61,230 bases of DNA from a virus (taxonomy: Duplodnaviria > Caudoviricetes), in the IMG/VR virus record IMGVR_UViG_3300007734_000738, positions 1-61,230 of that record; one strand, 5' to 3'. The position numbers and the translations under genes were made by a program. Shown here in pieces: positions 1 through 61,230 of this stretch. Under the pieces are notes generated by a model. That model was not told where the DNA came from. It worked only from the letters and a program-made list of their open reading frames with translations, and made no database searches. Within the stretch, counting starts at the first letter, position 1, and every line of letters starts with the position of its first letter.

Positions 1-519
1 CTCCGCCGCCTTCACAGCGCGATCCGTCCCGTCTACCCAGCCCTGAGCCCAGCTCAGGAAAGAGGGACTCCAGGAGACCGAGACCGCACAGGCTATCCCG
101 AATCGGATGCGTTGTTCCCGTGTGAGCATCGGGAGGTCCATCGGCTCACATATCCTCATCTCGGTATAGCCCACTTGCAGCCCATGGTCGTCGAGGTGTC
201 GTCCTCGACCTTCTCCTCGATAGAGGACGGGGTTGTGGAGATTCGCATGTATAGGATTGAGCAGCGCCGCGAGGAGGGGGTGCGTATAGCTGTGGAGCCA
301 GCCGGGTCCGCAGAGCCTGCCCTCTCCTGGCGTCTGTTTCCACTTCTTGAGGGTCCACGGGTAGCCTCCGTGAGAGGTGCGGTCAGGGTTGAGGAGTTTA
401 TAGATGACTACCGGATCAGACTGTGTAGTGCATCGGTCGCACAGTGGTTTTCCCGTGTTGGTTCGGCGTCCGTGGCTCACCCGTCGGCATTTTGACTCAC
501 TGCAATAGATGGTACTCAT
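1..519 (-). CDS. Phage hypothetical protein, N-terminal part (runs off the left end; continues at 61230)
   Basis: ATG at 519 after GAAAGGGCGAGAACAG; frame open to base 1: MSTIYCSESK...LCGPGWLHSYTHPLLAALLNPIHAN...TREQRIRFGIACA...WAQGWVDGTDRAVKAAE. Not in the ORF track because it has no stop in the window. Confidence 0.75.
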   Translation of the reverse strand, partial: MSTIYCSESKCRRVSHGRRTNTGKPLCDRCTTQSDPVVIYKLLNPDRTSHGGYPWTLKKWKQTPGEGRLCGPGWLHSYTHPLLAALLNPIHANLHNPVLYRGEGRGRHLDDHGLQVGYTEMRICEPMDLPMLTREQRIRFGIACAVSVSWSPSFLSWAQGWVDGTDRAVKAAE

Positions 520-829
520 CTGTTCTCGCCCTTTCGGACTCCCAGAGCCTCACGGCTCCGGGAGTCCTCCTGCCGGTTATGCGTACTGATTCACGGTTGT
601 CCGTGCGTCCACCTCGTCGAAGCGCGCGGTCAGATCGTCATGAATGAATCGAAGGGTGTCCTTCAACCTCTCGTCACCCTTCCGGGCGGCTTTTTCATAG
701 GCAATTACGATCTCCGTTGCGTTCGCATCGTGGGTCTGGTTATCTCCTCGCATGTGTCATCACCCCCTCTCACGTTATAGGATAGCATCGAGTGAGGGCT
801 CCCAGGGGAGCTGAGAGCCCCTCTTGAGG

Positions 830-1120
830 CTATACGAGATAGTTGGTCGCCGCCAGTTCCACGATCAAGACGGACTCCTGACCATTGAGCCCTTTGATAT
901 GGTGGGCGAGTTCGGCGGCCCACGTTCGTGTGTCCAGACATTGTTGTGGGTAGAAGTCCGTCCCGTTCGGGATCACGGCAATCTCTATGATGAGCGCGTG
1001 CTCAGGTTGACCCTTCCAGACGCCTTCCGCCGGGACGAGGGTATATCCCTCGAAGTAGGTGTCGATCAGTGGAATGAGGTCGGCTCGGTTTTTGTCTTCG
1101 GTGTAGAGTCTCAGAATCAT
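830..1120 (-). CDS. Putative SAM lyase (SAMase / DUF3574-like ferredoxin fold), anti-restriction candidate
   Basis: Pattern FEGYT-x4-EGVWKG-x2-EHALIIEI...LAHHIK...QESVLIV matches my recollection of small phage SAM lyases; RBS AAGGAGG. Confidence 0.6.
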   Translation of the reverse strand: MILRLYTEDKNRADLIPLIDTYFEGYTLVPAEGVWKGQPEHALIIEIAVIPNGTDFYPQQCLDTRTWAAELAHHIKGLNGQESVLIVELAATNYLV

Positions 1121-1144
1121 GATCTCGCCCTCCTTGTGTGTATG

Positions 1145-1207
1145 AACCCTGACGGGTAGCCAGACGCTCCCCGTTTCGCCGGACTCCCACCGGCTCGTCA
1201 GAGGGTT
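1145..1207 (-). ncRNA. Type I hammerhead ribozyme (copy 1)
   Basis: Minus strand: AACCCU-CUGACGA-GCCGG(UGGGAGU)CCGGC-GAAA-CGGG..CCCG-UC-AGGGUU. Full core, three stems, GUC triplet; predicted cut between 1151 and 1150. Confidence 0.9.
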
Positions 1208-1238
1208 ACTCTATGGTTTCATCTTCGAGGGCCTCCTC

Positions 1239-1298
1239 ACCCTGACGGGGGAACGGTCTCCCCCGTTTCGCCGGACTCCCACCTGCTCGTCAGAGGGT
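1239..1298 (-). ncRNA. Type I hammerhead ribozyme (copy 2)
   Basis: Minus strand: ACCCU-CUGACGA-GCAGG(UGGGAGU)CCGGC-GAAA-CGGGGGA(GACCGU)UCCCCCG-UC-AGGGU. One A-G mismatch in stem II; predicted cut between 1244 and 1243. Confidence 0.85.
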
Positions 1299-1462
1299 TA
1301 CGCCTGCCGGGACGTTATCCAGGCGGCTCGGTCTTCGAGATACTGGTCAATCATTCGGCAGAGGCCTTCTTTTGTCTGGCTACACATTGTCACCCCATAG
1401 CGGTCGGCTTCCCACCCCTTGCGCGTCGATTCCCATATTCTGAAACTTCGATAGCTGTTCAT
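1298..1462 (-). CDS. Small hypothetical protein (54 aa)
   Basis: MNSYRSFRIWESTRKGWEADRYGVTMC...SRQA*; AAGGAG upstream; its TAA overlaps the start of hammerhead copy 2. Confidence 0.6.
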   Translation of the reverse strand: MNSYRSFRIWESTRKGWEADRYGVTMCSQTKEGLCRMIDQYLEDRAAWITSRQA

Positions 1463-1463
1463 G

Positions 1464-2030
1464 TTAGTGCTCCTTCGGCCATGTCAGTTCGTTCGCCGCG
1501 TACTTGACGCCGCAGGTATATCGCTCTACCCGGCCCTGGAGTGCGCACCAGGCTCGCCGCACTTCTAGCACTTGCACGGCGATCCGGTCAAGCGTCGGGG
1601 AATTTTCATCGAGTAGACCGGCGCGTTCCTTGTTGCGTGACACTGCCGCCTCTCCGTGGCATTGACCCGAGTATTCAAATCCTTCCGCGTGGCTTTCACC
1701 GACCCCGTGCCCTTCATAGTGTTCATTGTTCGGTCGATAGCTGTCATGGTCAATATAAAATATCGCCCGTTCGTTGTAGGGTCTGACGGTGCGATGCCAG
1801 AGATGCAGCTCTCCGGGGTGTTTGTAGAAACAGACTGGCTCAGAGGGGAACAGCTTCGCCCCGTTGATGGCCAGAGTGAGTTTGTCCGTGAAGCGTTTGG
1901 TGAGCTTCTTTCCCTCGAAGGGTTTCAGGGTGTCCGCGATTATCAAGTGGATCTTGTGCATAAGAGCCTCTTCCTCGTGCTCCTTTTGGAGTGTCGTGCG
2001 AAGGCTCTTGAGAATCTGTGCCTTTGTCAT
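1464..2030 (-). CDS. Hypothetical early protein
   Basis: 188-aa ORF with GAAAGGA RBS; coupled to neighbouring genes. Confidence 0.7.
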   Translation of the reverse strand: MTKAQILKSLRTTLQKEHEEEALMHKIHLIIADTLKPFEGKKLTKRFTDKLTLAINGAKLFPSEPVCFYKHPGELHLWHRTVRPYNERAIFYIDHDSYRPNNEHYEGHGVGESHAEGFEYSGQCHGEAAVSRNKERAGLLDENSPTLDRIAVQVLEVRRAWCALQGRVERYTCGVKYAANELTWPKEH

Positions 2031-2263
2031 GATGTTCGTTTTCCTTTCAGTGCTCGCCGCGCGTGGCGTGTGATCTCGTAGACGCTACAGGATGCCAGTG
2101 GGCCACGTACTCCCGCGTTCGCGATCTCGGTTAATGCACCACGGAGACGGTGACGTTCTTCCAGTTTGTCGATCAAGTCGTTGATGAATGAATCGGGTAA
2201 GTTGTCAAACTCTTCATCCGAGATGTTATAGGCGGCTAGCAGTTCTTCATTGGTGATTGCCAT
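2027..2263 (-). CDS. Hypothetical early protein (acidic N-terminus)
   Basis: GAGAGGA RBS; ATGA overlap with the next gene. Confidence 0.6.
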   Translation of the reverse strand: MAITNEELLAAYNISDEEFDNLPDSFINDLIDKLEERHRLRGALTEIANAGVRGPLASCSVYEITRHARRALKGKRTS

Positions 2264-2658
2264 GATGGTATGTTCCTCTCTCCCGTCGGTTCAATGCAGA
2301 CTTGTTCGAGCACATGGATCAATTCGACGTGTACATCATCGGAGACTCCGTCGTCGCGAAGTTCCTTGACGTGTTTGTCAAAGTATTCGCGCGCGGCCAC
2401 TAGGGAGTTGAACGCGTCTACGTCCTCCTGGCTGTCCGCTACGGATTCGGTTCGGACTTGAAAGTCTCCCTTCGACGGACAGAGGATTGCTTCGAGCGTC
2501 TTCAGCAAGCCGGTTTGTGTTTTGGACCCCCCTCCGGTCTCTACCTGATCTGCACCTTTAACCTTCTTAAGGTATGGCCAGAGGAAGGTAATGATTCGTA
2601 CTTGTTGCTCCGTGGTGAGTGCCCCCTCATAGGGCGTACAGGTCTTTTTTCTGTTCAT
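2236..2658 (-). CDS. Hypothetical early protein
   Basis: Start reassigned to ATG 2658 (MNRKKT) behind GAAAGGA; ATGA overlap with the upstream gene. Confidence 0.6.
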   Translation of the reverse strand: MNRKKTCTPYEGALTTEQQVRIITFLWPYLKKVKGADQVETGGGSKTQTGLLKTLEAILCPSKGDFQVRTESVADSQEDVDAFNSLVAAREYFDKHVKELRDDGVSDDVHVELIHVLEQVCIEPTGERNIPSWQSPMKNC

Positions 2659-2915
2659 GATGGTGTTCCTTTCTTGGCTAAGCTGAAGCATACCGCTTCC
2701 GTATTGATCCTTTTCGTGAATTGTTCCGTGGCCGCGTGCTCCTTCGCGATTCGGTCGGCCTTGAAAAAGTCCAGATTCAGGATGAGGCACAGGTGCCGGA
2801 GGTCCGTGAGGCAGTCCACGACATTGTTAAAGTCTGCCCCTCGCCCCTCGTCATACGTCACCTTGAGCACTTTTCGCACGGCGCGTGCGCGTGCTCTTGG
2901 GGTGATGCCGTTCAT
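2655..2915 (-). CDS. Hypothetical early protein (VDCLTDLRHLC motif)
   Basis: AAGGAGGGCGAGATC leader; resembles a common small phage family with a D-LxDLxH motif. Confidence 0.7.
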   Translation of the reverse strand: MNGITPRARARAVRKVLKVTYDEGRGADFNNVVDCLTDLRHLCLILNLDFFKADRIAKEHAATEQFTKRINTEAVCFSLAKKGTPS

Positions 2916-2995
2916 GATCTCGCCCTCCTTTGTTGGTGTAACATCCTTCCAGACTCCCGGCCAGGTCTCACGCTCGCCGGGAGGTTGCAGGGATG

Positions 2996-3184
2996 TTAGC
3001 CCACCTTTGGAAACAGTTTCGAGGTCGGTTGTGGTTTCTCGTCTTCCTTATCTGTTCGCGTAAAGGTGTCTGTACTGAAGTCCGCGTGAATGCCCGCAAG
3101 CGCGTTGCAGAGTTTTGTGTAAGCTTCTTTCCCGTTCTTAGCACGAATGCCAATTCTTACGTTTTGGAATTCAAAATATCGCAT
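2996..3184 (-). CDS. Small hypothetical protein
   Basis: 62 aa, AGGGG RBS, follows the upstream stop directly. Confidence 0.55.
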   Translation of the reverse strand: MRYFEFQNVRIGIRAKNGKEAYTKLCNALAGIHADFSTDTFTRTDKEDEKPQPTSKLFPKVG

Positions 3185-3192
3185 AGATCCCC

Positions 3193-3798
3193 CTAGTTCC
3201 CCGTGAGTTGTAAGACTTCTTGCGCTTGCTGCCGTTGCACCCGTAGCCGTGTCGCTTCAGCCTTGCGTGCGTAGCCAATCGCGGACTTCGCCTCTCCGAT
3301 GCAATAGTCATACTTCCCGTTCTCTTCCGGCCAGAAACCCCAACACGAATCTTCCGAGAGAGGTCCTTCAATCTGGTACCCTACAGCTTCGCCGTTGAGG
3401 TATTGATTGAACACCTCAATCTCACCCGCAAGACAGGCTTTGGTTTGGTCCTGTACCGCTTTCGTACAGAGTTTTTTCCCCCATTCAAAGACCGCCTTTG
3501 CCTTGGTACACCAGATGATCCCGCATTGGCCGCTGTCCCATGGACAGGAAAACGGTCGAGTGGACAAGCTTGTTCCGCTGTGGATGTACGCATAGACCGG
3601 AAGATAGATTACGTCGTTGCGTTCGACGATGGCGTCAATCTCCTCTCGGTCCGCTCGCCGGTCTCCGAGACAGTACCGGCTTGACGTGTAGAGAATCTCC
3701 CCGACGTTATCCCATTCGCGCGGACTCTCCGCGTCCGTGTCTTGCAGCAACCGGATGATATGGCCTTTGTACTTAACAGTCTCGATTGCGTCATTCAT
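3193..3798 (-). CDS. Conserved phage hypothetical protein (ESPREWDN...DSGQCG...DSCWGF family)
   Basis: 201-aa ORF with the shared leader motif; motifs recur in phage early proteins. Confidence 0.75.
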   Translation of the reverse strand: MNDAIETVKYKGHIIRLLQDTDAESPREWDNVGEILYTSSRYCLGDRRADREEIDAIVERNDVIYLPVYAYIHSGTSLSTRPFSCPWDSGQCGIIWCTKAKAVFEWGKKLCTKAVQDQTKACLAGEIEVFNQYLNGEAVGYQIEGPLSEDSCWGFWPEENGKYDYCIGEAKSAIGYARKAEATRLRVQRQQAQEVLQLTGN

Positions 3799-3989
3799 GA
3801 TCTCGCCCTTTCTTGCGCGTTCAGCGCGTCTACAATCAGTTGACCCTCTTCCTCACGGTCGCAGCGAGCAATGGGGTCGGCCCCAAAGACTTTGGCCCCT
3901 CTGAATATGAGCCAGTAATTCGGTCCGTTGTTTTGGCACGCTTGAATGAGTTTGTAGCTGTTAGGTTTCATGGTCTCGCCCTTCCTTTC

Positions 3990-4265
3990 TCAGTCTTTTC
4001 TCGTGTACTCTCGTAATCCTCGTTCTAGCAAACTCTCTCGCCGTGGCGCGACCGTTCCATAGTAGCTCGCATGCGCCTGTTCCTCGTATCCGTCAAACCA
4101 CGGCCCATGCGCGTTCGTGTGGTTTGTCGCGTCTCCACTAGTCGCCGTTCGGCTTGAGCTTTCAGGATCGTTGCAGCGTTCTTCTGCCTCTTCCAACGTG
4201 AGGTTGGCCTCTTGCACTTCTCTCGCTCCGTTAAAGTAAAACCGGACAATTCTATATTTGCTCAT
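3990..4265 (-). CDS. Hypothetical protein, first gene of the leftward early unit
   Basis: ATG 4265 behind GGGAGGGCGAGATC; YRIVRFY...LTLEEAEERCNDPESSS...WFDGYEE. Confidence 0.7.
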   Translation of the reverse strand: MSKYRIVRFYFNGAREVQEANLTLEEAEERCNDPESSSRTATSGDATNHTNAHGPWFDGYEEQAHASYYGTVAPRRESLLERGLREYTRKD

Positions 4266-4429
4266 GATCTCGCCCTCCCGTTCGTTGTTTACTGTCTTGA
4301 AAAAGTGTATATGCTGGAATCGTGCCAAAGAAAAAGTTCAATGAAATCACGGGATGTATCCTTTTGTGGTGTGGCACAAATTACACACTTGTGTCCTGAG
4401 TCGTGGTAAAAATGAGACGAATGTGAGAT

Positions 4430-4540
4430 TGTACAAAAATGTACACTCCTAGTCTAAAAGTGTACAAAAATGTACACTCCTACTTAAAACGTGTACAAAA
4501 ATGTACACTCCTAGTTCAAAAGTGTACAAAAATGTACACT
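4430..4540. repeat. 31-bp tandem repeat (about 3.6 units) with internal palindrome TGTACA-AAAA-TGTACA
   Basis: TGTACAAAAATGTACACT starts at 4430, 4461, 4492 and 4523, in the AT-rich divergent intergenic region. Confidence 0.95.
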
Positions 4541-4644
4541 TGCAGCCATTCACATGTCTTTTGCAGGTTGTTGCAAGCAATTCACGGGAGTGTGATACAC
4601 TCATTTTTAACTTGTGTCAATAATTACAAGGAGAATACGCCGTT

Positions 4645-4965
4645 ATGATGCCAAACATGCCAGAAACCCCGGAAACACCCTCCGAATCTGTAGACACCCC
4701 CAGTCAAGAACTCAGTCGAGAGACGATACCAGACTTTGCACAGGGTTATGCAATCACCATCTGTGTCTATCCCGATGGCTTTGAAGTGGAAGGCCCGAAA
4801 CCCCTTCCCCAAGGGGAAGAATCGGACGAACCCTCCGCCGAACATGACGAAAAACTCCCAGATCTCACGACGGCCCTCAAGCACGTCATTGCGATCCACA
4901 AAGAGCATCCTGTCGATAGCGACCTAGAAGGACATTTTCAAGCAGGACTGGGAGAAGAGGCCTAG
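4645..4965 (+). CDS. Acidic hypothetical protein
   Basis: AAGGAG RBS; first gene of the rightward unit. Confidence 0.65.
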   Translation: MMPNMPETPETPSESVDTPSQELSRETIPDFAQGYAITICVYPDGFEVEGPKPLPQGEESDEPSAEHDEKLPDLTTALKHVIAIHKEHPVDSDLEGHFQAGLGEEA

Positions 4966-4968
4966 CAC

Positions 4969-5574
4969 ATGCGGCACGATCCCGATATGGTGACATACTT
5001 GACACCCACCGGGGAGCGAAAAGAGCTGATGGTCTATCTGGGCCATCCGTTGACCAAGAAGCGAGAGACGTTCTGTCAACTGGTCGCGTTTGGGGCCACG
5101 GCTGGAGACGCCCTCGTTGAGGCCTACGAGAAACGCGCCGATACCGTCGAGGACCGAAAGCAACGACAACACGAAGGTATGACGTTGTTGCTCGATACCG
5201 ATGTCCGAATCCGCGTGCAAGAGCTGAGACGCCCCATTCAGCGCAAGCTCCTGCGTAAGTGGGAGTATACCCTCGACAAGGCCCTCGAAGACTGTCAAGC
5301 CGCATGGGATGTCGCCTATGCCGATGGCGATAGCAAGGCCATGCAAAGTTGTGTCCGCTTGCGTGCGGAGTTGTGTAAGATGCTGAGTCACGATGTCAAC
5401 GTGACGCATAAGTATGGCGCGCTCGACGCGGAGACGACAGAGGTCTTGGTGGCATTGAAGGACGCGCTCAAGCGTAAGAAAGCCGGGGAGGTACGAATTG
5501 TGGGAGATTCGGTGGACGGGAATCGGGATCGGATCGGCGGACCCCCCAATGGCCCGCTTTCGATCGGGGGGTAG
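4969..5574 (+). CDS. terS: Terminase small subunit (probable)
   Basis: LTKKRETFCQLVA...ALVEAY...LLLDTDVRIRVQELR HTH pattern typical of TerS; upstream of TerL. Confidence 0.7.
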   Translation: MRHDPDMVTYLTPTGERKELMVYLGHPLTKKRETFCQLVAFGATAGDALVEAYEKRADTVEDRKQRQHEGMTLLLDTDVRIRVQELRRPIQRKLLRKWEYTLDKALEDCQAAWDVAYADGDSKAMQSCVRLRAELCKMLSHDVNVTHKYGALDAETTEVLVALKDALKRKKAGEVRIVGDSVDGNRDRIGGPPNGPLSIGG

Positions 5575-6050
5575 GGTCCCCTTCGACCACAGTAGGATTC
5601 ACAGGGAGTCCAAATTTTTATTTTTTTTTTTCTCTAAATAGTACCCCAGCCGCTCGTAAAATTTTTCGTGGGTAATTCTAATGTGTCACCCCTGTTTTCC
5701 GAGCATGTGGGAGTAAGACGATGTTGATGGCCTACTTTCTCCTCGTGATGATCAGCACGCAAGGGTGGCCGGACGTCCTCGGTCCCTACCTCCGAGACGA
5801 ATGGTAGGATGTGTTGGAATTCTTGATCGCCCGAGCGTATGAGACCGGCGGCTGCGAACTCCTCCCGCGTCCACAACCGGATGCAGTCTACGCCACCGTC
5901 CCGTTTATGCCATAGGAGATCGCATGAACGTCTATCGCAGTCCCAAACGACGAGCCTGCATCATGTGTAAACCGCACAAACGAGGGTACGAACCTTGTTG
6001 GACGCCACAAGAATTTGCCACCATCAGACGAATGGAACAGGAGGTACGTC

Positions 6051-6233
6051 ATGCCACGGACTAATCGCCATCTCCCACAAAGCGCCGCCATCCTCACCAT
6101 CAAATGTGCGGCAGATATGACCCCGCGTGGACGCAAGGCGATCGCCGCCTGGCTCCGGCAACAGGCGGATCATCTCCAGCAGGATGGAGCCGTCTACGGG
6201 CCACGATTCACTGCACGCTATCTCTACACCTAA
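6051..6233 (+). CDS. Small hypothetical protein
   Basis: GGAGG RBS before ATG 6051. Confidence 0.6.
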   Translation: MPRTNRHLPQSAAILTIKCAADMTPRGRKAIAAWLRQQADHLQQDGAVYGPRFTARYLYT

Positions 6234-6242
6234 GGAGACCCT

Positions 6243-6449
6243 ATGAACCAGTCGTGGACCACTTACCGGCGCACGGCCATCGCCAACATGCGCCCCGATA
6301 TTCCGGGGGAAGACCTCTCCGGCGTCTCCGTCAGCAAGGAAGACCACCCGCACACCGGCGGGATGATCGCGCGCAATCCTGATAACCACGACGATCAGTG
6401 GTATGTGAACGGTGAGTACTTCGCCAAAAATTTCGAACCCATCCCCTAA
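6243..6449 (+). CDS. Small conserved phage protein (YRR...GGMIARNPDNHDDQWYV..YF..NFE)
   Basis: AAGGAG RBS; recognisable small phage family of unknown function. Confidence 0.65.
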   Translation: MNQSWTTYRRTAIANMRPDIPGEDLSGVSVSKEDHPHTGGMIARNPDNHDDQWYVNGEYFAKNFEPIP

Positions 6450-6462
6450 AGGAGACCGCCTC

Positions 6463-6633
6463 ATGCATCAATGCTCGATCAATCTTGAAGATACCGACAC
6501 CGGCGAAATTGCCATGCGCGTGGTCCATGCCGACGGATACCAGCCCAATTCGCCCGCGCACAAACTCGCCAATCAAATCATCAAATGGCTCGACGAACAG
6601 GCGGCCTCCAAGAAGGATCTCGCCCATGAATAA
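6463..6633 (+). CDS. Small hypothetical protein
   Basis: AAGGAG RBS, operon-like packing. Confidence 0.55.
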   Translation: MHQCSINLEDTDTGEIAMRVVHADGYQPNSPAHKLANQIIKWLDEQAASKKDLAHE

Positions 6634-6868
6634 TCTCACCTTCGTGCCGACCGCTGATCTCCTCGACGCCCTGTTTGGCCGCTATGACAACGCGGTGTTT
6701 CACGGGACTCTAGCACGACCGGTCTCGGCCGACGACAAGAGCAAGCTCTACACCATTCGCACGACCGGCGATCAGTACTACGCCATGGGACTCGCCCAAG
6801 AAATCATCCTCTTCTGTCATGAAGAAACCGCGAAAACCCAATGTGATTTGGATCCCACCGATTTATGA
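6626..6868 (+). CDS. Small hypothetical protein
   Basis: AAGGA RBS; ATGA overlap with terL. Confidence 0.55.
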   Translation: MNNLTFVPTADLLDALFGRYDNAVFHGTLARPVSADDKSKLYTIRTTGDQYYAMGLAQEIILFCHEETAKTQCDLDPTDL

Positions 6869-9294
6869 GTCTCGTCGCCCCCACCTCAGAGGAAGCCATC
6901 GAACGCGCCCTCGCGCGCCGGCAATTGGAGTTCTACGAACCCTACCCCAAGCAGCGGGAATTTCACCGACTGGGCGGGGTACCGGGCGTCACAGACCGCC
7001 TGCTCATCGCGGCGAATCAATGTTTTCTTCCAAGTACTCCACTGGAAATGGCGGGGAAGACGCGCCTATGCCGAGAAGTGCTCGGCGAGGAAGGCTTTGC
7101 TGTGCGATCGTGGGATGGTGGATCGCGATGTGTCGAACCAGCCTCGCCTGTATTTCTAAAGGGCATTGCGCCAGGGTATCGGCTACAATTCGCCAACGGC
7201 CAGCACTTCGACTGTTCTGCAGCACATCACGTGCTGACCACAGAGGGCTGGATGACGGTATCCCGGCTTGTGCAGTCATCCTCCGGTGTGCTTTGTGCCG
7301 TCGATGGTCGCCAACGGCTTCTCGAAAATGCGTGGCATGATCCGGGTAAAGCACAAGATTATCGGGCCAATTATGCCACCCAATTCCATCGCGGTGATGG
7401 ACCTCTTCCTCTGCAGTTAGGTATCGTCCGAGCACCACGTCCATCACGAGACGATGTTCGGCAACTCGCCCGTTCCCGAGAACGGCACACGGATGCAGCG
7501 GTGCATAGACCATCACATACTCGTCATTCCCAAGCAACCGGCCCCCTTCCCATTCTGGATGACCCGTCCCAGATCGCGGCCCTGTGCGAGCGGTTTGAAG
7601 ACCCCATCCCGCAGCTCGACGTTCAATGGCCGATTTCGACACTCCGAGCATGGTCGCAATATGTGTCTGCGTATGGCCTTCGGCGAGCCGCGTTCGTAAC
7701 CGACCTTCGTCGACTTTCAACTTCCGCTTCTCGCGAGGCAGCCCTGCAATCTTTCGACGCTGCAGAAACGCTTGCACCATACAGCACGACAGACCGATCG
7801 TCTCGGCAATCTGCTTCCTGGTTTTCCCCTGGGCAAGTAAGGCTTGAATCGTTACGAGATGGTCTTCACACGGAGATCGTCGTCCCATATCGGACTCCTC
7901 AGTTAATAGGTGGAGGACGTATTATAGCCGTCATTCCTCTAGGAGTTCAGCCAATACTAGACTTCACGGTCCCCCGTACGCGCTGTTACGAATCTGGCGG
8001 TGTCCTGCATCACAATTCTGGGAAGACGTGGGCCGCCGGTGCCGAAACCGCCATGCACCTCACTGGACGCTATCCTGACTGGTGGGCCGGCCATCGGTTC
8101 CCCTCCGCCGTGGACTTTTGGGTCTCGTGTACCACGAGCCAATCCACTCGTGACGCCCCGCAACGGGTCCTCCTCGGAAAAGCTGACGACTGGGGTACCG
8201 GCGCGATCCCAGGGCGCTTCATCAAAGACATCAAGAAGGCCGTCCATGGGGTCTCCGACTCCGTCGAGACCGTGCTCGTGGAACACGCGAGCGGGAAGAC
8301 CTCACGTCTGGTCTTCAAGACGTACGATCAAGGGCGCCTCCGGTGGCAAGGAGAAACGCTCGACGGCATCTGGTTCGACGAAGAACCCCCGGCCGATATC
8401 TTCTCGGAAGGGAAGACCCGGCTGCAGGTCCGGCAAGGGATTCTCTATATCACCTTCACCCCGCTGTTGGGGATGACGGAGGTCGTGACACGCTTTTTGA
8501 AAGAAAAGCCCGCCGGTAGTGTCGTCGTTACCATGACGATTCACGACGCCCTCCACTACACGCCGGACCAACGACGACTGATTATTGCCGGGTATCCGGA
8601 GCATGAACGCAAAGCTCGATCAGAAGGCATCCCGATCATGGGATCGGGCCGGGTCTTCCCCATCGACGAAGAACATCTGAAAGAAGTGCCCATTCAAATC
8701 CCCGAGCACTGGCCACGTATCTGCGGCATGGACATCGGGTGGGATCACCCCACCGCCGCGGTCTGGCTCGCCTGGGACCGGGATACCGATACGGTGCATG
8801 TCTACGACGCCTATCGTGTCCGGGAACAAACGCCGATCGTGCATGGGGCCGCCATCAAAGCCCGCGGACCGTGGATCCCTGTGGCCTGGCCCCATGACGG
8901 CTTACAACATGACGCCGGCAGCGGGGCCGTCATCGCCAAACAATATCGCGAACAAGGCGTCAATATGCTGCGACTCAAGTCTACGCACCCCCCAGATAAG
9001 GGGAAGAAGGAAGGCACCGGCGGCTATGGCGTTGAAGCGGGCGTGATGGACATGCTCACCCGGATGCAGACGGGACGTTTTAGAGTCGCCAATCATCTCA
9101 ATGACTGGTTCGAAGAATTTCGCATGTACTATCGCCAAGATGGGTTGATTGCCAAGAAAGATGACGACCTCATGTCCGCCACCCGCATGGCCTGCATGAT
9201 GCTGCGACACGCGACCACGAAACGCGTCATCGCCGACGCGCCAGTCCTCAGCCGATGGGAACCGTCAGATCCCTCCATGGGGGCGTTGGGATAA
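6865..9294 (+). CDS. terL: Terminase large subunit (P22-like), intein-containing
   Basis: After intein removal: Walker A AANQ|SGKT, Walker B IWFDEEPP, TFTPLLGMTEVV, nuclease GMDIGWDHPTA and DDLMSATR. Confidence 0.95.
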   Translation: MSLVAPTSEEAIERALARRQLEFYEPYPKQREFHRLGGVPGVTDRLLIAANQCFLPSTPLEMAGKTRLCREVLGEEGFAVRSWDGGSRCVEPASPVFLKGIAPGYRLQFANGQHFDCSAAHHVLTTEGWMTVSRLVQSSSGVLCAVDGRQRLLENAWHDPGKAQDYRANYATQFHRGDGPLPLQLGIVRAPRPSRDDVRQLARSRERHTDAAVHRPSHTRHSQATGPLPILDDPSQIAALCERFEDPIPQLDVQWPISTLRAWSQYVSAYGLRRAAFVTDLRRLSTSASREAALQSFDAAETLAPYSTTDRSSRQSASWFSPGQVRLESLRDGLHTEIVVPYRTPQLIGGGRIIAVIPLGVQPILDFTVPRTRCYESGGVLHHNSGKTWAAGAETAMHLTGRYPDWWAGHRFPSAVDFWVSCTTSQSTRDAPQRVLLGKADDWGTGAIPGRFIKDIKKAVHGVSDSVETVLVEHASGKTSRLVFKTYDQGRLRWQGETLDGIWFDEEPPADIFSEGKTRLQVRQGILYITFTPLLGMTEVVTRFLKEKPAGSVVVTMTIHDALHYTPDQRRLIIAGYPEHERKARSEGIPIMGSGRVFPIDEEHLKEVPIQIPEHWPRICGMDIGWDHPTAAVWLAWDRDTDTVHVYDAYRVREQTPIVHGAAIKARGPWIPVAWPHDGLQHDAGSGAVIAKQYREQGVNMLRLKSTHPPDKGKKEGTGGYGVEAGVMDMLTRMQTGRFRVANHLNDWFEEFRMYYRQDGLIAKKDDDLMSATRMACMMLRHATTKRVIADAPVLSRWEPSDPSMGALG
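7004..7888 (-). CDS. HTH-HTH-HNH homing endonuclease encoded antisense within the TerL intein
   Basis: Two HTHs (GKTRKQIAETIGLS; GHTQTHIATMLGVSKSAI), HPEWEGGR, VAEHRLVM..VLGRYL..EEEVHHRDGIGWHNWPDNL; GAGGAG 6 nt before the ATG. Confidence 0.88.
   Translation of the reverse strand: MGRRSPCEDHLVTIQALLAQGKTRKQIAETIGLSCCMVQAFLQRRKIAGLPREKRKLKVDEGRLRTRLAEGHTQTHIATMLGVSKSAIERRAAGWGLQTARTGPRSGTGHPEWEGGRLLGNDEYVMVYAPLHPCAVLGNGRVAEHRLVMDVVLGRYLTAEEEVHHRDGIGWHNWPDNLVLYPDHATHFREAVGDHRRHKAHRRMTAQAGIPSSSPLWSARDVLQNSRSAGRWRIVADTLAQCPLEIQARLVRHIAIHHPTIAQQSLPRRALLGIGASSPPFPVEYLEENIDSPR
7021..8016 (+). mobile_element. Intein (332 aa) in the TerL P-loop, with no in-frame endonuclease
   Basis: Starts CFLPST; block B CSAAHHVLTTEGW; blocks F/G ILDFTVPRTRCYESGGVLHHN; +1 residue Ser. 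Confidence 0.92.
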
Positions 9295-9332
9295 CCGACG
9301 AGTGTGCTAGGATAATCAGAGTGGAGGGATGG

Positions 9333-9551
9333 ATGGGCTTGATCAACGAGATGCACCGCAAGCAGTTACCCGAATCGTCCTTTGGACTGCCGGGAGCGCG
9401 CAAGTACCCCATGCCAGACAAAACTCACGCCGCGAACGCGAAGGCGCGTGCAACGCAGATGGTCCACGCCGGGAAGTTGTCGCCGTCCGGTGCGGCAAAA
9501 ATCAACGCCAAAGCCAATAAAATTCTCGGTAAATCCCCCAACAAGAAATAA
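9333..9551 (+). CDS. DUF6582-like small basic protein
   Basis: RKQLPESSFGLPGARKYPMPDKTHAANAKAR motif. Confidence 0.65.
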   Translation: MGLINEMHRKQLPESSFGLPGARKYPMPDKTHAANAKARATQMVHAGKLSPSGAAKINAKANKILGKSPNKK

Positions 9552-9553
9552 CC

Positions 9554-9982
9554 ATGAGGTCATCTATGACACGTTTGCTTCGCACCGGTCTCCTGTTGCT
9601 TGTGCTCCTCGGTCTGATCATACCCCCCGTTGTCTCGGCCGACGCCACCGCCATTGTCGGTGGTCCGGTCAGTGTCACGACCGTCACGAGCGGTGTGACC
9701 ACCAACACCACCTCCGCGATCGCCTCGGTCCAAAATGGACGCAAAAGTATCTTCGGCGAAGTGGTCTGTAGCTCCGGCGCCTGTGTGCAAACGCAAGCCG
9801 TCTATGGGACGTTCTATCCCACCGCCGTCAACGGCATCCTCCTCTGTACGTTGACGCTTTCCGGCACCACGCGTGCACAAGACGCCTGCCCGGTGGCGAC
9901 ATTCGCCTTCCCCTATGTCTATGTCATCACGACAGCCACAAGTGGCACCGCGGCCACGGGAGCGGTCTATGTGGGCTATTAA
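9554..9982 (+). CDS. Hypothetical protein with signal-peptide-like N-terminus, Thr-rich
   Basis: Hydrophobic N-terminus ending VSA|D; beta-rich composition. Confidence 0.6.
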   Translation: MRSSMTRLLRTGLLLLVLLGLIIPPVVSADATAIVGGPVSVTTVTSGVTTNTTSAIASVQNGRKSIFGEVVCSSGACVQTQAVYGTFYPTAVNGILLCTLTLSGTTRAQDACPVATFAFPYVYVITTATSGTAATGAVYVGY

Positions 9983-10394
9983 ACGCCAACTCCTCCTACT
10001 CAGTCTCAACATCGCACTACTCGTCTCACCCGCCTGGGCTGATGGAACCTTAACGGCAGCCGCCGTGGAAACCATCACACATTCCAGTGCTGAGGTGGAC
10101 ACCTCGTTTAGCTACAACACCCCCACGACCGGAGCAACGATTACCCCGGCTGTGGGTGAACAACGTACCATCATCAACCCCGCAGGCACCATTGCCACCC
10201 TCACAATTAACACCCCTGCAAGCCCTGTCAATGGGCAAATCTGGGGCTATGCCTCCACACAAATTGTGACCGCGCTCACCATCACTGGCACAAGGGGCGC
10301 AACGGTGGTGGCCCCCCTCACCTCATTAGCCGTGGATGGAAATGCGCGTATGATCTATCGCACGACAGGGACATCCTGGTATCCGGCACCATAA
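9969..10394 (+). CDS. Hypothetical protein with signal-peptide-like N-terminus and tail-fibre-like beta domain
   Basis: AWA|D; INPAGTIATLTINTPASPVNGQ motif. Confidence 0.6.
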   Translation: MWAIKRQLLLLSLNIALLVSPAWADGTLTAAAVETITHSSAEVDTSFSYNTPTTGATITPAVGEQRTIINPAGTIATLTINTPASPVNGQIWGYASTQIVTALTITGTRGATVVAPLTSLAVDGNARMIYRTTGTSWYPAP

Positions 10395-10419
10395 TTTTTC
10401 ACCCAGTGTGGAGTTGATA

Positions 10420-10692
10420 ATGAAACACGTCATACTGGTCGCCATGCTAATGTTACTCATTGTCTCTCCCGCCTTCGCTGTGGATGTCACGATCACATTG
10501 ACGGCGGGACAAGCCACGAGATTCGCGGCTGTGTGTGGGGTAGCGAAACAGTTGGGTCGTGCCTGTACATTGATCGAATCAAAGGCATTCGTGATTGAGC
10601 GCTTACGACAGGTCGTTATCGATTATGAAGGATCTATGGCCAACAAAGCCGCCACGGATGCCGTCGTCATTCCGGCGTTTGATCCCTCCTAA
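10420..10692 (+). CDS. Hypothetical protein with signal-peptide-like N-terminus
   Basis: MKHVILVAMLMLLIVSPAFA|V. Confidence 0.6.
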   Translation: MKHVILVAMLMLLIVSPAFAVDVTITLTAGQATRFAAVCGVAKQLGRACTLIESKAFVIERLRQVVIDYEGSMANKAATDAVVIPAFDPS

Positions 10693-10698
10693 CGCACT

Positions 10699-11190
10699 AT
10701 GGGACTCACGATCGCACAACTCCATCTTGCCCCCTACGCCCGCATGGGCGCTGAATGGGCACTCGCACGCCACCCAGGCCTTGTGTTTACCTCGGGACGC
10801 CGTGACGTGCTCGATCAAGCGCGCGTGATGGCCCAGAACGTGGTGCGGCACGGTCGCCAGTGGGTGACACAGACGTATCAGCCCTCCCCGCTCATTACCA
10901 CCTTGCAGGAATGGCTCCATCGGCACGATGACATTCGCGAGACCAAACAAATCGCCGAGGGATTCTACGACTGCCTGCTAGCCTGTCATAGCGGGGAACT
11001 AACCCGGCTTTCACGGCATCTCACGGGAGACGCGTGGGATGCCGCCTGGCCGGGTGACGTGGAGGGTGCCTCGATCGTCGACGACATCGCCATCAATATG
11101 CCAGCGGAATACGGGTTTGACAAAGTTATCGATCGTGAAGGTGGACTCCGTGTGATTCATGTTCAATTTGCGCCAAGTGTGGAGACCTAA
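10699..11190 (+). CDS. Endolysin, peptidase M15-like
   Basis: TSGRR..QAR, SRHLTGDAWD and C-terminal HVQF zinc-peptidase pattern; next to holin and spanin candidates. Confidence 0.75.
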   Translation: MGLTIAQLHLAPYARMGAEWALARHPGLVFTSGRRDVLDQARVMAQNVVRHGRQWVTQTYQPSPLITTLQEWLHRHDDIRETKQIAEGFYDCLLACHSGELTRLSRHLTGDAWDAAWPGDVEGASIVDDIAINMPAEYGFDKVIDREGGLRVIHVQFAPSVET

Positions 11191-11454
11191 ATGACCATTC
11201 CAGAATGGGTAGCGATCATCTTTGCCACCGTCGTCTGTGCCGTGATTGGTTGGGGTGTAACACGTCTCGTGAAAGCCATCGACGATGCCATCGCCTCGCT
11301 GAAAGAAATTGACGAACGACTCGACGCCATCTCGATTAGTCACGGGAAGTCCGCGATGTGGATGACCATGCATGAGGATTCCGACAATCGCCGATTCGGC
11401 GAAGTGAAAGAGCGAATTGTTGACTTAGCAGAACGGGTGACGAACCGACACTAA
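11191..11454 (+). CDS. Single-TM holin/antiholin-like protein
   Basis: N-terminal TM helix plus coiled coil; lysis cassette position. Confidence 0.55.
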   Translation: MTIPEWVAIIFATVVCAVIGWGVTRLVKAIDDAIASLKEIDERLDAISISHGKSAMWMTMHEDSDNRRFGEVKERIVDLAERVTNRH

Positions 11455-11506
11455 ACGAGCACCTTTCCGAGAATTGCACGAACGCCAAATAACCAAGGAG
11501 ACTACG

Positions 11507-11782
11507 ATGCAGAATATCTTAGGGGCCTCATGGAAAACGACCGTCATCGGATTCATCGGTGCGGTACTGAATTACTTTGTCACTCTCGGGCCGAACTTGC
11601 CCGTCACGAGCGCGGACTGGGGGCATGCCGCCGTGTCAGCGATGATCTTTGCCTTTGGTACGATGACCAAAGACGCGAACGTCACAAATTCTCAGCATCC
11701 GGCAGAAGCCACCGCGGTCAGTCAAATTGCCGCTGTGACCCCGAACCCGGCCGCGATCACGCCGACGCCAGCCGAGAAGTAA
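11507..11782 (+). CDS. Holin (2 TM)
   Basis: SWKTTVIGFIGA...FGTMTKDANVT pattern with two TM segments. Confidence 0.7.
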   Translation: MQNILGASWKTTVIGFIGAVLNYFVTLGPNLPVTSADWGHAAVSAMIFAFGTMTKDANVTNSQHPAEATAVSQIAAVTPNPAAITPTPAEK

Positions 11783-11785
11783 TTC

Positions 11786-11968
11786 ATGTTCACGGCACTC
11801 TTCGCCTTTCTCACAGCGTTGCTGGCGGGATTGCCGCAATTACTCATGATGATCGAAGCGAGAACCGCCAAGAGGAATAATGAGACGCACGCACTCGCCC
11901 AGGTGGAAGTCAATGAGTTGGATGCTGCTATGCAGCGTGTGGATGATGAGCTGCGCCCACACCCCTGA
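11786..11968 (+). CDS. i-spanin-like membrane protein
   Basis: N-terminal TM; overlaps a lipoprotein-like ORF. Confidence 0.5.
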   Translation: MFTALFAFLTALLAGLPQLLMMIEARTAKRNNETHALAQVEVNELDAAMQRVDDELRPHP

Positions 11969-12104
11969 GCCGTTCTTCTGTTCCGTATCGATCGCCTACG
12001 ACGCGCAGGGGCAGGTGGATCCCACGATGTATCGTGTCGCACGCGGCTGTCTCAAGGGTTTGAGCGCGCGCGTGCGTGCGTGTTATAAGGACACCCCCCA
12101 ATGA
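11913..12104 (+). CDS. o-spanin-like lipoprotein
   Basis: MSWMLLCSVWMMS|CAH lipobox-like sequence, overlapping the previous gene in another frame; implies a Gram-negative host. Confidence 0.5.
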   Translation: MSWMLLCSVWMMSCAHTPEPFFCSVSIAYDAQGQVDPTMYRVARGCLKGLSARVRACYKDTPQ

Positions 12105-14566
12105 GTCGAGACATTTCGTCCGTACAATTACCCGATGAGATTCAGGCGCTACTGTCTTCGGATGCCCATCCAGACGACGAACTCTTGCAGAACATTGGTA
12201 TAGCCCTCGCCGCAAAACGAACCGATGCGATTGCCTTCCGCAAATCGAGTGGCATCGAAGAGACCTGGACGATGTGCGAGGAAGCCTACATCGGGATCGA
12301 TGACATGAACCGGAGTGAATACAACGCCGGGAAGTGGGTCAAGTCCCCGACGTTGAATGGGCCGATCACCGCGCCGAACGGCGTCGTACGATCCTCAAAT
12401 GACGATCCACGCTCGACCGCCTTTGTCCGGTTGACGGGTCGGTATGTCGACGCCGGTGCGGCCAAGATCGGCGAGATCCTCCTGCAGATTGACGATAAAC
12501 CATTCAGCTTTTCCCCCGATCCCGTGCAGGATCTTCGTGACGGATTGAAAGATCACACGCCGGTCCATCATGAGGGCGTGCCACTGCAACGTACCCTCTC
12601 TCCGCAGGACCCCATGGGCACGCAGGGCGCCACAAATCCCGCATCCCTCCCCCTGACCACGAAAGACCTCGCACAAGAAGCCATCGACAAACTCAAAGAT
12701 TCCGCCGATCTCGCCGAGAAGCGGGTCTATGGATGGATGCTCAACGGACAGCACCATCGGGAGATGCGCAAAGTCATCTTTGACGCGGCACGTATCGGTG
12801 TCGGCGTATTGAAAGGTCCGTATCCGGATTTACGACGTCGTGTGCGCATCGAGACCGACGCCAAGGGCGCACGAAATGTCACGACCGACTACCAGTTGGT
12901 CCCGACTGATTGTTGGGTCGATCCCTGGAATGTCTATCCCGATCCGGGGTGTGGAGAAAACATTCGCGACGGCTCCTATTTGTTCGAACGCGTGCGGGTA
13001 TCGGACAAACAAATTCGCGATCTCAAGGATCTTCCAGGCTATCTGAACGAGCAAATTAAGAAAGTGTTGGCGCACCGACCCTCGACCGCGAAAGCGGATG
13101 GGCAAAATCCCAACGAACACGACACGCGCGAACAATACGAGATGTGGCACTTTCACGGCACCCTTAAACGCAGTGAGTTTGCCTGCATCAATCAGCAAGC
13201 CTGCGAGGACGTCCCGGCCTCGAACGACCTCGTCTATGCGGTCGTCACGATGGTCGATGATATCGTCATTCGCGGCACCATCAACCCCTTAAACTCCGGG
13301 GAAATTCCTTACCATTCCGTCCCCTGGCAGCGCCGCACCGGGTATTGGGCTGGTATCGGCGTGGCGGAACAAATCTTTGTGCCCCAACGCATCACGAATG
13401 CGGCCACCCGCGCGCTTCTCAATAACGGTGGTCTCTCGGCCGGACCACAGATTGTGGTGACGCGCAGCGCCGTCACCCCGGCGAATGGGGACTGGCGTCT
13501 CACCCCCAATAAGATTTGGTACGCCGCGAACGATGGCGTGATTGATGATGTGCGAAAAGCGTTTCTCTCCTTCGACATTGGCAATGTCGGAGATGAGATG
13601 ATGCAGATCGTGAACTACGGGATGAAACTCGCCGAGGAATCCACGAGCATTCCCTTGATCACGCAGGGGCAATCGGGCAACAGTCAGCCCGAGACCTACG
13701 GGGCTACGCAACTCCAAAACAATAACGCCAATCAATTGCTGCGGAGTATCGGGTACGCCTTTGACTATTACATAACCGAGCCCCTGGTCCGGATGTATTA
13801 TGAGTATCTCCTCCTCGACCCGAACGTCCCGGAGAACGAGAAGGGTAATTTTGCGATCGACGCGCACGGATCCATTGCGATGATCGAACGATCCATCCAA
13901 GATCAGACCATCGCTCAGATGACGCCATTGGCGCAAAACCCCATGTTCGGCGTGGATCCGAAGAAGTGGTTCGCCGTCTTGGCCAAGAGTAAACGCCTCG
14001 ATCCGCGCATGTTTCAGTACACGAAAGAAGAACAAGAGAAATTGGATCAACAGCCCAAACCCGAAGCCCCGGTCGTGGCAGTGGCCAAGATCAAAGCCCA
14101 GACCGCGCAGATGCAAATGCAGTTGGATGCGAAACTCGCGCAGGAAGAAAATACGCTCAATTTGGAAATCGAACGGTTAAATATCCAGGCCGCGAAGGAA
14201 ACCGAACAGTTACGGAATACCACCGCCCAACTGCGCGTCAAGATGGACACCGATCGCGATACCGTCTACGTCGAGAGTGAGATGAAGAAGGCGCAAGCCA
14301 ACTTCCAATCGGAAATGGAAACGCTGCGTCTCAAGAAAGAGTTGGCGATGATTGATTTCTCGGCCAAACATAATTTGAATATCGAAAATGTCAAAGCGAA
14401 ACTCGCCGACACCACGATGCGATTGCAGGCACAGAAAGAGTTGGCGGCGATGGACAAGCATGTACGTTTGACAGAACACACCACGCCATCCGCATCAGAT
14501 ATTTTGAAACCTCCAGCACAGGCCCCCGGTAAAGCCCAGGCGGGTCGGGAATTCTCACAATTGTGA
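12101..14566 (+). CDS. Portal protein
   Basis: 821 aa; FDAARIGVGVLKGP, VDPWNVYPDP, long C-terminal coiled-coil barrel; genomic position. Confidence 0.88.
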   Translation: MSRDISSVQLPDEIQALLSSDAHPDDELLQNIGIALAAKRTDAIAFRKSSGIEETWTMCEEAYIGIDDMNRSEYNAGKWVKSPTLNGPITAPNGVVRSSNDDPRSTAFVRLTGRYVDAGAAKIGEILLQIDDKPFSFSPDPVQDLRDGLKDHTPVHHEGVPLQRTLSPQDPMGTQGATNPASLPLTTKDLAQEAIDKLKDSADLAEKRVYGWMLNGQHHREMRKVIFDAARIGVGVLKGPYPDLRRRVRIETDAKGARNVTTDYQLVPTDCWVDPWNVYPDPGCGENIRDGSYLFERVRVSDKQIRDLKDLPGYLNEQIKKVLAHRPSTAKADGQNPNEHDTREQYEMWHFHGTLKRSEFACINQQACEDVPASNDLVYAVVTMVDDIVIRGTINPLNSGEIPYHSVPWQRRTGYWAGIGVAEQIFVPQRITNAATRALLNNGGLSAGPQIVVTRSAVTPANGDWRLTPNKIWYAANDGVIDDVRKAFLSFDIGNVGDEMMQIVNYGMKLAEESTSIPLITQGQSGNSQPETYGATQLQNNNANQLLRSIGYAFDYYITEPLVRMYYEYLLLDPNVPENEKGNFAIDAHGSIAMIERSIQDQTIAQMTPLAQNPMFGVDPKKWFAVLAKSKRLDPRMFQYTKEEQEKLDQQPKPEAPVVAVAKIKAQTAQMQMQLDAKLAQEENTLNLEIERLNIQAAKETEQLRNTTAQLRVKMDTDRDTVYVESEMKKAQANFQSEMETLRLKKELAMIDFSAKHNLNIENVKAKLADTTMRLQAQKELAAMDKHVRLTEHTTPSASDILKPPAQAPGKAQAGREFSQL

Positions 14567-14577
14567 TAGGATAATTC

Positions 14578-14775
14578 ATGGATGTGATTACCAATAGCGA
14601 TCGCACCAGCCCCACCTGGGGGAAGATTCAACGGCTCTGTCAGACGCGCATTCTCGAAGCCCAACAGCAACTGGAATCCGCATTGCCGATCGAGTCGACC
14701 AACATTGTACGCGGACGGATCATTGCCTGGAGAGAACTCGAACGACTCGATCGTGACGAACCGATTGTGCCCTAA
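14578..14775 (+). CDS. Small conserved post-portal protein
   Basis: TWGKIQ...TNIVRGRIIAWREL pattern. Confidence 0.6.
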   Translation: MDVITNSDRTSPTWGKIQRLCQTRILEAQQQLESALPIESTNIVRGRIIAWRELERLDRDEPIVP

Positions 14776-14854
14776 CCCGTCGCCTGGGATCGTCCCACAC
14801 GACATTCTTGGAGGCTCATCTACGCCCCGGCGCCGATGAGGAAGGTGAGAGCGG

Positions 14855-15748
14855 ATGGAGATCACAGACCTGAAGGTGGAGACGAAGGAGCCAAGCGCCG
14901 AAGACGAAGCCGCGGCCTTTGCGTCGGGGTATGGAGAGACGATCGAAGAACCTACGGTGACGGCCTCGCCGGTTATCGAGACCGTCACCCAGACACCGGT
15001 CGTGCAGGAGACCGTGATTCCCGTTGACGCCCCGGCCACGATCTCAGACGCGCAGTTCAAAGAGTTACTCGCCAAGGTTGGATCGATTGATGAGATTCGA
15101 TCGGCTGTCGAGAAACTCCGCGGCGACGCATTTGGGAAAGTAGGTGGACTCGAACGGACCCTCAAATCCCTTCAGGACTCGACCCCGATTGGTCAACCGA
15201 TCGAGGTGTCCGCATCAGATCTCGCAGAGTTGGAAGCCGAATTTCCTGGGTTGAATCTCGGTCCCAGTTTAGCCAAAGGACTCACACGAGTCTTGAGCAA
15301 GATGAAAGGCGCCGGTGCCCCAAGTCTGACGCGCGACGAGATGGCGGCAGAACTGGATGCGCGGGCGCAACGCGATGACATCGCACGCCAAGAGGAACAC
15401 AAACAGATCGCGTTCGAACGACTGACCGATCTCCATGAAGATTGGCAAGAAGTGGTCGGTCCTGCCAACAGCACGACCGAGTTCCGCACCTGGCTCAAGA
15501 AGGAAGGTGCGGAGAAAGAAGCGGCGTTCTTGAATTCATGGGATCCTCGGCATATTGCGAAAGTGGTCACGAGTTTCAAGGAGCGTACACGCACACCGGC
15601 AGGAGGGAAGCCCCCCGTAGTAGCGGTGAATACCAGAAGTCAACGATTGGCGGAAGCCGTCCCGGCTAAAGGCGGGGGCATGGCTCCAGCCAAATCTAAA
15701 CAAAGCGAAGATGAAGCCGCCTTTGAAGCCGGCTTTGCCACACGATAA
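14855..15748 (+). CDS. Scaffolding protein (probable)
   Basis: Acidic and helical; AAFASGY and AAFEAGF motifs at the ends; immediately upstream of the MCP. Confidence 0.7.
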   Translation: MEITDLKVETKEPSAEDEAAAFASGYGETIEEPTVTASPVIETVTQTPVVQETVIPVDAPATISDAQFKELLAKVGSIDEIRSAVEKLRGDAFGKVGGLERTLKSLQDSTPIGQPIEVSASDLAELEAEFPGLNLGPSLAKGLTRVLSKMKGAGAPSLTRDEMAAELDARAQRDDIARQEEHKQIAFERLTDLHEDWQEVVGPANSTTEFRTWLKKEGAEKEAAFLNSWDPRHIAKVVTSFKERTRTPAGGKPPVVAVNTRSQRLAEAVPAKGGGMAPAKSKQSEDEAAFEAGFATR

Positions 15749-15765
15749 ACAAGGAGTCGTCTATC

Positions 15766-16824
15766 ATGCAGACTTTTTCACTCAGTACCGCCCGTATCGC
15801 CAAGTATAAAGGCGAGATTCTGGCTCATGCTGTCCCGATGGAAGTGCTTGGTCGCCAGGGCCGGCAGGTGCGTCGGATGCCCAAGAACGCCAGTGACACG
15901 TATGTGGCCCGTCGGTTTCTCCCCTACGGGGCGACCGCGGCGTCCCCGAACACCTTCTACGCGAACGGCACCGGCGATCGAGGGAACGTGATCGTGCAGG
16001 CCCATCAGACGCAGGACGGCGTCACGCCGAATCCGGATACGATCACCCCGCAGGATAGTCAGGTGGTCATTCAGCAGTATTCCTGCTTGTATGGTTTTAC
16101 CGATAAAACCTACAATCTCTACGAGGATGACATCCCCGAGGAGATGATCAAGCAGGTCGGCGAACGCGTCACGTTGGTCAACGAGTTGATCAACTGGGGT
16201 GTCTTGCGCAGTTGCACCAATCAGTATTACGGCGGCACGGGCACTACGTTGGCCACGGTCAACGGCGGGATTACGCTGGGATTCTTGCGGAAGATCGCGA
16301 AGAGTCTCCAGGCCAATCACGCGAAGCCGGTGAATTCTGTGTTGAAAGCGAGCGGCTCCTACGGGACGTCCCCGGTGCCGGCTGGCTTCACGATGTTCAT
16401 TCATACGGATGCGGAACCGGATGTGCGTGACGTGCCCGGCTTCATCCCCGCCGAGAAGTATGCCAGCGGCACGCCGATGGAACACGAGATCGGCATGATC
16501 GAACGCACGCGTATCATCACCTCCCCGGATCTGCCGTCCTTCCAGGATGGCGGCGCCGCGATCGGTGCCACGGGGTTGTACAGCACGACCGGCACGTCGA
16601 TCGACGTCTATCCGTTTGTGGTCATCGCGCAGGATGCCTGGAGTCAGATTGCCGTGCGCGGGATGGAATCCTTGGCCCCGACCTACTTGCCTCCGGGTCT
16701 GCCCAGCAAGTCGGATCCGTTCGGTCAGAGAGGGTACGCCGGCACCATTTGGTGGAAGGCGGCCATGGTTGAAAACAACGGTTGGATGGCAGTCGGCAAC
16801 GTCGGCCTGAAGACCCTGGCCTAA
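15766..16824 (+). CDS. Major capsid protein (N4-gp56-like family)
   Basis: DGVTP..D, IQQYSCLYGFTD, EKYASGTPMEHEIG, KSDPFGQRGYAGTIWW. Confidence 0.88.
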   Translation: MQTFSLSTARIAKYKGEILAHAVPMEVLGRQGRQVRRMPKNASDTYVARRFLPYGATAASPNTFYANGTGDRGNVIVQAHQTQDGVTPNPDTITPQDSQVVIQQYSCLYGFTDKTYNLYEDDIPEEMIKQVGERVTLVNELINWGVLRSCTNQYYGGTGTTLATVNGGITLGFLRKIAKSLQANHAKPVNSVLKASGSYGTSPVPAGFTMFIHTDAEPDVRDVPGFIPAEKYASGTPMEHEIGMIERTRIITSPDLPSFQDGGAAIGATGLYSTTGTSIDVYPFVVIAQDAWSQIAVRGMESLAPTYLPPGLPSKSDPFGQRGYAGTIWWKAAMVENNGWMAVGNVGLKTLA

Positions 16825-16858
16825 ACCCGACACGGATCGCCTGAAAGGAACGGTTTCC

Positions 16859-17359
16859 ATGATTGATACCATCACACGGTTTGTGCAAGCTCTCCCGGAC
16901 ATGCCGGGTAAGATGCACCTCATTACGCTGTTCAAAGCGTTGGGAGATCGTCTCTCTAGCCAGCCCCTCGCCACGGCGGGGCTGGTGATCAAGGCAGGTG
17001 GCGGGGTACTAACCAAGATTGGCGCCACCCCCTACTATGGCGTCGCCAATGGGAAGTTGGTCACCATCGCCGCCGCGACGGATATGCCGGCCCTGACGGG
17101 TCTAGTCATTACCGCCGCGTCGTTTAACGTCGCCTGTTTCTTTGTCGACTCGGCGTCGGTTGTGACCGTCGCGTTCGGCACGGAAGGCACGACACTCGGC
17201 AAGGTCGTGTTCCCGACATTCCCTGAAAACAAAGCGTTGGTGGGATTGCTCATCATCACGCACAGTTCCACATTCACGGGCGGAACGACCGCCTTGGATA
17301 CGGCGACCACCGTCTATGTTAGCCCGGTGGGGCCGTGTGATCCGACCGTGTTGATTTAA
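16859..17359 (+). CDS. Virion structural protein (capsid decoration-like)
   Basis: Follows the MCP; Ala/Thr/Val-rich. Confidence 0.6.
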   Translation: MIDTITRFVQALPDMPGKMHLITLFKALGDRLSSQPLATAGLVIKAGGGVLTKIGATPYYGVANGKLVTIAAATDMPALTGLVITAASFNVACFFVDSASVVTVAFGTEGTTLGKVVFPTFPENKALVGLLIITHSSTFTGGTTALDTATTVYVSPVGPCDPTVLI

Positions 17360-17387
17360 CACATTCGCATACGAAGGAGATCGAGAT

Positions 17388-17894
17388 ATGGATAATCTGA
17401 TGTTACGAGGGGCCGCCTTTACCACCACGAGTGGATTGCTGACGGCGACCGGTGCGGTCACGACCTATGACACGACCGCGACGATCAACTACGTCATCGA
17501 TGGCGTGATCTTGCAGAAGACCGCCATCACGACGGGTGCTACGGTGACGCTCGACTACATCACGGGGGTCGCATTCCCGGCCTTGGTCGGTGGCGCCAGC
17601 GTCGCCAACACACCGGGACACGGTTGCGTCGTGGTCTGGGGTCTCATCGGCGGGACCGTGAAGTGTATGATGGGTCCGCACGAGAGTTTGGATATGCAGG
17701 GCAACTTCGTGCGTGCTCCGCAGTTCCCGGCCGTTCCGGAAAACGTGGCCGTTTTCGCCTATCAGGTCCTCAAGGCCGGAGCCACCGCTTCCGCGACCGC
17801 GATCGTGTTCGGCACCGCGAACTGGAACGCCACGGGCTTTACGAACGCGATCAAGAATTGCGCGTATCTGCCGGCGCGTCCGCAGGTCGCCTAA
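17388..17894 (+). CDS. Virion structural protein
   Basis: Strong RBS; composition similar to the previous gene. Confidence 0.6.
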   Translation: MDNLMLRGAAFTTTSGLLTATGAVTTYDTTATINYVIDGVILQKTAITTGATVTLDYITGVAFPALVGGASVANTPGHGCVVVWGLIGGTVKCMMGPHESLDMQGNFVRAPQFPAVPENVAVFAYQVLKAGATASATAIVFGTANWNATGFTNAIKNCAYLPARPQVA

Positions 17895-17908
17895 CATCCC
17901 GTCTCACT

Positions 17909-17934
17909 GAGAGGGGCTCTTCGGAGCCCCTCTC
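17909..17934 (+). terminator. 11-bp hairpin with cUUCGg loop after the capsid genes (no U-tract; terminator or mRNA stabiliser)
   Basis: GAGAGGGGCTC-TTCG-GAGCCCCTCTC. Confidence 0.55.
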
Positions 17935-17956
17935 CTCATCCCCTACGGAGGTTTCT

Positions 17957-18532
17957 ATGTCCGAGACTGAAACGGTACCTGTCAGTGAACCCATCGTGCG
18001 TCGAGGTCGCCCCGCCGGGAAACTGAAACGCTTGTCCGAACTCGATAGTCGCAGCGTCGAGATTCCGAAGAAAGAAACCCTCGTCATGCCCCCGATTGAC
18101 GAAGCGGTGGAACGCGAGTCCCTTATCGTCACCTCGGAAACGCCCCTCCTCAACGATGAGTTGGAGAAGTTGGCGTTCGCCGAAGAGCCGGTCACCATCC
18201 TCATTCATCGTTCCGGGGAAAAGTTTGCCCCACGGTCGACCGACTATATCGCGGTCAACGGAAAGGGCGCCGAAATGCTTTTCAAGAACGGCTGGATCTC
18301 GATCGGGTATCTCCCGCGTGGACAGTCGTTGATCACGAAACGGAAATATGTGGAAGTCTTGGCGCGATCCAAAATGGATCATATCACGACTACCGTGATC
18401 GAACGGGACAACGAAGATCCCCAGAATCTGGTGGAATTTTCCACCGTCTCGACCGCGGCGTTCAGTATCATTCATGACGCGAATCCTCGTGGGGCGGAAT
18501 GGCTCGGGCAATTGCTCAGGCAGCAAGGCTAA
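17957..18532 (+). CDS. Conserved phage hypothetical protein
   Basis: GGAGG RBS before ATG 17957; LAFAEEPVTI..VNG..KRKYVEVLAR..D.NPRGAEWL. Confidence 0.7.
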   Translation: MSETETVPVSEPIVRRGRPAGKLKRLSELDSRSVEIPKKETLVMPPIDEAVERESLIVTSETPLLNDELEKLAFAEEPVTILIHRSGEKFAPRSTDYIAVNGKGAEMLFKNGWISIGYLPRGQSLITKRKYVEVLARSKMDHITTTVIERDNEDPQNLVEFSTVSTAAFSIIHDANPRGAEWLGQLLRQQG

Positions 18533-18535
18533 GGC

Positions 18536-19240
18536 GTGTCCATTCTCAACCCGTCCACGTTTCTGGAACTGACCCAGCGACTTTCGCAGGAATGCCAGAT
18601 CGCCGGGTCAGGTCCCACAACGGTCGTCAACGCCTCGGGTCAGGCGTTCGATCTGTTCGCGTGGATCAGTCAAGCATCGAAAGAAATCGACGAACTACAT
18701 GAAGACTGGGGGTATCTCCTCGTCCACCCCGGTGTCGCCTTTGCCACGATTGCGGGCCAACAACTCTATACCCCCGCCCAATGCGGGGTGACAGCCGGTG
18801 AGGTCGGACTCTGGAAACGGGATACCTTTCGCAATTATCTCTCGACGACCGGGTATGCGTCCGAAATCGAGATGGCCTATCACGATTACGATACCTGGCT
18901 GAGGACGGAGAAAATCGGCGTCCTTCGGACGACCCAAGTGCGTCCGATGGTCTTCACGATCGCGCCTGATAAATCGATCGGCCTTCAATGCCCACTCGCA
19001 GGTTACACGATTATCGGCGATTATTATCGTATTCCATTCGTGCTCGAACTCGACGCGGATGTCCCCCTGATTCCGCAACGCTACCGGATGGCCATCGTCT
19101 ATCGCGCGATGATGGCGTATGCCACGGAAGAAAACGCTCCGGAGATTTACAATGAAGGGGAACGGAACTACCAGAAGATCCTCGCGAATATGTTCCGGAC
19201 CCAACTGACACAAATTAGTAGCGGGGGAGCACTCGCCTAA
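18536..19240 (+). CDS. Head-tail adaptor / tail tubular protein A-like
   Basis: TFLELTQRL N-terminus, DADVPLIPQRYRMAIVYRA; genomic position. Confidence 0.7.
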   Translation: MSILNPSTFLELTQRLSQECQIAGSGPTTVVNASGQAFDLFAWISQASKEIDELHEDWGYLLVHPGVAFATIAGQQLYTPAQCGVTAGEVGLWKRDTFRNYLSTTGYASEIEMAYHDYDTWLRTEKIGVLRTTQVRPMVFTIAPDKSIGLQCPLAGYTIIGDYYRIPFVLELDADVPLIPQRYRMAIVYRAMMAYATEENAPEIYNEGERNYQKILANMFRTQLTQISSGGALA

Positions 19241-21318
19241 TGCCTGTCCCTGTCGGTCGTCATGTACGTCAGCCGGTTCACTACGACGTCGTGAAGATGC
19301 TCGGCGGATGGGATCAACTGACTCCGACCCTCTCACTTGGTCCTGGCGCGCTTCGTGACGTCACGAATTTTGAACTTTCCGCGCTCCCTGGAGGTGGTTA
19401 TAGCCGCATCGCCGGGTATGAGCGCGTTGACGGACGCCCTCGTCCGACCGATGCGTCGTACGGTGTCGTACAACTCGTCGCGTTTATCAACGTACCCACC
19501 ATCGGACAAACACTCACTGGATTTACCTCCGCCGCGACGGGCGTCATTATCGCACTCGGAGGTAACTATCTCGTGTTGTCGAAAGTCACGGGGACGTTTA
19601 CGTCAACCGAGGTCGTCAAAGTCGGCGCCACCACGATCGGAACCGCAACGCCGACTACTTCTATCTTTACACCAATTCAAGACGCGCAATATACTCAGGC
19701 TGCAGCCGATCTCTATCGAGCCGACATTGGCATCGTCCCCGGATCCGGCCCCGTACGAGGCGTGGTCGGACTCACCGTCTCGGGCGTTGAGAAGGTCTTT
19801 GCCTTTCGCAACAATGCGGGTGGGACCGCCGTCGATATCTACCAGGCCTCAACCGGTGGGTGGACGCTCGTCCCTCTGTTCTACGAAATTACTTTCACGG
19901 CGGGTGCTGCCGCGGTTCCTGCCGATGGCGCCACGCTGACACAAGGGGGTGTCACCGCAACGGTCAAACGCGTCTGTCTACAAGTCGGCGCTTGGACCGG
20001 TGCAGGCACGGGACGACTCGTGATCACCGCACCGAGCGGGGGAAATTTTGCTGCGGGAGCGGCGACCTTGACGGGTGGCGCGACCTGCACGCTCAGTGGG
20101 ATTCAAACCGCCATCACGATCGCCCCCGGAGGCACCTATGAGTTTGCCACCGGAAATCTTGTGGGGCAGGCAGAGACCGTCCGTATTTATGGATGCGACG
20201 GCATCAATCGGGGTTTCGAATTTGACGGTGTCACCTACGCGCCAATCACGACGGGCACCTCGACGGATGTGCCGTCTCATGTGGCCGTCCATCAAAAGCA
20301 AATCTTTTTCGCGTTTCGGAGTTCGGTGATTCATTGCGGCCCCGGTACGCCGTTCATCTGGACAGCCGGTGGTGGAGCCAGTGAAATCGCGGTTGGCAAT
20401 ACGATCACCAACTTCTTGACTCAACCTGGTTCGACCACCTCGGCTGCGCTTGGGATTACCACGCTCGACAATTATCATACGCTCTACGGAACAGGGGTCG
20501 CAAATTGGACGCTGGTGGGCCTGAACGCAGGCACCGGTGGCATTGCGCGTACGGCGCAATTGCTCAATCAAGGTTATTGGCTCGACGATCCTGGCGTGAT
20601 CAATCTGAGGACTACCCAGAATTTTGGTAACTTTACTACGTCGTCGATTACCCAACATTTGAATACGTTCGTCACGAGTCAACGATCACTGGTAAATAGT
20701 TCCACGGTGCATCATGGAAAAAGTCAATATCGTCTGTACTTCTCAGATGGGCAAGGACTCTACCTCACCGTCGCGAACGGTAAGTTCCTCGGGGCAACGA
20801 AAGTCGCCTTCCCTGACGCGCTCTATTGTACGCGATCGGTCGAACGATCGGACTTCTCCGAACGGATCTATGCAGGAGCCAATAGTTCAGGATACGTCTA
20901 TGAACTCGATCGAGGCTCCTCATTCGACGGCGCGGCGATTGAGGCGTCACTAGTATTCAATTGGAACGCGTCCCGTTCCCCTCGCATGGTGAAGCGGTAT
21001 CGAAAGTTGAGTCTCGAACTGCAAGGAAATTTTTACGCGTCGATCAGTGTCGGGTACAGTTTAGGATATACTACACCTGAGCGATTACAAGCCTCGCCGG
21101 CTGCCTACGATTCGGGATTCTCAGGTGTGCCGCGTTGGGATAGTTTTGTGTGGGATGCCTTTACGTGGGACGGGACGACCTTGTCACCAACCGAAATTGA
21201 ACTCCGTGGCAGCGCGGAAAACATTCAGCTCACCCTCTCCTGTGGCACGAATTATATTCAACCCTTTACTGTGAATTCGGCGATCTACAATCTCAGCGGT
21301 CGACGAGGAGTGCGTTAA
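19240..21318 (+). CDS. Tail tubular protein B / nozzle-like
   Basis: 692-aa beta-rich protein following the adaptor. Confidence 0.7.
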   Translation: MPVPVGRHVRQPVHYDVVKMLGGWDQLTPTLSLGPGALRDVTNFELSALPGGGYSRIAGYERVDGRPRPTDASYGVVQLVAFINVPTIGQTLTGFTSAATGVIIALGGNYLVLSKVTGTFTSTEVVKVGATTIGTATPTTSIFTPIQDAQYTQAAADLYRADIGIVPGSGPVRGVVGLTVSGVEKVFAFRNNAGGTAVDIYQASTGGWTLVPLFYEITFTAGAAAVPADGATLTQGGVTATVKRVCLQVGAWTGAGTGRLVITAPSGGNFAAGAATLTGGATCTLSGIQTAITIAPGGTYEFATGNLVGQAETVRIYGCDGINRGFEFDGVTYAPITTGTSTDVPSHVAVHQKQIFFAFRSSVIHCGPGTPFIWTAGGGASEIAVGNTITNFLTQPGSTTSAALGITTLDNYHTLYGTGVANWTLVGLNAGTGGIARTAQLLNQGYWLDDPGVINLRTTQNFGNFTTSSITQHLNTFVTSQRSLVNSSTVHHGKSQYRLYFSDGQGLYLTVANGKFLGATKVAFPDALYCTRSVERSDFSERIYAGANSSGYVYELDRGSSFDGAAIEASLVFNWNASRSPRMVKRYRKLSLELQGNFYASISVGYSLGYTTPERLQASPAAYDSGFSGVPRWDSFVWDAFTWDGTTLSPTEIELRGSAENIQLTLSCGTNYIQPFTVNSAIYNLSGRRGVR

Positions 21319-22770
21319 ATGAATAGTTATTACAATCACGGAGGGGTACCGGCCACGGGTGCAGCCGGGGCGTCTGCCACCATGCGCGCCGAATTTGACG
21401 CCATCGCGTCCGGATTTGCCTTACTCCCGACCTTGTCCGGATTCGGCAACAAAGCCGTCGTCGTGAACGCAGGAGGCACGGCCCTGACGGCCACGTTAGG
21501 CTCGTTGGCGTTGGGGGGAGATCTCACGGTCTCTGGTGCGTCTGCCCTCACCTTCACGACGACGGGTGTCACCAACGTCACATTCCCTACTACGGGGCTG
21601 CTCGCCACCACCTCGAATCATCTCGGCGCGTTCGCGGTCACGACGTCCTCCCAACTCGCGGGTGTGATCTCCGATGAAACGGGAAGCGGGGCACTCGTCT
21701 TTGCGACGAGCCCAACACTCGTCACGCCCATTCTTGGCACACCAACATCGGGCACGCTTACCAATTGCACCGGCCTTCCTGTGGCCGGAGTGATTGGAGC
21801 CGTTCCAAGCGCAGGCGGCAATCTCACGGGCGGACTCAACGAGGCGAAAACCACGGTGGCCTCGGCGACCACGCCGGACATTTTTGCGCTGACGGTTGGC
21901 AATTACGTGGACTACACCGGCACCGTGAGCTGCACGGGATTCGCAGCGGCACCGGCGGCTGGTGCAATGAGAGAGTTGCGGTGCGCGGGTGCGGCTCCGT
22001 TTGTCGCGGGCGCGAACATGCTGATTGACGGCTACGCCAGTGGGGAGACCTTCACGGCGACCGCTGATGATCGAGTAATCGTGCGGGCCGAAACCACGAC
22101 GCAGTTTCGATTGACGATCCGCAAGCGCAATGCGAAATCCATCAACGCCAGCTTGCCATTTGTGGTGGCAGGCGGGACGGCTGACGCGATCACGGCCAAT
22201 TTCACGCCAGACTTGGTTTTGGCAGACCAGCCGATCTTTGCCCTCGTCATGGGGGCGGCCAATGCCACGACCACACCGACCCTCGCCGTAGATGGTGGCA
22301 CGGCAAGAACCATTGTCAAAAAAGGTGGTTCTGCGCTGCTAGCAGGGGATATTCCTGGTGCATTGGCTGTGTGTATTTTTAAGTACAACCTCGCCAATAC
22401 ACGGTTTGAACTACTCAATCCAGCCGCAACCGTAAGCGGCACCCTCACGGCAGGCACGACGAATACGAAAAACCCCGTGGTGTTCAGCACTCAAACTACA
22501 GCGGCTCACGGTCTAGGTGCTACGCCGACCCATTACAATAAATACCTAGAATGTATTACGACAGAACATGGGTATGCTGTCGGGGATCGTATCGATATGC
22601 CAGGGCAAGATGCAAACGGCACCTATGGGATTAGCGTCAGCGCGAATGCGACGAACACCTACATCTCTATCGCGGGGGGGATTGTAGTTGTCCCTCTCGC
22701 AGGTGGCAGCCCCCAGGCGATTACCGCAGCAAATTGGAAGGCAGTTGTCGTGCCGTACAAGATTGCATAA
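21319..22770 (+). CDS. Tail fibre
   Basis: MRAEFDAIASGF anchor; SDETGSGALVFATSPTLVTPILGTPTSGTLTNCTGLP fibre motif. Confidence 0.75.
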   Translation: MNSYYNHGGVPATGAAGASATMRAEFDAIASGFALLPTLSGFGNKAVVVNAGGTALTATLGSLALGGDLTVSGASALTFTTTGVTNVTFPTTGLLATTSNHLGAFAVTTSSQLAGVISDETGSGALVFATSPTLVTPILGTPTSGTLTNCTGLPVAGVIGAVPSAGGNLTGGLNEAKTTVASATTPDIFALTVGNYVDYTGTVSCTGFAAAPAAGAMRELRCAGAAPFVAGANMLIDGYASGETFTATADDRVIVRAETTTQFRLTIRKRNAKSINASLPFVVAGGTADAITANFTPDLVLADQPIFALVMGAANATTTPTLAVDGGTARTIVKKGGSALLAGDIPGALAVCIFKYNLANTRFELLNPAATVSGTLTAGTTNTKNPVVFSTQTTAAHGLGATPTHYNKYLECITTEHGYAVGDRIDMPGQDANGTYGISVSANATNTYISIAGGIVVVPLAGGSPQAITAANWKAVVVPYKIA

Positions 22771-22778
22771 GGAGAATG

Positions 22779-23240
22779 ATGTATCGCACATATTTTGATG
22801 CCGTCACTGGCCAGTATCTCGGTAGTTGGAATTGGCCCGCAACTGATGAACAAACTAGCCATCCATCACTAGCAGGGCATCCGTGGCAAGACGGGCAGGT
22901 GGGCGGATCGGGGTATCGGCTCGATCTCTCGACGGGCAGCCTTGAACTAATTCCCGTCGTGCCCGCGCCGAACTGGGACCAATTCCTCACGGATGCCTAT
23001 ACCGGCTGCCTCGCGGTGGCCACAGGTACGCCGGAGGCACGGTTGATCGAGGTCTCTCGGCGCATGGATCAATACCCCTCATTCGTCACGGCGGCACAGC
23101 GCGAAAATTTGCCCCTGCTCCAGGTGGTGATTGGGCGGGCGCATGCGGACTACCTCGTTGATGCCTCGACCGGGATCTCGCCTGAGATGGAATCGGCCAT
23201 CCAGGCCGCGCTGGTGGCGAATCATCTGGTGCTGTCATAG
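22779..23240 (+). CDS. Tail fibre assembly-like protein
   Basis: YFDAVTGQYLGS N-terminus directly after the fibre gene. Confidence 0.5.
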   Translation: MYRTYFDAVTGQYLGSWNWPATDEQTSHPSLAGHPWQDGQVGGSGYRLDLSTGSLELIPVVPAPNWDQFLTDAYTGCLAVATGTPEARLIEVSRRMDQYPSFVTAAQRENLPLLQVVIGRAHADYLVDASTGISPEMESAIQAALVANHLVLS

Positions 23241-23249
23241 GAGCATCCC

Positions 23250-23423
23250 ATGGCCCAATGTAACGATTGTAAATTCTGGAAAGAACAGAGCGAACGTACC
23301 CTCCCCCATAGCGGCATCTGCCGACGGAATATCCCTACGGTGGTCCCGAACGAATCGGCACCGGGGCGCTATCCGGTCTGCCTTGAAGACTGGTGGTGCG
23401 GGGAATATCAAGTCTCCGTCTAG
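23250..23423 (+). CDS. Small Cys-rich protein (57 aa)
   Basis: AGGAG RBS; MAQCNDCKFW...GICRRNIP...YPVCLEDWWCGEY*; below the ORF-track cutoff. Confidence 0.6.
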   Translation: MAQCNDCKFWKEQSERTLPHSGICRRNIPTVVPNESAPGRYPVCLEDWWCGEYQVSV

Positions 23424-23466
23424 GTACGACACTATGCTACACTGAAACGACGGAGAGAACACGACG

Positions 23467-24414
23467 ATGCCGACCGATCCATTCACTGATCCCACGACGA
23501 CCACCAACCCGCCAGGTATTAGCGGCGGACTGGTCAATAACCCGCCGGTGGCCACACTTCAGCCGGCTCCGACTGCGCCGTCCTATAGCACCACACCGGC
23601 TGTGGCGACGGGCTATGCACCCACACCGTACGTCGTGCCGGATAACGGGACGGTGCAGGAACGTGTGAAGAACATCGTCGGAGAAGACTCCGCGCTCATG
23701 CAGCAGGCCAAGCAACGGTCGACGCAAGAGATGCAGCAACGCGGTCTGGTGAATTCGAGTCTCGCCGTCGGCGCTGGGGAGCAAGCGGTCATCGCACAGG
23801 CGCTGCCTATGGCCCAGCAAGACGCGCAGACCTACGCCAATGCGGCGACGAACACGGCGAACCAGCAAAACGCTGCATCACAGTTTACGGCCGGTGCACA
23901 GAACACCGTCGCTCTTACCAACGCGCAGCAGGCAAATGCCGCCAGTGCCAATAACCAGCAGGCTGCCGTCCAATTGACGAATACCCAGATGCAGCGTGAG
24001 GCTCAAGTGGCCCTCGCCAATCTTGATACACAGACCCGTTTGGCGCTCAGTACGATGGACACCCAAACGCGCCAACTGTTGCAAACGAATCAGGGTGCAT
24101 CCAATGCGTATGTACAGGCCGTCACCAATATCTCGAACATCACGACGAGTAACACGATGAGCCAGGAGGCGAAAGATCGTGCCGTCGCCAGTCAGGTCAA
24201 TCTTCTCCGCGAACAACTTCGAACATTGAGCGGAATTGCCACCACCTCACCGCCTGAGATCGCGGGATTGAATCTTGGCAGTTATTTTGATCAAGAAGTT
24301 CTCGCCCCGGTTGTGAATACCGTTGTAGGACCCTCCGGCACGATCACGTACACCGGCGCGGGCGGGGTTCAATATGCGACGCAGGAAGATGCCAATCGTT
24401 CGTTGGGTCAGTAA
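23467..24414 (+). CDS. Internal virion (ejection) protein
   Basis: Q/N/A-rich; RGLVNSSLAVGAGEQAVIAQALPMAQQDA motif. Confidence 0.7.
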   Translation: MPTDPFTDPTTTTNPPGISGGLVNNPPVATLQPAPTAPSYSTTPAVATGYAPTPYVVPDNGTVQERVKNIVGEDSALMQQAKQRSTQEMQQRGLVNSSLAVGAGEQAVIAQALPMAQQDAQTYANAATNTANQQNAASQFTAGAQNTVALTNAQQANAASANNQQAAVQLTNTQMQREAQVALANLDTQTRLALSTMDTQTRQLLQTNQGASNAYVQAVTNISNITTSNTMSQEAKDRAVASQVNLLREQLRTLSGIATTSPPEIAGLNLGSYFDQEVLAPVVNTVVGPSGTITYTGAGGVQYATQEDANRSLGQ

Positions 24415-24875
24415 TGACGACGATTCGCCCACTCAAACCGCATGAGATTCATTTGTGCGTCCCGTTTGGTGAACAGTTTCATCAGGAGTTGCAACTCGCG
24501 GGGCAGTTTCTCCCGCAGTGTTTTGTGGACAATTGGTTGCTCTTTCTCGCGAGTTATCCGTCCACGATCCTGGGCCTCTGGCAGGACGAGGTCTTGATTG
24601 GGGGATTGGGCGGGATGATTGCCCCGGATTTGTATGACGGCCGGCTCTACGCCCAGGAGTTTTTCTGGTTCATCGGGAAAGCGCATCGGCGAGGCACCGG
24701 GGCGTTACGACTTCTTCGCGCATTCGAGCAATGGGCCATCGACCGCCAGGCGACAGAACTCCGGATGGTGCATTTGGTCGGCGCGCAAGAGACCGCACTC
24801 GAAACGCTCTATGAGAAACTCGGCTATGTTAAAGTAGAAGTGTGCTACCGTAAACCGCTTGTGATGAAGGACTAA
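24414..24875 (+). CDS. GNAT-family acetyltransferase
   Basis: EFFWFIGKAHRRGTGALRLL..FEQWA...LYEKLGY. Confidence 0.8.
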   Translation: MTTIRPLKPHEIHLCVPFGEQFHQELQLAGQFLPQCFVDNWLLFLASYPSTILGLWQDEVLIGGLGGMIAPDLYDGRLYAQEFFWFIGKAHRRGTGALRLLRAFEQWAIDRQATELRMVHLVGAQETALETLYEKLGYVKVEVCYRKPLVMKD

Positions 24876-24879
24876 TTCT

Positions 24880-25797
24880 ATGGCCGTCTTTACTGCTGCT
24901 GCCTTAGCCATTGGCGCCGCGATTGCTACTACGACTGCCGCAACCGTCGCCGCCGCCGTGGTGACGACGTCGATCGCGATCGGTGTCGCAGGACTCGCGG
25001 TCACCGCGGTCGGGCTAGTGACGAAAAATCAAGATCTGCTCAAAGCGGGTAAGATCATGGGCTATGTAGGTCTCGCGGGCGGTCTCGCCGGCGGGGCGAT
25101 TGGTGGATTTGGGGCGCTCGCATCCGGGACTGAAGGTGGATTTGCGGCTGGAGCCGGCGATGCGTTTGCGGGAGCGAGCCAATTTCTCAAAGAAGGATGG
25201 GACACAGGGGTCGGCAGTCTCTTCTCGGGCGGCGAACAGGTGGCCGGAGCGGTACCTGGTGCGGCATCGGGCCAACAGCCCTTTGTTCCGAGTGAGGCCA
25301 ATCCGGGCATTAACGCTGCGGCTCCGAGCACGAGCATTGACCCGGCTGCGTCGTTACCTGGCCCTACAGCGACTAATGGAGTCAATCCGGCAAGCACCGC
25401 TCCGCAGACGGTGGCGGCCCATTCCCCCTCCATCCCAGTGCCCGCGTCGCCGCAGGATCCTCTCGATCCGTTCGCGCAACAGGTGAACGCGAACCTTAGT
25501 CAGGTTGGCCAAACCGGTCAGGGTAGTGTGTTGGCGCCGAGTGTGGTGATCCCCCCATCTGCTCCGGCCCCAACCGGCCTTGCTGCGATGCCCGAGTGGG
25601 CGAAGTACGCGGGGGTGACGACGGCGGGGCAAGGGGTATCCGGTCTCGCCTCGGGATATTTTACAGGACAGAGCGCCGAGGAAAATCTTCGACAGCAACA
25701 ACTCGTGAATCAACAGCAACAGACTCAACTCCAGTTGTTGAACAAACAAGGCAGTTACGCGCCCTTAATCCGATTCAACAAACCGGCGGGCGCCTAA
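24880..25797 (+). CDS. Internal virion / DNA transfer protein
   Basis: Gly/Ala-rich hydrophobic N-terminus; genomic position. Confidence 0.65.
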   Translation: MAVFTAAALAIGAAIATTTAATVAAAVVTTSIAIGVAGLAVTAVGLVTKNQDLLKAGKIMGYVGLAGGLAGGAIGGFGALASGTEGGFAAGAGDAFAGASQFLKEGWDTGVGSLFSGGEQVAGAVPGAASGQQPFVPSEANPGINAAAPSTSIDPAASLPGPTATNGVNPASTAPQTVAAHSPSIPVPASPQDPLDPFAQQVNANLSQVGQTGQGSVLAPSVVIPPSAPAPTGLAAMPEWAKYAGVTTAGQGVSGLASGYFTGQSAEENLRQQQLVNQQQQTQLQLLNKQGSYAPLIRFNKPAGA

Positions 25798-25813
25798 GTA
25801 GAGGGGATGTCGT

Positions 25814-26401
25814 ATGGCAGGGTTAGTCAATCAAGTCGATAATCGTCTCTTGACGCAGGCACAACAGAAGGCGGAAGCCTCGGTGCCAGCGCAATATCGT
25901 CGTGGCTATACTGCCATTGTGGCTGCCGGATTAAAGGCGATGTTCTCCGACAACACGTTCCCGCTCATGAAACAATATCTCGCGTCGATTAAAAGCCCAC
26001 AGGATATTCCGCACGTGGTCGCGCACGGGATTATGAAACTCCTCTCGATTCTCTACAATGAGAGTCGAGGGAAGTTGCAACTGGAAGCCTCAGGACCCGC
26101 ATCGATCGTCCTCATGACGCACGCACTCGATTATGTCGAAGACGTCATGAAGATCCCGATCACTCCGGAGATCTTGGCGCAGACCGCCCAATTGGTCAAC
26201 AAAGGTGTGATGAACTTTTTGAAGCAAGCCTCGCAACTGAGCGATGCTGATTTTGAACAGATCCTACAGGGGAAGGGGAAAGAACTGGCCGCCTCGAAGC
26301 AGGCGCAACAGGCCCCTCCCACCCAACCCGGCATACCCGCCGCGCAACCCGGTGTGCCTGCAGGCCAACCAATGGCCCCTCCGGCACAAGGAGCCGTCTA
26401 A
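25814..26401 (+). CDS. Hypothetical virion-associated protein
   Basis: Within the ejection-protein cluster. Confidence 0.6.
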   Translation: MAGLVNQVDNRLLTQAQQKAEASVPAQYRRGYTAIVAAGLKAMFSDNTFPLMKQYLASIKSPQDIPHVVAHGIMKLLSILYNESRGKLQLEASGPASIVLMTHALDYVEDVMKIPITPEILAQTAQLVNKGVMNFLKQASQLSDADFEQILQGKGKELAASKQAQQAPPTQPGIPAAQPGVPAGQPMAPPAQGAV

Positions 26402-27283
26402 ATGGGTAAACTCGCACTCGCCGGTGCTGTGAGCGGCATGGGGCAAGGATTGGAACGCGGTCTGCAACAGGTGCAGGGCGGACTGATTCAATACGGCCTG
26501 CAGGATGCCGATCGCCAATTCCAATCAGAGAAATTGAAACTTCAGATGGAGCATGCCGAACGACTCCAGCAGAGTTCGATTCAAGCCGCGGCCGGTGAAG
26601 CGCAGAAGGGTCGCGAATTGCAGACGACCTTGCATGGACAGGCCGAAGTGGGTGCGACCGAACGTCAAGCACAGCAGATTGAGGGGACGCTCAAGGCTGC
26701 AAATATCGGTGCCGAAGGGGCAAAAGAGGCGGCAAAGGCACACGCTGGTTCGGCGGAGAAGATTGCGGAGATGGCCAACAAGACCCATGAGAAGATGAAT
26801 CTCGCCACCGTGAATGCGTCGAAATACGCAGCGGACGAACACCTCACGGCCGCCTTGTTAGCGTCCTATTCGGAATCCCAGAAGGCGCTCGCCACCGACA
26901 TCAATCGGTTGGAGATCATCGCCACGGATTACAAACAGGACCCAAACAATCCCGCCTACAAAGCGGCACTTAAGGATCTCCAAACCCAACGGCAACGATC
27001 GGCGGATCTCTCCGCGGCGCGTGATATCATGCAACAGTCGATTGAGAAAGCGAAGGGGATTGAACGGCCCGCACCTCCGGCGCCGAAGAAGTTTGTGATC
27101 CCAGACAGGGGAGGCACAACCGGGGCGAGTGGAACGACCGCACCGGTTCCGGGTCCGCAGAGTGCTGTGACGCCTCCCGCAGTTGATCCCTATGCTGCGG
27201 TGCGACCGACTCCTGAACCCGAATCGCCCATGCAAGGGCTCGTGAATACCCTCGTGCCGAAAGGGAGTTTCCTTCGACCGTAG
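26402..27283 (+). CDS. Internal virion protein
   Basis: Coiled coil with a Gly-rich N-terminus. Confidence 0.6.
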   Translation: MGKLALAGAVSGMGQGLERGLQQVQGGLIQYGLQDADRQFQSEKLKLQMEHAERLQQSSIQAAAGEAQKGRELQTTLHGQAEVGATERQAQQIEGTLKAANIGAEGAKEAAKAHAGSAEKIAEMANKTHEKMNLATVNASKYAADEHLTAALLASYSESQKALATDINRLEIIATDYKQDPNNPAYKAALKDLQTQRQRSADLSAARDIMQQSIEKAKGIERPAPPAPKKFVIPDRGGTTGASGTTAPVPGPQSAVTPPAVDPYAAVRPTPEPESPMQGLVNTLVPKGSFLRP

Positions 27284-27310
27284 TACATTTCCGACCGTGT
27301 AAGGAGTGAC

Positions 27311-30300
27311 ATGGCTGATGCACCTCGGTTCTCTGTCTCAGGGGACCAGATCGTTGACACCTCGACGGGCAAACCCGTTTCTCCAGATCTCTTCAATCGC
27401 ACGTCGACCCCGCAAGAGAAAGCGCAAATCGGTCGTGATCTCGCGTCCCGCTCCTTGATGACGAATCAGGAGGGGGAAGGTGGATCGGCGACAGTTGATG
27501 AGGACCTCGCATCATCCTCCACAGAGGTCCCAGTAGAGGCTCCAGCGGGCGCGACTGCCCCAACACCGACCGTGACCCCCGAACCCGTTCCCGTGGCTCC
27601 CGAACGCGCGGGCGAATCCGTGCGCCCTGCCGGTGCGCCACCGTCCCTCAACGAGTTTCTCGCAGCCGCACGTCCGGAGAATCCTCAGTTCGACGACCGG
27701 GAGATTGCGATCGAATACCGACGCGTGTACCCCGAGGCGTCAAAGTTCTACCCGGCACCTGCCATGGAACCATGGATCGCCAAGGCGAAAGAGGCGAATC
27801 CGCAGTTTGACGAGGCGGAACTCAAGAGTTATTACACGGACATCTACGGGGAGCAGGAACCCAAAGTTGAACACGGCGATGTGGTACGAGGGTTCATCGA
27901 ATCGGTCAAGCAAGTTCCGCAATTGGCTTATGGATTGACGGCCGGGGCAGGAGCGGTCGGAGAAAAACTGTTCGGCGAAGGGGGCGGTGCAACGGCACTC
28001 AAACAGTTCGGCGTCGAGAACTATCAACGTATCGCGGCGGATCTCGCGAAGGATACGAAACTCACTGATTCGTTCAACCATTCCTATGAACAGGCGAAAC
28101 AGGGGGACTACGGCGCGCTGGTCGATTGGCTCCAACATGGGTTCGGGTATGTTGGCGGGCAAGCGATCCAACTCTTAGCGACGGGTGCCGTCGGGGGGAT
28201 AGCCGGCAAGGCGATGCTCCAATCCACGGCCGAGACCGTCGCAAAGAATATGATCGCGAAAGAAACGGCCGCACTGGCCGCACAGTCGGCGGGGCGACTC
28301 AGTGCCGAGGAACTGACCAAATTCGCCGTGACGAACGTCGCGAAAAACATGGGGCAGACGCTGGCTGTCGGGGCGACGGCATTGGGCATGGAAGGTGGCG
28401 AGATCTTTGGTGATCTCACCTCAGATGCCGCCCGACAGGGACGCCAACTGAGCGGGGCCGAACTCGCGAAAGCCGGCGTGATGACCGCCTTTGCGGGCGC
28501 GTTAGAATTCGCCGGCGATAAAATCGGACTCGATCTCATTCTCGGAAAATCTCCCATTACGAAGATGCTCGGCACGGCCACAGGCGTGGGCGGCCGATTG
28601 GTACGAGGGACCGAAGCCGCTGCCATTGCCGCGGCGCCGGAAGCTGCAACTGAATTTGGGCAGACGATCGCCGAAGAGTGGGGCAAAGGGCATGACGTCG
28701 TCGGGACCGTCAGCCCCGAGACGTTACGTCAAGCGCAAGATGCCGCGGCCATTGGTGCATTAGGCGGCGCCCTCGTGGGAGGGACGGCTGGCGCGTTACA
28801 GCCGGGTGCCGGAAAAGAACCGCCTCCTGCTGAGACTCCGCCTGTCGGAACGGTGCCGCCTTCTCCGATGGAGCGTGTTGCCCCGGTGTTGAAGGCGACC
28901 TCCGTCGATGAGGCGATCTCGACGGCAGCCAAGCTCGTCGAAACGGCACCCATTACGAGCGCACAACTGGATCAAGCGATCGGCGTACCACAGGCGGCCG
29001 CGCCGGCTCCCTATACGGAATCCCATCTGGCGGCCGATCAAGTCGCGTTCACGCGCATGCTCTCGGAAGGTGGCGTCGGGACTGTTACAACAGATGCCGC
29101 CACGGGGCAGGCGACCTATGACGGCTCACCCATTCGCGTGGTTGACCCCCGTACGCTGCCCGCGACGACTCCTCCCGAGGCGGGGTTGAGCCAAGAAAAA
29201 CTCGATGCGTTGAGTGTCATGGCCCAAGCCTTTGGCAAACGTATTGTCGTGTTTCAGACCGGCGAGAAACTTCCGAACGGTGTCTTCTGGCAATCTGGCG
29301 ATCCGTCGCGAATCTATTTGGCACAAGATACGACGCATGAAGATGCGTTTACGGTCTTCGCGCATGAAGCCATGCACACGATGCAGGGGACGCCCTTCTA
29401 TGAAGCGTACAAACGCACCATTTATGAATCCCGCACGCCAGAAGCCAAGGCGCTCCTGAAAGTTCGACATGGGGAACACCTCTCTGATGCCCAACTCCTC
29501 GAAGAGGCCGCGGCCGATATCGGCTCCACGGAACTCCAGAAGCCCGAAATGTGGGAAAAAGTGTTTGCGAATCTTCGCACGCAGGTTGGCGAGCAACAGG
29601 CGAAGGTTGAAGTCGTGTCCTTCATCGATTCGTTGAAGCAGATCATTCAACGCATCAAAGGGCTGATCAGCACCCGGTCACTCACGGTCAATCAAAAGAC
29701 GCTGACGGAACTCTACGTCAAGGATCTGGAGAAAGTCCAGGACGCACTGGCCGAAGCGGTCGGCAAGACACTCTACGATAAACGGTTCGCGACGCCTGAA
29801 CAAGCCAAAGCGGTCGGAAAGTTGACCCTCGCGAAACGTCCCACGCTTGATCGGACACTGCTCCCTAAGGATGTCGTGGAGACGTTCTCTTCGGTCGCAC
29901 AGGCCCAGCGAGGGGCTCCGGAAGCGGCCATGCGGGCCGTCCAGAAGACGACTGGTGGCGGGCTGCTGTCCTCGGCCGTGGAACGCACCGGCGATCTCCT
30001 GCATCGTATGGTAGAAGGGGCACGTACGGGCACCTCCGGTCGCATGGCTGTGAAAGAGAAAGTCGATGCGCTCCTGACGTCCCTGACGCATGCGTACGGG
30101 TTTGAGAAGGAACACGGAGAAAATCTCGTCGCAAATAAGGCCGATCAACAGGCGGTCGTCGAGGCGTTGAAAACCTACACCCAGACGCATCGCGCGCTTC
30201 CCGTCTACAATCGGGCGCAATGGCTCGCTCGCGCGGCGGCCGTAGCCGTTGGTGAGATGCGCATCAAGGACGCCGTCGCCCATCTCAGGGCATTGAAGAA

Positions 30301-33300
30301 CATGGTGGACTCGGCCGACTTCAGCAAAGAGGCCTTCGCCCATACGCGTCGCGCCGATCGGACGCTGCAACCGTATTTGCAACCCATCCCTGGCAAATTG
30401 ATTGGCATTCAGAAAACCGGTTCGGTGAAGATTCCTGACTTTGAGTTATACAATATCGAGGTCGACATCCCCGGGCACCCGAAAGACTCCACGGTCACCT
30501 CGCAAACGATGGCCGAAGAAGGGTACCGGATTGTCCCGAGTGATTTGGTCAGCGCGAAAGAACTGAAGGAAGAGAAACGGGCGACTGCGCAGAAGACGCT
30601 CGAAGCTGCGAAGAAGGATGAGAAGACCGAACCCGCGAAGGCGGGCGCCGTCCTCAACATCGGACTCAACGTCAACGACGGGTCGACGATCTCGGCGCAA
30701 ACCGCGCTCTCTGCGTTGAAGCTCGCGGGGGCAAAGGTACTCTCGCATACCGTTCGTACCAGTAACACGGAGCCGACCTTGATCGCAGAGATTGCAACCC
30801 CGCTCTCGCCTGAAAAGGCGACGGCGCTGAGTCGTACGTTGAAGCAAGATGCCATCGCGCAACGGTTAGCGGATGGTACCGGTGCGCTCTACGGTCCACA
30901 GGCCGAGAAGTGGGGTCCATTCAACCCTGAGTACTTCCTGGGTCCCGAGGCAAAGCCAACACTCAGCCCGAAACCCACCTCCGGCGATGCGCTCACACGG
31001 TTGGCGCAGGCGCTTCCGACCACGACGTCGCGGCAAGGGACCAAGTTTTTGTTGCCGGATGGTACACGATTGACGTGGAACCCGAAAGGGGGACCACGGG
31101 CGCATTTTTCCTTAGCAGAATCCGCCGGGGTCTGGCTCGATGAAGCGATTCGCGATGGGGCCATCCGCTATGTCTGGCCCGACGGCGTTGAACTGGGACG
31201 CCCCCTGACCACGAAACAGGCCGAAGCGATCGTCGACGATTGGGCCACCGCTGAGCGTGCACTCACCGTCGACATTCGAGACAATCTTGGATCGGTCGTC
31301 GTGTCCCATGACTTTGATGTGCTCGGGCAAGACGTGACACCCTCATTCTTACAAGACTGGGTGAACTTCAATCTGGAGAAAGGCGAAACGCCGCGATTCA
31401 GCCCGAAGTCCACCGCCAAACTTACACACTATAGCGCACAGAAAAACCTGACCGAGATCAGTCCGAAGTTCCACGGCACCGGGCAGATCGGCGCGGAAGC
31501 ACGACGGCAGATGAACGAGGGGAAGGCCTACATCCCGCGGTCCTTCTTCTATCGTGCGGGCACGAAGATCGAACCACGCTTCAAGGGGATGAGCAAGTAC
31601 ACGGTCGAGGTGCCTGAGTCGTCACTGGTCGATCTGTCCACCCTCACGGGTACGCCGACTGAGCGGGAACAGGCCGCGAAGAAGCAAGGCTACAAGGGGT
31701 TCTACAATTCTGAATCCTCGATGCCAAACGTCGTCGCGATGTTTGAACCGGTGAGTGTTTCCAAGCCAACCGGAACTATTACTCACGCATTCATGTTGAC
31801 TGGGGAGGGCCTTCCTTCTGTGACATTTGTCGCCGTGGAAGGACAACAGAATTGGCACAAAGAAGTCATTCCCCATTTGGAACGCATTGTTAAAAACCTT
31901 AGCAGAGAGGTTGCGCGATTCGCAGGATATCAATCGAACGGTCGGATGCAGGATCCGAAACATTTCATTCATGGCACCAACGGCGAACCTGTATCTGAGT
32001 TCACAGACGTTCATGCGAGAGGGAAATTTAATCGCATTATTCTTCACGATGCCCGCACCGAAACTATGTTCAAACCTGGCGAGATAGGAATCGTCGGAGA
32101 AGGGATGGGTCCTCGCTTCTCGCCGAAGGTCTGGTTTTCCGGATTGGGTAATATGCTGTCCGAGAAGATGCCCGCGAAGGCGAGCGTCGAACAGGTCCGC
32201 AATCTCCTGAAGTCACCGGGGGTGAAGCAGGATGAAGTGAAGTGGACGGGCATTCAGGATTATCTCGATAAGCAGACGGGACCGGTCGACAAGCACAACC
32301 TCCTTGCCTGGCTCGCGGCGCATAACGTCGAGATCGAGGAAGTGACAAAGCGAGAGTACACCGGCGAGAAGACGCGTTCGCAACTCCCCGACATGAGTAT
32401 CCAGGAATTTAGCGACGCCTGGAACGCGGACGGTACACATTCAGAATTCCCCGGCGTGCGTATCGTGTCGGTAGACGACGGGGACAACTATGAAGTGCGG
32501 GTTGGCGACCAATGGTTGGCCGGCGATCACGTCTCGCTTGATCAAGAAGCCTCTTCGACGAACGCATTCAATTCGTTCAACCACGCCTCTGAAGCGGCCT
32601 ATGAGTATCTGGTGGCCGAACCCATTCGTCGTGAAGCCGAACAGTACGCAGAGGAAGGCCCACAGACCCGATACGAAGGGTACAAAGAACCAGGCGGAAC
32701 GGACTATACCGAACTGTTGCTGACGTGGAAGAATCCTGCAAGTGGTCCGCGACCCAATGACAAGTTTGAACAGGCCGCTCAAGCACGATATAAGAAATCC
32801 TTCGATGCCCTGAACGAAGCCCAACAACTCGATATTGAAGGTGACTTGGGAGTCGAATCATTTAGCGGAGTGCGTCAAGACATTTTCAAGTCGCAGCACT
32901 TCGACGAACCCGATATCCTCGCCCATGTCCGATTCGATATGCGGACGGATGCGGAGGGAAAGAACGTCCTGTTCCTCGAAGAGGTCCAGAGCGATTGGCA
33001 TGAACAAGGGCGTGAGAAGGGGTACAAACTCTCCGAGAAAGAATCTGAAAGAATTGTCAAAGAAATCGCAGAACTTTCTGTGAAAATAAAATCGACCAAC
33101 TACCGCGACGAAGAAGCGAGCAATGAGGCCAGTCAGCTCATGGACCGTCGTTTGGACTTACAGCAAAAACTATATTCTGGAATTCCAGACGCCCCCTTCT
33201 CCAAGACCTGGCCGGAACTCGTGATGAAACGCATGCTTCGCTACGCGGCCGAGCACAACGTCGACCGGTTGGCCTGGACCACGGGGACGATGCAGAATGC

Positions 33301-36300
33301 GCGGTACTGGTTGTCGAAGCATATCGATCGGTTGATTGTGATGGAACAAGACCCCGGTCGCTACCTTGTGACTGCATTCAGAAATGGCAATTATTTGAAA
33401 CGAGTCGGCCGACAGTCAGTTTCCGACATGGAAGGTTTGATTGGGAAAGAACTGACACAAAAGGTATTGAACAAATTTACCACTAAAGATTTTTATGACG
33501 GTTTAGACAATGATCTTGGTCCGCAAGTTGAGCTTTCAGGTCTCGACCTCGAAATGGGCGGATCCGGCATGAAGTATTTCTACGACCAGATGCTGCCGAA
33601 GTTTCTAGAGAAGTACCTGAAACGATTCGGGACGAAGGTGGGGACGACGCAGATCGACGTGGGCGAATATATTAACTACGCCTACACAGGCCCTCACTAC
33701 AGCATTGAAGAACTCGTCGCAGGTCGGACGGCCATGCAGTCTGCGCGAGGCGATCTCTATCAGAGCCCTTTTACGCACAGGAGAATGAGTCATCCCATCA
33801 ATACCGTCACGGACGAAAGTACGTTGAAGAATGTCATCGTGGCCATGCGCGAAGGGATGTCATTTGAAGAGGCCTTTCGGCATCACGGTTCAATCGCGCT
33901 CGCAAAGATATTTGGCGGAGAACAAACTCGTATTGTAGAACGAGACCTTACGTCCGTGCATGCGATCGACATCACCGCGCCGATGAAAGACTCGGTGCTG
34001 CAGGGGCAACCGCTGTTCGCGCCGAAGCCGAAACCCGCACCGACCTTCACAGTCGACCAACCCGGCACGCTCGATCGCGTCATCCGCATCCTGCAGGATA
34101 AGGCGATCGACATCAAACGGGTCGTGGAATCGGTGCAGGCGGCCGGGCTCGCGCTACCGGACGAATTGAATCCGGTGCTCAAAGAAGAGATGTACATGAA
34201 GCGGTCGGAGCAACGCGCATCCGACTTCACGAACGACGAGCTACGTCCGCTGGTCAAACAGATGCAATTGTCGAAGATGACGCTCGAACGAGTGGATCAG
34301 TATGCGCTTGCGCGCCACATCATCACCGACAAAGTCAACGCCCATCTCCAGTCGATTAACCCCGATCTCGCAGGGGCGCCAGCCTACGATCGTCTCGCCG
34401 GGATGACCGATCAAGAGGCCCAGGCGATTCTCTCAGGCCCCGACGCGAAGGTGCTGGAGAGTCTGGCCAAGCGGATCGATGCCATGGTTGAGAAGACACG
34501 CGACCTCATGGTGGACTATGGGCTGGAGAAGCAGTCCACGATCGATGCGTGGCGGAAAACCTATCAGCATTACGTCCCCCTCCATCGCGAAGGCTTCGAG
34601 GAGGAAGGTCATCCAACCGGTACCGGTCGTTCGGTGCGCGGGTCGACCGTCAAAGGACGCACCGGGTCCGGGCTCGGGGTGACGAACGTCCTCGCCAACG
34701 TGGCACAAGCCCGTGATCAGATCATCACGCGTGGAGAAAAACAGCGCCCCGTCATCGCGATGGCCGGTCTGTTGATGCTCCATCCGAACCCGGAGATTGC
34801 CACACTCGATAAGCCGGCGCAGATTCAGATGACGGATCCCCAGACCGGTCTGATCACGACGGTCCCTGGCAACCTGACGAACTACACCGTCCCGACCGTG
34901 CGACGGTATGACCCGGTCGATCGGGTCGTCAAGACCTACCCGGACCCCATGTACAAAGGGCGCGACAATGTCGTGAACTTCCGCGTAGACGGGGTCGACT
35001 ACGCCATCGTCTTCAATGAACGGAATGAACGGGCGATGGAAGCCGCCAAAGCCTTTAAGGAATTAGAGACGCCGAAACTCAACGGGATCATGGCGGCCGT
35101 GGCCCCCTATACGCGCTACCTCGCCTCGATCAACACCCAGTACAATCCAGTGTTCGGTATCGTGAACTTCGTCCGCGATGCGCAGTTCGCGATGATTGCG
35201 TTGGACTCTACGCCACTTGCCGGGATGAAGGCGGAGGTGTTGAATACCGCCCGCAAATCCTTGGCGGGTATCTATCAAGACGCGCGCGCCGTGCGATTGG
35301 GACGGCACCCGAACTCGCAGACTGCACAGATGTGGGAGCGGTTTCAACACGTCGGTGGGCCAACCGGCTATCGGGATCTGTTCTTTTCCAGCACCGACCG
35401 CGGCGCGGAGATTGAACGCATGCTCAAGCCTAATGATCTCGGACTGATCACTGGCCCCCAAGCGTTGGGGAAACGGCTCGAAGAGACCTGGCTCCTCCAG
35501 ACCTTGTCGGATTACAACACGACGATGGAAAATTCCATTCGACTTGGGGTGTTCACGACGGCTGTGCAGCACGGGATGAGCGATATTCAAGCGGCGTCCT
35601 ATGCGAAAAATATCACCGTGAACTTTAACAAGAAAGGGCAGATCGGCGCCCAGATGGGTAGTCTGTTTGCCTTCTTCAACGCGAACGTCCAGGGGACGGC
35701 GCGCATTGCTGAGACGGTTTTTGAACGAACGCCAACCGGGGTGCAACTCAGCGCCATCGGGAAAAAGATTGTCGTGGGTGGCATGCTCGCGGGGATCCTT
35801 CAGACCTTTGTACTCGCGATCTCCGGATTCGGCGATGAGGAACCGCCAGAATACATCAAAGTGAGGAACCTCGTGATCCCGGTGCCAGGGACGAAGGCAG
35901 GGTATCTCCTCCTGCCGATGCCGCTTGGGTTCAATCTCCTGCCGAATATTGGTCGAGCTGCAGCTGAAGCCGTGCGCGCCGGTGTGGAGGGGAAGGATAT
36001 CAATCCGCTCAAACGCGGGACCAATCTGATCGGCGCGATCTATGGCACCTTCTCGCCCTTGGGCGGTACTGGCGGACCGATTCAGGAACTGCTCCCCACG
36101 GTGGCCGATCCGATTGCCGCGGTGGTGTCGAACAAAGATTGGACCGGGAAGTCGATCTCGAAAGAAGATGTCTCAACGCTGGATCCCACGCCCGGTCATA
36201 CCCGGACGCGCGATACGGCTAGTTTTTGGGCGACGTTCTTGTCGAAGGGGATCAACTGGGCGACGGGAGGGACGAAGTATACTCCCGGTGTGCTCAGTCC

Positions 36301-36769
36301 TAGCCCGGACGCGATTGACTATTTGATCGAACAGGTGACGGGAGGGATAGGACGCGAACTCTCGAAGGGGTCCCAAGTCTTGCAGGCGGCCATCACAGGA
36401 GAGGAAGTGCCCTTTCACAAGGTGCCACTCCTCGGTCGCTTCGCCGGTAGTGCGTCTGGGAGTACCGCCACACGGTCGACGTTCTATGACAACGTGAAGG
36501 CGGTCAATCTCGCCTACCGCGAGTTCGAAGGACGCGCGAAAGATCGGACGGGCGATGCCCACGAGTTCCTCCGTACGCATCCGGAGGGGCGCCTCCGTGA
36601 GGCCGCGATCAGCATTGAACGGACGATTGGGCAGTTGAACAAGGTCAAGAAGGATCTCGTCGAGAAGGGGGCGCCTCGCGCTGAGATTCGTCTGCGCGAG
36701 GCCCAAATCACGGGTCTAATGAATCGCTTTAATCAGACGGTGGAGATGCAACGGAAGGGGATGCCGTAG
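27311..36769 (+). CDS. Giant (3152 aa) polyvalent internal virion / ejection protein
   Basis: Membrane-like Gly/Ala region, HEAMH (HExxH) near 29363, several modules, LEEVQSDWH domain, LPD38-like C-terminus (NKDWTGKSI, SPDAIDYLIEQVTGGIG). Confidence 0.85.
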   Translation: MADAPRFSVSGDQIVDTSTGKPVSPDLFNRTSTPQEKAQIGRDLASRSLMTNQEGEGGSATVDEDLASSSTEVPVEAPAGATAPTPTVTPEPVPVAPERAGESVRPAGAPPSLNEFLAAARPENPQFDDREIAIEYRRVYPEASKFYPAPAMEPWIAKAKEANPQFDEAELKSYYTDIYGEQEPKVEHGDVVRGFIESVKQVPQLAYGLTAGAGAVGEKLFGEGGGATALKQFGVENYQRIAADLAKDTKLTDSFNHSYEQAKQGDYGALVDWLQHGFGYVGGQAIQLLATGAVGGIAGKAMLQSTAETVAKNMIAKETAALAAQSAGRLSAEELTKFAVTNVAKNMGQTLAVGATALGMEGGEIFGDLTSDAARQGRQLSGAELAKAGVMTAFAGALEFAGDKIGLDLILGKSPITKMLGTATGVGGRLVRGTEAAAIAAAPEAATEFGQTIAEEWGKGHDVVGTVSPETLRQAQDAAAIGALGGALVGGTAGALQPGAGKEPPPAETPPVGTVPPSPMERVAPVLKATSVDEAISTAAKLVETAPITSAQLDQAIGVPQAAAPAPYTESHLAADQVAFTRMLSEGGVGTVTTDAATGQATYDGSPIRVVDPRTLPATTPPEAGLSQEKLDALSVMAQAFGKRIVVFQTGEKLPNGVFWQSGDPSRIYLAQDTTHEDAFTVFAHEAMHTMQGTPFYEAYKRTIYESRTPEAKALLKVRHGEHLSDAQLLEEAAADIGSTELQKPEMWEKVFANLRTQVGEQQAKVEVVSFIDSLKQIIQRIKGLISTRSLTVNQKTLTELYVKDLEKVQDALAEAVGKTLYDKRFATPEQAKAVGKLTLAKRPTLDRTLLPKDVVETFSSVAQAQRGAPEAAMRAVQKTTGGGLLSSAVERTGDLLHRMVEGARTGTSGRMAVKEKVDALLTSLTHAYGFEKEHGENLVANKADQQAVVEALKTYTQTHRALPVYNRAQWLARAAAVAVGEMRIKDAVAHLRALKNMVDSADFSKEAFAHTRRADRTLQPYLQPIPGKLIGIQKTGSVKIPDFELYNIEVDIPGHPKDSTVTSQTMAEEGYRIVPSDLVSAKELKEEKRATAQKTLEAAKKDEKTEPAKAGAVLNIGLNVNDGSTISAQTALSALKLAGAKVLSHTVRTSNTEPTLIAEIATPLSPEKATALSRTLKQDAIAQRLADGTGALYGPQAEKWGPFNPEYFLGPEAKPTLSPKPTSGDALTRLAQALPTTTSRQGTKFLLPDGTRLTWNPKGGPRAHFSLAESAGVWLDEAIRDGAIRYVWPDGVELGRPLTTKQAEAIVDDWATAERALTVDIRDNLGSVVVSHDFDVLGQDVTPSFLQDWVNFNLEKGETPRFSPKSTAKLTHYSAQKNLTEISPKFHGTGQIGAEARRQMNEGKAYIPRSFFYRAGTKIEPRFKGMSKYTVEVPESSLVDLSTLTGTPTEREQAAKKQGYKGFYNSESSMPNVVAMFEPVSVSKPTGTITHAFMLTGEGLPSVTFVAVEGQQNWHKEVIPHLERIVKNLSREVARFAGYQSNGRMQDPKHFIHGTNGEPVSEFTDVHARGKFNRIILHDARTETMFKPGEIGIVGEGMGPRFSPKVWFSGLGNMLSEKMPAKASVEQVRNLLKSPGVKQDEVKWTGIQDYLDKQTGPVDKHNLLAWLAAHNVEIEEVTKREYTGEKTRSQLPDMSIQEFSDAWNADGTHSEFPGVRIVSVDDGDNYEVRVGDQWLAGDHVSLDQEASSTNAFNSFNHASEAAYEYLVAEPIRREAEQYAEEGPQTRYEGYKEPGGTDYTELLLTWKNPASGPRPNDKFEQAAQARYKKSFDALNEAQQLDIEGDLGVESFSGVRQDIFKSQHFDEPDILAHVRFDMRTDAEGKNVLFLEEVQSDWHEQGREKGYKLSEKESERIVKEIAELSVKIKSTNYRDEEASNEASQLMDRRLDLQQKLYSGIPDAPFSKTWPELVMKRMLRYAAEHNVDRLAWTTGTMQNARYWLSKHIDRLIVMEQDPGRYLVTAFRNGNYLKRVGRQSVSDMEGLIGKELTQKVLNKFTTKDFYDGLDNDLGPQVELSGLDLEMGGSGMKYFYDQMLPKFLEKYLKRFGTKVGTTQIDVGEYINYAYTGPHYSIEELVAGRTAMQSARGDLYQSPFTHRRMSHPINTVTDESTLKNVIVAMREGMSFEEAFRHHGSIALAKIFGGEQTRIVERDLTSVHAIDITAPMKDSVLQGQPLFAPKPKPAPTFTVDQPGTLDRVIRILQDKAIDIKRVVESVQAAGLALPDELNPVLKEEMYMKRSEQRASDFTNDELRPLVKQMQLSKMTLERVDQYALARHIITDKVNAHLQSINPDLAGAPAYDRLAGMTDQEAQAILSGPDAKVLESLAKRIDAMVEKTRDLMVDYGLEKQSTIDAWRKTYQHYVPLHREGFEEEGHPTGTGRSVRGSTVKGRTGSGLGVTNVLANVAQARDQIITRGEKQRPVIAMAGLLMLHPNPEIATLDKPAQIQMTDPQTGLITTVPGNLTNYTVPTVRRYDPVDRVVKTYPDPMYKGRDNVVNFRVDGVDYAIVFNERNERAMEAAKAFKELETPKLNGIMAAVAPYTRYLASINTQYNPVFGIVNFVRDAQFAMIALDSTPLAGMKAEVLNTARKSLAGIYQDARAVRLGRHPNSQTAQMWERFQHVGGPTGYRDLFFSSTDRGAEIERMLKPNDLGLITGPQALGKRLEETWLLQTLSDYNTTMENSIRLGVFTTAVQHGMSDIQAASYAKNITVNFNKKGQIGAQMGSLFAFFNANVQGTARIAETVFERTPTGVQLSAIGKKIVVGGMLAGILQTFVLAISGFGDEEPPEYIKVRNLVIPVPGTKAGYLLLPMPLGFNLLPNIGRAAAEAVRAGVEGKDINPLKRGTNLIGAIYGTFSPLGGTGGPIQELLPTVADPIAAVVSNKDWTGKSISKEDVSTLDPTPGHTRTRDTASFWATFLSKGINWATGGTKYTPGVLSPSPDAIDYLIEQVTGGIGRELSKGSQVLQAAITGEEVPFHKVPLLGRFAGSASGSTATRSTFYDNVKAVNLAYREFEGRAKDRTGDAHEFLRTHPEGRLREAAISIERTIGQLNKVKKDLVEKGAPRAEIRLREAQITGLMNRFNQTVEMQRKGMP

Positions 36770-36773
36770 TCCT

Positions 36774-39131
36774 CTAAAATTTCGTTCCTGGTTTTTCTAA
36801 TATAATTGGCCATCTTGCGGTGATCCCCCATTCAGGATGGAGGATGTACATCCACTGCTGTGGCAATTCGTAATCGAAGTTCTGCTGAAACGCCCATTCG
36901 TCCATTCCCTTCACACTGTTGGCCACCCCAACCCCGTTCGCGATATAACTATGGTCTTCGTCAACCGTGATGTTATACACCGGGGCTGCGTGAGGTTCGA
37001 TCCAGGCGTCAGTCACTTTTGCAAATACACTCCCGCCATGAACGAGCGATTTCCATTCGCCCCCTCGGCCTTTGCCTTTCATCCCCATTTCCATTCGTAC
37101 AGGATCATGAATGCTCGGCTGATATTCCTCAAGAATTTTTGCCAACCGTCGGGCCGTATCTCCTGAAAATATCAAAGAATAGGCGTCCGACATACGTCGT
37201 CTCGTAGGGCTGGCTCCGGCCAAAATGCGGTTCACCGAGCTGAAAAATCCACATCGGAGCGCAAGCACTCTCATCTGTTCGATCAGCGAACGAGAGATTG
37301 ATGTCCTGGACACGATGATCGATCGCTTGGCGTCAATCTCCCTTCCGAATTGTGTCGTATGTCCATCCCCGAGTAACCATCCTATGAGAATCTCTTGCTG
37401 GTATTTGGGGTCGAGGGTCATGAGATCTGGACGCAATCGTTTCTCACGAGCCCCTTTCCCGCATAACGCGACCATTCTGTCACACGCCTCTGAGGAATGT
37501 ACGACAACCGATCGGCTCGTCAGTCGTTTGGTCGAAAGAAAATGTTTTGCTTTTCCGAACGCCTTCACGCACTCTTGTGCGATGAAATTGGCGTGGGCCT
37601 CCTCATTACGATGTAATGAGAAGTTCATATGGTGCAGTTTTCCATTGGCTCCCGAAATACTGCCTTCTGCAAGATACCACCCCATCAACCGACAAAAACC
37701 CATAGAAAAAGCGTGATGCTCCACGATCGTCCGATCGCACGGCACTTCAATATAATCAGACGGGGACAGATCTTCCGCCGCAATCCATCGTGCGACGGGA
37801 GCATGCAGAGCTTGAATATGTTTACCACCGATGCTCACCAGGTGCCCCACACTCGAACCTTTAATTGCCCACACCCGGTGATTCGGCGTCAACCGCAACT
37901 CTGAGGCTTTGCTCCCGCACCGCAAGACCACGAGTTGATCCGCTCCATCCCGTGTCATGACGTCAGTCACCTGGCGCACACGTCCTTGCCGACTCACGAC
38001 GCGATCGTGAATCTCAACAGTCTCGATGGGTTTTGTCGTACCGTCCTCCATCGTCACTGGTGTCCCCGATGGGAAACACCCGTTCACGATAATACCCTTC
38101 GCCATCCACAACTGGTGCCAATGACCCATTTTGAGAAAGGTGAATGGCTGGTCGATCGCCATGGCTCGTTTTCGTTTGCGATGGTCCATGATCATCAGCG
38201 GAGACAACGCGCCGGCGATTCCGCTACCGCCTTTGGCCTGGTCCCCGTGTGTCAAACAGGTGATGGTGTCATACACTTTATAGAGCAGATCCGCGCCGTC
38301 CGCGATGTTGAAGTGCACGTCGCGGTTGCCTGCATAATACTTCGCAAGGAATTGGTACAAAATCCATTCGAAATTTTCATACACCCGGTCTTTCGCCACA
38401 GGTTTTTTGTCCCAACGGCCATGATTCCCTACCACGCAGTTCACGTTGATACGAGGAAAATGTTGAAGCAGCAAATCAATGCCGGCGACCAATTGATCCA
38501 TCAAGGCGAGAATGGACTGCGAGATTGGGCATTCGTTGGTCCGGCGCAGTTCTTCATGGATCAGTCCTGAAAAGTTATCTCCTCCGAAATCGAGTACAAA
38601 ATACTCATACTTCGGGTGGGCCATGTGATGAATCAATAGTTCAACGGTCTTTGCGAAGAGCGTCTGTAACCGAGTGTTGGCGATTTTGCGATTGTACGCG
38701 TTCACGCCGTTGATCTGATTAGCTTTGACGATCTCGTCGTAATGGACATCGCTCACGAATAGGCACGGCACACCAGTCGTTGAACCTTTGGTCCGTTTCG
38801 ACAACCATGTAGGGGGTATCACCGGTTTGTCACAGTCGTGAATTAAATTCTTGATCACATGCAGACTGTCGTCGTGCGCGTCGACTCGTTTCATCGCCGA
38901 TTTGAGGTCTCCCTCAAGCCGCGTAATCTGCCGGCGTAACAGATCGGGATTATGCACATCCTCGATCCCCTTCCCAGGCGTGTACCCTTGACGTTTCGCT
39001 TCGCGAATGCGGGCGTCCATCGTATTGCGTGGGACGTTCGCGGACAAGGCGGCCCCGGTGACGGATCCAATTGAGGCCTGGAGATTCACGGCTTCTTGCA
39101 ATAAGGCCGGTGCCGTCGGTTTGGCCGCCAT
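36774..39131 (-). CDS. Calcineurin-like metallophosphoesterase, intein-containing
   Basis: SDVHYDE, GGDNFSG.IHEEL, VVGNHGR, THGD, GHWH, VNG|SVKG. Confidence 0.85.
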   Translation of the reverse strand: MAAKPTAPALLQEAVNLQASIGSVTGAALSANVPRNTMDARIREAKRQGYTPGKGIEDVHNPDLLRRQITRLEGDLKSAMKRVDAHDDSLHVIKNLIHDCDKPVIPPTWLSKRTKGSTTGVPCLFVSDVHYDEIVKANQINGVNAYNRKIANTRLQTLFAKTVELLIHHMAHPKYEYFVLDFGGDNFSGLIHEELRRTNECPISQSILALMDQLVAGIDLLLQHFPRINVNCVVGNHGRWDKKPVAKDRVYENFEWILYQFLAKYYAGNRDVHFNIADGADLLYKVYDTITCLTHGDQAKGGSGIAGALSPLMIMDHRKRKRAMAIDQPFTFLKMGHWHQLWMAKGIIVNGCFPSGTPVTMEDGTTKPIETVEIHDRVVSRQGRVRQVTDVMTRDGADQLVVLRCGSKASELRLTPNHRVWAIKGSSVGHLVSIGGKHIQALHAPVARWIAAEDLSPSDYIEVPCDRTIVEHHAFSMGFCRLMGWYLAEGSISGANGKLHHMNFSLHRNEEAHANFIAQECVKAFGKAKHFLSTKRLTSRSVVVHSSEACDRMVALCGKGAREKRLRPDLMTLDPKYQQEILIGWLLGDGHTTQFGREIDAKRSIIVSRTSISRSLIEQMRVLALRCGFFSSVNRILAGASPTRRRMSDAYSLIFSGDTARRLAKILEEYQPSIHDPVRMEMGMKGKGRGGEWKSLVHGGSVFAKVTDAWIEPHAAPVYNITVDEDHSYIANGVGVANSVKGMDEWAFQQNFDYELPQQWMYILHPEWGITARWPIILEKPGTKF
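36918..38078 (-). mobile_element. LAGLIDADG intein (387 aa)
   Basis: CFPSGTPV start, LTPNHRV, LMGWYLAEGS and LIGWLLGDGH, end PVYNITVDEDHSYIANGVGVAN, +1 Ser. Confidence 0.92.
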
Positions 39132-40099
39132 CAGCGGGCCTTCTTTCGTGCGAGACGATTCGAGGTGGCACGCGCGAGCATCGTACGTACGCGGCGAGTG
39201 AACCCTACCTCGGTGTCGGCGACCGGTGCCATGTCTGGCTTGCGATAAATCGGCCGATCGTCATTATGTCTATTTGCCAAGTCAAACTGCATCATCGCCA
39301 ACGCGTGAAACACTACGGCTGCGAGATGATGCCCTCCGTCAGCGTCCCAATTTTCACCGGTCCAAAACAATTCAGCATGACGTCGAAGGGCGGCATAACT
39401 GAGCGACCACTTATATCCTTTTTCCCAATTCCTTTCAGCGTACAGTCGCGCGCCGAGGCCATAGAGGAGCGCGACTTCCGCCATCGCTTCGACCGGGATG
39501 AGATCGTACCTCAAGGGCTTTTGTCTCTTTTGCGCTCCGGTGTTCGGATCGACGCAAGTAGTCTGAGGCAGCGCGCAAGGTGCAGGACGATTCGGAGAAC
39601 CAGGTGAGTCCGAAATTACATCTAAAACAGAGGAGGCCTCGAACAGTGCCGACGCAGTGGGAGTGGTCAACATGGAGCGCAACTCGGCCGGGAAGTTTTT
39701 TGCAAATAGCACATCGCCCACTCTGCGAGTGGAGAATAACTCGGTATTCGGCGAGCGTGATCCCGAACCGTCGCTTGAGCGCGTCATTTCTTCTTCGGTC
39801 TTTGCATCCATAGCTTTCTCCTCGTTGTAGTAAGGGGCGTGCATGCAGTATTCTTGCCCGCCAGCACAGCATCCATCGCACCCATGCGTGCGATCCGTCG
39901 TCCGATCGTCCGGGTCAGGATGCCCTATTCCGTGCGGACAGATCCGCTCCATGATGCGACGGTCGGTTCGCCAATGGGTCGGGAACTCTCGCATCGTATG
40001 GTCGGACGGATTGTGGATCGGGCATGGTCCGGCGGTACATTGGCCGCGCTCATGCACGTAAATCTGTTGCCCGGTGCCGGTGTGATAGAGGTCGCTCAT
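39131..40099 (-). CDS. dATP/dGTP diphosphohydrolase (DUF5664-like) in frame with an upstream Cys/His-rich domain; internal start likely at 39811
   Basis: KPLRYDLIP...GARLYAERNWEKG..WS.SYAALRRH...GGHHLAAVVFHAL; N-terminal CPIHNPSDH...ERICPHGIGHPDPD; GAGGAG before ATG 39811. Confidence 0.75.
   Translation of the reverse strand: MSDLYHTGTGQQIYVHERGQCTAGPCPIHNPSDHTMREFPTHWRTDRRIMERICPHGIGHPDPDDRTTDRTHGCDGCCAGGQEYCMHAPYYNEEKAMDAKTEEEMTRSSDGSGSRSPNTELFSTRRVGDVLFAKNFPAELRSMLTTPTASALFEASSVLDVISDSPGSPNRPAPCALPQTTCVDPNTGAQKRQKPLRYDLIPVEAMAEVALLYGLGARLYAERNWEKGYKWSLSYAALRRHAELFWTGENWDADGGHHLAAVVFHALAMMQFDLANRHNDDRPIYRKPDMAPVADTEVGFTRRVRTMLARATSNRLARKKAR
39435..39800 (-). CDS. Endonuclease VII overprinted in the -1 frame of the diphosphohydrolase gene (start mechanism uncertain)
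   Basis: LKRRFGITLAEY..ILHSQSGRCAIC...LHVDHSH..GTVRGLLCFRCNFGL..F......LRAASDYL is a complete EndoVII signature. Confidence 0.85.
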   Translation of the reverse strand, partial: DRRRNDALKRRFGITLAEYRVILHSQSGRCAICKKLPGRVALHVDHSHCVGTVRGLLCFRCNFGLTWFSESSCTLRAASDYLRRSEHRSAKETKALEVRSHPGRSDGGSRAPLWPRRATVR

Positions 40100-40485
40100 A
40101 CGGCCGCCTTCTTTACATGCGCAAGTTCTTCTCGCCCGCAATAGTTGACGAGCAGATGACGCGCCACATAGTCGAGCAAACTACTGCAGTTCTTAATTCG
40201 ATCATCCCCCTGCACCGGTCCGCCGAGTTCGGCCTTGGTCCCGAGCCACATCTCCCCGATCTCCTCCAGTGGCGCCCCGCCTTGTAACAACTTCGACGCA
40301 AGACGGGCGATCTCGTCCATCATCCAGCGTCGTTCGGCCCCGGTCTTCGCCAACGCGATGAAGATTTCCCCCACGCGCGTCTTCTCGGCATCGTAGAAGC
40401 CGACTGTCAGATAGATCTTACAGGCCCCAATCTTGACGCGGTGCGTGACACTCTCGCGGCGATCCGGCAGTGGGGTTTCGCTCAT
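40096..40485 (-). CDS. Stand-alone TSCPD-like domain (class II RNR C-terminal / NrdJb-like)
   Basis: LPDRRESVTH..KIG..KIYLTVGFY...GEIFI...LLQGGAPLEEI...IKNCSSLLDYV. Confidence 0.7.
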   Translation of the reverse strand: MSETPLPDRRESVTHRVKIGACKIYLTVGFYDAEKTRVGEIFIALAKTGAERRWMMDEIARLASKLLQGGAPLEEIGEMWLGTKAELGGPVQGDDRIKNCSSLLDYVARHLLVNYCGREELAHVKKAAV

Positions 40486-40552
40486 CGCACAATCATCCGG
40501 ATGGCGTAGCCCACGAACACCAACGTTGCAACGGTTAAGATGACCTGCTCAC

Positions 40553-40780
40553 TCATGGATTCACCCCCGGATACACGAACGTCGGCATCGCTCCGGGGGT
40601 GATCACCGTCGCGGGCGCATAGGTGGATGGCGCCGGATGCACATAGATCGGCGCCGGCTGTCGTGATGCCACCATCGGGTCAGCCGGCCGTGGCTCCGCA
40701 TGCCCTGTCCCGCACGGCAGGAGTCCGAGCGCCAGTCCGATGAACCATCCGATTAACAAACCCCAATTGTCACGTTGCAT
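40553..40780 (-). CDS. Small membrane or secreted protein
   Basis: Shared leader motif; hydrophobic N-terminus. Confidence 0.55.
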   Translation of the reverse strand: MQRDNWGLLIGWFIGLALGLLPCGTGHAEPRPADPMVASRQPAPIYVHPAPSTYAPATVITPGAMPTFVYPGVNP

Positions 40781-40911
40781 GATCTCGCCCTCCTTAGTTG
40801 ATATGGCCGGTGCCGCAGAGGAGCACGCCGAGTGCGATGCCTGCCAGAAATGCGATGAGTGCGTGCGTCATGTCTCGCCCTCCATCGTGAGGGATGTATG
40901 ATAACAAACCG

Positions 40912-42351
40912 CTATGAAGATGTCAAGCGTCTTCGTAATCCGTCCATCAGACAATCCTGAACGGAACGTTTGCTTTCGTGACTCTCGTAGACGTCTTCGT
41001 CAATCGTCCCTCTAGCCACGATTCGATATTCAAAGACGTTTCGATTATAACCGGACTGGGCTTGGCGAACAGAACCGATTCTTTCGAGCATTTGATCAAA
41101 CTGTTCGCCGTTCCAGTCGCTTGAAAATCGAACCAGAATGTTCCCGCCATGCTGAAGCGATAACCCGTGACCGACACTCGCAGGATGGGCCACAAGCATG
41201 GGTATTTTTCCAACGTTCCATCGTTCAAGAATGCCACGTTCCTGGCTAAAATGGACCGCCTTGGGGAATCGTTTTAGAATTCGCGCGAGATCAGATTTGA
41301 ACGTATAGCCGACCAACAGAGGTGCACCACTTGACTCTTCTTGAATTTCCTGTAGCGCATCAAGTTTTTCCACATGCACGTCTGCCCATTTCCGAATACC
41401 AGGATCGTCAGGTCTACCGAGATACGCCGCCCCTGACGCCATCTGTAATAATTTTTGAGTTTTTGCCCCAGCGCTAAACACTTCAATCGGCGACGCCTGG
41501 ATCTCCGTATATAAATTCTTCTCTAATTCTCGGTATTGACGTCGTGCGTCAGGTGGAAGATCTACGTAGATCGTTCGTGTAATGGGCTTCTTCAGATCAA
41601 ACCAATCTTCCGACTTCAACGCCAAGCAGAGATCCTTCACCTGATTCTCAATGTCCTTCTGTGCGGTGTCGAGCGGTTCGCACCCGTACCCGTCGAGCGA
41701 CGGACGGAACCACCGGTTCTTGAACGCCTCAAAGACGCGGCCCAGTCGTGTGCCGAAATCAAGGTAAAAAATCTGACCCCACAAATCGATCAATCCGTTC
41801 GGCGCCGGGGTGCCGGTGAGTTCCACGAAGCGCTCGATCTTGTGTTCGAACATCGCTTTCAAGAGGGCTTTGGGACGGACGCCTCCTTGGCCCTGCACCC
41901 AACTCGTGCCGGTGTTGTTCGTGCGAATGCTTGCACGCAGGCTTTTGAGTTTCGTGGACTCGTCAATCACGACCATCCTGTAGGGCCAATACTCACCCCA
42001 GGTGTTGATCAACCAAATCAGGTTTTCGAAATTGATGGAGTAGATATCGGCCGGCAGACGCAAGGCCTCACGGCGTTGTGTCTCCGTCCCGACGATCGGG
42101 ACGACCGTCAGATCCGATAGATGCGACCACTCCTTCACTTCCGTCGGCCAGACATCTCTCGCGACTCGCAACGGCGCCACCACGAGCACCGGTTTGTCGA
42201 TGAGTCCGGCGAGCTTCATGCGATCGATCGCGGTGAGGGTGGCAACCGTCTTCCCTAATCCCATCCCGGCCCACAGGGCGCACTTCGGATGTGCGATAAT
42301 ATGATCGATCATGAGATGTTGGTACGGTCGCAAGTTTGATTCGTGCAGCAT
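40912..42351 (-). CDS. SNF2-family helicase
   Basis: GMGLGKT, VIDES, LTGTPAPNGLIDLWGQ, HPASVGHGLSLQHGG, RQAQSG. Confidence 0.92.
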   Translation of the reverse strand: MLHESNLRPYQHLMIDHIIAHPKCALWAGMGLGKTVATLTAIDRMKLAGLIDKPVLVVAPLRVARDVWPTEVKEWSHLSDLTVVPIVGTETQRREALRLPADIYSINFENLIWLINTWGEYWPYRMVVIDESTKLKSLRASIRTNNTGTSWVQGQGGVRPKALLKAMFEHKIERFVELTGTPAPNGLIDLWGQIFYLDFGTRLGRVFEAFKNRWFRPSLDGYGCEPLDTAQKDIENQVKDLCLALKSEDWFDLKKPITRTIYVDLPPDARRQYRELEKNLYTEIQASPIEVFSAGAKTQKLLQMASGAAYLGRPDDPGIRKWADVHVEKLDALQEIQEESSGAPLLVGYTFKSDLARILKRFPKAVHFSQERGILERWNVGKIPMLVAHPASVGHGLSLQHGGNILVRFSSDWNGEQFDQMLERIGSVRQAQSGYNRNVFEYRIVARGTIDEDVYESHESKRSVQDCLMDGLRRRLTSS

Positions 42352-42354
42352 GCG

Positions 42355-43011
42355 CTACCGCATCTTCTTCATGTTGTCAGACTGTTTCGCCTCCGGTTCG
42401 ATATCCTCGTAGAGCACCGGGATCTTCTCCTGAAATTCCTTCAACAAGGGGATCGTCACCTCACGCATCTGAGGATGGGCTTCCCGCGTCGTCCGCATGA
42501 GAAAGAAATGCCGCCAGTTCCGCAAATTGTAGGTGGTCACCAAGCGTGACGCGAGCGCATTCGGAAACACCGAACGCGCAATCTGCGGGGTGCATCCTCG
42601 CGCGATCATGCCTCGGTATCCGATCTCGGCTTCTTCAATCCCGATTCGCCATGGCTGGATTTGATCACTCGTCAATCCCGCGGGAAGAATGAACGAGGGC
42701 GGCATCTTTTTCTCATAGTTCACGAACCGCGTCGATTCTTGGGTATACGCCCCGATTCGGTGGCGCACCCATTCATGGGTGATACCCCGATCCACGACGG
42801 CATCGACCGTCACGCTCGCGTGTTCGGTGATCGACCAGTCACCGTGCCCGAGGACGACGGCCCGGAGAAACTTCTCCCAACTGTCCCCCGTCTGGGCGTC
42901 TTCCGATCGATGAGAGATGCGCCCCGCCCATTCAATCTTCTGCAACAAGGCAATGCCAGCGAACACCGAGTTGACGTCGAGCATCTTTGCGTATGGGTTT
43001 ACAAGTAGCAT
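42355..43011 (-). CDS. thyX: FAD-dependent thymidylate synthase
   Basis: HEWVRHRIGAYTQESTRF (RHRx7S), ARSVFPN, NLRNWRHFFLMR, AHPQMR. Confidence 0.92.
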   Translation of the reverse strand: MLLVNPYAKMLDVNSVFAGIALLQKIEWAGRISHRSEDAQTGDSWEKFLRAVVLGHGDWSITEHASVTVDAVVDRGITHEWVRHRIGAYTQESTRFVNYEKKMPPSFILPAGLTSDQIQPWRIGIEEAEIGYRGMIARGCTPQIARSVFPNALASRLVTTYNLRNWRHFFLMRTTREAHPQMREVTIPLLKEFQEKIPVLYEDIEPEAKQSDNMKKMR

Positions 43012-43020
43012 CTCGCCCTC

Positions 43021-43293
43021 CTAGACAACCGTAAAGTGTTCATCGATCAATTCGATCGAATTCAGTACCAACACGGTTTGTTGCATCTCCTGCAACTCCT
43101 GGTGTCGTCTGCGCTGCGCCGGCGAGACTTTCCCGTACCGGGCTTTCAGTTCGACCCAAATCACCCATCCCCTAGGGAGGAGCACGAGACGATCGGGCAT
43201 CCCAATCAGACCTGGCGAGGTGATCTTGATGCACAAACCCCCGAGCGTACGCACGCGTTGCACGAGGTAGCGTTCGATCGCGGACTCTCTCAT
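43021..43293 (-). CDS. VRR-NUC domain nuclease
   Basis: MRESAIERYL..V...GG.C.K..SPG..GMPDRLVLLP.G....VELK. Confidence 0.88.
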   Translation of the reverse strand: MRESAIERYLVQRVRTLGGLCIKITSPGLIGMPDRLVLLPRGWVIWVELKARYGKVSPAQRRRHQELQEMQQTVLVLNSIELIDEHFTVV

Positions 43294-43529
43294 GGTAATC
43301 CCACCATCGGCGCCACAACAGGAATCAACCGTGTGGCGCCCGTCTCTTGATCAAACTGCAGGGTATAGGCCCGCCCCTTCTCAATGCGAGGATGCGGTGT
43401 TTTGAAAGTAAGTTTGAATCCCCCCTTCGTGGTCAACGTGCTGAGTGACCCGGTGAAGTGCCCGACGAACAGTTCCCTCGTGATCATACGTACACTCCTT
43501 GGTTGTTCGATAAACGCATATTGCACCAC
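43290..43529 (-). CDS. Small hypothetical protein
   Basis: Fills the operon; ATGA overlap with VRR-NUC; exact start uncertain. Confidence 0.4.
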   Translation of the reverse strand: MVQYAFIEQPRSVRMITRELFVGHFTGSLSTLTTKGGFKLTFKTPHPRIEKGRAYTLQFDQETGATRLIPVVAPMVGLP

Positions 43530-43585
43530 GACGCCGAATGCCGCGAGTTCCGATCGATGGTCAACTGGATCGAATCAACGATATC

Positions 43586-43966
43586 TCATAGCCCGGCGGC
43601 TTTCAAACAGAATCGTTGCCACCAGTTCTTCGGTACGAGATGTCGAAGCGTACACTCGCTCACCATCATAATGCGTGGAGATATCTGAGACGAATGCAAC
43701 GCAAGTAAATGTTTCGTCTGCGCCTCGTGCGCACGAAGCAATTCAAGCGCCATGATGGCGTACAAATTGCCATCCCCTATGGGAACTTTCTCGTAGCGTT
43801 CGGCGTACCGCACCGACGTCCACACCGCACTCACGATCGGGCTGTGTAGTCGTGCGGCATGCAATCTCCCTTTGGCATCTTCGCCCAGGTCGAACATGTT
43901 GTTGAACGGCGCGGGACTTCGCTCTAAAATGCGTTTCAGTTCACCCTCACTATTCGGCCAACTCAT
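43586..43966 (-). CDS. Hypothetical protein
   Basis: ATG 43966 (MSWPNS) overlaps the PolB stop (ATGA). Confidence 0.55.
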   Translation of the reverse strand: MSWPNSEGELKRILERSPAPFNNMFDLGEDAKGRLHAARLHSPIVSAVWTSVRYAERYEKVPIGDGNLYAIMALELLRAHEAQTKHLLALHSSQISPRIMMVSECTLRHLVPKNWWQRFCLKAAGL

Positions 43967-44767
43967 AGTGTCACCCCCAAATCGTGTAACATTGATTCGG
44001 CCTCCTTGATGTACCATTCACGATTCAGATCGTCTGGAATCAACAACGGAAGCGTCATCAGTGGTTTGGCTCCCTCACTTTTGGGTACCGTATACCCATT
44101 GTTCTTCACGGTGAAGATCTCGGTCGAATCGGTGTAGTACCATCGAATCACTTTGCCGATCGGTTCGTCTCGATAGAGTGCCCCGCCCGTGATGCTGCGA
44201 ATACAGACGAACTCCCGTATGTCCTCGCAACACGCAATCGTGCCGCGGATCGAGGCCCCGAGTGTCAGATAATCGATGACCGCCCGCGAACAGATCGTCG
44301 CCACCGGATTCTTCTGCAAGGGTAACCCCTTCCCATAGACACCCTTCGTTTTCACATCCCCGTTCGTCAAGATTGCCACATAATTATTGACATCACGCGA
44401 GTAGAGTCCCTGGTAGTCCGTGCGTTCGGTCTCGAACCCGGTGGTGGTCTCCCATTCCTTCACCACGGCGAGCGCGTCGTCAACGGAACTCTGGTGGCAG
44501 CGGACGGTCACCCCATCGGTATTGGCCGAGACGACGGTGCAGTCAAGCACCTCCGAGAGCGACTCGATCAGCATGAGGAGTGCGAGTTGTCCCGTGAGGG
44601 TGACTTGCACCATCAACCCCGGCGCGTAGAGGACCGAGAACCGCGACCCGAGTTTACCGAAAGGAACCGTTAATCTGGATCTTACAACCCTCGTTAACCA
44701 CACTGACCCTTATCAGTTCGGACTCCAATTTAGCGAGTGTGCGCTTTAATGAATCGAGATCGGGCAT
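43963..44767 (-). CDS. Family B DNA polymerase, C-terminal half (own RBS and ATG at 44767; needs a +1 shift near 44660)
   Basis: GAGGAGGGAG-TCC-ATG; MPDLDSLKRTLAKLESELIRVSVVNEGCKIQINGSF, then +1 frame GKLGSRFSVLYAP...SANTDG...RDVNNY...KTKG (motifs B and C). Confidence 0.85.
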
Positions 44768-45425
44768 GGACTCCCTCCTCTATGGTTTTGAAATAACCGA
44801 CATAATGTCGTATTCCTCTAATTGTGCAACGAACGATATAACCGCGCCCATCAGCATGCGGGCACACCCCGCGTTGTTTTGTCTTCGCGTTGTTCCAGAC
44901 CACTTGGTCTTTGGGTACCAATAATGAAACGGCATGCTTCCGATTGTGGGCGAATAGCGTGGCAAATTGAGTGCGAGCAGTGATCGCTTCATCTTTCGTC
45001 AGATAACGGCCAAGACGGTACCGAATGCCGAGATAACAGAAACGAGCCTCCCATTGCGCAGTGGCGATTTTCACTACCCCTACATTTCCAGACGTGTTGG
45101 TCTTTAACAATCTGCGGTTTACGCACTGGTCGCTTCTTGTCGCCCACACACAATTGGATTTGCAGTATCCGGCGTTATTGTTTTTTCGTTCAATGGTCCA
45201 GTCAGACCCAGGTCGAATGCCCATATCTTTGGCAAAATGCCGGAAGTGATGCCATACCGGATCCACTTTGATTCCTCGTCCTCCATAATTTTTATAGACA
45301 GGCGTGAGTGGGTTGTAGCACCGAGCCATCATAGACGCCCACACCGAATAGATCGGATGGGCGCGGCATCGATAGCCGTCAACGAGTTGTCTACGCGGGT
45401 GATAGGTGCGATTGTGTTTTCTCAT
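44730..45425 (-). CDS. Free-standing HNH-AP2 homing endonuclease splitting the polymerase gene
   Basis: YSVWASMMARCYNP...YKNYGGRGIKV...TIERKNNNAGYCKSNCVWAT, NTSGNVGV, two AP2-like repeats (LGRY..KDEA; VGYFKTIEEG); AT-richer than its flanks. Confidence 0.88.
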   Translation of the reverse strand: MRKHNRTYHPRRQLVDGYRCRAHPIYSVWASMMARCYNPLTPVYKNYGGRGIKVDPVWHHFRHFAKDMGIRPGSDWTIERKNNNAGYCKSNCVWATRSDQCVNRRLLKTNTSGNVGVVKIATAQWEARFCYLGIRYRLGRYLTKDEAITARTQFATLFAHNRKHAVSLLVPKDQVVWNNAKTKQRGVCPHADGRGYIVRCTIRGIRHYVGYFKTIEEGVHARSRFIKAHTR

Positions 45426-46506
45426 TTTCCAAATTATATATTTCTTTTTTGATATTTGCAATCTCTTTTTTGAGTTCACTTGCCCGTCGTTTTGCCTTGA
45501 CTCGCTGGTTGAATAAATCCCGGTATACCTGCAAAAATGATGGACCAATGTGAGGAGGGCGCAATTCTTGGTTGAGAATAATCATTGGATAGTACGACGT
45601 CACGTCGAAATCCATCAACACATAGTCGTCGGTCGCCTCGACCACCTGGCATTCTTCTGTCGAATGCAATCCCCCAATGCCCATTTTGAACGTGGCGGTC
45701 CCTGTCGTGAGTGTTTTATTCGCGAGCGCTTTCGGCATAAGGACTGATCCTTTGTCGTTCACGACGAACTCGGACTGCCGAACCGCATCGAGGACATCGA
45801 ATCGGCGAAACGTCATCCAGTCTGGGATCGTATACTGGTATTTATTACCCGCAAGATCACCAGGTTTGAACACCCGTTCGCCCACAATCTTTTCACACTC
45901 GCTGCGAATCACAGCCTCGGCCACCTGGGCATCGGACTTGCTCCGGAGATCGATGCCGTAGGTCGCCGACATCTGTTCACGCAATTCGAGTTGTACCTTC
46001 AACGAGCGATAGAGATCGGTCGTCGTCTCTAAGTCGTTCGAACAATACTCCGTAAGAATCGCGATCTGCTCCGGCGTGACGTGGGTGTCGTGCTGAATGG
46101 GCAATTCCTGAATGAACCGCGAGTGCATCCTGCCGCCATAGAGTTTCAGACTGCCCGCCATCGGCGCCACGTCCATCAGGTCGACGTGATCGAGCCCCGT
46201 CGGGTTCAACTTCACGTTGAATTCTTTCTCGAAGTGCCACGGTTTCAGATGATGCACAATGATCCGGTTGCTGGCCTTCTTGATCTCCTCCGCCGTGGCG
46301 CCCTTCAATGCGAGCATCAGGATAGGGATGTCATACCCCTGGCCGTTAAACGTGATCAACCGATGTTCTCGGATGACCTTCCGAAGCGCCGGTAGATCCA
46401 TCGGATGTTCGAACTTGAATTCTTCGCGCGTCTCAACATTCCGGAAATAAAACAGGGTCCAATTCCAGAAGACTTCACTGTCAAAGACGAGGACCGGTCG
46501 AGTCAT
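45391..46506 (-). CDS. Family B DNA polymerase, N-terminal half (exonuclease plus motif A)
   Basis: VFDSE, TFNGQGYDIP, YCSNDL, DFDVTSYYP, then RVKAKR and a heptad-like tail ending at TAG. Confidence 0.9.
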   Translation of the reverse strand: MTRPVLVFDSEVFWNWTLFYFRNVETREEFKFEHPMDLPALRKVIREHRLITFNGQGYDIPILMLALKGATAEEIKKASNRIIVHHLKPWHFEKEFNVKLNPTGLDHVDLMDVAPMAGSLKLYGGRMHSRFIQELPIQHDTHVTPEQIAILTEYCSNDLETTTDLYRSLKVQLELREQMSATYGIDLRSKSDAQVAEAVIRSECEKIVGERVFKPGDLAGNKYQYTIPDWMTFRRFDVLDAVRQSEFVVNDKGSVLMPKALANKTLTTGTATFKMGIGGLHSTEECQVVEATDDYVLMDFDVTSYYPMIILNQELRPPHIGPSFLQVYRDLFNQRVKAKRRASELKKEIANIKKEIYNLENEKTQSHLSPA

Positions 46507-46895
46507 CGGAATCGCGCCCATTGGCTGAGTAACCATGGCGACATACGTTCGGTCAGGTGATGATCTGCGAGATACACCGTATCCTTACTAGCTCCTCGTA
46601 CACCCGGGTCATGGTGCAGATTCCCTCGTTCGGTTGCGACGGATGCGGCATACACGAGAATCGAACCGTTCTCTTCTTTGCCAACATAGACCTGTTGACC
46701 CCATGAAACTGTGCGCACACGCAGTTTCATTCCCTCAACGACTGAGGTGAAAATTGTTCGGACAATCTGATCAACGTTACGTCGTGTGTCGCACCAGATC
46801 ACTACCGTGGCGTGTTCCTTCGTGACGACACGCAAGGCTTCCTGTACCATGCGTGTCGTGCGGCCGGTGCCTCGGAGATGTTTGAACGGATCCAC
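46503..46895 (-). CDS. Hypothetical protein with P-loop-like RGTGRTT
   Basis: GTG start near 46895; ATGA overlap with PolB. Confidence 0.5.
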   Translation of the reverse strand: MDPFKHLRGTGRTTRMVQEALRVVTKEHATVVIWCDTRRNVDQIVRTIFTSVVEGMKLRVRTVSWGQQVYVGKEENGSILVYAASVATERGNLHHDPGVRGASKDTVYLADHHLTERMSPWLLSQWARFR

Positions 46896-46896
46896 C

Positions 46897-47532
46897 TCAG
46901 TGCTCCTGCCCGTTCTTACTGATCTCGACATCCTCCGACACGAGTTCAACCTTCGGCCACGCCGGCTGCGGCGCGTACGGCATTTTCCGCACGAGCACCG
47001 AGATCGTCTCATGTGCCTGCGCATTGTACTGTTGCTGCTGGAACAGTGCCTGCTCCAGCATTTGTACTTCGAGACGTTTCTCCTGGAGGGTCTTCGCCAG
47101 ATGGCGATTCTCGCTGGTGAGCGAGATCATCGCCGCGGTCTGATTGCTGAGTCCCTCACGGAGATCGTAAATCTCTCGTTCCGAATCCGCGATCGTGACC
47201 GCGTGCTTCTTCATGGGATGTCCTTCCTCCTGACTCCGGTCGTGTTCGGCCGGTTGGTCCGGATTCTTCGGAATGATAAATGTGCGCGACTGGTTCTTCT
47301 TGAGTTTCGCCATGAGCATCTTCACGATGTCGGCGGCATTATAGCCGGCTCGCCACGCGCCGTCAAGTGCTAAAATGATGACGTCGATCCATTCTTCGAG
47401 ATCGGTCGGCTTGGCGAAGAGTTCGTCCAGTTCTTTCCGAATGTGATTGACCGGCCGCGTGGAGAAGGCTCCCTCACCGAACGTCTTTTGGCTCCATCGA
47501 ATGTGCTCTCGGATGTAGGTACGTAAATTCAT
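46897..47532 (-). CDS. dATP/dGTP pyrophosphohydrolase (DUF550, MazG-like) with a coiled-coil C-terminal extension
   Basis: WSQKTFG...VNHIRKELDEL...PTDLEEWIDVIILALDGAWRAG. Confidence 0.8.
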   Translation of the reverse strand: MNLRTYIREHIRWSQKTFGEGAFSTRPVNHIRKELDELFAKPTDLEEWIDVIILALDGAWRAGYNAADIVKMLMAKLKKNQSRTFIIPKNPDQPAEHDRSQEEGHPMKKHAVTIADSEREIYDLREGLSNQTAAMISLTSENRHLAKTLQEKRLEVQMLEQALFQQQQYNAQAHETISVLVRKMPYAPQPAWPKVELVSEDVEISKNGQEH

Positions 47533-47726
47533 AGCGCCTCAAATCCTTCTGTGTCAGGTTTACAAACATGACGCGCACGTTCTTCAGTGTAGAGACAACT
47601 GGTCCCATCGTTGAACGCCTCCCAATGCAGATCGTCTTCTCCGCACCGATTGCAGGTGATCAGTTTCGCGGTGGGACATTCCCATTCCGCATCATCATGA
47701 AATAACGCGTCAGCCATCTCACCCAT
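47529..47726 (-). CDS. Small Zn-finger-like protein
   Basis: MGEMAD...TCNRCGEDDLHW...HVC. Confidence 0.6.
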   Translation of the reverse strand: MGEMADALFHDDAEWECPTAKLITCNRCGEDDLHWEAFNDGTSCLYTEERARHVCKPDTEGFEAL

Positions 47727-47744
47727 ACAACACCTCTCCTTATT

Positions 47745-47937
47745 GGCTCGGGTGCGGTCTTGCTCACGCTGTAGTTAGCTCGTACGGTTCGCGAAACCCC
47801 CGGCTTGTAGGGGTCACTTCATGCGTCCGACCTTGTTGCGCTTTTTCCCGACCGCCCCGTGCTCTCGGCATAGTCCCCCAATTGCTGACGGGTTTGAACC
47901 GCCACCGAAAGTTACCGCGCTGGGTTTGACCCGAGCC
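47745..47937 (-). ncRNA. Candidate structured ncRNA (193 nt), family unknown
   Basis: Closing stem GGCUCGGGU/ACCCGAGCC, T-arm-like UGGCGG-UUCAAAC-CCGUCA, internal GCGGUC/GACCGC; fills an ORF-free gap. Confidence 0.55.
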
Positions 47938-48016
47938 TCTAGAGGGTTACGGAGGACGCATCTGCAGGTGTGGGGCTCTTAACCTTACCTCCGGGGGATG
48001 CGTCCTCCGAGGTCGC

Positions 48017-48412
48017 CTATTCGACGACCAGCGGTCCGAGGAGTTTGAACTCCAATGCTTCGAGTCCCTTTTCACCATCCCCAAACGAGGTCAACGTGAT
48101 CGGTGCCACGTTGACCTCCTGGGTCTGTTCACAGTAGGCTTCCCATTCCTTCGCAAACTCCTTGTAGGCCGGCGTGTTCTCCCCGAGTTGCCATCCTACC
48201 GAAATCGTATTTGCTTCGTCGGTGAACTGCTCGCTGCCATACTTTTGCACCAATTCAATTCGATGTTCTTCGATCGGCGTAAACGCCTTTTCCAAGGCGT
48301 CGTGGAGACGTGCAATCTTGAACTTCGCCGTCATCGGGATCTCTCGCTTGCCACCCATCAGCATGTTGGCGCCACGATAGCCGCAATGAATTTGTCCGTA
48401 GGTGAGGATCAT
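48017..48412 (-). CDS. Hypothetical protein
   Basis: 131 aa; RIELVQKYG pattern; RBS. Confidence 0.65.
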   Translation of the reverse strand: MILTYGQIHCGYRGANMLMGGKREIPMTAKFKIARLHDALEKAFTPIEEHRIELVQKYGSEQFTDEANTISVGWQLGENTPAYKEFAKEWEAYCEQTQEVNVAPITLTSFGDGEKGLEALEFKLLGPLVVE

Positions 48413-48591
48413 ATTAAGTCGTCTCCTTCTTTCGTGTAGTGAGATTTAGGTGCCACATAGACCGCCGATCCCATGGTGCCGTCTGCGTACCGAAGAATAC
48501 AGAGAAAATGTTCCTCCAATTCCTCAATCGCGATCGGCCATCGGTGTGTCTCTCGCAGTGCCGGATCGACGGCTATGAGTTTGATCTGCAT
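48409..48591 (-). CDS. Small hypothetical protein
   Basis: MQIKLIAVDP...; overlaps the next start. Confidence 0.45.
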   Translation of the reverse strand: MQIKLIAVDPALRETHRWPIAIEELEEHFLCILRYADGTMGSAVYVAPKSHYTKEGDDLI

Positions 48592-48622
48592 GGTCTTACT
48601 CTGCGGTTGCCAGATCCGTGGT

Positions 48623-48680
48623 CGGCGCTTCGACGACGGGCGCTTCGACGACGGGCGCTTCGACGACGGGCGCTTCGACG
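48623..48680. repeat. 15-bp tandem repeat (GGCGCTTCGACGACG, about 4 units; VVEAP in the minus frame)
   Basis: Directly visible in the sequence. Confidence 0.9.
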
Positions 48681-48685
48681 GCATC

Positions 48686-49192
48686 CTACTCGACGGCCGG
48701 GGGCTCAACCTCCTGTGCCGGCACACCGGCGTCGAGTAGGATGCCGTCGATTGGGGCCTCGATCGGCGTCGCCGAAATCTCCGGTGCGGTCTCAACGACC
48801 GAGGGGAGGCCCAGCGCACAGGGACCAGCACACAGGTCGTAGCGGTCTTGAATCGCCACCAATCCGCGCACGATCCCGATCGAGATCGCGTAGGCGTCTT
48901 GCTGTGACGCGGTCAGATCTTCAAAGGGCGCGAGATTGGGATGGCGTTTCCCGACGACATCCAACTCTCCGTACTGCCACCCTTCCAGGTGGATCATCTC
49001 GCTCATCCAGGCGTTGTGGAGCGACTTGGGCGTCGACGCCGGTTCGGCGAGCAGGACGTTGACCAGAAACACCGACAACTTTCGTTGCCGATCTGTCAGG
49101 TCGTCCCAGTGCACACCCGGATTGCCGATTTGTTCCGCGTGTGCGGCCATTGCTTCTCTGCAGACCTGTGCCATATGTCGTACCTTAATCAT
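48686..49192 (-). CDS. RyR-domain phage protein
   Basis: TPKSLHNAWM......GWQYG..D...KRHPNLAPFEDL..SQQ. Confidence 0.75.
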   Translation of the reverse strand: MIKVRHMAQVCREAMAAHAEQIGNPGVHWDDLTDRQRKLSVFLVNVLLAEPASTPKSLHNAWMSEMIHLEGWQYGELDVVGKRHPNLAPFEDLTASQQDAYAISIGIVRGLVAIQDRYDLCAGPCALGLPSVVETAPEISATPIEAPIDGILLDAGVPAQEVEPPAVE

Positions 49193-49212
49193 GTGTGCAT
49201 CTCCTTGTTGGT

Positions 49213-49311
49213 TGGTGGAGCCGGCGGAGTCCAACCGCTCTTCTCCGTCCTGTCACGGGGATCGCCCATGATCCAGTTGACGGAGCGTGCTCGCGTTACA
49301 CGAATGGCCCC
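49213..49311 (-). ncRNA. tRNA-like RNA with Ala-type acceptor (G3-U) and encoded CCA, no anticodon loop
   Basis: GGGGCC...GGCUCC-ACCA; D-like arm CGUG/CACG; extended bulged arm CUCCGUC/GACGGAG; T-like arm GCGG-UUGGACU-CCGC. Confidence 0.72.
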
Positions 49312-49316
49312 GTGAA

Positions 49317-49540
49317 TTAAAAGGACTCGGGCTTCGCGATGCTGCGCGTCAACCCCATGAATCCCGTCTGCAAATTCGTCGCGCCGAGTGAGACCCAACG
49401 CTTGTCGGTGTCTGGTAACAGCTTCAACTCCCCACCAAGCTTCCCACTTCAGCGCCGAGCATCTTGATCGTGTTCATGATCGCGATTTCATGCTCGGTGA
49501 GTTCGCGATAACCCTTGATCTTCCGATGCTGGTTGTCCAC
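49317..49540 (-). CDS. acb2: Acb2-like anti-CBASS nucleotide sponge, 1-nt frameshift in a G4 run (49430-49433)
   Basis: AAGGAGG-GTG; MDNQHRKIKGYRELTEHEIAIMNTIKMLG..., then -1 frame DKRWVSLGATNLQTGFMGLTRSIAKPESF*; both halves match Acb2 as I recall it. Confidence 0.8.
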
Positions 49541-49652
49541 AACGTCCTCCTTGAATAGTGGGATGCGCGAGCCCCTTGATGACGTGACCACCTCGGTGTA
49601 TGCCGAGGATCACGGCGGAGTCGCCGCCACCACTCCACGCATCCCGGTTTCT

Positions 49653-50234
49653 TTACACCAAATCGTCGGCTTCTGATTCGAGCGCTTCCATCCCCTCTGC
49701 GTTGGCCGGTCCGCTTCCGCTGAAGCTGTCCCCGTCCTTCACGAACTGCACGGTGACCAAGGTAGCGCGAATGGCCTTGCCAAACTGGTTGTCCTGCGCC
49801 CACAGTTGCACCTTCGCGTTCACGAAGCAACCTCCGTACGGCTTCCCGGAATCGGAGGCCAGTTCGCTGAGATCGCGGTCGAGAAGTTTCGGCGCCCCGT
49901 CATCTTTACCACGACCGGCGGACAGCGCCATGTTGCCGGCGAAGCCGTCATAGGCCTTCGTGTTGCCGTCGACGTAGCAGAACTTCCCGCTGCCCGAGGC
50001 CTTGGCCTGCGCCACGATCGGGGCGGCCTTCTCGCCCCACTTGTTCTTGCCGGCCTTCTCGATGGCCGTCAGAATGGCCTTGTCGGCCTCACTCCCTGGC
50101 GTGACCAAGAACACCGCCTTGTAGTTGAACGGTCCCTTCCCGTCGAACTGCACCGCTTCGCGCAGATCGGGGAACGCCAACCGGACGTTTTTGATAATGA
50201 TCGTGGTATCGGAACCTTTGACAGCCTCTGACAT
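49653..50234 (-). CDS. Single-stranded DNA-binding protein (DUF2815)
   Basis: NVRLAFPDL, PYGGCFVNA...WAQDNQFGKAIRATL..VQFVKDGDSFSG, acidic tail. Confidence 0.88.
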   Translation of the reverse strand: MSEAVKGSDTTIIIKNVRLAFPDLREAVQFDGKGPFNYKAVFLVTPGSEADKAILTAIEKAGKNKWGEKAAPIVAQAKASGSGKFCYVDGNTKAYDGFAGNMALSAGRGKDDGAPKLLDRDLSELASDSGKPYGGCFVNAKVQLWAQDNQFGKAIRATLVTVQFVKDGDSFSGSGPANAEGMEALESEADDLV

Positions 50235-50262
50235 AATACAATCCTCCTTGGTGATGAATGAA

Positions 50263-50523
50263 TTAAAACGTCTTGGACTCGAACTTCTTGATGGCCGCGA
50301 GCGCGACGTCGTAATCGCCTTGAAACAGCACGTCCGTGACGTCGACAGACACGCGCTTTCGCCGATCCTCTCGGGCACACTGCAGGCGATACGCGCGGAG
50401 GTCATACGCCTTCAGCTTCTTCCGCAACGCCCGAATTGCTTGTGGATCTTTCGGAGTTGGGATTTCCCGGAATCGCACGGCACGTATTCGCTCTTGCAGA
50501 TACTTGAATGCTTGCGGTGTCAT
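50263..50523 (-). CDS. Hypothetical protein
   Basis: GGGGGAGG RBS; ATGA overlap. Confidence 0.55.
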   Translation of the reverse strand: MTPQAFKYLQERIRAVRFREIPTPKDPQAIRALRKKLKAYDLRAYRLQCAREDRRKRVSVDVTDVLFQGDYDVALAAIKKFESKTF

Positions 50524-51887
50524 ATGAGATCCTCCCCCGTGTCGACGACCTCGCGTGTGACACTCGACACGTTGGCGACAGTCCCAATCGCTGCGAGATC
50601 TGCCACGGCCTCTGCGAAGGCCGTGTCATGCGCATCAATCACGGCCTCAAATCCCTCTTCCGCCTTCTCTAGCATGTATTCCGCGCGCTTGTCGCTAACC
50701 GGTGCGACGTGAATCGATCCCTCCGCCTGTGCGTAGAGTGCCTTCAACGTCTCCCACCGACCGGGGCTCTTCTTCGCTAGGAGTTTCTCGGCATCCGTCG
50801 GGCTGATGATCGCATAGTTGTACATCTCGTCTTTCTTAAGACGAAAGACTTTCATCTGCGCTTCCACCGCCGTCTTGTCCGTCCACTGCCGGTTGCCCTT
50901 CTTGCCCTGCACCAACTTGAACCCGGTGACGGGGCGACCGGCGAGGAGTTCCACTTCGGTGGCACCGCGGACCCCTTTGATCCACAGTTCGGCGAGATCT
51001 GCGATCTCCATGAACCGCCCCAAACGATCGGGCGTGGGGAGTTCCGATACCCCATCAACCTTGGTGATAAATCCGGTCGCGGTGAACGGCGCCGGATCGA
51101 GCATGCCGAACCCTGACGTCATATAGTTCACCACCAGATCCGTCAAGGCCGGACACGTCGACTTGGCTTTACAGAACCGACAGGCCTTCTCACTGGGCGT
51201 ACGTGGAAGCCCTTTCGTGAGCGTCCAGACCCCGGTGGTGGGATCAATATAGGACACCCGTTTCGCCGTGGTCTTGACGACCTCCCCAAACGCGAGCAGC
51301 TCCACCATCGGCACCACCCAGTCGGAGTTACCGCCGTTGCGCGGTTGCGAGATCGCAATGCGCACCGTGTCGTAGTCGTCCTGCACTTGATGCTTCTCGA
51401 TGACACCCAAGGCGTACATCATGGCCTGCCGGTTCTGCTCCGGCGAGACGACGACCCCGCGCCCGAACTTCAGATCCCCCACAAACAGTTCCCGATCGGT
51501 GCGCAGCACCACCGCGTCGCTGGTCCCGATCGCATCCGGTTCGCCGGTGAGATGGGTGAGCGGCACCTCTTCTTCTGCGAGTAGAATCCCATCTTCGTCC
51601 CGATGGGACCGGACAAAGTCCACATAATTCTGGACGAAGGCGGCGTTCTCCTCCGTCAGAATCGCCCCGCTCAACATGGGGCGCCCCACGAGGTCCTCGG
51701 CGTGGAGGTTTTCCTCCAGGCATACCGCCGCGACTTCGTGATGGTCCGTGCCCTCCTCCGCATACGCCGACGTGACGTTCGGGAGGCCGGCTTGGGCCTC
51801 GGTCGATCCGAGACAGGTCATCCAGGTATCGGCCTTGGAGGGGCCGAGTACTGCGTGCTTGCTTTTTTCTGGTACGTCGAGCATCAC
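50520..51887 (-). CDS. DUF2800 / Cas4-like PD-(D/E)xK exonuclease
   Basis: HAVLGPS..W..C.GS, AEEGTDHH, GTSDAV, DLKFGRG, QAMMYALG, QPR, CRFCKAKSTC. Confidence 0.88.
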   Translation of the reverse strand: MMLDVPEKSKHAVLGPSKADTWMTCLGSTEAQAGLPNVTSAYAEEGTDHHEVAAVCLEENLHAEDLVGRPMLSGAILTEENAAFVQNYVDFVRSHRDEDGILLAEEEVPLTHLTGEPDAIGTSDAVVLRTDRELFVGDLKFGRGVVVSPEQNRQAMMYALGVIEKHQVQDDYDTVRIAISQPRNGGNSDWVVPMVELLAFGEVVKTTAKRVSYIDPTTGVWTLTKGLPRTPSEKACRFCKAKSTCPALTDLVVNYMTSGFGMLDPAPFTATGFITKVDGVSELPTPDRLGRFMEIADLAELWIKGVRGATEVELLAGRPVTGFKLVQGKKGNRQWTDKTAVEAQMKVFRLKKDEMYNYAIISPTDAEKLLAKKSPGRWETLKALYAQAEGSIHVAPVSDKRAEYMLEKAEEGFEAVIDAHDTAFAEAVADLAAIGTVANVSSVTREVVDTGEDLI

Positions 51888-51893
51888 GCCTCC

Positions 51894-52259
51894 TTATACG
51901 AGCGGCAATTCCGCGTTGGCTTTGGTCACGAACTCACCATACTGTGCCGCCTGCAGTTCTTTGCCGTTCTTGACGCCGAACGTCCCGAGCAGCGCCACGA
52001 CTTTCGGCTTGCCGTGCTTGCTCACTAATTTCGGAATGAGATCGGCGATCGTGGCGTAGGGGATCACACCCTCGACGGGCTTCTCGGCGGCTGCCGATGC
52101 CGCAGGGGTGGTGACTGTTGTCGGTTCGGTGGGTGCCGTCTTCTTCGACGCCTTCGGTTCGACGGCCGCTTCACTCGGGCTCGTCTTCCCACCAAGAAAC
52201 TCACGCATGGTCGCGTGAATATCACTCACCGTTGCCGCACTAAATGAGACTTCAATCAT
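51894..52259 (-). CDS. Conserved hypothetical protein preceding DUF2800
   Basis: GAGGAGG RBS; C-terminal LLGTFGVKNGKEL...YGEF. Confidence 0.7.
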   Translation of the reverse strand: MIEVSFSAATVSDIHATMREFLGGKTSPSEAAVEPKASKKTAPTEPTTVTTPAASAAAEKPVEGVIPYATIADLIPKLVSKHGKPKVVALLGTFGVKNGKELQAAQYGEFVTKANAELPLV

Positions 52260-52314
52260 GGAATCCTCCTCGGGTGATGTAATTAAGAGATCGCTCGCCA
52301 CGTCAACGGGGCGA

Positions 52315-52388
52315 AGTTTACAGGATGTGAATATCGGTTGTCAAGCGTTATTTTCTCCTTGACACGGATGTGATCGTCTTGTTATGCT
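52315..52388. promoter_or_regulatory. Back-to-back sigma70-like promoters
   Basis: Rightward TTGACA(52359)-18-TATGCT with TG extension; leftward TTGACA(52344)-18-TAAACT; at the strand switch. Confidence 0.7.
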
Positions 52389-52417
52389 ATGCGCCTTACA
52401 ATATGGAGGGCGAGATC

Positions 52418-52669
52418 ATGACGTACTTATTGTGGATCTATCTACTCGGGGTCGTCCCGTCCGGTGTGCTGGTAGCGGGATGGCTGGTCGCCTATACGCA
52501 AGGTGTGTTTCCATCCCTCGCACAGAAGGCGTATACCTCAGATATGGCCCACGCGATTCTCATAGGGGTCGCCGGGGGATTCCTCTGGCCGATCCTCCTT
52601 CCGGTCGTGTATAGTCTGACCGAGCGCGCGCAATGTGGATGGTCGCTTCAGAGAGGGGGCGCCCGATGA
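52418..52669 (+). CDS. Small 2-TM membrane protein
   Basis: GGAGGGCGAGATC leader; two hydrophobic segments. Confidence 0.6.
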   Translation: MTYLLWIYLLGVVPSGVLVAGWLVAYTQGVFPSLAQKAYTSDMAHAILIGVAGGFLWPILLPVVYSLTERAQCGWSLQRGGAR

Positions 52670-53025
52670 GTATGACGGTGCGACATCGCTACTGCATCCA
52701 CGACAGTTCGCCTGCGGGCTTGCTTCGATTCGCGCGACGGGCTGCGGATCGGGCCGTGGAATGTCTTGGCAATTTTGAGTTCGGTCAGGCGCGTCGCCAT
52801 TTGGCGAGCATCATCGAACTGCTGGCCGCGCTTGCAGAGGAACTGGAGCCACCCCATGTCTCCTAAGAAATCTTTTGTCCTGTTTCCTCGTACCACGCCC
52901 CGTCGCACCAAGGCGGGCGTCGCGATGAAAGTCGCACGATTGGTGACACACAGTGCGCACTTGTTCCCTGGCGTGCCGGCGCCGGTGGTAGTACCGAAAC
53001 GGGCGTATCGTCGAAAGGACAAGTC

Positions 53026-53250
53026 GTGACACTGATACTCGCGTGGATTCCGGTGGTGGTAGTATTGGGTACGCTGGTGTGGGGGCTCAGTTGGTTGCTG
53101 TATGACGCCGTGATGCGGGATGTACGGGCAAACGGCTGTCGTCGAGTAGGACAAGATTGGTTTTACGGTGTGCTCGCTATGCTGGTTTTGGGATATATCG
53201 TTTGGGGATTCGGTGTGGTCCTTGAATGGCTGGTACAGGTGACACGATGA
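53026..53250 (+). CDS. Small 2-TM membrane protein
   Basis: Two hydrophobic segments; GTGA overlap. Confidence 0.5.
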   Translation: MTLILAWIPVVVVLGTLVWGLSWLLYDAVMRDVRANGCRRVGQDWFYGVLAMLVLGYIVWGFGVVLEWLVQVTR

Positions 53251-53570
53251 CCAACACGCAACTGAATCAGCGCGTGGCAGTGTTGCTGGGGTGGAAGGTG
53301 GAATACCCATCGGCAGTTGGCTATAAGGAAGTTACGATGTTATGGATGCCAGATGGTCGTCAGTGGTCCCCCTCCACCAACCTCGCCCAGGCGATGGAGT
53401 TGTGGGCGGAGCATCGTCCAGCCAATAAACCATTTGAAATGCAACTTGGCAGTAGTGGCAAATGGGCCGTATGGGGCTCAGATGAGGTAGGCCAAGTTGT
53501 CTCATACACTGACCTTCCCCGCGCCATTACTGAGGCGTGGTGTGAGGCGAAGGAACAGGAGGGGAAGTAA
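53247..53570 (+). CDS. Phage hypothetical protein (NinX / ABA-sandwich-like)
   Basis: LNQRVAVLLGW...WSPSTNLAQAMEL...LPRAITEA. Confidence 0.6.
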   Translation: MTNTQLNQRVAVLLGWKVEYPSAVGYKEVTMLWMPDGRQWSPSTNLAQAMELWAEHRPANKPFEMQLGSSGKWAVWGSDEVGQVVSYTDLPRAITEAWCEAKEQEGK

Positions 53571-53851
53571 TGAACTATCGCAAGAAGCCAGTAGTGATTG
53601 AGGCTATACAGTTGCAGCGTGGCAACCTAAAAGATGTTGAGACCTTTTTATTCGGCAGGGTGATGCCTGAATCGTATCTTCCTTCTGAACAGTTCTCGAT
53701 CAATTGGGGGAATAGCGAAGTACATATCTACACGCTTGAAGGAACGATGCGGGCGACTCCTGGTGATTGGATCATCCGAGGCGTAAAGGGAGAGCTTTAT
53801 CCTTGTAAGCCTGACATTTTCACGGTGACTTACGAGCAGGTGAACCCATGA
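53570..53851 (+). CDS. Conserved phage protein (YRKKPVVIEA...TLEG...GDWII.GVKGELYPCKPDIF..TYE family)
   Basis: Strongly recognisable motif set. Confidence 0.8.
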   Translation: MNYRKKPVVIEAIQLQRGNLKDVETFLFGRVMPESYLPSEQFSINWGNSEVHIYTLEGTMRATPGDWIIRGVKGELYPCKPDIFTVTYEQVNP

Positions 53852-54192
53852 CCCCCACTGAGGCACAGGAGATGAAACTACAGACGGCGAAACTATGGGA
53901 GCATCTCATTACGTATACGCCAGAGCATCCGATCCTCACAGATGCGGAATCTAAGGCCGCGATCCTGGCTGCCCTCACCGAGGCTTACGAACGAGGGAGG
54001 CGGGATCAGATGGACGTGGATATGCGCACGGTGCAATCTCTCTGCAATGAGGAATGCAAAGCGTACAAGCAGGATAAATCAGGATGCAATCATCCTGATG
54101 GTGAGTCTGTGCATAACGGCAATGTGGTACGAGTGGCTGACAATTTTCGCATCTGGTACATCAGCGAAGTGGCCACCAAGGAGGGAAAGTGA
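53848..54192 (+). CDS. Hypothetical protein
   Basis: Coupled ATGA and GTGA overlaps. Confidence 0.55.
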   Translation: MTPTEAQEMKLQTAKLWEHLITYTPEHPILTDAESKAAILAALTEAYERGRRDQMDVDMRTVQSLCNEECKAYKQDKSGCNHPDGESVHNGNVVRVADNFRIWYISEVATKEGK

Positions 54193-54437
54193 AGAAGCCT
54201 ATCAAGGTGTTCTATAGCGAACTCTCAGGCCGTTTCTACGCGAGCCAACGGTACAAGGTGTGGCCGAGTGGTCTTGTGGAAATTACAGGTGAGAAGTTCG
54301 ACGTGACCAACGACATTGGCGTGGTCATTGAGAAGTATGCCCTTGAATTTACCGTGAGGAAGAAGTGGGGCAGCCAAAGGTTGGAGATTGGGTGCTGTAC
54401 AAGCACGAATCGGGGCAAGAGATTATGGGTATTGTGA
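54189..54437 (+). CDS. Hypothetical protein
   Basis: SELSGRFYA...GEKFDVT pattern; RBS. Confidence 0.55.
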   Translation: MKKPIKVFYSELSGRFYASQRYKVWPSGLVEITGEKFDVTNDIGVVIEKYALEFTVRKKWGSQRLEIGCCTSTNRGKRLWVL

Positions 54438-55131
54438 GGCAGAAGAAGGGGACGGTGTACACGATCAAAGATTGGCTCACAGACGAGGTAGTGGAGCAAC
54501 GGCAGGTCCTCGAAGTCCGGCCACCCACCAAGGAGGGCGCGTGATCTTCAGATGGTATCACCGAACTTGGCCGACGTGCTGGTGGCACGCGCTCTGGCCG
54601 TGGCGAGAGATAATCGCCTTACAGATGAAGTTGCATACGATTAGGGATATAGATTTACCGCAAGAGCGGCGAGTCATGAGCATGATATTCCAAGTCGAGT
54701 TGGTGAAGTTGCAGCGTGAATTGTCGAATTGTCATGCCGCGTTGAGGCGCAAGGGGAAGGCCCTCAAGCAGTTACATAAGCGGGTGCAGTACCACAAGGA
54801 GAAGCGACCATGACGCGCAACAAGGGCTGGTATCGGTTTAGGTTGCCTGCGTTTCGGTACCGACCCACAAAGCGATGGACACAGGCTGAGATTGACTACT
54901 GCGAGCGGAAAGCGATGTGGATCATGAGAACCTGGGCGAACGACTAACGAGACAGGGGCAGGCGGCGGGGATGAACCCGACCGTGTAGCAAGAGACGCAA
55001 GTAGGGTGAGTGGCGAAGCGCGACGAACTACCAGCCCTTCCTCGATATACTGAGGCGTCAGTCAGTACACGGCTCATACGTAGGAGGTGCCGGTATCCAG
55101 TCCGGCCCTGCCCCACAAACGGAGGAATGAG

Positions 55132-55842
55132 ATGGAACTAACGAGAGAACAGGTGGAGACAATGTTTGGCGTGAGTGGAGGGAGAGAGCTTTCCGGCTTT
55201 CCGTATGAGCTGCAACCTAGTACCGTTAACATGTTGCTGGCCCACGACGCCGCGCTACGGCTGCGCTGTGAGGAGGCGGAGCGGATGCAAGCGCGGTGGA
55301 AGGTGCTGGCTTCGATGACGAAAGAATGTGCCTGTGTGTGGGGGATCAATGAGACGCCAGACGATCAATACTGTGGCGGGGAACATAACGATACGATTGA
55401 ACAGCTTTGTCTGGCACATCAGAAAATGTTTGATAAGCAACTGGCCGACCTGACCGAGAAGTTAGCGGAGATGACGGAGGAGCTGGAGAACTACCGATCC
55501 ATTGCCGAACGCGAAGGGGCAACGATTGCGGTGAGTGAGTTGGTGGTACTAAAAACCCAACTCCAGGCGATGACGAAGGAGCGGGACGAATACGAGGCCT
55601 ACAGTCACCTTGCCAATAGGACATTGGATGATGTGACCGCCCCCCTCAAACAGCAACTCGCCACAGCCCAGGCTGAGAATGTGCGGTTGCGGAAGGCGCT
55701 AGGACACTTTAATCGTACAGCCTTTGAGAAGGCACCTTGTTATATCTGTGGATATAACGGGATAGAGTATTATCAACCCTCTACCCATCCGTGCGCGAAA
55801 CTGTTTCACGAGCAAGCCCTCAACACACAGGAGCCCACATGA
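55132..55842 (+). CDS. Coiled-coil hypothetical protein with Cys motifs
   Basis: GGAGG RBS; CYICGYNG..YYQPSTHPC C-terminus. Confidence 0.6.
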   Translation: MELTREQVETMFGVSGGRELSGFPYELQPSTVNMLLAHDAALRLRCEEAERMQARWKVLASMTKECACVWGINETPDDQYCGGEHNDTIEQLCLAHQKMFDKQLADLTEKLAEMTEELENYRSIAEREGATIAVSELVVLKTQLQAMTKERDEYEAYSHLANRTLDDVTAPLKQQLATAQAENVRLRKALGHFNRTAFEKAPCYICGYNGIEYYQPSTHPCAKLFHEQALNTQEPT

Positions 55843-56059
55843 GCCAGGAGACGGTGCAGGCCATCTTCCAGCGTGAGATGATGCCGATTCTAGAGGCGCG
55901 TAATCAGTGCTTTGCGGACAGGAACCTCAAGAATCCTACACGGCCATTTCCAAAAGGGATGCAATGCTGGTGTGGGCACCATAGAATGCAGGAGTCCACG
56001 TGAATAGACAAACACTCCACTCACATAATCGAGTCGACTCTTACGCCAGAGGAGTACCT

Positions 56060-56299
56060 ATGAGCACACACATCCGTCCCCCGATGACCCTGCGTCTCTA
56101 TCTCCATGCCGAACGCGGGCGTGCCGCGCGGCTGGCCGAGGCCTTGCGCGTCCCAGCGACCTTGATCTCACTCTGGGCACGCGAGTCGCGTCAAGTGCCG
56201 GCTGGGCGGTGTTTGCCGATTGAGTGGTACACGCGTGGCGCCGTGCGCGCGGAAACCTTACGACCGGATCTCTCATTCAAACGTCACCCGAGGAGGTAA
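56060..56299 (+). CDS. Cro/YdaS-like HTH transcriptional regulator
   Basis: RGRAARLAEAL.V....ISLW....RQVP..RC..IE..TRGAV..ETLRPD. Confidence 0.8.
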   Translation: MSTHIRPPMTLRLYLHAERGRAARLAEALRVPATLISLWARESRQVPAGRCLPIEWYTRGAVRAETLRPDLSFKRHPRR

Positions 56300-56301
56300 G
56301 T

Positions 56302-56637
56302 ATGTGGATTTGGCACAAGGAAGCGAAGAGTAAGAAATTTGAGGTTGAGGTACCGAGGGTTCCTGAGCGGCATTACTACTCTCGCGATACAATTCGAACA
56401 GCCTATCCCGTGTCGGAATACGAATCGTGTCCTGCGCCTGAGCCGGAGAAGAGGTGGCGAGACATCACCGATCAGGTCGTTGTGAACCACGAGGGGGTGA
56501 TATTGTTGGATAATCACCTGTGTTTTATGGGTCCAGGTTCCTTGTTCCCATCTCCGTCTCGTCGTCTGGTACGATACACCATCGGCACGCAGGGCATTCA
56601 GACCCAACAGGTGCTCCGACTCGAAGAATTCTCTTGA
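56302..56637 (+). CDS. Hypothetical protein
   Basis: GAGGAGG RBS before ATG 56302. Confidence 0.55.
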   Translation: MWIWHKEAKSKKFEVEVPRVPERHYYSRDTIRTAYPVSEYESCPAPEPEKRWRDITDQVVVNHEGVILLDNHLCFMGPGSLFPSPSRRLVRYTIGTQGIQTQQVLRLEEFS

Positions 56638-56662
56638 CGCGCGCGTGAGAATTGTGTACACT
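56634..56662 (+). promoter_or_regulatory. Sigma70-like promoter upstream of the primase cluster
   Basis: TTGACG-17-TACACT. Confidence 0.6.
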
Positions 56663-57419
56663 TCGGCCGTCTAGTGCTTCCACCGACGCCCCCTTCGTGC
56701 AGTCCTCCCGGTCCTCTCTGCTCGCCCGGAGAGCATGTTCCTCTCCCCGAGGATCTGATCGCGAGGGCTGCACGAAGGGGGCGTCACTGTTTATCCTTCG
56801 CGAGAGGTGAGTATGACGTCCTGGTTCCCACGAATTTCTACGGATTCGACTGCCCTGCTGAGCCCCGATCCGACTGTCGCAAGATTGGCTGGTAAATTGT
56901 GGGCGTTTCACGTGCGCTGTCTGCTTCCTCGACCCTATCAGCGTCCGGCGTGGCGTCCTCGTCCGTCACGTGCGGTCCCACTCGATCCACAGTGCGCGCT
57001 ATCAGAGGAGGACCGTCTTCAGTATCATGCGGAACAGTTTCTTAAGACGTGGTTGCAACGGTCGCGCTAAGTTTCACTTTTACCTGGCGAGAGGAGTCTG
57101 TGATGAACCCCACACCTATTCGGCGTGTTGGCTTGTCGTTGCGAGAGAATGACCCGCGTGCCCTCACACCCTTGGGGCGCCAGATCAGTGCCTTAGAGAG
57201 TGCCCTCCATCGATTGGAACGACGGCTCAATGTATTGGAACGCGTCGTCGTGCGTAATCCGATTTAACCTGGCGAGAGGATGCTGAGTATGAATTATCTC
57301 GTGTATCTCCCGTATGCTGCGGTGACGGCGTGCGCGTTCGGACTCTGGCAATCGAATGGGGCCGCCGGCGTGTTTGTCTTTTTTCTCCTTCTGACTCTCT
57401 GTGTCATGGTGCATTTTCG

Positions 57420-59711
57420 ATGAGCGCCGGTGCGACCCCTGATGCGTGGGCGCACTGGGACATGGTCCTTGGGCTCTCTGAGGATCTGCTTCCGGTCGTG
57501 TGTGAGCCGGGGCTCACGATTTCCCCCACCTCCAAACTCGTCTCCTACGGGAAGGTGCCGTCTCGCTTCGATCGACACGGTCATGTGGTCGGCTTCCCAA
57601 AGTGGACCGAACACCGGACGACGGATGCGGAGATCGCGACCTGGTCCTCCAACCCGCGTCTCGGCATCTGTCTCCAGACACGCCGCGTGCGGGCGATCGA
57701 CGTGGATGTGGAGGACGCCGGGTTGGCCGCTCATATCCTCCGCTCCCTCCAACGTGCGGTCCCGCACATTCCGCTTCGACGCCGTGCGAACTCTGCGAAG
57801 TTTCTCGGTCTCATCGAGGTGGCGGGCGACTACCCGAAACAGACCCTTCCCACCACGCATGGAATGATTGAGTTTCTCGGGGACGGGCAACAGTGTCTTG
57901 TGGCGGGGACGCATCCGTCCGGCGTGCCGTATACCTGGGATGGAGGACTGCCCGCTGCAATCCCCGTGGTGACCCCCGAGGCGCTGGCCGACCTCCTCTC
58001 CCATCTCCAACGCGCGTATGCCCTTTCCGGCGCTGACTGGTCGACCCCGCGCGCCACGCGGAAAGCTGCGGCGTCCGACCTCGGGATTCCCCAAGCGGAT
58101 CTCGACGCGTTCGCGGCGGAGTGCCTGGCGAACGACCCGGTGGCGCTGTGGCTCACGCAGTATCAGTGGGTGGTGGCGCACGATCGGGTGAATCTCGCGC
58201 TCCATATTACATGTCCGTGGCGTGAGTCGCATACGTCCGATAACGGTGATCCGACGGCCACGTCCTACTTCCTGGCCGATACTGGGGGATTTGCGAAAGG
58301 GCATTATCGTTGCCTCCATGCCCATTGTACGCAGCGGACGGACGCCGACTTCCTCGACGCGATCGGGTATGCGGACCACCTCTTTCTTGACGGCTTTGCC
58401 CCCTTGGAGGACGATTATGAGACGCTCTTTTATGAAGCTGACGCGCATTCTGTGGCCCGAACCAGCGGGGTCGATTCTCCTCTCGCAGGGCCTGCCTTCA
58501 ACCGTGATATTAGGTCCGGCACTATTAAGCCACTCTTGCAAAACGTCGTCCTGGCCCTTGGCGACCCCGAGTTCTGTGGCCACCGGATCAGCCGGGACGA
58601 GTTTCGGGATGTCCTCCTCCTCGACGACCGACCCTTCAAAGACTCCGACTACACCCAGCTGACCCTGAACCTGGTCAATCGGAAGCAAGGGTTTGGCCCC
58701 ATCTCCTCCGAGATGATGAAGCAGGCGGTCAACTACGTCTCGGAGCAGCATGCGTTTGACTCGGCGATTCAATGGCTCCGGGGGCTCCCGGCGTGGGACG
58801 GCGTCGAGCGGGTGACGACGTTCTGCTCGACGTACCTGGGGGTGACCCCGTCCGCCTACGCGCAGGCGGTCAGTCGCTACTGGTGGACGGCACACGCCGG
58901 GCGCGTCCTGGTCCCCGGTGTGCAGGCCGATATCGCGATCATCCTGATCTCCTCGCAGGGCACCGGCAAGACCTCCTCCATTAAGGCGATGGTGCCGCAT
59001 CCTGACGAGTATGTGGAACTCTCCCTGCTCGACCGGGACGAGGACCTCAGCCGGGCCATGCGGGGGAAGTTGATCGGGGAGATGGCGGAGCTTCGGGGGC
59101 TCAATAGCCGGGACTTGGAGTCCATCAAGGCCTGGATCAGCCGGCAGCGGGAGGAGTGGGTGCCGAAGTACTTGGAGTTCAGCCGGACCTTCCCCCGGCG
59201 CCTCGTCCTCGTGGGGACCTCCAACCAGGAAGAGTTCCTTGCGGACGAGACCGGGAATCGACGCTTCGCCCCCCTGCTCGTTGGCGAGCGACAGGATCGG
59301 GATGGGATTGCCCGCGATCGCGATCAACTCTGGGCAGAGGCGACCGTCTTGTTTGAACAGTCGGGTGTCCTCTGGCAGGATGCCGAGACGCTCGCCAAGG
59401 CGGAGCACAGTCGGTTTGAAATTCATGACGCGTGGTTGGAAACGGTGCGCGAATGGCTGGCGGAGCCTGGCGTGCAGGCCGAGGCGCCTGGCGCATGCGA
59501 TTTTTTACGGATGGATGATGTCTTAAAAGGGGCGTTGCACTTGGATGTAAAATTTTGCAAGCCGTACGAACAGCTTCGACTTGGTAAAATTTTACACCAG
59601 TTAGGGTATCGTCGAGGGACGAAACGGGTGCAAGGTACCCCACGTAAGGTCTGGTACAAAGCTGTTACCCCCTTGTTACCTCGGACGGAGGATGACGGGG
59701 TAACGTTTTGA
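57420..59711 (+). CDS. Bifunctional primase-polymerase / VapE-like SF3 helicase
   Basis: AIDVD, AGTHPSG..Y.W, CPWRESH..CLHAHC Zn finger, SSQGTGKTS, VGTSN..EFLADETGNRRF. Confidence 0.9.
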   Translation: MSAGATPDAWAHWDMVLGLSEDLLPVVCEPGLTISPTSKLVSYGKVPSRFDRHGHVVGFPKWTEHRTTDAEIATWSSNPRLGICLQTRRVRAIDVDVEDAGLAAHILRSLQRAVPHIPLRRRANSAKFLGLIEVAGDYPKQTLPTTHGMIEFLGDGQQCLVAGTHPSGVPYTWDGGLPAAIPVVTPEALADLLSHLQRAYALSGADWSTPRATRKAAASDLGIPQADLDAFAAECLANDPVALWLTQYQWVVAHDRVNLALHITCPWRESHTSDNGDPTATSYFLADTGGFAKGHYRCLHAHCTQRTDADFLDAIGYADHLFLDGFAPLEDDYETLFYEADAHSVARTSGVDSPLAGPAFNRDIRSGTIKPLLQNVVLALGDPEFCGHRISRDEFRDVLLLDDRPFKDSDYTQLTLNLVNRKQGFGPISSEMMKQAVNYVSEQHAFDSAIQWLRGLPAWDGVERVTTFCSTYLGVTPSAYAQAVSRYWWTAHAGRVLVPGVQADIAIILISSQGTGKTSSIKAMVPHPDEYVELSLLDRDEDLSRAMRGKLIGEMAELRGLNSRDLESIKAWISRQREEWVPKYLEFSRTFPRRLVLVGTSNQEEFLADETGNRRFAPLLVGERQDRDGIARDRDQLWAEATVLFEQSGVLWQDAETLAKAEHSRFEIHDAWLETVREWLAEPGVQAEAPGACDFLRMDDVLKGALHLDVKFCKPYEQLRLGKILHQLGYRRGTKRVQGTPRKVWYKAVTPLLPRTEDDGVTF

Positions 59712-59947
59712 GCCTAAAAACTTCTATGTTTTCGCGAGGTTAAAAAATGTTACCCCGACCCCGCAGAAAAGAGTGGGCTCGTACTAAAAAAAAAATCCTC
59801 TATATCCCAAAGCAGAACACGAGAAACGGGGTAGGGGGGAGGGGGAGGGAGGGAGCCGAGGTAACGGAGAAACGGGGGGATCAAGCAATTCACCCCTATA
59901 TAAATCAATACGTTAAGTGTAACCCTAGGGTTACATTTCGAGGTAAC
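59664..59947. repeat. Cluster of GTTAC/GTAAC motifs, an 18-bp palindrome and a G-tract; candidate replication origin
   Basis: GTTACC at 59664, 59675, 59749; GGTAAC at 59699, 59860, 59942; TGTAACCCTAGGGTTACA at 59918-59935. Confidence 0.55.
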
Positions 59948-60006
59948 ACGCTCCCGCACCGGGGTTGTCATGTTTTGCATGTAAAATTTTGCAGAAAGGA
60001 GCCGCT

Positions 60007-60318
60007 ATGAAGACTCGCATGAAGACGTGTGAAGAAATGATTGAAGCTACGTATGCGCGGAGGAGACGCACTCAACGTTCGAACAGGATTGTGTCATCGG
60101 GGACACGAGCCGCGCTGTATTTAGGTTCAGGAGGATTGTGTGAATGGTGCGGCACCCGCCTGACGGACGGGTGGCACGTCGATCACCTGGTCGCCGCGAT
60201 ACGAGGAGGTGGAGACGAGATGCACAATCTACGTGCGTCCTGTATGACCTGCACTCGTCAAAAGGGGATGCAATCCCCAGAGGTCTTTGGTATGTTTGTA
60301 TCTCAGGACCTCATTTAA
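60007..60318 (+). CDS. HNH endonuclease
   Basis: CEWCG...WHVDHLVAAIRGGGDEMHNLRASCMTC. Confidence 0.8.
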   Translation: MKTRMKTCEEMIEATYARRRRTQRSNRIVSSGTRAALYLGSGGLCEWCGTRLTDGWHVDHLVAAIRGGGDEMHNLRASCMTCTRQKGMQSPEVFGMFVSQDLI

Positions 60319-60568
60319 CCTTTACCCGACTCTGGAGACCACCCGATGTCCTCACAACCCGAACCGTCCGTCCATCGCCGTCCCTATGCCGCTCGCACTG
60401 TCCCGCCCCCGACCGTGCGCCCGCCGGCCCTCCTGTTGACTCCGGGCACGCCCTGCCCCCGGTGTCACGGGCTCGTGGTCGTCCGGGCCGTGGTGACCCC
60501 GGAAGGGGCCTTAACGGAGCATTTTTGTGTGGGGTGTAGTCGCAGCTCGCACGCGACGCCGGAGACGC

Positions 60569-60850
60569 CTATGGGGGCGCCCCGGCTCCGCCTGACCCCG
60601 TCCTGCGAGGCGGCCCTAGACCGAGCCTGCGCCGAGCGAGGGTGTCGGTCGGCGTCCGAGGGAGTTGACGACACGTCGGGCATCGTTGTGTCTCGTAGTG
60701 TGCTCGACGCCGCAGAGATACGGTCAATGTTTGTGGACGAATGCCTGCCAGACGCGCACAGGCCGCCACGCTAAGTGGCGGCTCGCTGGTATCGAAGAGC
60801 CGCACGGCAAAGGCCGTGCGGGATTCGATCATGGGGGTCGGTTTCGGCAT
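60569..60850 (-). CDS. Small HTH plus Zn-knuckle protein
   Basis: SVAACARLAGIRPQTL; CPTC. Confidence 0.45.
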   Translation of the reverse strand: MPKPTPMIESRTAFAVRLFDTSEPPLSVAACARLAGIRPQTLTVSLRRRAHYETQRCPTCRQLPRTPTDTLARRRLGLGPPRRTGSGGAGAPP

Positions 60851-61114
60851 ACCGTTATCTCCCGACCGTCCAGAGGAATCGAGCCACTCCTTCCAGGAGG
60901 ATGAGGAGCAGCATGATCGCCCCCAGCAGGGTCAGCCCCACGAACAGATTATTCTTGCTCTTCAAATGGGACATAGTGGTCCTCACATCCTGAGCAGAGC
61001 CCGCTCACGTTGTCGTCGGGGATCTCGTCGTGACATGCTTCGCAGCGGTCTCGCATGGCTGCGCCTCCGCGTGTGTTAAAGAGATTCGTGCGTATCATGA
61101 TGTTCGTTCCTTTC

Positions 61115-61230
61115 TCAGGTTGGGAGTGTGGTTGACTCCGAGACCGCCCATTCCGCACAGGCGATGAGGTCGAGTGGCACCGCCGCCGCCCGCGCCGCCG
61201 CCCACGCCGCTTCCGCCGCCGCCCGCGCCG
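61115..61230 (-). CDS. C-terminal part of the Ala-rich protein that begins at 519
   Basis: ARAAAEAAWAAARAAAVPLDLIACAEWAVSESTTLPT*. Confidence 0.65.
   Translation of the reverse strand, partial: ARAAAEAAWAAARAAAVPLDLIACAEWAVSESTTLPT

What the first reader, a model, noticed from the sequence alone, without database searches (positions are those of the whole stretch)
7004..8016. Intein whose homing endonuclease is encoded on the opposite strand as an independent gene
Seen: the TerL P-loop intein (7021-8016) has intact splicing blocks, but its roughly 200-aa middle has no LAGLIDADG or HNH motif and reads like shadow translation. The reverse strand (7888->7004) encodes a clear HTH-HTH-HNH protein with GAGGAG 6 nt upstream (7895-7900) and a perfect TATAAT (7921-7926; no good -35) embedded in the intein's C-terminal codons. 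Both strands stay stop-free for 885 nt. Established: canonical inteins carry the endonuclease in frame. Inference: the intein splices out the nonsense antisense translation, while the nuclease is expressed from its own transcript, uncoupled from late terL expression and possibly antisense-regulating it. Novelty needs a literature check, as alternate-frame endonucleases in phage inteins may have been reported.
Basis: partly seen in the sequence, partly recalled or inferred. Interest (0 to 1): 0.93.

Follow-up and report, generated by a model that had tools for sequence, protein, structure and literature searches.

The report
Terminase intein with antisense HNH endonuclease gene
A self-splicing protein insert in a phage DNA-packaging gene carries its homing nuclease as a separate gene on the opposite DNA strand, and part of that nuclease gene shares its DNA with the splicing domain, so both strands code there.

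Summary
TerL (6865-9294) is interrupted inside Walker A by a 332-aa intein (7021-8016). Its ends model as a Hint splicing domain; its middle matches no family. The opposite strand (7888->7004) encodes an HTH-HTH-HNH protein related to free-standing phage HNH endonucleases.

The arrangement is a conserved family, not an accident. I found 32 distinct close inteins and 33 distinct distant ones in viral and metagenome contigs, always in the same relative frame. In the middle, antisense third positions vary most, so the antisense frame is the selected one. The sense frame stays stop-free against expectation. The ATG, a Shine-Dalgarno and a -10-like box are conserved through synonymous sense codon choice.

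In the window's subfamily the antisense ORF runs across the whole N-terminal splicing domain, where sense synonymous sites are strongly constrained (entropy 0.79 vs 1.68). The distant subfamily, whose ORF stops earlier, shows no such constraint.

Antisense LAGLIDADG and VSR-like nucleases in inteins are already published; I found no report of an antisense HNH or of overlap with the splicing domain. Expression, splicing and cleavage remain untested.

The parts
6865..9294 (+). terL precursor ORF (809 aa): N-extein 6865-7020, intein 7021-8016, C-extein 8017-9294
   Evidence: Pfam Terminase_6N 2.9e-26 (aa 385-603) and Terminase_6C 6.2e-17 (aa 621-779). The exteins align to the intein-less Xylella phage Xfas53 TerL, with the junction AANQ|SGKT continuous there.
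7021..7305 (+). N-terminal Hint splicing subdomain (intein aa 1-95; Cys1; block B His in SAAHHVLT)
   Evidence: AF2 pLDDT 90-95, beta-rich. Foldseek hits to the Ssp/Npu DnaB and Mtu RecA mini-inteins at E about 1e-5. Profile hit to 4o1r_A at 2.1e-5.
7306..7803 (+). Sense-frame middle of the intein (aa 96-261): read-through of the antisense gene, no recognisable domain
   Evidence: No Pfam or PHROG hit. AF2 gives aa 98-178 pLDDT <50 and aa 180-250 helices at 57-86. No Foldseek match covers it. Sense codon position 2 is the most variable position across homologues.
7804..8016 (+). C-terminal Hint subdomain (aa 262-332; ...GGVLHHN, then +1 Ser of SGKT)
   Evidence: AF2 beta strands with pLDDT 76-93. 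Normal wobble variability, H3 1.48-1.58.
7004..7888 (-). Antisense HTH-HTH-HNH endonuclease gene (294 aa; ATG 7888-7886, stop 7006-7004)
   Evidence: PHROG HNH families down to 2e-20. tblastn to free-standing phage HNH endonucleases over aa 16-192. AF2 mean pLDDT 79.7. Conserved in all 20 viral-contig relatives with an intein.
7739..7888 (-). HTH module 1 (antisense aa 1-50)
   Evidence: AF2 three helices, pLDDT 90-96. Present only in the longer (310-332 aa) inteins.
7589..7726 (-). HTH module 2 (antisense aa 55-100)
   Evidence: Pfam HTH_7 28.6 bits and HTH_23 26.4 bits, both above cut-off. AF2 pLDDT 81-90.
7268..7546 (-). HNH nuclease domain (antisense aa 115-207)
   Evidence: E144, H145, H165, N173, N177 and H187 are invariant in 18 homologues. 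AF2 pLDDT 87-95. Best Foldseek hit is I-HmuI, but E=0.41, not significant.
7196..7252 (-). Window-specific 15-19 aa insertion after the HNH domain (antisense aa 213-231)
   Evidence: Absent from the other 17 aligned homologues. pLDDT <50.
7007..7195 (-). C-terminal tail of the antisense protein, encoded opposite the N-terminal Hint subdomain (dual-coded stretch)
   Evidence: AF2 helices, pLDDT 78-94 over aa 240-290. Family-wide constraint on sense synonymous sites. Absent from free-standing relatives.
7895..7900 (-). Shine-Dalgarno GAGGAG, 6 nt before the antisense ATG
   Evidence: Read directly. Purine-rich SD-like motifs stand 5-10 nt upstream of the start in the homologues.
7921..7926 (-). 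-10-like TATAAT, 32 nt before the antisense ATG, inside sense codons Ile-Ile (ATT ATA) of block F
   Evidence: A TAnnnT hexamer sits at this fixed position in 21 of 32 family members. The sense codon is NTA in 21 of 25 I/L/V cases against a 9.8% background. No -35 element.

Best explanation
The terL gene of this environmental phage carries a class-1 intein in the Walker A codons (AANQ|SGKT). The endonuclease slot of the intein is occupied by a free-standing-type HTH-HNH homing endonuclease gene lying in the opposite orientation.

Proposed mechanism:
- The sense strand is translated straight through. The roughly 165-aa middle is unselected, partly disordered read-through. The N- and C-terminal Hint subdomains fold together and splice the whole insert out, restoring TerL (inferred).
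- The nuclease is made from its own antisense message. It has its own ATG, a Shine-Dalgarno and probably a -10-type promoter embedded in the block F codons (inferred from conservation).
- The nuclease cuts intein-less terL alleles, so the intein-plus-nuclease unit is copied into them (inferred by family analogy).

In the window's subfamily the nuclease ORF has been extended by about 90 codons across the whole N-terminal Hint subdomain. It ends at or just beyond the first intein codons. That extension is itself under selection, so about 280 nt encode two proteins on opposite strands.
For: Shown:

1. The Hint fold and catalytic residues are present. C1, the block B His and HHN followed by Ser are read. 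The PDB profile search hits the Npu and Ssp DnaB mini-inteins at 2.1e-5 and 3.4e-4. Foldseek gives 18 hits at E<=1e-3, all Hint splicing domains.
2. The antisense protein belongs to a large family of HTH-HNH proteins: 16,742 library proteins at E<=1e-10, plus PHROG hits and phage hits.
3. In 20 of 21 related viral contigs (the 21st is cut off), both the sense intein and the same-frame antisense ORF are open, at GC 0.45-0.64. In the metagenome scan, 68 of 80 loci have an antisense HNH ORF inside a continuous sense intein. The relative frame is the same in every case where boundaries could be set.
4. Across the HTH/HNH region the entropy of antisense position 3 is 1.2-1.85, against 0.45-1.1 at position 2. 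Antisense four-fold sites there average 1.49 (n=51).
5. There are 0 sense stops in 18 of 18 loci, against 1.7-6.7 expected under synonymous resampling.
6. The ATG lies 122-128 nt before the intein end in 16 of 17 loci (113 nt in L006). The sense Pro codon opposite it is CCA in 15 of 16.
7. The -10 box is maintained by rare NTA sense codons: 21 of 25 against 9.8% background.
8. Dual coding: four-fold sites of conserved sense codons in the overlapped N-Hint have entropy 0.79 (n=20), against 1.68 (n=39) in the exteins and C-Hint, Mann-Whitney p=3e-6, 32 inteins. The 18-intein set gives 0.84 vs 1.62.
9. The drop in wobble variability starts where the antisense ORF ends.
10. Natural control: in 33 distant inteins whose antisense ORF stops 58-226 nt inside the intein, the N-Hint four-fold sites are unconstrained at 1.86.
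11. The tail is absent from free-standing relatives. Scores drop from 301 to 204 bits and matches then end near profile position 195-200.
12. AF2 models the tail as helices with pLDDT up to 94.
13. Intein-less alleles (Xfas53) and nuclease-free mini-inteins of 127-157 aa at the same site (7 distinct) exist. These are the other states of a homing cycle.
Against: - No expression data exist: no RNA run holds the sequence.
- The consensus scan finds no sigma-70 promoter, and 11 of 32 family members lack a TAnnnT hexamer at the fixed position.
- The extein and nuclease trees agree in all five shallow pairs, and the AU test does not reject the extein grouping (p=0.236). This set therefore shows no recent horizontal movement, the hallmark of active homing.
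- Pfam HNH_3 is below its curated cut-off, and the Foldseek hit of the nuclease model to I-HmuI is not significant.
- The window's own tail is the family outlier: a 15-aa insert, divergent sequence and a long branch. Its antisense openness over the N-Hint is not significant on its own (P0=0.137).
- The entropy and codon statistics treat related sequences as independent.
- Part of the sense middle (aa 180-250) is modelled as helices with pLDDT 57-86.
Confidence: 0.8

Rival explanations
1. Domesticated nuclease. The antisense HTH-HNH protein no longer drives homing. It is kept because it serves the phage, for example in DNA packaging together with terminase or in excluding competing phages. The intein and nuclease would then be inherited vertically with terL.
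For: The extein and nuclease trees are congruent in five shallow pairs, and the AU test does not reject the extein grouping. Purifying selection persists across 35-45% amino-acid identity, longer than a simple invade-then-decay cycle predicts. From recall, not from a call: small HNH proteins next to terminase genes assist cos cleavage in HK97-like phages.
Against: The protein resembles HTH-plus-HNH_3-type free-standing homing endonucleases, not the small terminase-associated HNH proteins. Intein-less alleles and nuclease-free mini-inteins at the same site fit a homing cycle. Co-conversion of flanking extein sequence during homing would also produce tree congruence near the intein.
Confidence: 0.12
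2. The constraint on synonymous sites in the N-terminal Hint region is not protein coding. The antisense tail would be untranslated or functionless run-on, and the conserved bases would serve an RNA- or DNA-level role such as the 3' end or stability of the antisense message, sense-antisense pairing, or a binding site.
For: In the distant subfamily the last 20-40 codons of the antisense ORF do overlap the N-Hint without any constraint, at four-fold entropy 1.59-1.88. Run-on into the splicing domain therefore does occur. The tail has no relative outside the family. The window's own tail is divergent.
Against: The constraint spans about 95 codons and begins where the ORF ends. The antisense frame is stop-free to intein nt -14..28 in 32 of 32 distinct inteins. 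In the 18-locus set it had 0 stops in 16 of 18, against 0.44-5.1 expected. The invariant third bases are not those needed merely to avoid stops. AF2 gives pLDDT 78-94 helices for the tail.
Confidence: 0.2
3. Decaying relic. The antisense ORF is an inverted or invaded endonuclease gene that is no longer expressed. It stays open only through GC-rich composition and the need to keep the sense frame open.
For: No expression data. No canonical promoter. The window genome is 56% GC, and long shadow ORFs are common in it.
Against: The wobble signature sits on the antisense frame, not the sense frame. Catalytic residues are invariant in 18 of 18. The ORF is open in loci down to 45% GC. The ATG, SD and -10 are held by sense-synonymous choices.
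Confidence: 0.04

Closest known systems
Inteins with an anti-sense LAGLIDADG endonuclease (Synechocystis DnaX, Chloroflexus SpoVR-like, actinophage minor capsid inteins). Known here from Gosselin, Arsenault and Gogarten, bioRxiv 10.1101/2025.01.02.630785, sections 8 and 15 and passages read, which cites Gorbalenya 1998 and Gogarten 2002 (neither read).
   Same: A contiguous, presumably splicing intein whose endonuclease is a separate ORF on the opposite strand, between the splicing blocks.
   Different: The nuclease family is LAGLIDADG, not HTH-HNH. The hosts and host genes differ. Those ORFs are described as typically lying outside the splicing domain.
Actinophage inteins with an anti-sense VSR-like or out-of-frame EndoVII-like endonuclease, some in TerL (same preprint)
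   Same: A phage TerL intein invaded by a free-standing-type nuclease gene read in another frame or strand. The in-frame middle is unstructured in predicted models.
   Different: The nuclease family differs. No overlap with the splicing domain and no dual-coding signature is reported. Those come from cultured actinophages, whereas this is a freshwater metagenomic phage whose TerL is closest to Xylella phage Xfas53.
[quoted passage not shown] 1997, as cited in the preprint; not read)
   Same: An HNH nuclease associated with an intein.
   Different: There the HNH domain is part of the intein polypeptide. Here it is a separate antisense gene.
Fractured genes: split inteins with a free-standing GIY-YIG or Vsr-like endonuclease gene between the halves (Dassa et al. 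2009, PMC2677866; abstract and passages read)
   Same: [quoted passage not shown]
   Different: There the host gene and intein are broken into two ORFs. Here the sense frame is continuous, with 0 stops in every family member examined.
ShiLan insertion: hidden out-of-frame HNH endonuclease in a phage DNA methylase (Arsenault et al. 2025, PMC11855218; abstract and outline only)
   Same: An HNH homing endonuclease hidden in an alternative frame of an insertion that stays open in the host gene's frame.
   Different: That one lies on the same strand, and the insertion has no splicing domain.
Free-standing HTH-HNH endonucleases of phages (e.g. Mycobacterium phage Thibault gp148, Pectobacterium phage Ymer)
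   Same: 34-49% identity over the HTH2-HNH region, with the same domain order.
   Different: They end about 10-25 residues after the HNH domain and lack the ~90-aa tail. They are not embedded in another gene.
DnaB and RecA mini-inteins (PDB 4o1r, 1mi8, 6frg, 3ifj)
   Same: The Hint fold of the N- and C-terminal parts.
   Different: Different host gene. They have no insert, whereas this intein has a 165-aa insert at the endonuclease position.

Membership tests
Class-1 intein (Hint splicing domain) | N-terminal nucleophile (Cys/Ser/Thr) as the first residue | tested here: met
   Cys at 7021-7023. C1 is invariant in 18 of 18 aligned inteins.
Class-1 intein (Hint splicing domain) | Block B TxxH histidine | tested here: met
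   The window has S-A-A-H (SAAHHVLT) and the family consensus is CTRxHRVLT. H69 is invariant. The motif name is from recall.
Class-1 intein (Hint splicing domain) | C-terminal His-Asn followed by a +1 Ser/Thr/Cys in the extein | tested here: met
   ...VLHHN|SGKT. H330, H331 and N332 are invariant.
Class-1 intein (Hint splicing domain) | Hint fold | tested here: met
   AF2 gives pLDDT 90-95 (aa 1-95) and 76-93 (aa 262-332). Foldseek to 6frg, 4o1r and 3ifj at E about 1e-5, probability 1.00. hmmsearch to 4o1r_A at 2.1e-5. No Pfam intein model matched.
Class-1 intein (Hint splicing domain) | Removal restores a continuous, conserved host protein | tested here: met
   The Xfas53 TerL reads ...LLAAANQSGKT... 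without an insert and is 52% identical to the C-extein.
Class-1 intein (Hint splicing domain) | Protein splicing actually occurs | not testable with these tools
   Needs expression of the precursor.
HNH (His-Me finger) homing endonuclease | HNH catalytic motif and family-level sequence match | tested here: met
   PHROG HNH endonuclease families at 2e-20, 1.2e-15 and 6.5e-14. E144, H145, H165, N173, N177 and H187 are invariant. Pfam HNH_3 reaches only 17.8 bits against a 24.8-bit cut-off.
HNH (His-Me finger) homing endonuclease | beta-beta-alpha-metal fold | tested here: inconclusive
   The AF2 model has strands 117-119, 125-128 and 141-143 followed by helix 144-153 at pLDDT 87-95. The best whole-model Foldseek hit, I-HmuI 1u3e, has E=0.41.
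HNH (His-Me finger) homing endonuclease | Sequence-specific DNA-binding modules | tested here: met
   Pfam HTH_7 28.6 bits (cut-off 23.8) and HTH_23 26.4 bits (cut-off 24.6). Two three-helix modules in the model.
HNH (His-Me finger) homing endonuclease | Cleaves the element-free allele and promotes copying of the element | not testable with these tools
   The trees give no sign of recent transfer. Empty alleles and mini-inteins exist.
Inteins with an antisense endonuclease gene (published LAGLIDADG and VSR-like cases) | Separate endonuclease ORF on the opposite strand within a contiguous intein | tested here: met
Inteins with an antisense endonuclease gene (published LAGLIDADG and VSR-like cases) | Endonuclease of the LAGLIDADG or VSR-like family | tested here: not met
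   The nuclease is HNH. Antisense HNH is not among the types listed in the preprint's main text. Its supplements could not be seen.
Inteins with an antisense endonuclease gene (published LAGLIDADG and VSR-like cases) | Secondary ORF lies outside the splicing domain (stated as typical in the preprint) | tested here: not met
   The ORF covers the whole N-terminal Hint subdomain in 32 of 32 close family members.
Fractured gene / split intein | Host gene and intein broken into two ORFs around the endonuclease gene | tested here: not met
   The sense frame is continuous across the intein in the window and in all 20 viral-contig relatives, and in the metagenome loci.

The most novel reading that the evidence does not exclude
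The last ~90 residues of the nuclease are a domain born by overprinting on the opposite strand of the intein's N-terminal splicing subdomain. Both reading frames are functional, so about 280 nt of DNA encode two folded protein parts in antiparallel register. The wobble position of each frame faces the second codon position of the other. This overlap ties nuclease and splicing domain together genetically: neither can be deleted or reshuffled without damaging the other. That could explain why the pair has stayed intact across deep divergence instead of decaying to a mini-intein.
Probability: 0.4. Interest if true: 0.85.

Novelty: new variant of a known kind. Interest (0 to 1): 0.66.

Why it matters
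Inteins are thought to have acquired their nucleases by invasion of free-standing homing endonuclease genes. Antisense arrangements are rare snapshots of that process. This case adds several things.

- The HNH family now joins the set of nucleases seen in this arrangement.
- The arrangement can be a large, old and stable lineage rather than a transient accident: at least 65 distinct inteins in environmental phage terminase genes, all in one relative frame.
- It gives a clean comparative demonstration of which strand is selected where.
- The subfamily containing the window appears to be a natural case of long antiparallel dual coding, in the least forgiving frame, between a conserved enzyme fold and a newly extended protein tail. 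A sister subfamily serves as an internal control. That makes it a tractable system for studying how overlapping genes arise and are maintained.
- Practically, gene callers annotate only TerL at such loci, so these nuclease genes are easily missed.

Tried and rejected
- Single-protein scans of viral contigs with the intein and with the nuclease found nothing. Only the alignment A1 reached relatives.
- tblastn of the sense intein against cultured phages gave no match.
- The consensus promoter/terminator scan of 6600-8400 found 0 promoters and 0 terminators.
- Foldseek of the whole nuclease model gave no significant hit; the best was I-HmuI at E=0.41.
- The PDB sequence profile of the nuclease hit only HTH proteins.
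- The ESM Atlas search with the tail of L013 (residues 190-274) gave no usable hit.
- Sequencing runs: no RNA holder is listed.
- Laying contigs of four partial holders (X16-X19) gave only short contigs identical to the window and no joint across the intein. Nothing can be said about an intein-less allele in those samples. X19's lack of cover over the intein is only a part without cover.
- Complex prediction with two copies of the nuclease returned no answer.
- I considered that the sense middle might be selected to be hydrophilic through avoidance of A at antisense third positions. This is not seen. A3 is higher in the nuclease gene (0.227) than in the TerL extein (0.122). The sense middle is rich in R/S/P/A/G/Q (0.50 vs 0.37), but its hydrophobic fraction is barely lower (0.27 vs 0.29).
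- I considered recent horizontal transfer of the intein. The AU test did not reject extein-like grouping (p=0.236).
- Rows dropped:
  - L015, L017 and L020 were left out of the 18-sequence analyses as near-duplicates or duplicates.
  - L021 is truncated.
  - L008 was left out of the start-codon table because it has no ATG at the expected place.
  - L019 was left out of the trees because only 65 aa of its C-extein are held.
  - In one search, L021, L033, L035-L038, L042 and L047 gave no complete close-family intein. They are truncated, belong to the distant subfamily, or (L042) begin with Ser.
  - In one search, 15 loci were printed as 'no boundary' and 4 as 'skip'. Several 'no boundary' cases came from a flaw in my boundary rule. 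12 of these loci were recovered (L025, L026, L028-L032, L040, L045, L046; L029 an exact duplicate). L054, L057, L073, L074 and L101 were never assigned boundaries.
- Papers: searches found no report of an antisense HNH gene in an intein. The library holds open-access papers and bioRxiv only. The supplements of the 2025 preprint, which list every intein and nuclease type, are closed, so such a case could be listed there.


Full report
**What is in the window.** The window is a 61,230-base virus record. Its packaging and head module lies on the + strand: TerL at 6865-9294, a portal/adaptor-like gene at 12101-14566 and a major head protein at 15766-16824.

TerL is an 809-aa ORF. Its Terminase_6N and Terminase_6C domains begin only at residue 385. 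Residues 53-384 (7021-8016) interrupt the Walker A motif as ...AANQ|C...HHN|SGKT.... The intein-less TerL of Xylella phage Xfas53 is 52% identical to the C-extein and reads ...AANQSGKT... without interruption.

**The sense frame.** Neither the whole intein nor its middle matches any Pfam or PHROG family. A profile of 18 homologous inteins hits the Npu and Ssp DnaB mini-inteins (2.1e-5 and 3.4e-4), with separate N-terminal and C-terminal matches and nothing in between.

An AlphaFold2 model built on that alignment has beta-rich ends at pLDDT 90-95 (aa 1-95) and 76-93 (aa 262-332). Residues 98-178 fall below 50, and residues 180-250 form helices at 57-86. Foldseek returns only Hint splicing domains: 18 hits at E<=1e-3, best about 1e-5, each with 94-104 aligned columns for the mini-inteins. 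C1, the block B histidine and the terminal HHN are invariant in 18 of 18. This is an intein whose endonuclease slot holds no recognisable in-frame domain.

**The antisense frame.**
- The 294-aa product hits PHROG HNH endonuclease families (2e-20, 1.2e-15, 6.5e-14). It also hits Pfam HTH_7 and HTH_23 above their cut-offs, and Pfam HNH_3 below its cut-off.
- tblastn finds 124 phage records, mostly annotated free-standing HNH endonucleases of Mycobacterium, Streptomyces and Pectobacterium phages. None covers 80% of the query, and the listed alignments end at residues 181-193.
- The AlphaFold2 model has mean pLDDT 79.7. It shows two three-helix modules, an HNH-like strand-strand-helix core at 87-95, a window-specific low-confidence insert (aa 213-231) and a helical tail at 78-94.

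**It is a family.**
- A protein search with the intein region found seven TerL proteins with the same insert.
- The alignment A1 recovered 21 viral contigs. Of these, 20 contain the intein and the 21st is cut off. In all 20, and in the window, the sense intein has no stop and the same antisense frame is open, at GC contents from 0.45 to 0.64.
- The antisense proteins align over their whole length.
- A scan of metagenome contigs added 80 loci. Six-frame ORFs were searched with profiles of both frames. 68 of the 80 loci have an antisense HNH ORF inside a continuous sense intein. The other 12 have a short intein without nuclease, or nothing.
- Where boundaries could be set, the relative frame was the same in every locus.

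Two tiers emerge.
- The close family has 32 distinct complete inteins including the window. Its inteins begin CITPWT or similar, and the antisense ORF reaches intein nucleotide -14 to 28.
- The distant family has 33 distinct inteins. They begin CLGGETxI, and the antisense ORF stops 58-226 nt inside the intein.

Seven distinct mini-inteins of 127-157 aa without any nuclease occupy the same site. One hit in the species-genome collection, a contig of a MAG labelled Bradyrhizobium sp., has intein DNA identical to L006.

**Which strand is selected where.**
- In a codon alignment of 18 antisense genes, antisense third positions are the most variable throughout the HTH and HNH region (entropy 1.2-1.85 bits, against 0.45-1.1 at second positions).
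- Four-fold degenerate antisense sites there average 1.49 (n=51). This is close to the 1.62-1.68 seen at sense four-fold sites of the exteins.
- The antisense frame is therefore the coding frame under purifying selection in the middle, and the sense amino acids there are a by-product.
- The sense frame is nevertheless kept open. Resampling synonymous codons of the antisense gene predicts 1.7-6.7 sense stops per locus. The chance of none ranges from below 0.001 to 0.14, yet none occurs in 18 of 18 loci.

**Signals for independent expression.**
- The start codon lies 128 nt before the intein end in 11 of 17 loci, 125 nt in 4, 122 nt in 1 and 113 nt in 1. A conserved MG[KR][KR]S opening is found in the two-HTH forms, and purine-rich Shine-Dalgarno-like motifs stand 5-10 nt upstream.
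- The sense proline codon opposite the ATG is CCA in 15 of 16 sequences.
- About 32 nt upstream of the ATG a TAnnnT hexamer sits at a fixed position in 21 of 32 family members.
- That hexamer is produced by the sense codons for two block F residues. The second is an NTA codon (ATA, GTA, CTA or TTA) in 21 of 25 cases where it encodes Ile, Leu or Val, against 9.8% NTA among such codons in the exteins (10 of 12 against 11.2% in the first set). These counts are not phylogenetically independent, but four different NTA codons are involved.
- There is no -35 element, and the generic scan reports no promoter. A promoter is plausible but not shown.
- The gene stands alone on the minus strand within a plus-strand module, so it needs its own promoter.

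**The overlap with the splicing domain.**
- In the close family the antisense ORF continues for about 90 codons beyond the HNH domain, across the entire N-terminal Hint subdomain. It usually ends at a TGA formed by the Cys-Ile-Thr codons at intein nucleotides 5-7. In the window, which has Cys-Phe-Leu, it runs 14 nt into the extein.
- In this relative frame the sense wobble base is the antisense second base. Sense wobble entropy is 1.33-1.76 in the exteins, in the first six intein codons and in the C-terminal Hint. It falls to 0.68-1.29 from about intein codon 7 onward.
- At four-fold sites of conserved sense codons the entropy is 0.84 (n=23) against 1.62 (n=49), p=1.8e-6. With 32 inteins it is 0.79 (n=20) against 1.68 (n=39), p=3e-6. 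Several columns are invariant in base, and these are not bases needed merely to avoid antisense stops.
- Antisense stops are absent over this stretch in 16 of 18 loci, against 0.44-5.1 expected. The two exceptions, L004 and L010, end 21 and 15 nt earlier.
- The distant family is a natural control with the same site, the same fold and the same frame. Its N-terminal Hint four-fold sites are unconstrained at 1.86 (n=8). This holds even where the run-on end of the antisense ORF overlaps them (1.59-1.88), and constraint appears only beyond the Hint subdomain.
- Free-standing relatives lack the tail. In the search of 1.84 billion representatives, the 15 best hits (301-396 bits) reach profile position 260-271 (most align from position 1). 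Scores then drop to 204 bits, and most matches end near position 195-200.

I conclude that the tail is most likely a translated, selected extension overprinted on the splicing domain. An RNA- or DNA-level reason for the constraint is not excluded. The window itself is the least typical member, with a 15-aa insert, a divergent tail and a long branch. Its own openness over this stretch is not significant (P0=0.137).

**Homing or domestication.** The tree of the first 165 C-extein residues and the tree of the nuclease share five shallow pairs. The nuclease data do not reject the extein grouping of the window with L001 (p-AU 0.236). This set therefore gives no sign of recent horizontal movement. 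Co-conversion of flanking extein would also produce congruence. The coexistence of empty alleles, nuclease-bearing inteins and mini-inteins at one site fits a homing cycle. I keep homing as the main reading and domestication as a rival.

**Comparison with the literature.**
- Four full-text searches led to a 2025 preprint on actinobacteriophage inteins, of which I read sections 8 and 15 and the matching passages.
- It reports inteins with LAGLIDADG or VSR-like endonucleases on the anti-sense strand and EndoVII-like ones in another frame, in DNA polymerase, minor capsid, TerL and thymidylate synthase.
- It cites anti-sense LAGLIDADG cases from 1998 and 2002, and in-frame HNH inteins from 1997.
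- A 2025 paper on the ShiLan insertion describes an out-of-frame HNH in a phage methylase without splicing domains (abstract and outline only). Dassa et al. 2009 describe split inteins with free-standing nuclease genes between the halves (passages).

The principle is therefore known. I found no report of an antisense HNH, of a family of this size and age, or of overlap with the splicing domain. The preprint's supplements could not be seen.

**Limits.**
- Nothing here shows transcription, translation, splicing or cleavage.
- The statistics treat related sequences as independent and depend on MAFFT protein alignments.
- The structure models rest on 18-sequence alignments.

Noticed in passing
L006, L008, L010, L012, L013, L014, L016, L017 (e.g. 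L012:1590-3254, L013:4536-5262): In eight related loci TerL is broken a second time, at C-extein residue ~161-170, after the TFTPL...F motif at the end of the ATPase part. The two parts are separate ORFs. They are either adjacent in different frames (L006, L016, L017) or separated by 0.5-1.7 kb of small ORFs. In L012 one inserted ORF (2133-2657) carries a Cys- and His-rich CIDHNH-type motif that looks like an EndoVII/HNH-type nuclease by eye (not searched). The window's TerL is not split.
   Followed up: partly
L053, L069, L071, L072, L077, L096, L100: Mini-inteins of 127-157 aa without any nuclease gene occupy the same Walker A site of related TerL genes. Their N-termini resemble the distant subfamily (CLGGETxI).
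   Followed up: partly
L042:1279-2784: One close-family member appears to begin its intein with Ser instead of Cys (...AGNR|SSSPRS...) while keeping an antisense HNH ORF (257 bits).
   Followed up: no
window 7196-7252 (- strand): The window's nuclease has a 15-19 aa insertion after the HNH domain that none of the 17 aligned homologues has. It is modelled at pLDDT <50. It corresponds to an extra 15 residues (AVDGRQRLLENAWHD) in the sense frame.
   Followed up: partly
32 close-family inteins, middle region vs C-extein: Third codon positions of the antisense nuclease genes are much richer in A and T (A 0.227, T 0.256) than those of the surrounding TerL exteins (A 0.122, T 0.166). This is what one would expect of a gene of foreign origin or low expression.
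   Followed up: partly
L024 (genome contigs) and L006/L034: A 64-kb contig binned into a MAG labelled Bradyrhizobium sp. carries an intein with DNA identical to that of viral contig L006. This is the only host hint, and it could be a binning artefact.
   Followed up: no
window 6865-9294: The TerL stretch is held at 95-100% of sampled words by 13 DNA runs from five studies of lake-water and viral metagenomes (years 2018-2025). 12 of these are flagged as possible sources of the record, so recurrence is not independently shown.
   Followed up: no

What the first reader, a model, noticed from the sequence alone, without database searches (positions are those of the whole stretch)
39435..39823. Endonuclease VII overprinted in the -1 frame of a dNTP diphosphohydrolase gene, with a candidate SD-stimulated A_AAG frameshift
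Seen: from GAGGAG(39823-39818)-ATG(39811), frame 0 reads MDAK, about 90 aa of Ser/Pro-rich filler, then the DUF5664-like enzyme with no stop. The -1 frame over that filler is a complete EndoVII with no good start of its own. A -1 slip at GCA_AAG (39805-39800) gives MDAK-DRRRNDALKRRFGIT..., and the SD lies 14 nt upstream of A_AAG. Established: A_AAG with an upstream SD drives -1 frameshifting in bacteria (IS3 family, B. subtilis cdd). Inference: an intron-less, intein-less homing endonuclease that shares its host's start codon. A missing A from sequencing error is the alternative, but the two domains would still overlap in open frames.
Basis: partly seen in the sequence, partly recalled or inferred. 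Interest (0 to 1): 0.85.

Follow-up and report, generated by a model that had tools for sequence, protein, structure and literature searches.

The report
Homing endonuclease gene nested inside a gene
A selfish endonuclease VII gene sits out of frame inside a phage enzyme gene whose own reading frame runs straight through it, a way of invading genes without an intron or intein that recurs in other phages; whether a ribosomal frameshift makes the nuclease here is unproven.

Summary
On the minus strand one frame is open from 40141 to 39131. It holds a Cys/His module starting at ATG 40099, about 89 residues of low-complexity filler, then a PF18909 dNTP diphosphohydrolase domain. A complete PF02945 endonuclease VII core lies in the -1 frame over the filler. 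Contigs of three runs from three studies reproduce the stretch with no difference, so a missing A is very unlikely.

The layout recurs without any intein or intron signal in viral contigs L053 and L211 and in Gordonia phages Malisha and Squiddly. L052 and Holliday are insertion-free alleles. The host frame is always EndoVII +1. The three closest diphosphohydrolase relatives carry the same filler.

The frameshift is not supported beyond its motifs. The site and the SD spacing fit, but the motif is not enriched, no structure follows it, and no related DNA could be compared. All eight other nested EndoVII genes have their own in-frame ATG. This copy has also lost the family's usual stop.

A 2025 preprint describes out-of-frame EndoVII genes inside inteins. 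My seven literature searches found no intein-less case.

The parts
39131..40099 (-). Whole frame-A open reading frame from ATG 40099 (322 codons plus stop at 39133-39131): Cys/His module, filler, diphosphohydrolase domain. The stop overlaps the ATG of the next gene (TGATG).
   Evidence: called as a 322-aa protein P0217 by one source
39812..40099 (-). Upstream module of an unnamed phage family (HNPSDH..CPHGxGHPDPD..HGCDGCC). Its start overlaps the stop of the TSCPD gene (ATGA). It has no stop of its own here.
   Evidence: 67 related loci. In 41 of the 49 distinct relatives that carry the motif, the frame stops within 25 residues after CDGCC; here 243 residues follow. No Pfam match.
39818..39823 (-). 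GAGGAG Shine-Dalgarno sequence, 6 nt before ATG 39811. It is also the proposed frameshift stimulator.
   Evidence: Strongest predicted anti-SD pairing in the region, -8.9 kcal/mol
39809..39811 (-). ATG in the host frame (frame A). Start of the 226-aa ORF MDAK...
   Evidence: called as protein P0001
39800..39803 (-). A_AAG, candidate -1 slippery tetranucleotide (GCA_AAG at 39805-39800)
   Evidence: Sequence. The site type is described in PMC5009743. Not enriched in the window.
39545..39808 (-). Filler: frame-A reading of the EndoVII cassette. About 88 residues rich in Ser/Thr/Pro, no family match.
   Evidence: Its conserved stretches (RKVGDVLFA, SxLTTxT) mirror the EndoVII motifs GxCAIC and VDHxH.
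39435..39806 (-). Endonuclease VII reading frame (frame B, which is A-1), from the first residue that aligns with relatives to the stop at 39437-39435. The last 110 nt or so overlap the diphosphohydrolase domain.
39552..39779 (-). Endonuclease VII catalytic core (PF02945 positions 4-81 of 82)
   Evidence: The two Cys pairs, DHxH and N align with T4 endonuclease VII 1e7d. All 16 invariant columns of alignment A3 are kept.
39134..39544 (-). dATP/dGTP diphosphohydrolase N-terminal type domain (PF18909, former DUF5664) plus a C-terminal tail
39872..39881 (-). Weak alternative in-frame starts for EndoVII (GTG 39881, ATG 39872). They lie inside the codons of the upstream HGCDGCC motif.
   Evidence: -3.3 and -3.7 kcal/mol

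Best explanation
A compact endonuclease VII homing-endonuclease cassette (ribosome-binding site, short ORF, no intron, no intein) lies inside a protein-coding frame. It sits just upstream of the conserved start (TGxQKxQKP) of a PF18909 dNTP diphosphohydrolase domain.

The host frame is the +1 frame of the nuclease gene and is kept free of stops. Ribosomes on the host message therefore read through the cassette and make the enzyme with about 89 extra low-complexity residues, either from ATG 39811 or fused to the upstream Cys/His module from ATG 40099. The nuclease is read from the -1 frame.

Shown:
- the two overlapping frames and their domains;
- the accuracy of the sequence;
- the absence of intein and intron signals;
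- the same layout in unrelated host genes, with insertion-free alleles.

Inferred:
- that the filler is translated and tolerated;
- that the open frame is kept by selection;
- that the nuclease homes.

How this particular copy of the nuclease is expressed is open. My odds are about 0.3 for a -1 shift at GCA_AAG after the strong SD-ATG (or by ribosomes arriving from the upstream module), about 0.2 for a weak own start at 39872/39881, and about 0.45 that it is no longer made.
For: - Domains in two frames.
- Sequence reproduced with 0 differences and 0 gaps in contigs of X4 (depth 33), X6 (depth 16) and X16 (depth 5, covering 39598-40104), from three studies. One of X4 and X6 may be the source.
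- L053: EndoVII (176 codons, own ATG) lies wholly inside a 394-codon frame that ends in PF18909. L052 is the EndoVII-free allele, with the same SD and start after the neighbouring gene and the same flanks (PEEVRTTSSTGGQKG / KPSRHDLIP).
- L211: EndoVII lies inside a 921-codon helicase-methylase frame and splits Helicase_C.
- Malisha and Squiddly: EndoVII (176 aa, E 1.9e-25) lies in the -1 frame of the annotated 619-aa DNA helicase. Holliday has a 431-aa helicase (83.5% identical over the matched parts) without it. 286 of 288 matching phage records lack the insert.
- In L053, L211 and Malisha the EndoVII stop codon sits exactly where conserved host sequence resumes.
- The host frame is EndoVII +1 in all of them. 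That frame has half the stop density of +2 (3.6 against 7.4, and 4.25 against 8.8, per 100 codons).
- The three closest diphosphohydrolase relatives, P0002-P0004 (53-59% identical), carry the same filler, open.
- Pfam finds Intein_splicing in 5 of 5 terminase genes with nested EndoVII but nothing of that kind in the window, L053, L211 or Malisha. Rfam finds nothing.
Against: - The open +1 frame is partly a property of codon make-up. Own-codon synonymous shuffles keep it open in 3.9% (window), 16% (L211) and 35% (L053) of 20000 trials.
- Six free-standing or un-nested EndoVII regions are also stop-free in +1: L183, L187, L199, L331, L332, L384.
- L211 and P0002-P0004 were found because their frames are open, so they are not unbiased tests.
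- No insertion-free close relative of this window was found.
- No RNA or protein data exist.
- The structure model of the 226-aa product was too poor to show disorder (mean pLDDT 42).
- The closest cultured relatives begin their PF18909 gene 8-13 codons before the domain, so a separate downstream start (TTG 39514, ATG 39484, both weak) cannot be excluded.
- Signs that this copy may be decaying: no in-frame start behind its own SD, and the usual stop lost (38 residues after DYL against at most 13 in 12 relatives).
Confidence: 0.72

Rival explanations
1. Programmed -1 frameshift. Ribosomes start at the strong SD-ATG 39811, read MDAK, and a fraction slip back on A_AAG, helped by the still-paired GAGGAG. 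They then make MDAK-DRRRNDALKRRFGIT..., the nuclease. The rest go on to the diphosphohydrolase. Ribosomes arriving from ATG 40099 could shift at the same place and make a fusion of the upstream module with EndoVII.
For: - The strongest SD in the region (-8.9 kcal/mol) serves an ATG that is one base out of frame with the nuclease, four codons before the first residue that aligns with relatives.
- A start 14 residues before FGIT is within the range of short EndoVII proteins, which start 8-23 residues before that motif.
- A_AAG is the minimal bacterial -1 site. It is used or tolerated at CGA_AAG in Bacillus cdd and IS1222 (PMC5009743, passages).
- SD stimulators work best 10-14 nt from the P-site codon (bioRxiv 10.1101/2020.04.16.045807, passages). 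Here the spacer is 12 nt to GCA and 15 nt to AAG.
- The L211 nuclease begins MDAKKEARR from ATGGACGCAAA, like ATGGATGCAAA here.
- The sequence is stable in runs released 2018-2025, and the nuclease core is intact.
Against: - The motif AGGAG-N9-15-AAAG occurs 3 times in the window against 1.66 expected; 25 of 100 shuffles reach 3.
- No structure follows the site (z 0.46).
- All 8 other nested EndoVII genes have their own in-frame ATG.
- No related DNA was available to test conservation of the site.
- The host bacterium and its tRNA-Lys are unknown.
- The MDAK match is four residues.
Confidence: 0.28
2. Decaying remnant. The nuclease gene lost its in-frame start through an indel or deletion just after its ATG, and it also lost its stop. 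Its strong SD-ATG now serves only the host enzyme, and the nuclease is no longer made.
For: - There is no in-frame start behind the cassette's own SD.
- Where L053 has the stop (GGT TAA GCC) the window has ACA AAA GCC, giving a 38-residue tail against at most 13 in 12 relatives.
- The N-terminal extension seen in L053, L211 and Malisha (70-94 residues before the core) is absent.
- Loss of function after fixation is the expected fate of homing endonuclease genes (general knowledge, recalled).
Against: - The nuclease frame is still open for 160 codons, and all 16 invariant columns, the Cys4 set and DHxH..N are kept.
- Short EndoVII proteins of 87-103 aa exist, so a short N-terminus is not a defect in itself.
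- A single indel upstream of the core would also have put the upstream module out of phase with the filler, yet they are in phase.
Confidence: 0.4
3. Two ordinary overlapping genes. EndoVII starts at ATG 39872 or GTG 39881, and the diphosphohydrolase starts at TTG 39514 or ATG 39484. The openness of frame A across the nuclease gene is chance.
For: - Weak SDs of -3 to -4 kcal/mol also precede other genes of this phage and other nested EndoVII genes.
- Cultured relatives begin 8-13 codons before the domain.
- The own-codon shuffle leaves the frame open in 3.9% of trials.
Against: - The same open, in-phase arrangement occurs in L053, L211, Malisha/Squiddly and P0002-P0004.
- TTG 39514 would remove the K-P that is invariant in the four aligned relatives (A2).
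- The upstream gene would still have no stop.
- ATG 39872 is a by-product of the GAT-GGA codons of the conserved HGCDGCC motif.
Confidence: 0.12
4. Sequencing or assembly error: one A is missing at 39800-39803.
For: Adding one A would put ATG 39811 in frame with the nuclease.
Against: Contigs of three runs from three studies are identical across the site, at depths 33, 16 and 5. Twelve runs of five studies hold 99-100% of the sampled words. These are contigs, not raw reads, so minority variants would not show.
Confidence: 0.02

Closest known systems
[quoted passage not shown]
   Same: An EndoVII-type nuclease is encoded in 'frame 3' (that is, -1) of the host/intein frame. The in-frame reading of that stretch has no recognisable fold. 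The authors propose origin from free-standing nuclease genes. I found five such terminase inteins in viral contigs (L359, L365, L370, L401, L402), all with the host frame at EndoVII +1.
   Different: There the cassette sits between intein splicing blocks, so the filler is spliced out of the protein. In the window, L053, L211 and Malisha no Hint or intein family is found. The insert is barely longer than the nuclease ORF, so the filler must stay in the host protein or be bypassed by a separate start.
Free-standing homing endonuclease genes that split a host gene (mobE in nrdA of phage Aeh1; the T4 gene 39/60 cassette with its 50-nt bypass). Recalled, and mentioned in passages.
   Same: An intron-less, intein-less nuclease gene inserted into a coding region of a phage DNA-metabolism gene. 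In T4 a recoding event (bypassing) travels with the nuclease.
   Different: Those insertions break the host gene into two separately translated genes. Here the host frame stays continuous through the nuclease gene.
F-CphI and other free-standing EndoVII-motif homing endonucleases (PMC6083498; search listing and abstract only)
   Same: EndoVII catalytic motif used for homing in phages.
   Different: Those are encoded between genes, not inside a host frame.
SD-stimulated -1 frameshifting at A_AAG (Bacillus subtilis cdd, IS1222, E. coli dnaX)
   Same: Z_ZZN site A_AAG preceded by an SD-like GAGGAG at a spacing near the published optimum.
   Different: Here the SD would also be the initiation SD, and the shift would fall at codon 4. 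No product, conservation or downstream stimulator is shown.

Membership tests
Recombination endonuclease VII (PF02945) | Profile match above the curated cut-off over the whole domain | tested here: met
   67.4 bits against a cut-off of 23.6, positions 4-81 of 82; 69.4 bits in the genome scan
Recombination endonuclease VII (PF02945) | Two Cys pairs (zinc) and the D-H-x-H ... N catalytic residues, as in T4 endonuclease VII | tested here: met
   Alignment to 1e7d: CAIC, VDHSH and CFRCN align with CLIC, LDHDH and CNLCN. All 16 invariant columns of 13 sequences are kept. The names of the catalytic residues are recalled.
Free-standing homing endonuclease gene | Presence/absence polymorphism between otherwise similar alleles, with a precise insertion | tested here: inconclusive
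   Met for relatives: L053 against L052, Malisha against Holliday. Not testable for the window itself, because no close relative was found.
Free-standing homing endonuclease gene | Site-specific cleavage of the insertion-free allele, and gene conversion | not testable with these tools
   Needs a cleavage assay or a co-infection experiment
dATP/dGTP diphosphohydrolase, N-terminal type (PF18909, former DUF5664) | Profile match above the curated cut-off | tested here: met
   86.5 bits against 27, positions 2-99 of 99; PHROG 801, E 6.9e-33. The enzyme activity was not tested.
Intein | Hint / intein splicing domain flanking the nuclease region in the host frame | tested here: not met
   No Hint, Intein_splicing or Hom_end_hint match in the window ORF at E up to 0.1, nor in L053, L211 or Malisha at E up to 0.01. 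The same scan finds them in 5 of 5 terminase cases and in the window's own exonuclease gene.
Group I / group II intron | Match to an intron covariance model around the nuclease gene | tested here: not met
   No Rfam match at gathering score in the window, L053, L211 or L221, nor at E up to 1 in 38900-40300
SD-stimulated -1 programmed frameshift site | Z_ZZN slippery site in the zero-frame phase, with an open coding -1 frame downstream | tested here: met
   GCA_AAG at 39805-39800; the -1 frame carries EndoVII
SD-stimulated -1 programmed frameshift site | SD-like stimulator 10-14 nt 5' of the P-site codon | tested here: inconclusive
   The spacer is 12 nt to GCA and 15 nt to AAG; the published optimum is. 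Which codon is in the P site at the shift is unknown.
SD-stimulated -1 programmed frameshift site | Conservation of the site in relatives, and a shifted product | not testable with these tools
   DNA of P0002-P0004 was not retrievable and no expression data exist. The motif is not enriched and no downstream structure is found.

The most novel reading that the evidence does not exclude
One strong ribosome-binding site and start codon serve both genes. Most ribosomes read MDAK and go on through the filler to make the dNTP diphosphohydrolase. A minority slip -1 on GCA_AAG at codon 4, while the initiation SD is still paired, and make the homing endonuclease. The selfish gene would then need no start of its own and would be dosed by the host gene's translation. 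More broadly, endonuclease VII cassettes would be a third way, beside introns and inteins, for homing endonucleases to live inside coding sequence: they offer the host an open alternative frame.
Probability: 0.25. Interest if true: 0.85.

Novelty: new variant of a known kind. Interest (0 to 1): 0.72.

Why it matters
Homing endonuclease genes are thought to survive inside essential genes only by hiding in self-splicing introns or inteins, or else by sitting between genes or splitting them. These loci suggest a simpler route. The cassette is read through in a second, stop-free frame and leaves a disordered-looking insert in the host protein.

If that is so, three things follow:
- Annotators are missing nuclease genes. 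Malisha gene 71 and Squiddly gene 64 are annotated only as DNA helicase.
- Odd low-complexity inserts in phage enzymes may be shadows of selfish genes.
- It gives a plausible intermediate for how nuclease genes enter inteins.

Cultured phage pairs (Malisha or Squiddly against Holliday, on Gordonia terrae) make the idea directly testable. A frameshift at codon 4 driven by the initiation SD would be an unusual recoding case.

Tried and rejected
- **Sequencing error.** Rejected on contigs of three runs. Only contigs were available, no raw reads, so minority variants cannot be excluded.
- **RNA evidence.** No RNA holder is listed for this stretch. That says nothing about expression.
- **Intein and intron.** Rejected.
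- **Close relatives of this phage, to find an empty site.** The scan with the TSCPD protein found nothing. Scans with the diphosphohydrolase and the metagenome scan (80 loci kept of 126) gave no close relative. Of those 80 loci, four held an EndoVII match. None was nested: in L278 and L294 the gene lies upstream in high-GC DNA, and in L226 and L246 it lies elsewhere.
- **Variation within protein clusters.** Too small to use.
- **Structure of the 226-aa product.** Mean pLDDT 42 from a 4-sequence alignment, so not usable. No fold search was run.
- **Solved structures.** No PDB relative of the diphosphohydrolase by sequence.
- **T7-like phages with EndoVII under a 'protein kinase' annotation (H70, H51).** These turned out to be free-standing genes.
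- **L187.** Its +1 frame is open but the gene lies between genes.
- **In-frame fusion of the upstream module with EndoVII.** None among the 96 hits.
- **Literature.** Seven searches found no report of an intein-less, intron-less out-of-frame nested homing endonuclease.
- **Not run.** Complex prediction, the protein-atlas search and the search of protein representatives were not needed.
Full report
**What is there**

The window is a 61,230-base viral contig, linear and estimated about 80% complete. All features below are on the minus strand.

- One frame (A) is open from 40141 to 39131.
- A gene of an unnamed phage family starts at ATG 40099, overlapping the stop of a TSCPD-domain gene by ATGA. 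It encodes a Cys/His-rich module (HNPSDH..CPHGIGHPDPD..HGCDGCC).
- I found 51 distinct relatives in viral contigs, and 49 carry the CDGCC motif. In 41 of those 49 the frame stops within 25 residues after the motif. Here it never stops.
- Instead it runs through GAGGAG (39823-39818), ATG (39811), about 89 residues with no family match, and then a PF18909 dATP/dGTP diphosphohydrolase-type domain (E 1.3e-24).
- The frame ends at 39133-39131, overlapping the ATG of an exonuclease gene that carries a LAGLIDADG intein.
- The -1 frame (B) is open from 39914 to 39435. It holds a full endonuclease VII core (PF02945, E 1e-18).
- That core has the two Cys pairs, DHxH and N aligned to T4 endonuclease VII. 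It keeps all 16 invariant columns of a 13-sequence alignment.

The one omission is that frame A is already open from the upstream gene. One source called the 226-aa ORF from ATG 39811 and another called the 322-aa ORF from ATG 40099.

**Is the sequence right?**

Twelve runs from five studies (lake water and viral metagenomes, released 2018-2025) hold 99-100% of the sampled words of 39300-40200. I laid four runs on 39000-40300. Contigs of X4 (depth 33) and X6 (depth 16) cover all of it and X16 (depth 5) covers 39598-40104, all without a single difference or gap. X17 does not cover the site. One of X4 and X6 may be the source sample. A missing A at 39800-39803 is therefore very unlikely. These are contigs, so rare variants would not be seen.

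**The same layout elsewhere**

I searched relatives of each part.

- **L053 and L052.** In L053 an EndoVII gene (own ATG, 176 codons, 46% identical to the window's over the core) lies wholly inside a 394-codon frame that ends in PF18909. L052 is an otherwise similar contig without it. The two share the SD and start just after the neighbouring gene, and they share both flanks. L052 reads PEEVRTTSSTGGQKGQKPSRHDLIP. L053 reads PEEVRTTSSTGGQKG, then about 180 residues of filler, then STTGGLKQVKPSRHDLIP. The EndoVII stop (GGT TAA GCC) lies exactly on the V-K before the conserved KPSRHD.
- **L211.** A scan of 74 distinct EndoVII regions for an open +1 frame turned up L211. There an EndoVII (160 codons; SD AAAGGAG, then 8 nt, then ATG) lies inside a 921-codon helicase-methylase frame and splits the Helicase_C domain.
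- **Malisha, Squiddly and Holliday.** The nearest relatives of the L211 nuclease among cultured phages are in Gordonia phages Malisha and Squiddly. The match lies under a gene annotated only as DNA helicase (619 aa), and the nuclease (176 aa, E 1.9e-25) is in its -1 frame. Gordonia phage Holliday has the same helicase (83.5% identical over the matched parts) at 431 aa without the insert. 286 of 288 matching phage records lack it. Again the nuclease stop (GGT TGA ACC) falls on the first conserved host residues (V-EPW). The insertion site differs from that in L211.
- **No intein or intron.** None of these host frames has a Hint or intein family or an Rfam intron match. The inserts exceed the nuclease ORF by only about 7 to 25 codons.
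- **P0002-P0004.** The three closest relatives of the window's diphosphohydrolase in the large protein collection (53-59% identical) all carry the filler. Its conserved stretches (RKVGDVLFA.., S.LTT.T) are what the motifs GxCAIC and VDHxH read like in the +1 frame. Their S/T-K-P junction is compatible with a TAA stop in the nuclease frame; that is inference, because I had no DNA for them.

**Chance or selection?**

- In two samples of viral-contig EndoVII regions (74 and 79 distinct), the +1 frame has 3.60 and 4.25 stops per 100 codons, and the +2 frame has 7.43 and 8.80.
- The +1 frame is stop-free in 5 of 74 and 8 of 79 regions, the +2 frame in 0 of 74 and 1 of 79.
- Of the 13 stop-free cases, seven lie inside long host ORFs and six do not (L183, L187, L199, L331, L332, L384; L187 lies between genes).
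- At the family's average density, 124 to 176 stop-free codons would be expected in roughly 0.1-1% of genes (my arithmetic from those densities).
- Against this, shuffling each gene's own synonymous codons leaves the frame open in 3.9% (window), 16% (L211) and 35% (L053) of 20000 trials. These genes are built from codons that rarely make +1 stops.
- That is what adaptation would look like, but it could also be lineage composition.
- The stronger argument is that the two halves of each host gene are in phase and joined by an open frame in every case. L053 was found without regard to openness. L211 and P0002-P0004 were not.

**The known relative of this arrangement**

Five of the seven nested cases (L359, L365, L370, L401, L402) are terminase large-subunit genes in which Pfam finds an intein splicing domain around the nuclease. 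That is the architecture reported as new in a 2025 preprint on actinobacteriophage inteins, which describes an endonuclease VII-like nuclease in 'frame 3' of the intein (abstract and passages read, supplements closed). The window, L053, L211 and Malisha are the same trick without the intein, so the filler cannot be spliced out as part of one. My seven searches of the library found no report of that.

**How the nuclease of this window is expressed**

This stays open.

- All eight other nested EndoVII genes have an in-frame ATG within a few codons of the 5' end of their frame, with SD pairing from -2.8 to -8.2 kcal/mol.
- In the window the only strong signal (-8.9) serves ATG 39811, which is in the host frame.
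- The nuclease frame has only GTG 39881 (-3.3) and ATG 39872 (-3.7). Both lie inside the codons of the upstream HGCDGCC motif.

- GCA_AAG sits four codons after that ATG, just where similarity to other EndoVII proteins begins.
- A_AAG is the minimal bacterial -1 site.
- The SD spacer is 12-15 nt, against a published optimum of 10-14.
- Short EndoVII proteins start 8-23 residues before the YGIT motif.
- The L211 nuclease starts MDAKKE from ATGGACGCAAA, much like ATGGATGCAAA here.

*Against it:*
- The motif is no more frequent than in shuffles (3 against 1.66).
- No structure follows the site.
- No relative's DNA could be compared.

*For decay instead:*
- The usual stop at the junction is replaced (TAA in L053, AAA here), which gives a 38-residue tail that none of 12 relatives has.
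- The long N-terminal region of the other nested nucleases is missing.

*Against decay:*
- The frame is open for 160 codons and every conserved residue is kept.

I put the frameshift at about 0.3, a weak own start at about 0.2, and a silent remnant at about 0.45.

**How the host enzyme is made**

The 226-aa product from ATG 39811 has the best start signal. Ribosomes from ATG 40099 would make a 322-aa fusion. The upstream module is found fused, at either end, to other nucleotide and nucleic-acid enzymes: DUF6378 in P0034, Metallophos in P0066 and RNase_T in P0014. A fusion is therefore not absurd.

Cultured relatives begin their PF18909 gene 8-13 codons before the domain. L052 has a 45-residue native extension. 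The N-terminus evidently tolerates additions. The structure model was too poor to say whether the filler is disordered.

**Verdict**

The overprinting reading is supported and generalises to cultured phages, which makes it testable. The frameshift is an attractive but unproven detail of this one copy.

Noticed in passing
L221 2405-2935 (Gordonia phage Malisha OP434458, inside gene 71); L222, same place (Squiddly MN096370, gene 64): A 176-aa endonuclease VII gene is not annotated. It lies in the -1 frame of the gene annotated as DNA helicase, whose product carries about 190 S/T/P-rich residues that are absent from phage Holliday's helicase.
   Followed up: yes
L211 2477-2956, inside the frame 1356-4118: An EndoVII gene is nested in a fused SNF2-type helicase / N6-N4 methylase frame of 921 codons. 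It sits at a different site from the Malisha insertion, although the two nucleases are each other's closest relatives among those I saw.
   Followed up: partly
L359, L365, L370, L401, L402 (about 2150-2800 in each): Terminase large-subunit genes with an intein whose nuclease region encodes an EndoVII in the -1 frame. This is the type described in the 2025 preprint, here in environmental viral contigs.
   Followed up: partly
window 36774-39131 (-): The exonuclease / metallophosphatase-like gene next door (PHROG 284) carries a canonical intein with Hint and LAGLIDADG_3 matches. Two different selfish elements therefore sit in adjacent genes.
   Followed up: partly
window 39812-40099 (-), and L004-L070: The Cys/His-rich module (HNPSDH, CPHGxGHPDPD, HGCDGCC) has no Pfam or PHROG match. 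It is widespread in viral contigs and occurs alone or fused at either end to RNase_T, Metallophos, DUF6378 or HTH domains. Its function is unknown.
   Followed up: partly
L053 about 1050-1075 and 1590-1626: The insertion in L053 is flanked by two diverged copies of the host stretch that encodes S-T-G-G-Q-K-G. The downstream copy is recoded (TGGLKQVKP) and overlaps the nuclease's last codons. This may be how the occupied allele escapes cleavage.
   Followed up: no
L187 2162-2764: A free-standing EndoVII gene lies between a capsid-like gene and the next gene. Its +1 frame is stop-free over almost exactly its own length (own-codon shuffle P 0.016).
   Followed up: partly
window 27311-36769 (+): A single open reading frame of 3152 codons lies on the opposite strand and ends five bases before the exonuclease gene's stop.
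   Followed up: no
window 40099-40485 (-), 40912-42351 (-), 42355-43011 (-): Neighbouring genes encode a TSCPD-domain protein, an SNF2-type helicase and ThyX. The locus lies in a nucleotide-metabolism and replication module.
   Followed up: no

What the first reader, a model, noticed from the sequence alone, without database searches (positions are those of the whole stretch)
43963..46506. PolB split at the fingers by a homing endonuclease into two separately initiated chains with coiled-coil ends
Seen: the N-half stops after RVKAKRRASELKKEIANIKKEIYNLENEK. The C-half starts at ATG 44767, whose RBS (GAGGAGGGAG) lies inside the endonuclease's last codons, and reads MPDLDSLKRTLAKLESELIRV before motif B. 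The endonuclease overlaps both halves, leaving no room for intron core sequence, and I saw no intein motifs. Established: PolB fingers are an antiparallel helical hairpin; split gp43A/B occurs in some T4-like phages, and mobE splits Aeh1 nrdA. Inference: heptad extensions zip the two chains into a heterodimeric polymerase.
Basis: partly seen in the sequence, partly recalled or inferred. Interest (0 to 1): 0.78.

Follow-up and report, generated by a model that had tools for sequence, protein, structure and literature searches.

The report
Endonuclease-split phage polymerase needing a frameshift
A lake phage's DNA polymerase gene has been cut in two by a selfish endonuclease gene that supplies helical tails to both pieces, and the second piece can be read whole only if the ribosome slips forward by one base inside a catalytic motif.

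Summary
The split is real. On the minus strand lie a PolB N-half (46506-45391), a free-standing HNH-annotated/AP2 endonuclease gene (45425-44730) overlapping both neighbours, and a C-half with a strong RBS and ATG 44767. Three IMG/VR and three metagenome loci share this architecture. On a tree of 116 homologues split and unsplit forms are scattered (at least 20 changes). The helical tails are missing from 53 of 60 unsplit homologues. Five others carry remnants, and in a confident model of one (pLDDT 95) these extend the finger hairpin.

The other 231 codons lie in the +1 frame. Reading TTTC as one step gives a 267-aa protein, gap-free and 91% identical to an intact relative. The extra base is present in independent assemblies. 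The same site occurs in a relative that is 63% identical, and two further alleles are inferred.

UUU_Y is a published +1 slippery site. The layout mirrors the T4 mobA/gene 60 cassette, where recoding protects against self-cleavage.

Best reading: a mobile cassette plus compensatory +1 frameshifting (about 0.5). Frameshifting, chain association and endonuclease activity are all untested.

The parts
45391..46506 (-). PolB N-half (exonuclease, N-palm, motif A DFDVTSYYP, first finger helix, plus C-terminal extension). ATG 46506 overlaps the stop of the upstream ORF. An in-frame ATG at 46536 is the longest start.
   Evidence: (phrog_1252 DNA polymerase, E 1.3e-93, profile 48-404 of 663)
45391..45480 (-). 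C-terminal extension (CTE) of the N-half: (S)ELKKEIANIKKEIYNLENEK plus TQSHLSPA. It is absent from short-finger unsplit homologues. Its last 35 nt overlap the endonuclease start in another frame.
   Evidence: (A348, R351, E354, K356, I359, A360 nearly invariant in 23 split N-halves)
45433..45461 (-). Sigma-70-like promoter match (TTGCAA, 17 nt, TATAAT; 10 of 12) inside the CTE coding DNA, ending 7 nt before the endonuclease ATG. The TATAAT is the Tyr-Asn codon pair of IYNLEN.
   Evidence: 2 matches in the region against 2.6 expected, so not significant by count; 40 nt around it identical in L086, although the endonuclease interior is saturated at synonymous sites
44730..45425 (-). Free-standing endonuclease gene (231 aa). 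The N-terminal domain has a beta-beta-alpha element. The C-terminal part is two AP2-type DNA-binding domains.
   Evidence: phrog_374 'HNH endonuclease', E 7.7e-46, and 9 more HNH-annotated PHROGs; 942 phage records; (dN/dS 0.07 against L086)
44771..44780 (-). Shine-Dalgarno sequence GAGGAGGGAG of the C-half, inside the endonuclease's last codons. Conserved in L086 and L091.
44654..44767 (-). C-half frame 0: N-terminal extension MPDLDSLKRTLAKLESELIRV, then an element-borne copy of the second finger helix (SVVNEGCKIQINGSF), then R and TAA. 37 codons.
   Evidence: P0242; intact homologue P0123
44654..44665 (-). Proposed +1 shift site UCC UUU CGG UAA. A tRNA-Phe slip from UUU (44662-44660) to UUC (44661-44659) puts GGU AAA (G K) in frame.
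   Evidence: TTTC read as one step gives a continuous 267-aa ORF; literature on UUU_Y and UCC_UUU_CGU
43963..44661 (-). C-half +1 frame: FGKLGS (rest of motif B), palm with motif C (SANTDG), thumb. 232 codons plus stop, no internal stop.
   Evidence: (phrog_1252, E 2.9e-78, profile 411-653)
44701..44703 (-). GTG in the +1 frame, preceded by AAGGG. A possible independent start for the +1-frame ORF (rival reading).

Best explanation
The region is a mobile homing-endonuclease cassette, roughly window 45480-44659 on the minus strand, inserted at the tip of the fingers of a Queuovirinae-type family B DNA polymerase.

What the cassette carries:
- an amphipathic helical tail plus stop codon for the upstream fragment;
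- the endonuclease gene with its own start signals buried in that tail's DNA;
- a strong RBS and ATG, and a second amphipathic helix for the downstream fragment;
- its own copy of the second finger helix (..VNEGCKIQINGSF), which replaces the host's copy.

How the polymerase is made: it is produced as two chains. Their tails prolong the two finger helices, so the antiparallel hairpin can form between chains.

The extra base: in this phage and several relatives, the cassette's right end carries one extra base inside motif B (UCC UUU C GGU AAA). A full C-half therefore requires a +1 ribosomal slip of tRNA-Phe from UUU to UUC. Ribosomes that do not slip stop two codons later and release a 37-residue peptide. 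By analogy with the T4 mobA/gene 60 cassette, the extra base may disrupt the endonuclease's own target in the conserved motif B DNA, with frameshifting paying for that protection.

Shown: the anatomy, the reality of the frame break, its recurrence, the scatter of the split on the tree, and the collinearity of the +1 reading.

Inferred: the frameshifting itself and its efficiency, chain association through the tails, endonuclease activity, and the immunity role.
For: **The split and its mobility**
- Unsplit homologues (L001-L003, P0007) align across the break.
- All 7 split loci for which I hold DNA have a homologous endonuclease gene between the halves with overlapping ORFs: window, L018, L051, L080, L086, L089, L091 (L091 is cut at its 5' end).
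- The six full-length endonuclease ORFs (L091's is cut) are 41-77% identical to the window's, while the polymerase cores fall to about 40%.
- On a tree of 116 N-terminal cores (24 split, 92 unsplit; 4 of 120 dropped for ambiguous length), the split state needs at least 20 changes, at least 13 of them forced by well-supported branches. Label shuffles average 22.

**The tails come with the element**
- 53 of 60 unsplit homologues have the short tip. 5 of 60 carry a 15-22-residue insert resembling the two tails fused together.
- An AlphaFold model of one such protein (P0008, pLDDT 95.2) places these residues in helices 322-350 and 354-380, joined by a 3-residue loop. The model has a family B polymerase fold.

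**The frame break is real and recurrent**
- Independent assemblies carry it.
- L086 (C-part 63% identical) has ACC TTT C GGT AAG at the same spot. L091 has AGC TTT TC GGC AAG.
- P0124 and P0144 begin with the out-of-frame read of the same site.
- A further 18 of the 120 listed C-half homologues were gene-called only from behind motif B.
- In 152 surveyed loci the frame is broken next to motif B in only 4. Three of those are among the 7 split loci.

**The +1 reading restores the protein**
- Reading TTTC as one step gives a 267-aa ORF.
- It is 242/267 identical to the intact C-half P0123, with no gaps.

**The site is a known slippery type**
- In passages of the Atkins et al. 2016 review (PMC5009743), UUU_Ynn is called especially prone to +1 frameshifting in bacteria.
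- The same review gives UCC_UUU_CGU as the influenza A +1 cassette.

**Selection and gene content**
- The C-part has dN/dS 0.24-0.31 among the three shifted alleles, and stays open in the window and L091.
- The record holds no PolA and no second PolB copy.

**Precedent for the layout**
- Passages of bioRxiv 10.1101/2022.08.31.505936 describe the MobA element: an in-frame C-terminal extension overlapping the endonuclease start in another frame, an N-terminal extension made of a unique part plus an element-borne homologous region, and a recoding cassette at the 3' end that prevents self-nicking. They also describe fused 'hit and run' forms.
- Tails as assembly domains: Crona et al. 2011 (PMC3045599; abstract and Discussion read).
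Against: - No expression, protein or activity data exist for this phage.
- CGG is not rare in the phage: 25% of Arg codons, 16 per 1000. A crude ORF set holds three other in-frame TTT CGG. The 'hungry codon' part of the mechanism is therefore unsupported, and the host is unknown.
- No Shine-Dalgarno-like stimulator lies close upstream of the site. The window encodes no tRNA.
- L091 carries two extra bases, so a single +1 slip does not restore its frame.
- L086 also has an in-frame TAG in its C-part, on a coverage-3 contig. That looks like decay.
- The closest relative with a known C-half (P0123, 91% identical) has no shift. L089, L018, L051 and L080 keep the endonuclease gene without one. The shift is therefore not obligatory for the cassette.
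- For 18 of the 20 further 'shifted' homologues the evidence is only a truncated gene call.
- The endonuclease lacks a recognisable HNH Pfam match. At the position where I recall HNH enzymes having their catalytic His, all six homologues have Arg (ER/DR). Its activity is uncertain.
- Low synonymous divergence of the tail and head DNA (pS 0.21-0.25, against 0.62-0.72 elsewhere) shows nucleotide-level constraint. That constraint could reflect the endonuclease's signals rather than tail function.
Confidence: 0.5

Rival explanations
1. The frame break is a loss-of-function lesion. The cassette, or error-prone repair at its target, damaged motif B, and the C-half is dead or dying in these lineages. 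The alleles persist because the selfish element spreads in mixed infections, or because replication is supported in some other way.
For: - L086 combines the shift with an in-frame TAG.
- L091 has a different lesion of two bases that a +1 slip cannot mend.
- Close relatives without the shift exist (P0123).
- CGG is not rare, and no stimulator was found.
Against: - The window's genotype is found unchanged in runs from 2018 to 2025, at depths of 16-33.
- Both sides of the break stay open and conserved: a 36-codon head and a 231-codon C-part, with dN/dS 0.24-0.36.
- The break always sits between the same two codons, on a U-run where a Phe-tRNA slip restores the exact consensus.
- The 61-kb record holds no other polymerase, although CheckV rates it only 80% complete.
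Confidence: 0.2
2. The enzyme is made in three pieces without recoding: the N-half, the 37-residue head peptide carrying K-x3-N-G-S-F, and a C-part started independently. That start would be GTG 44703 (+1 frame, preceded by AAGGG) or the TTG-ATG-GTG cluster at MVQV.
For: - GTG 44703 with a G-rich stretch 3-4 nt upstream is conserved in the window, L086 and L091.
- Gene callers chose the MVQV start in many relatives.
Against: - In L091 the GTG frame does not lead into the C-part, and a TAA lies 3 codons before FGKLGS in the C-part frame.
- A GTG start would add 14 residues of out-of-frame junk and cut the motif B helix between F and G.
- An MVQV start would drop FGKLGSRFSVLYAPGL. G37, K38, G40, S44 and P49 of that stretch (P0123 numbering) are invariant in 38 C-halves.
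Confidence: 0.1
3. Recoding happens by another event than the Phe slip. One option is +1 at CGG_UAA with the U of the stop occluded, giving ...SFRKLGS. Another is a -1 or +2 event on the U-run, as L091 would need.
For: - A stop codon sits directly after CGG in the window and L086.
- L091 needs a net +2 or -1.
Against: - It would replace the Gly of F-G-K, which is invariant in 38 C-halves and present in all loci surveyed.
- By my own reasoning, not computed, tRNA-Arg re-pairing on GGU is poor.
Confidence: 0.07
4. One reading: two complete chains, each from one ORF, with the apparent frame break being a sequencing or assembly error.
For: An intact C-half of the same cassette type exists in a close relative (P0123).
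Against: - Identical sequence appears in contigs assembled separately from runs of three studies.
- All sampled 31-mers are present in ten runs of five studies.
- The same extra base appears in L086 and, by inference, in P0124 and P0144.
Confidence: 0.03
5. The halves are joined by RNA splicing (a group I intron carrying the endonuclease) or by protein splicing (a split intein).
For: Endonuclease genes often ride in introns or inteins. 'Fractured genes' with split inteins and a free-standing endonuclease are known (PMC2677866; search listing only).
Against: - No Rfam family matches at E<=1.
- The ORFs overlap on both sides, with an RBS and ATG for the downstream piece.
- The tails are only 20-30 residues.
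- No Hint/intein Pfam match was found.
- By inspection, no Cys/Ser/Thr nucleophile sits at the junctions.
Confidence: 0.02

Closest known systems
T4-type mobA element splitting the topoisomerase gene into genes 39 and 60, with the 50-nt translational bypass (bioRxiv 10.1101/2022.08.31.505936, passages read; the underlying homing study is cited there as ref. 19)
   Same: - An HNH-type endonuclease gene sits between the two halves of an essential replication enzyme.
- An in-frame C-terminal extension on ORF1 overlaps the endonuclease start in another frame.
- The N-terminal extension on ORF2 is built from a unique part plus an element-borne copy of the replaced host segment.
- A break in the reading frame lies at the element's 3' end, inside a conserved part of the host gene.
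- Insertions are scattered and apparently repeated.
- Fused 'hit and run' forms keep tail remnants.
   Different: - A different host gene (PolB), and a different endonuclease architecture (tandem AP2 domains).
- The element is about 0.8 kb instead of 1.1 kb.
- The frame break is one base on a UUU_C site, not a 50-nt gap with take-off and landing codons.
- Only some cassettes carry it. Recoding and immunity are untested here.
Aeromonas phage Aeh1 nrdA-a / mobE / nrdA-b (Crona et al. 2011, PMC3045599; abstract and Discussion read)
   Same: - A free-standing endonuclease fragments an essential gene.
- Both fragments carry short tails that arose with the insertion.
- The fragments are translated separately and assemble without splicing.
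   Different: - In Aeh1 the tails are oppositely charged and serve dimerisation of heterodimers. Here both tails are net neutral amphipathic heptads that would prolong an existing helical hairpin.
- Aeh1 is a single case. Here dozens of 90%-identity clusters show the split.
- Aeh1 has no frame break.
Split gp43A/gp43B PolB of Aeromonas phages 25 and 44RR (described in PMC2988022, passages read; primary paper not seen)
   Same: A phage family B polymerase encoded as two genes, in one case with a seg-type endonuclease between them. The two products co-purify and are active.
   Different: - An unrelated PolB lineage (T4-like), and a different endonuclease family.
- Per that review, the origin of the T4-like split is unclear.
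- The position of that split relative to the fingers was not checked here.
+1 frameshift sites of the UUU_Y type: bacterial UUU_Ynn, Yersinia yopN-tyeA, influenza A PA-X UCC_UUU_CGU (Atkins et al. 2016, PMC5009743; passages read)
   Same: The window has UCC_UUU_CGG. It matches the influenza cassette at 8 of 9 positions, differing only in the wobble base of the Arg codon. A Phe-tRNA slip from UUU to UUC is the proposed event.
   Different: - Here the shift would be obligatory to make an essential enzyme ('compensatory'), not a route to a minor extra product.
- A stop follows one codon later.
- The efficiency is unknown.
Fractured genes with split inteins and a free-standing endonuclease (Dassa et al. 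2009, PMC2677866; search listing only)
   Same: Two gene halves separated by an endonuclease gene in environmental phage-like DNA.
   Different: No intein domains here, so the halves would stay separate chains.

Membership tests
Family B DNA polymerase (Queuovirinae-type, phrog_1252) | Sequence membership of both fragments | tested here: met
   N-half E 1.3e-93 (profile 48-404 of 663), C-part E 2.9e-78 (411-653); 877 phage records, with the best hits annotated DNA polymerase.
Family B DNA polymerase (Queuovirinae-type, phrog_1252) | Motifs A, B and C present and collinear | tested here: met
   DFDVTSYYP, KIQINGSF|GKLGS and SANTDG are present. Motif B is collinear only after a +1 step at F36. 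The motif names are recalled.
Family B DNA polymerase (Queuovirinae-type, phrog_1252) | PolB fold, with a two-helix fingers hairpin at the split site | tested here: met
   The model is of the fused homologue P0008, not of the window's chains: pLDDT 95.2. Foldseek gives archaeal PolB (KOD, 9N, Tgo) at probability 1.00, E about 1e-15.
Free-standing HNH homing endonuclease | HNH (beta-beta-alpha-metal) catalytic motif | tested here: inconclusive
   - Ten PHROGs annotated 'HNH endonuclease' match, best E 7.7e-46.
- There is no Pfam HNH match.
- The model shows strands 76-80 and 92-96 plus helix 97-109.
- The only nuclease among the VIA rows is PacI: Z 4.8, rmsd 4.0, 98 residues aligned.
- Arg is invariant where I recall the catalytic His.
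Free-standing HNH homing endonuclease | Sequence-specific DNA-binding module | tested here: met
   Tandem AP2 domains. Foldseek hits WRINKLED1-DNA (7wq5), E 3.5e-3, probability 1.00. VIA gives Z 6.6, 6.5 and 6.3 to AP2 domains. Pfam AP2 scores E 1.8e-4, below the cut-off, in the L018 homologue.
Free-standing HNH homing endonuclease | Presence/absence polymorphism at one site among close relatives | tested here: met
   (at least 20 changes on the tree; for example split P0016 and unsplit P0031 are sisters with branch lengths 0.066 and 0.088)..
Free-standing HNH homing endonuclease | Cleaves the element-free allele and promotes its own copying | not testable with these tools
   Needs enzyme assays or mixed infections.
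Endonuclease-fragmented gene assembled by element-derived tails (Aeh1 NrdA type) | Tails absent from contiguous homologues and conserved among split ones | tested here: met
   (53 of 60 unsplit homologues lack them)
Endonuclease-fragmented gene assembled by element-derived tails (Aeh1 NrdA type) | Tails needed for assembly or activity | not testable with these tools
   Needs co-expression and tail deletions.
MobA/gene 60-type cassette (endonuclease plus recoding) | Recoding signal at the 3' end of the element that restores the host reading frame | tested here: inconclusive
   - The frame break lies where nucleotide identity to L086 falls from 0.92 to 0.68.
- The break sits on a UUU_C site.
- The +1 reading is collinear.
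- No product was observed, and not all cassettes have the break.
MobA/gene 60-type cassette (endonuclease plus recoding) | Homology to MobA and to the 50-nt bypass cassette | not tested
   No MobA sequence was compared. The domain make-up (AP2 repeats) and the one-base break argue for analogy rather than membership.
Group I intron with endonuclease ORF | Intron core RNA structure | tested here: not met
   (no Rfam match at E<=1 in 43500-47000). ORFs overlap at both junctions.
Split intein | Hint-domain halves with junction nucleophiles | tested here: not met
   (no Pfam match). The tails are 20-30 residues, and no Cys/Ser/Thr sits at the junctions by inspection.

The most novel reading that the evidence does not exclude
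This would be a second, independently evolved natural example of a homing-endonuclease cassette that carries both its own protein 'zipper' and a translational recoding site. The first is T4 gene 60.

The one-base insertion on UCC_UUU_C inside the polymerase's motif B DNA would destroy the endonuclease's target, acting as a 'savior indel'. Programmed +1 frameshifting would then restore the enzyme. An essential phage DNA polymerase would thus be made from two chains, one of which exists only through ribosomal slippage.
Probability: 0.3. Interest if true: 0.9.

Novelty: new variant of a known kind. Interest (0 to 1): 0.72.

Why it matters
Genes fragmented by homing endonucleases, yet still functional, are known from a handful of T4-like phages. 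Why the T4 gene 60 bypass exists has been debated for decades, because that family of elements stood alone.

Here the same design appears in an unrelated polymerase family: endonuclease, tails for both fragments, an element-borne copy of the replaced segment, and a frame break at the element's edge. It occurs in dozens of sequence clusters from lakes, rivers and other habitats. Shifted and unshifted alleles occur among close relatives.

That offers a simple, clonable system to test three questions:
- Do element-derived helices reassemble a split polymerase?
- Is the UUU_C site a working +1 frameshift signal in bacteria?
- Does recoding serve as immunity against the element's own nuclease?

There is also a practical point. 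Gene callers truncate these C-halves at an internal Met (18 of 120 homologues), so the polymerase is mis-annotated in public data.

Tried and rejected
- **Complex prediction.** I submitted the two finger/tail segments: alignment A2 residues 318-381, and alignment A4 residues 1-62 led by P0123. The score was 0.26 against a mark of 0.32, so there is no verdict. It is not evidence either way.
- **RNA runs.** No RNA holder is listed for the stretch, so expression could not be examined.
- **Close relatives in IMG/VR.** A search with the single N-half found none. An exact 18-mer from the conserved head found none. A degenerate pattern for the +1 site found one locus, L165, which is a chance match in structural genes.
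- **Genome collection.** A scan with P0026 returned only an unsplit relative, L170.
- **DNA for further shifted alleles.** The contigs encoding P0124, P0126, P0127, P0129, P0131, P0132, P0134, P0135 and P0144 could not be fetched. Their state is therefore inferred from proteins only.
- **Short head ORFs in the protein collection.** Only two were on record: the window's own and P0243.
- **Conserved RNA structure around the shift site.** With three sequences, few covarying pairs and a covariation term of +0.67, I draw nothing from it.
- **tRNA with an extended anticodon loop.** The window holds no tRNA gene.
- **Hungry-codon idea.** CGG is a common Arg codon in this phage.
- **Cultured phages.** The best tblastn hits of both halves are unsplit genes. 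Five records were inspected. All 25 listed hits of a split C-half start at query residue 29 or later. This shows nothing about the other records.
- **Endonuclease against solved structures by sequence.** Nothing was found; the best E-value was 0.96.
- **Literature.** A search for 'Queuovirinae' + 'DNA polymerase' + 'homing endonuclease' found 0 papers. 'Split DNA polymerase' + 'homing endonuclease' + 'phage' found 2 papers. I saw only their titles and abstract openings, which name a Pseudomonas jumbo phage and phages of OM43 bacteria; I did not open either. These searches cover only the held library.
- **Earlier findings of this scan.** These were closed to the session.

Full report
**1. What is in the sequence**

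Everything lies on the minus strand.

- **N-half.** An ORF from ATG 46506, which overlaps the stop of the gene before it, to TAG 45393-45391. An in-frame ATG 46536 lies further up. It encodes the N-terminal part of a polymerase and ends ...RVKAKRRASELKKEIANIKKEIYNLENEKTQSHLSPA.
- **Endonuclease.** ATG 45425 opens a 231-codon ORF in another frame, ending at 44730.
- **C-half start.** GAGGAGGGAG (44780-44771) sits 3 nt before ATG 44767. That frame reads MPDLDSLKRTLAKLESELIRVSVVNEGCKIQINGSFR and stops at TAA 44656-44654.
- **Rest of the polymerase.** FGKLGSRFSVLYAPGLMVQVTLTGQ... runs to stop 43965-43963, in the +1 frame.

The claim that the ATG 44767 chain continues through motif B is not.

**2. 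Identity of the pieces**

- Both polymerase fragments match phrog_1252 (DNA polymerase): E 1.3e-93 for the N-half and 2.9e-78 for the C-part, covering profile positions 48-404 and 411-653 of 663. Pfam barely sees them.
- The nearest cultured relatives are unsplit polymerases of Queuovirinae-like siphophages, 41-46% identical. I inspected three: L001 at 661 aa, and L002 and L003 somewhat longer.
- An alignment shows the N-half ending in the first finger helix. Motif B then reads K-IQINGSF | GKLGS across the frame break.
- A model of a fused homologue (below) has a family B polymerase fold: Foldseek probability 1.00 to KOD, 9N and Tgo polymerases.
- The window is a whole IMG/VR virus record of 61,230 bases, rated 80% complete. 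It holds no PolA and only this one PolB.

**3. The middle gene**

- It matches ten PHROGs annotated 'HNH endonuclease', best E 7.7e-46. It has relatives in 942 phage records, all under 60% identity, often annotated as HNH endonuclease or AP2-domain protein.
- Pfam finds no HNH domain. The L018 homologue gives only a sub-threshold AP2 match.
- A model from six homologues (pLDDT 74) shows two three-stranded-sheet-plus-helix units. These match tandem AP2 DNA-binding domains: WRINKLED1-DNA, Foldseek probability 1.00, E 3.5e-3; VIA Z 6.3-6.6.
- The N-terminal domain has a beta-beta-alpha element. Its only nuclease look-alike is the HNH enzyme PacI, at a weak Z of 4.8.
- Between the window and L086 the gene has dN/dS 0.07, with synonymous sites saturated (pS 0.72). 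It is a protein under selection.
- Whether it cuts DNA is not shown. All six homologues have Arg where I recall HNH enzymes having their catalytic His.

**4. The split is recurrent and scattered**

*N-half homologues.*
- Among the best 120, 24 are 358-382 residues long and end in a tail. They are interleaved by identity with unsplit proteins of about 590 residues. One of the 24, P0053, turned out to be a cut fused form.

*C-half homologues.*
- A script sorted the best 120: 59 'split with intact head', 18 starting behind motif B, 2 with an out-of-frame prefix, 31 unsplit or partial, 10 other.
- By eye, 7 of the 59 are unsplit genes called from inside the first finger helix: P0137, P0153, P0163, P0164, P0171, P0202 and P0228. 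That leaves about 52.

*Loci with DNA.*
- The split with a homologous endonuclease gene between overlapping halves occurs in L018, L051 and L080 (3 of the 80 IMG/VR loci).
- It also occurs in L086, L089 and L091 (of the 80 metagenome loci).

*Tree.*
- I built a tree of 116 N-terminal cores. Four of the 120 were dropped for ambiguous length.
- The split state needs at least 20 changes, at least 13 of them forced by well-supported branches. Shuffled labels average 22. Split P0016 and unsplit P0031 are near-identical sisters.
- This is how a mobile element behaves.

**5. The tails belong to the element**

- In 60 unsplit homologues the span between the two finger helices has 36-37 residues in 55. 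Five carry 15-22 more (P0008, P0050, P0054, P0058, P0066). Those inserts begin like the N-half tails (R-V-G-E-L-K...) and end like the C-half heads (...MEGLKIAVNGTF).
- These look like fused survivors of an excised endonuclease. The MobA preprint describes the same thing for T4-like topoisomerases.
- The AlphaFold model of P0008 (pLDDT 95.2) puts these residues in helices 322-350 and 354-380, joined by the loop QFD. The extra residues simply lengthen the antiparallel finger hairpin.
- In 23 split N-halves the tail start is nearly invariant: A348, R351, E354, K356, I359, A360.
- Both window tails show hydrophobic residues at 3,4,3,4 spacing and are net neutral.
- A direct test of tail pairing gave no verdict (see Tried and rejected).

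**6. Nucleotide-level constraint at both junctions**

- Against L086, DNA identity is 0.55-0.65 in the polymerase flanks and 0.55-0.80 inside the endonuclease gene. It rises to 0.88-0.90 at 45490-45401 and to 0.82-0.92 at 44800-44652, then drops directly behind the frame break.
- Synonymous difference is 0.21-0.25 in tail and head, against 0.62-0.72 elsewhere. Because the endonuclease interior is saturated, this is constraint and not recent transfer.
- For the tail a reason is visible. A TTGCAA-17-TATAAT match ends 7 nt before the endonuclease ATG. The surrounding 40 nt are identical in L086. The TATAAT is the Tyr-Asn codon pair of the conserved IYNLEN.
- Part of the 'coiled-coil' conservation is therefore the endonuclease's own expression signal. 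Other tail types with different DNA (for example ...AQLRVLDEARGL...LAELERELRDATTS) are also amphipathic helices, so a protein-level role remains likely.
- The reason for the constraint on the head and the second-finger-helix copy is open.

**7. The frame break**

*It is real.*
- See the observation check.

*It recurs.*
- L086, whose C-part is 63% identical, has ...AAC GGT ACC TTT C GGT AAG... with the same F-R-stop.
- L091 (56% identical) has ...AGC TTT TC GGC AAG..., two extra bases.
- P0124 (83%) and P0144 (54%) start with peptides that are the out-of-frame read of the same site. That is my back-translation, an inference.
- Eighteen more homologues are called only from behind motif B.
- Matching 'longest contig' lengths between pairs seven such C-halves with split N-halves: P0006/P0124, P0011/P0129, P0012/P0127, P0016/P0139, P0020/P0132, P0037/P0134 and P0075/P0145. 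One intact pair is P0003/P0123. This pairing is an inference.

*It is specific.*
- Of 152 loci surveyed, the frame is broken beside motif B only in the window, L086, L091 and the unsplit L127, which has messy deletions.

*The +1 reading restores the protein.*
- Reading the single in-frame TTTC as one step gives a 267-residue ORF.
- It is 242/267 identical to P0123 with no gap.

**8. How the C-half could be made**

- The site is UCC UUU CGG UAA.
- Passages of the Atkins et al. [quoted passage not shown] They state that it appears to be the site used for YopN-TyeA, and that the influenza A cassette is UCC_UUU_CGU.
- From memory, a 1997 study of 'UUU-pyrimidine sites' measured UUU CGG in E. coli. 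I did not see that paper.
- A slip of peptidyl-tRNA-Phe from UUU to UUC puts GGU AAA in the A site and yields exactly the family consensus ...NGSFGKLGS.

Against this reading:
- CGG is common in the phage, and three other in-frame TTT CGG exist in a crude ORF set.
- No nearby Shine-Dalgarno-like stimulator is present, and the window has no tRNA gene.
- L091 cannot be mended by a single +1 slip.
- L086 carries an in-frame TAG on a coverage-3 contig.
- P0123, L089, L018, L051 and L080 have the cassette without the break.

I therefore hold programmed or compensatory +1 frameshifting as the best single reading, at about one half. Decay, a three-piece enzyme and other recoding events follow behind it.

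**9. Comparison with what is known**

- *T4 mobA/gene 60 element.* The layout matches point for point as described in the passages of bioRxiv 10.1101/2022.08.31.505936: extension on ORF1 overlapping the endonuclease start out of frame; extension on ORF2 made of a unique part plus an element-borne homologous region; a recoding cassette at the 3' end that stops self-nicking; independent insertions; fused and endonuclease-less derivatives.
- *Aeh1.* The idea that such tails reassemble the enzyme was shown for Aeh1 NrdA (PMC3045599).
- *T4-like split PolB.* Split PolB genes 43A/43B are known in Aeromonas phages (PMC2988022, passages).
- *What is new here.* A different polymerase lineage. A different endonuclease architecture (AP2 repeats). 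A large natural population of split, fused and unsplit alleles. A one-base frame break on a classical +1 slippery site instead of a 50-nt bypass.
- *Literature check.* My searches found no paper on this family. Their terms, hit counts and limits are given under Tried and rejected.

**10. Verdict**

- Observation: partly confirmed.
- Classification: a new variant of a known kind. It is not a member of the MobA family but works like it, and it adds the unreported possibility of obligatory +1 frameshifting in a phage DNA polymerase.
- Interest: 0.72. This would be higher if the frameshift and the immunity role were shown.

Noticed in passing
window 45433-45461 (-): The best sigma-70-like promoter match of the region lies inside the N-half's tail codons, 7 nt before the endonuclease ATG. 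This would give a nearly leaderless endonuclease mRNA. The conserved Tyr-Asn of the tail is the TATAAT box.
   Followed up: partly
L127 1-121: This is an unsplit polymerase of another clade (FGKTSN type). It has its frame broken about 6 codons before motif B's F-G-K, apparently by two small deletions. It may be a sequencing fault on a 1.3-kb contig, or a scar at the same hot spot.
   Followed up: no
L086 1253-1255: An in-frame TAG replaces the conserved Tyr of ...ETER-x-D-Y-x-GLYSRDVNNY in the C-part of the relative that shares the +1 site. The contig has coverage 3.
   Followed up: partly
L003 (Vibrio phage vB_VpaS_ALK) 2348-4609: This cultured Queuovirinae phage has an unsplit polymerase with a 25-residue helical insertion at the same finger tip. 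It was not compared with the cassette tails.
   Followed up: no
window 44798-44810 (-): A short hairpin followed by a T-rich run lies inside the endonuclease's 3' end, about 20 nt before the C-half's RBS. It could limit read-through or mask the RBS.
   Followed up: no
window 40912-43293 (-): Downstream of the polymerase lie three ORFs that I read by eye as a VRR-NUC-like nuclease (43021-43293), a ThyX-like thymidylate synthase (42355-43011) and an SNF2-type helicase (40912-42351). None was searched against a family library.
   Followed up: no
window 48409-49062: Overlapping ORFs on both strands carry a repeated KRPSS / RRALR low-complexity stretch.
   Followed up: no
window 27311-36769 (+): A single 9.4-kb open frame (about 3150 codons) turned up in my crude ORF scan. 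It was not examined.
   Followed up: no
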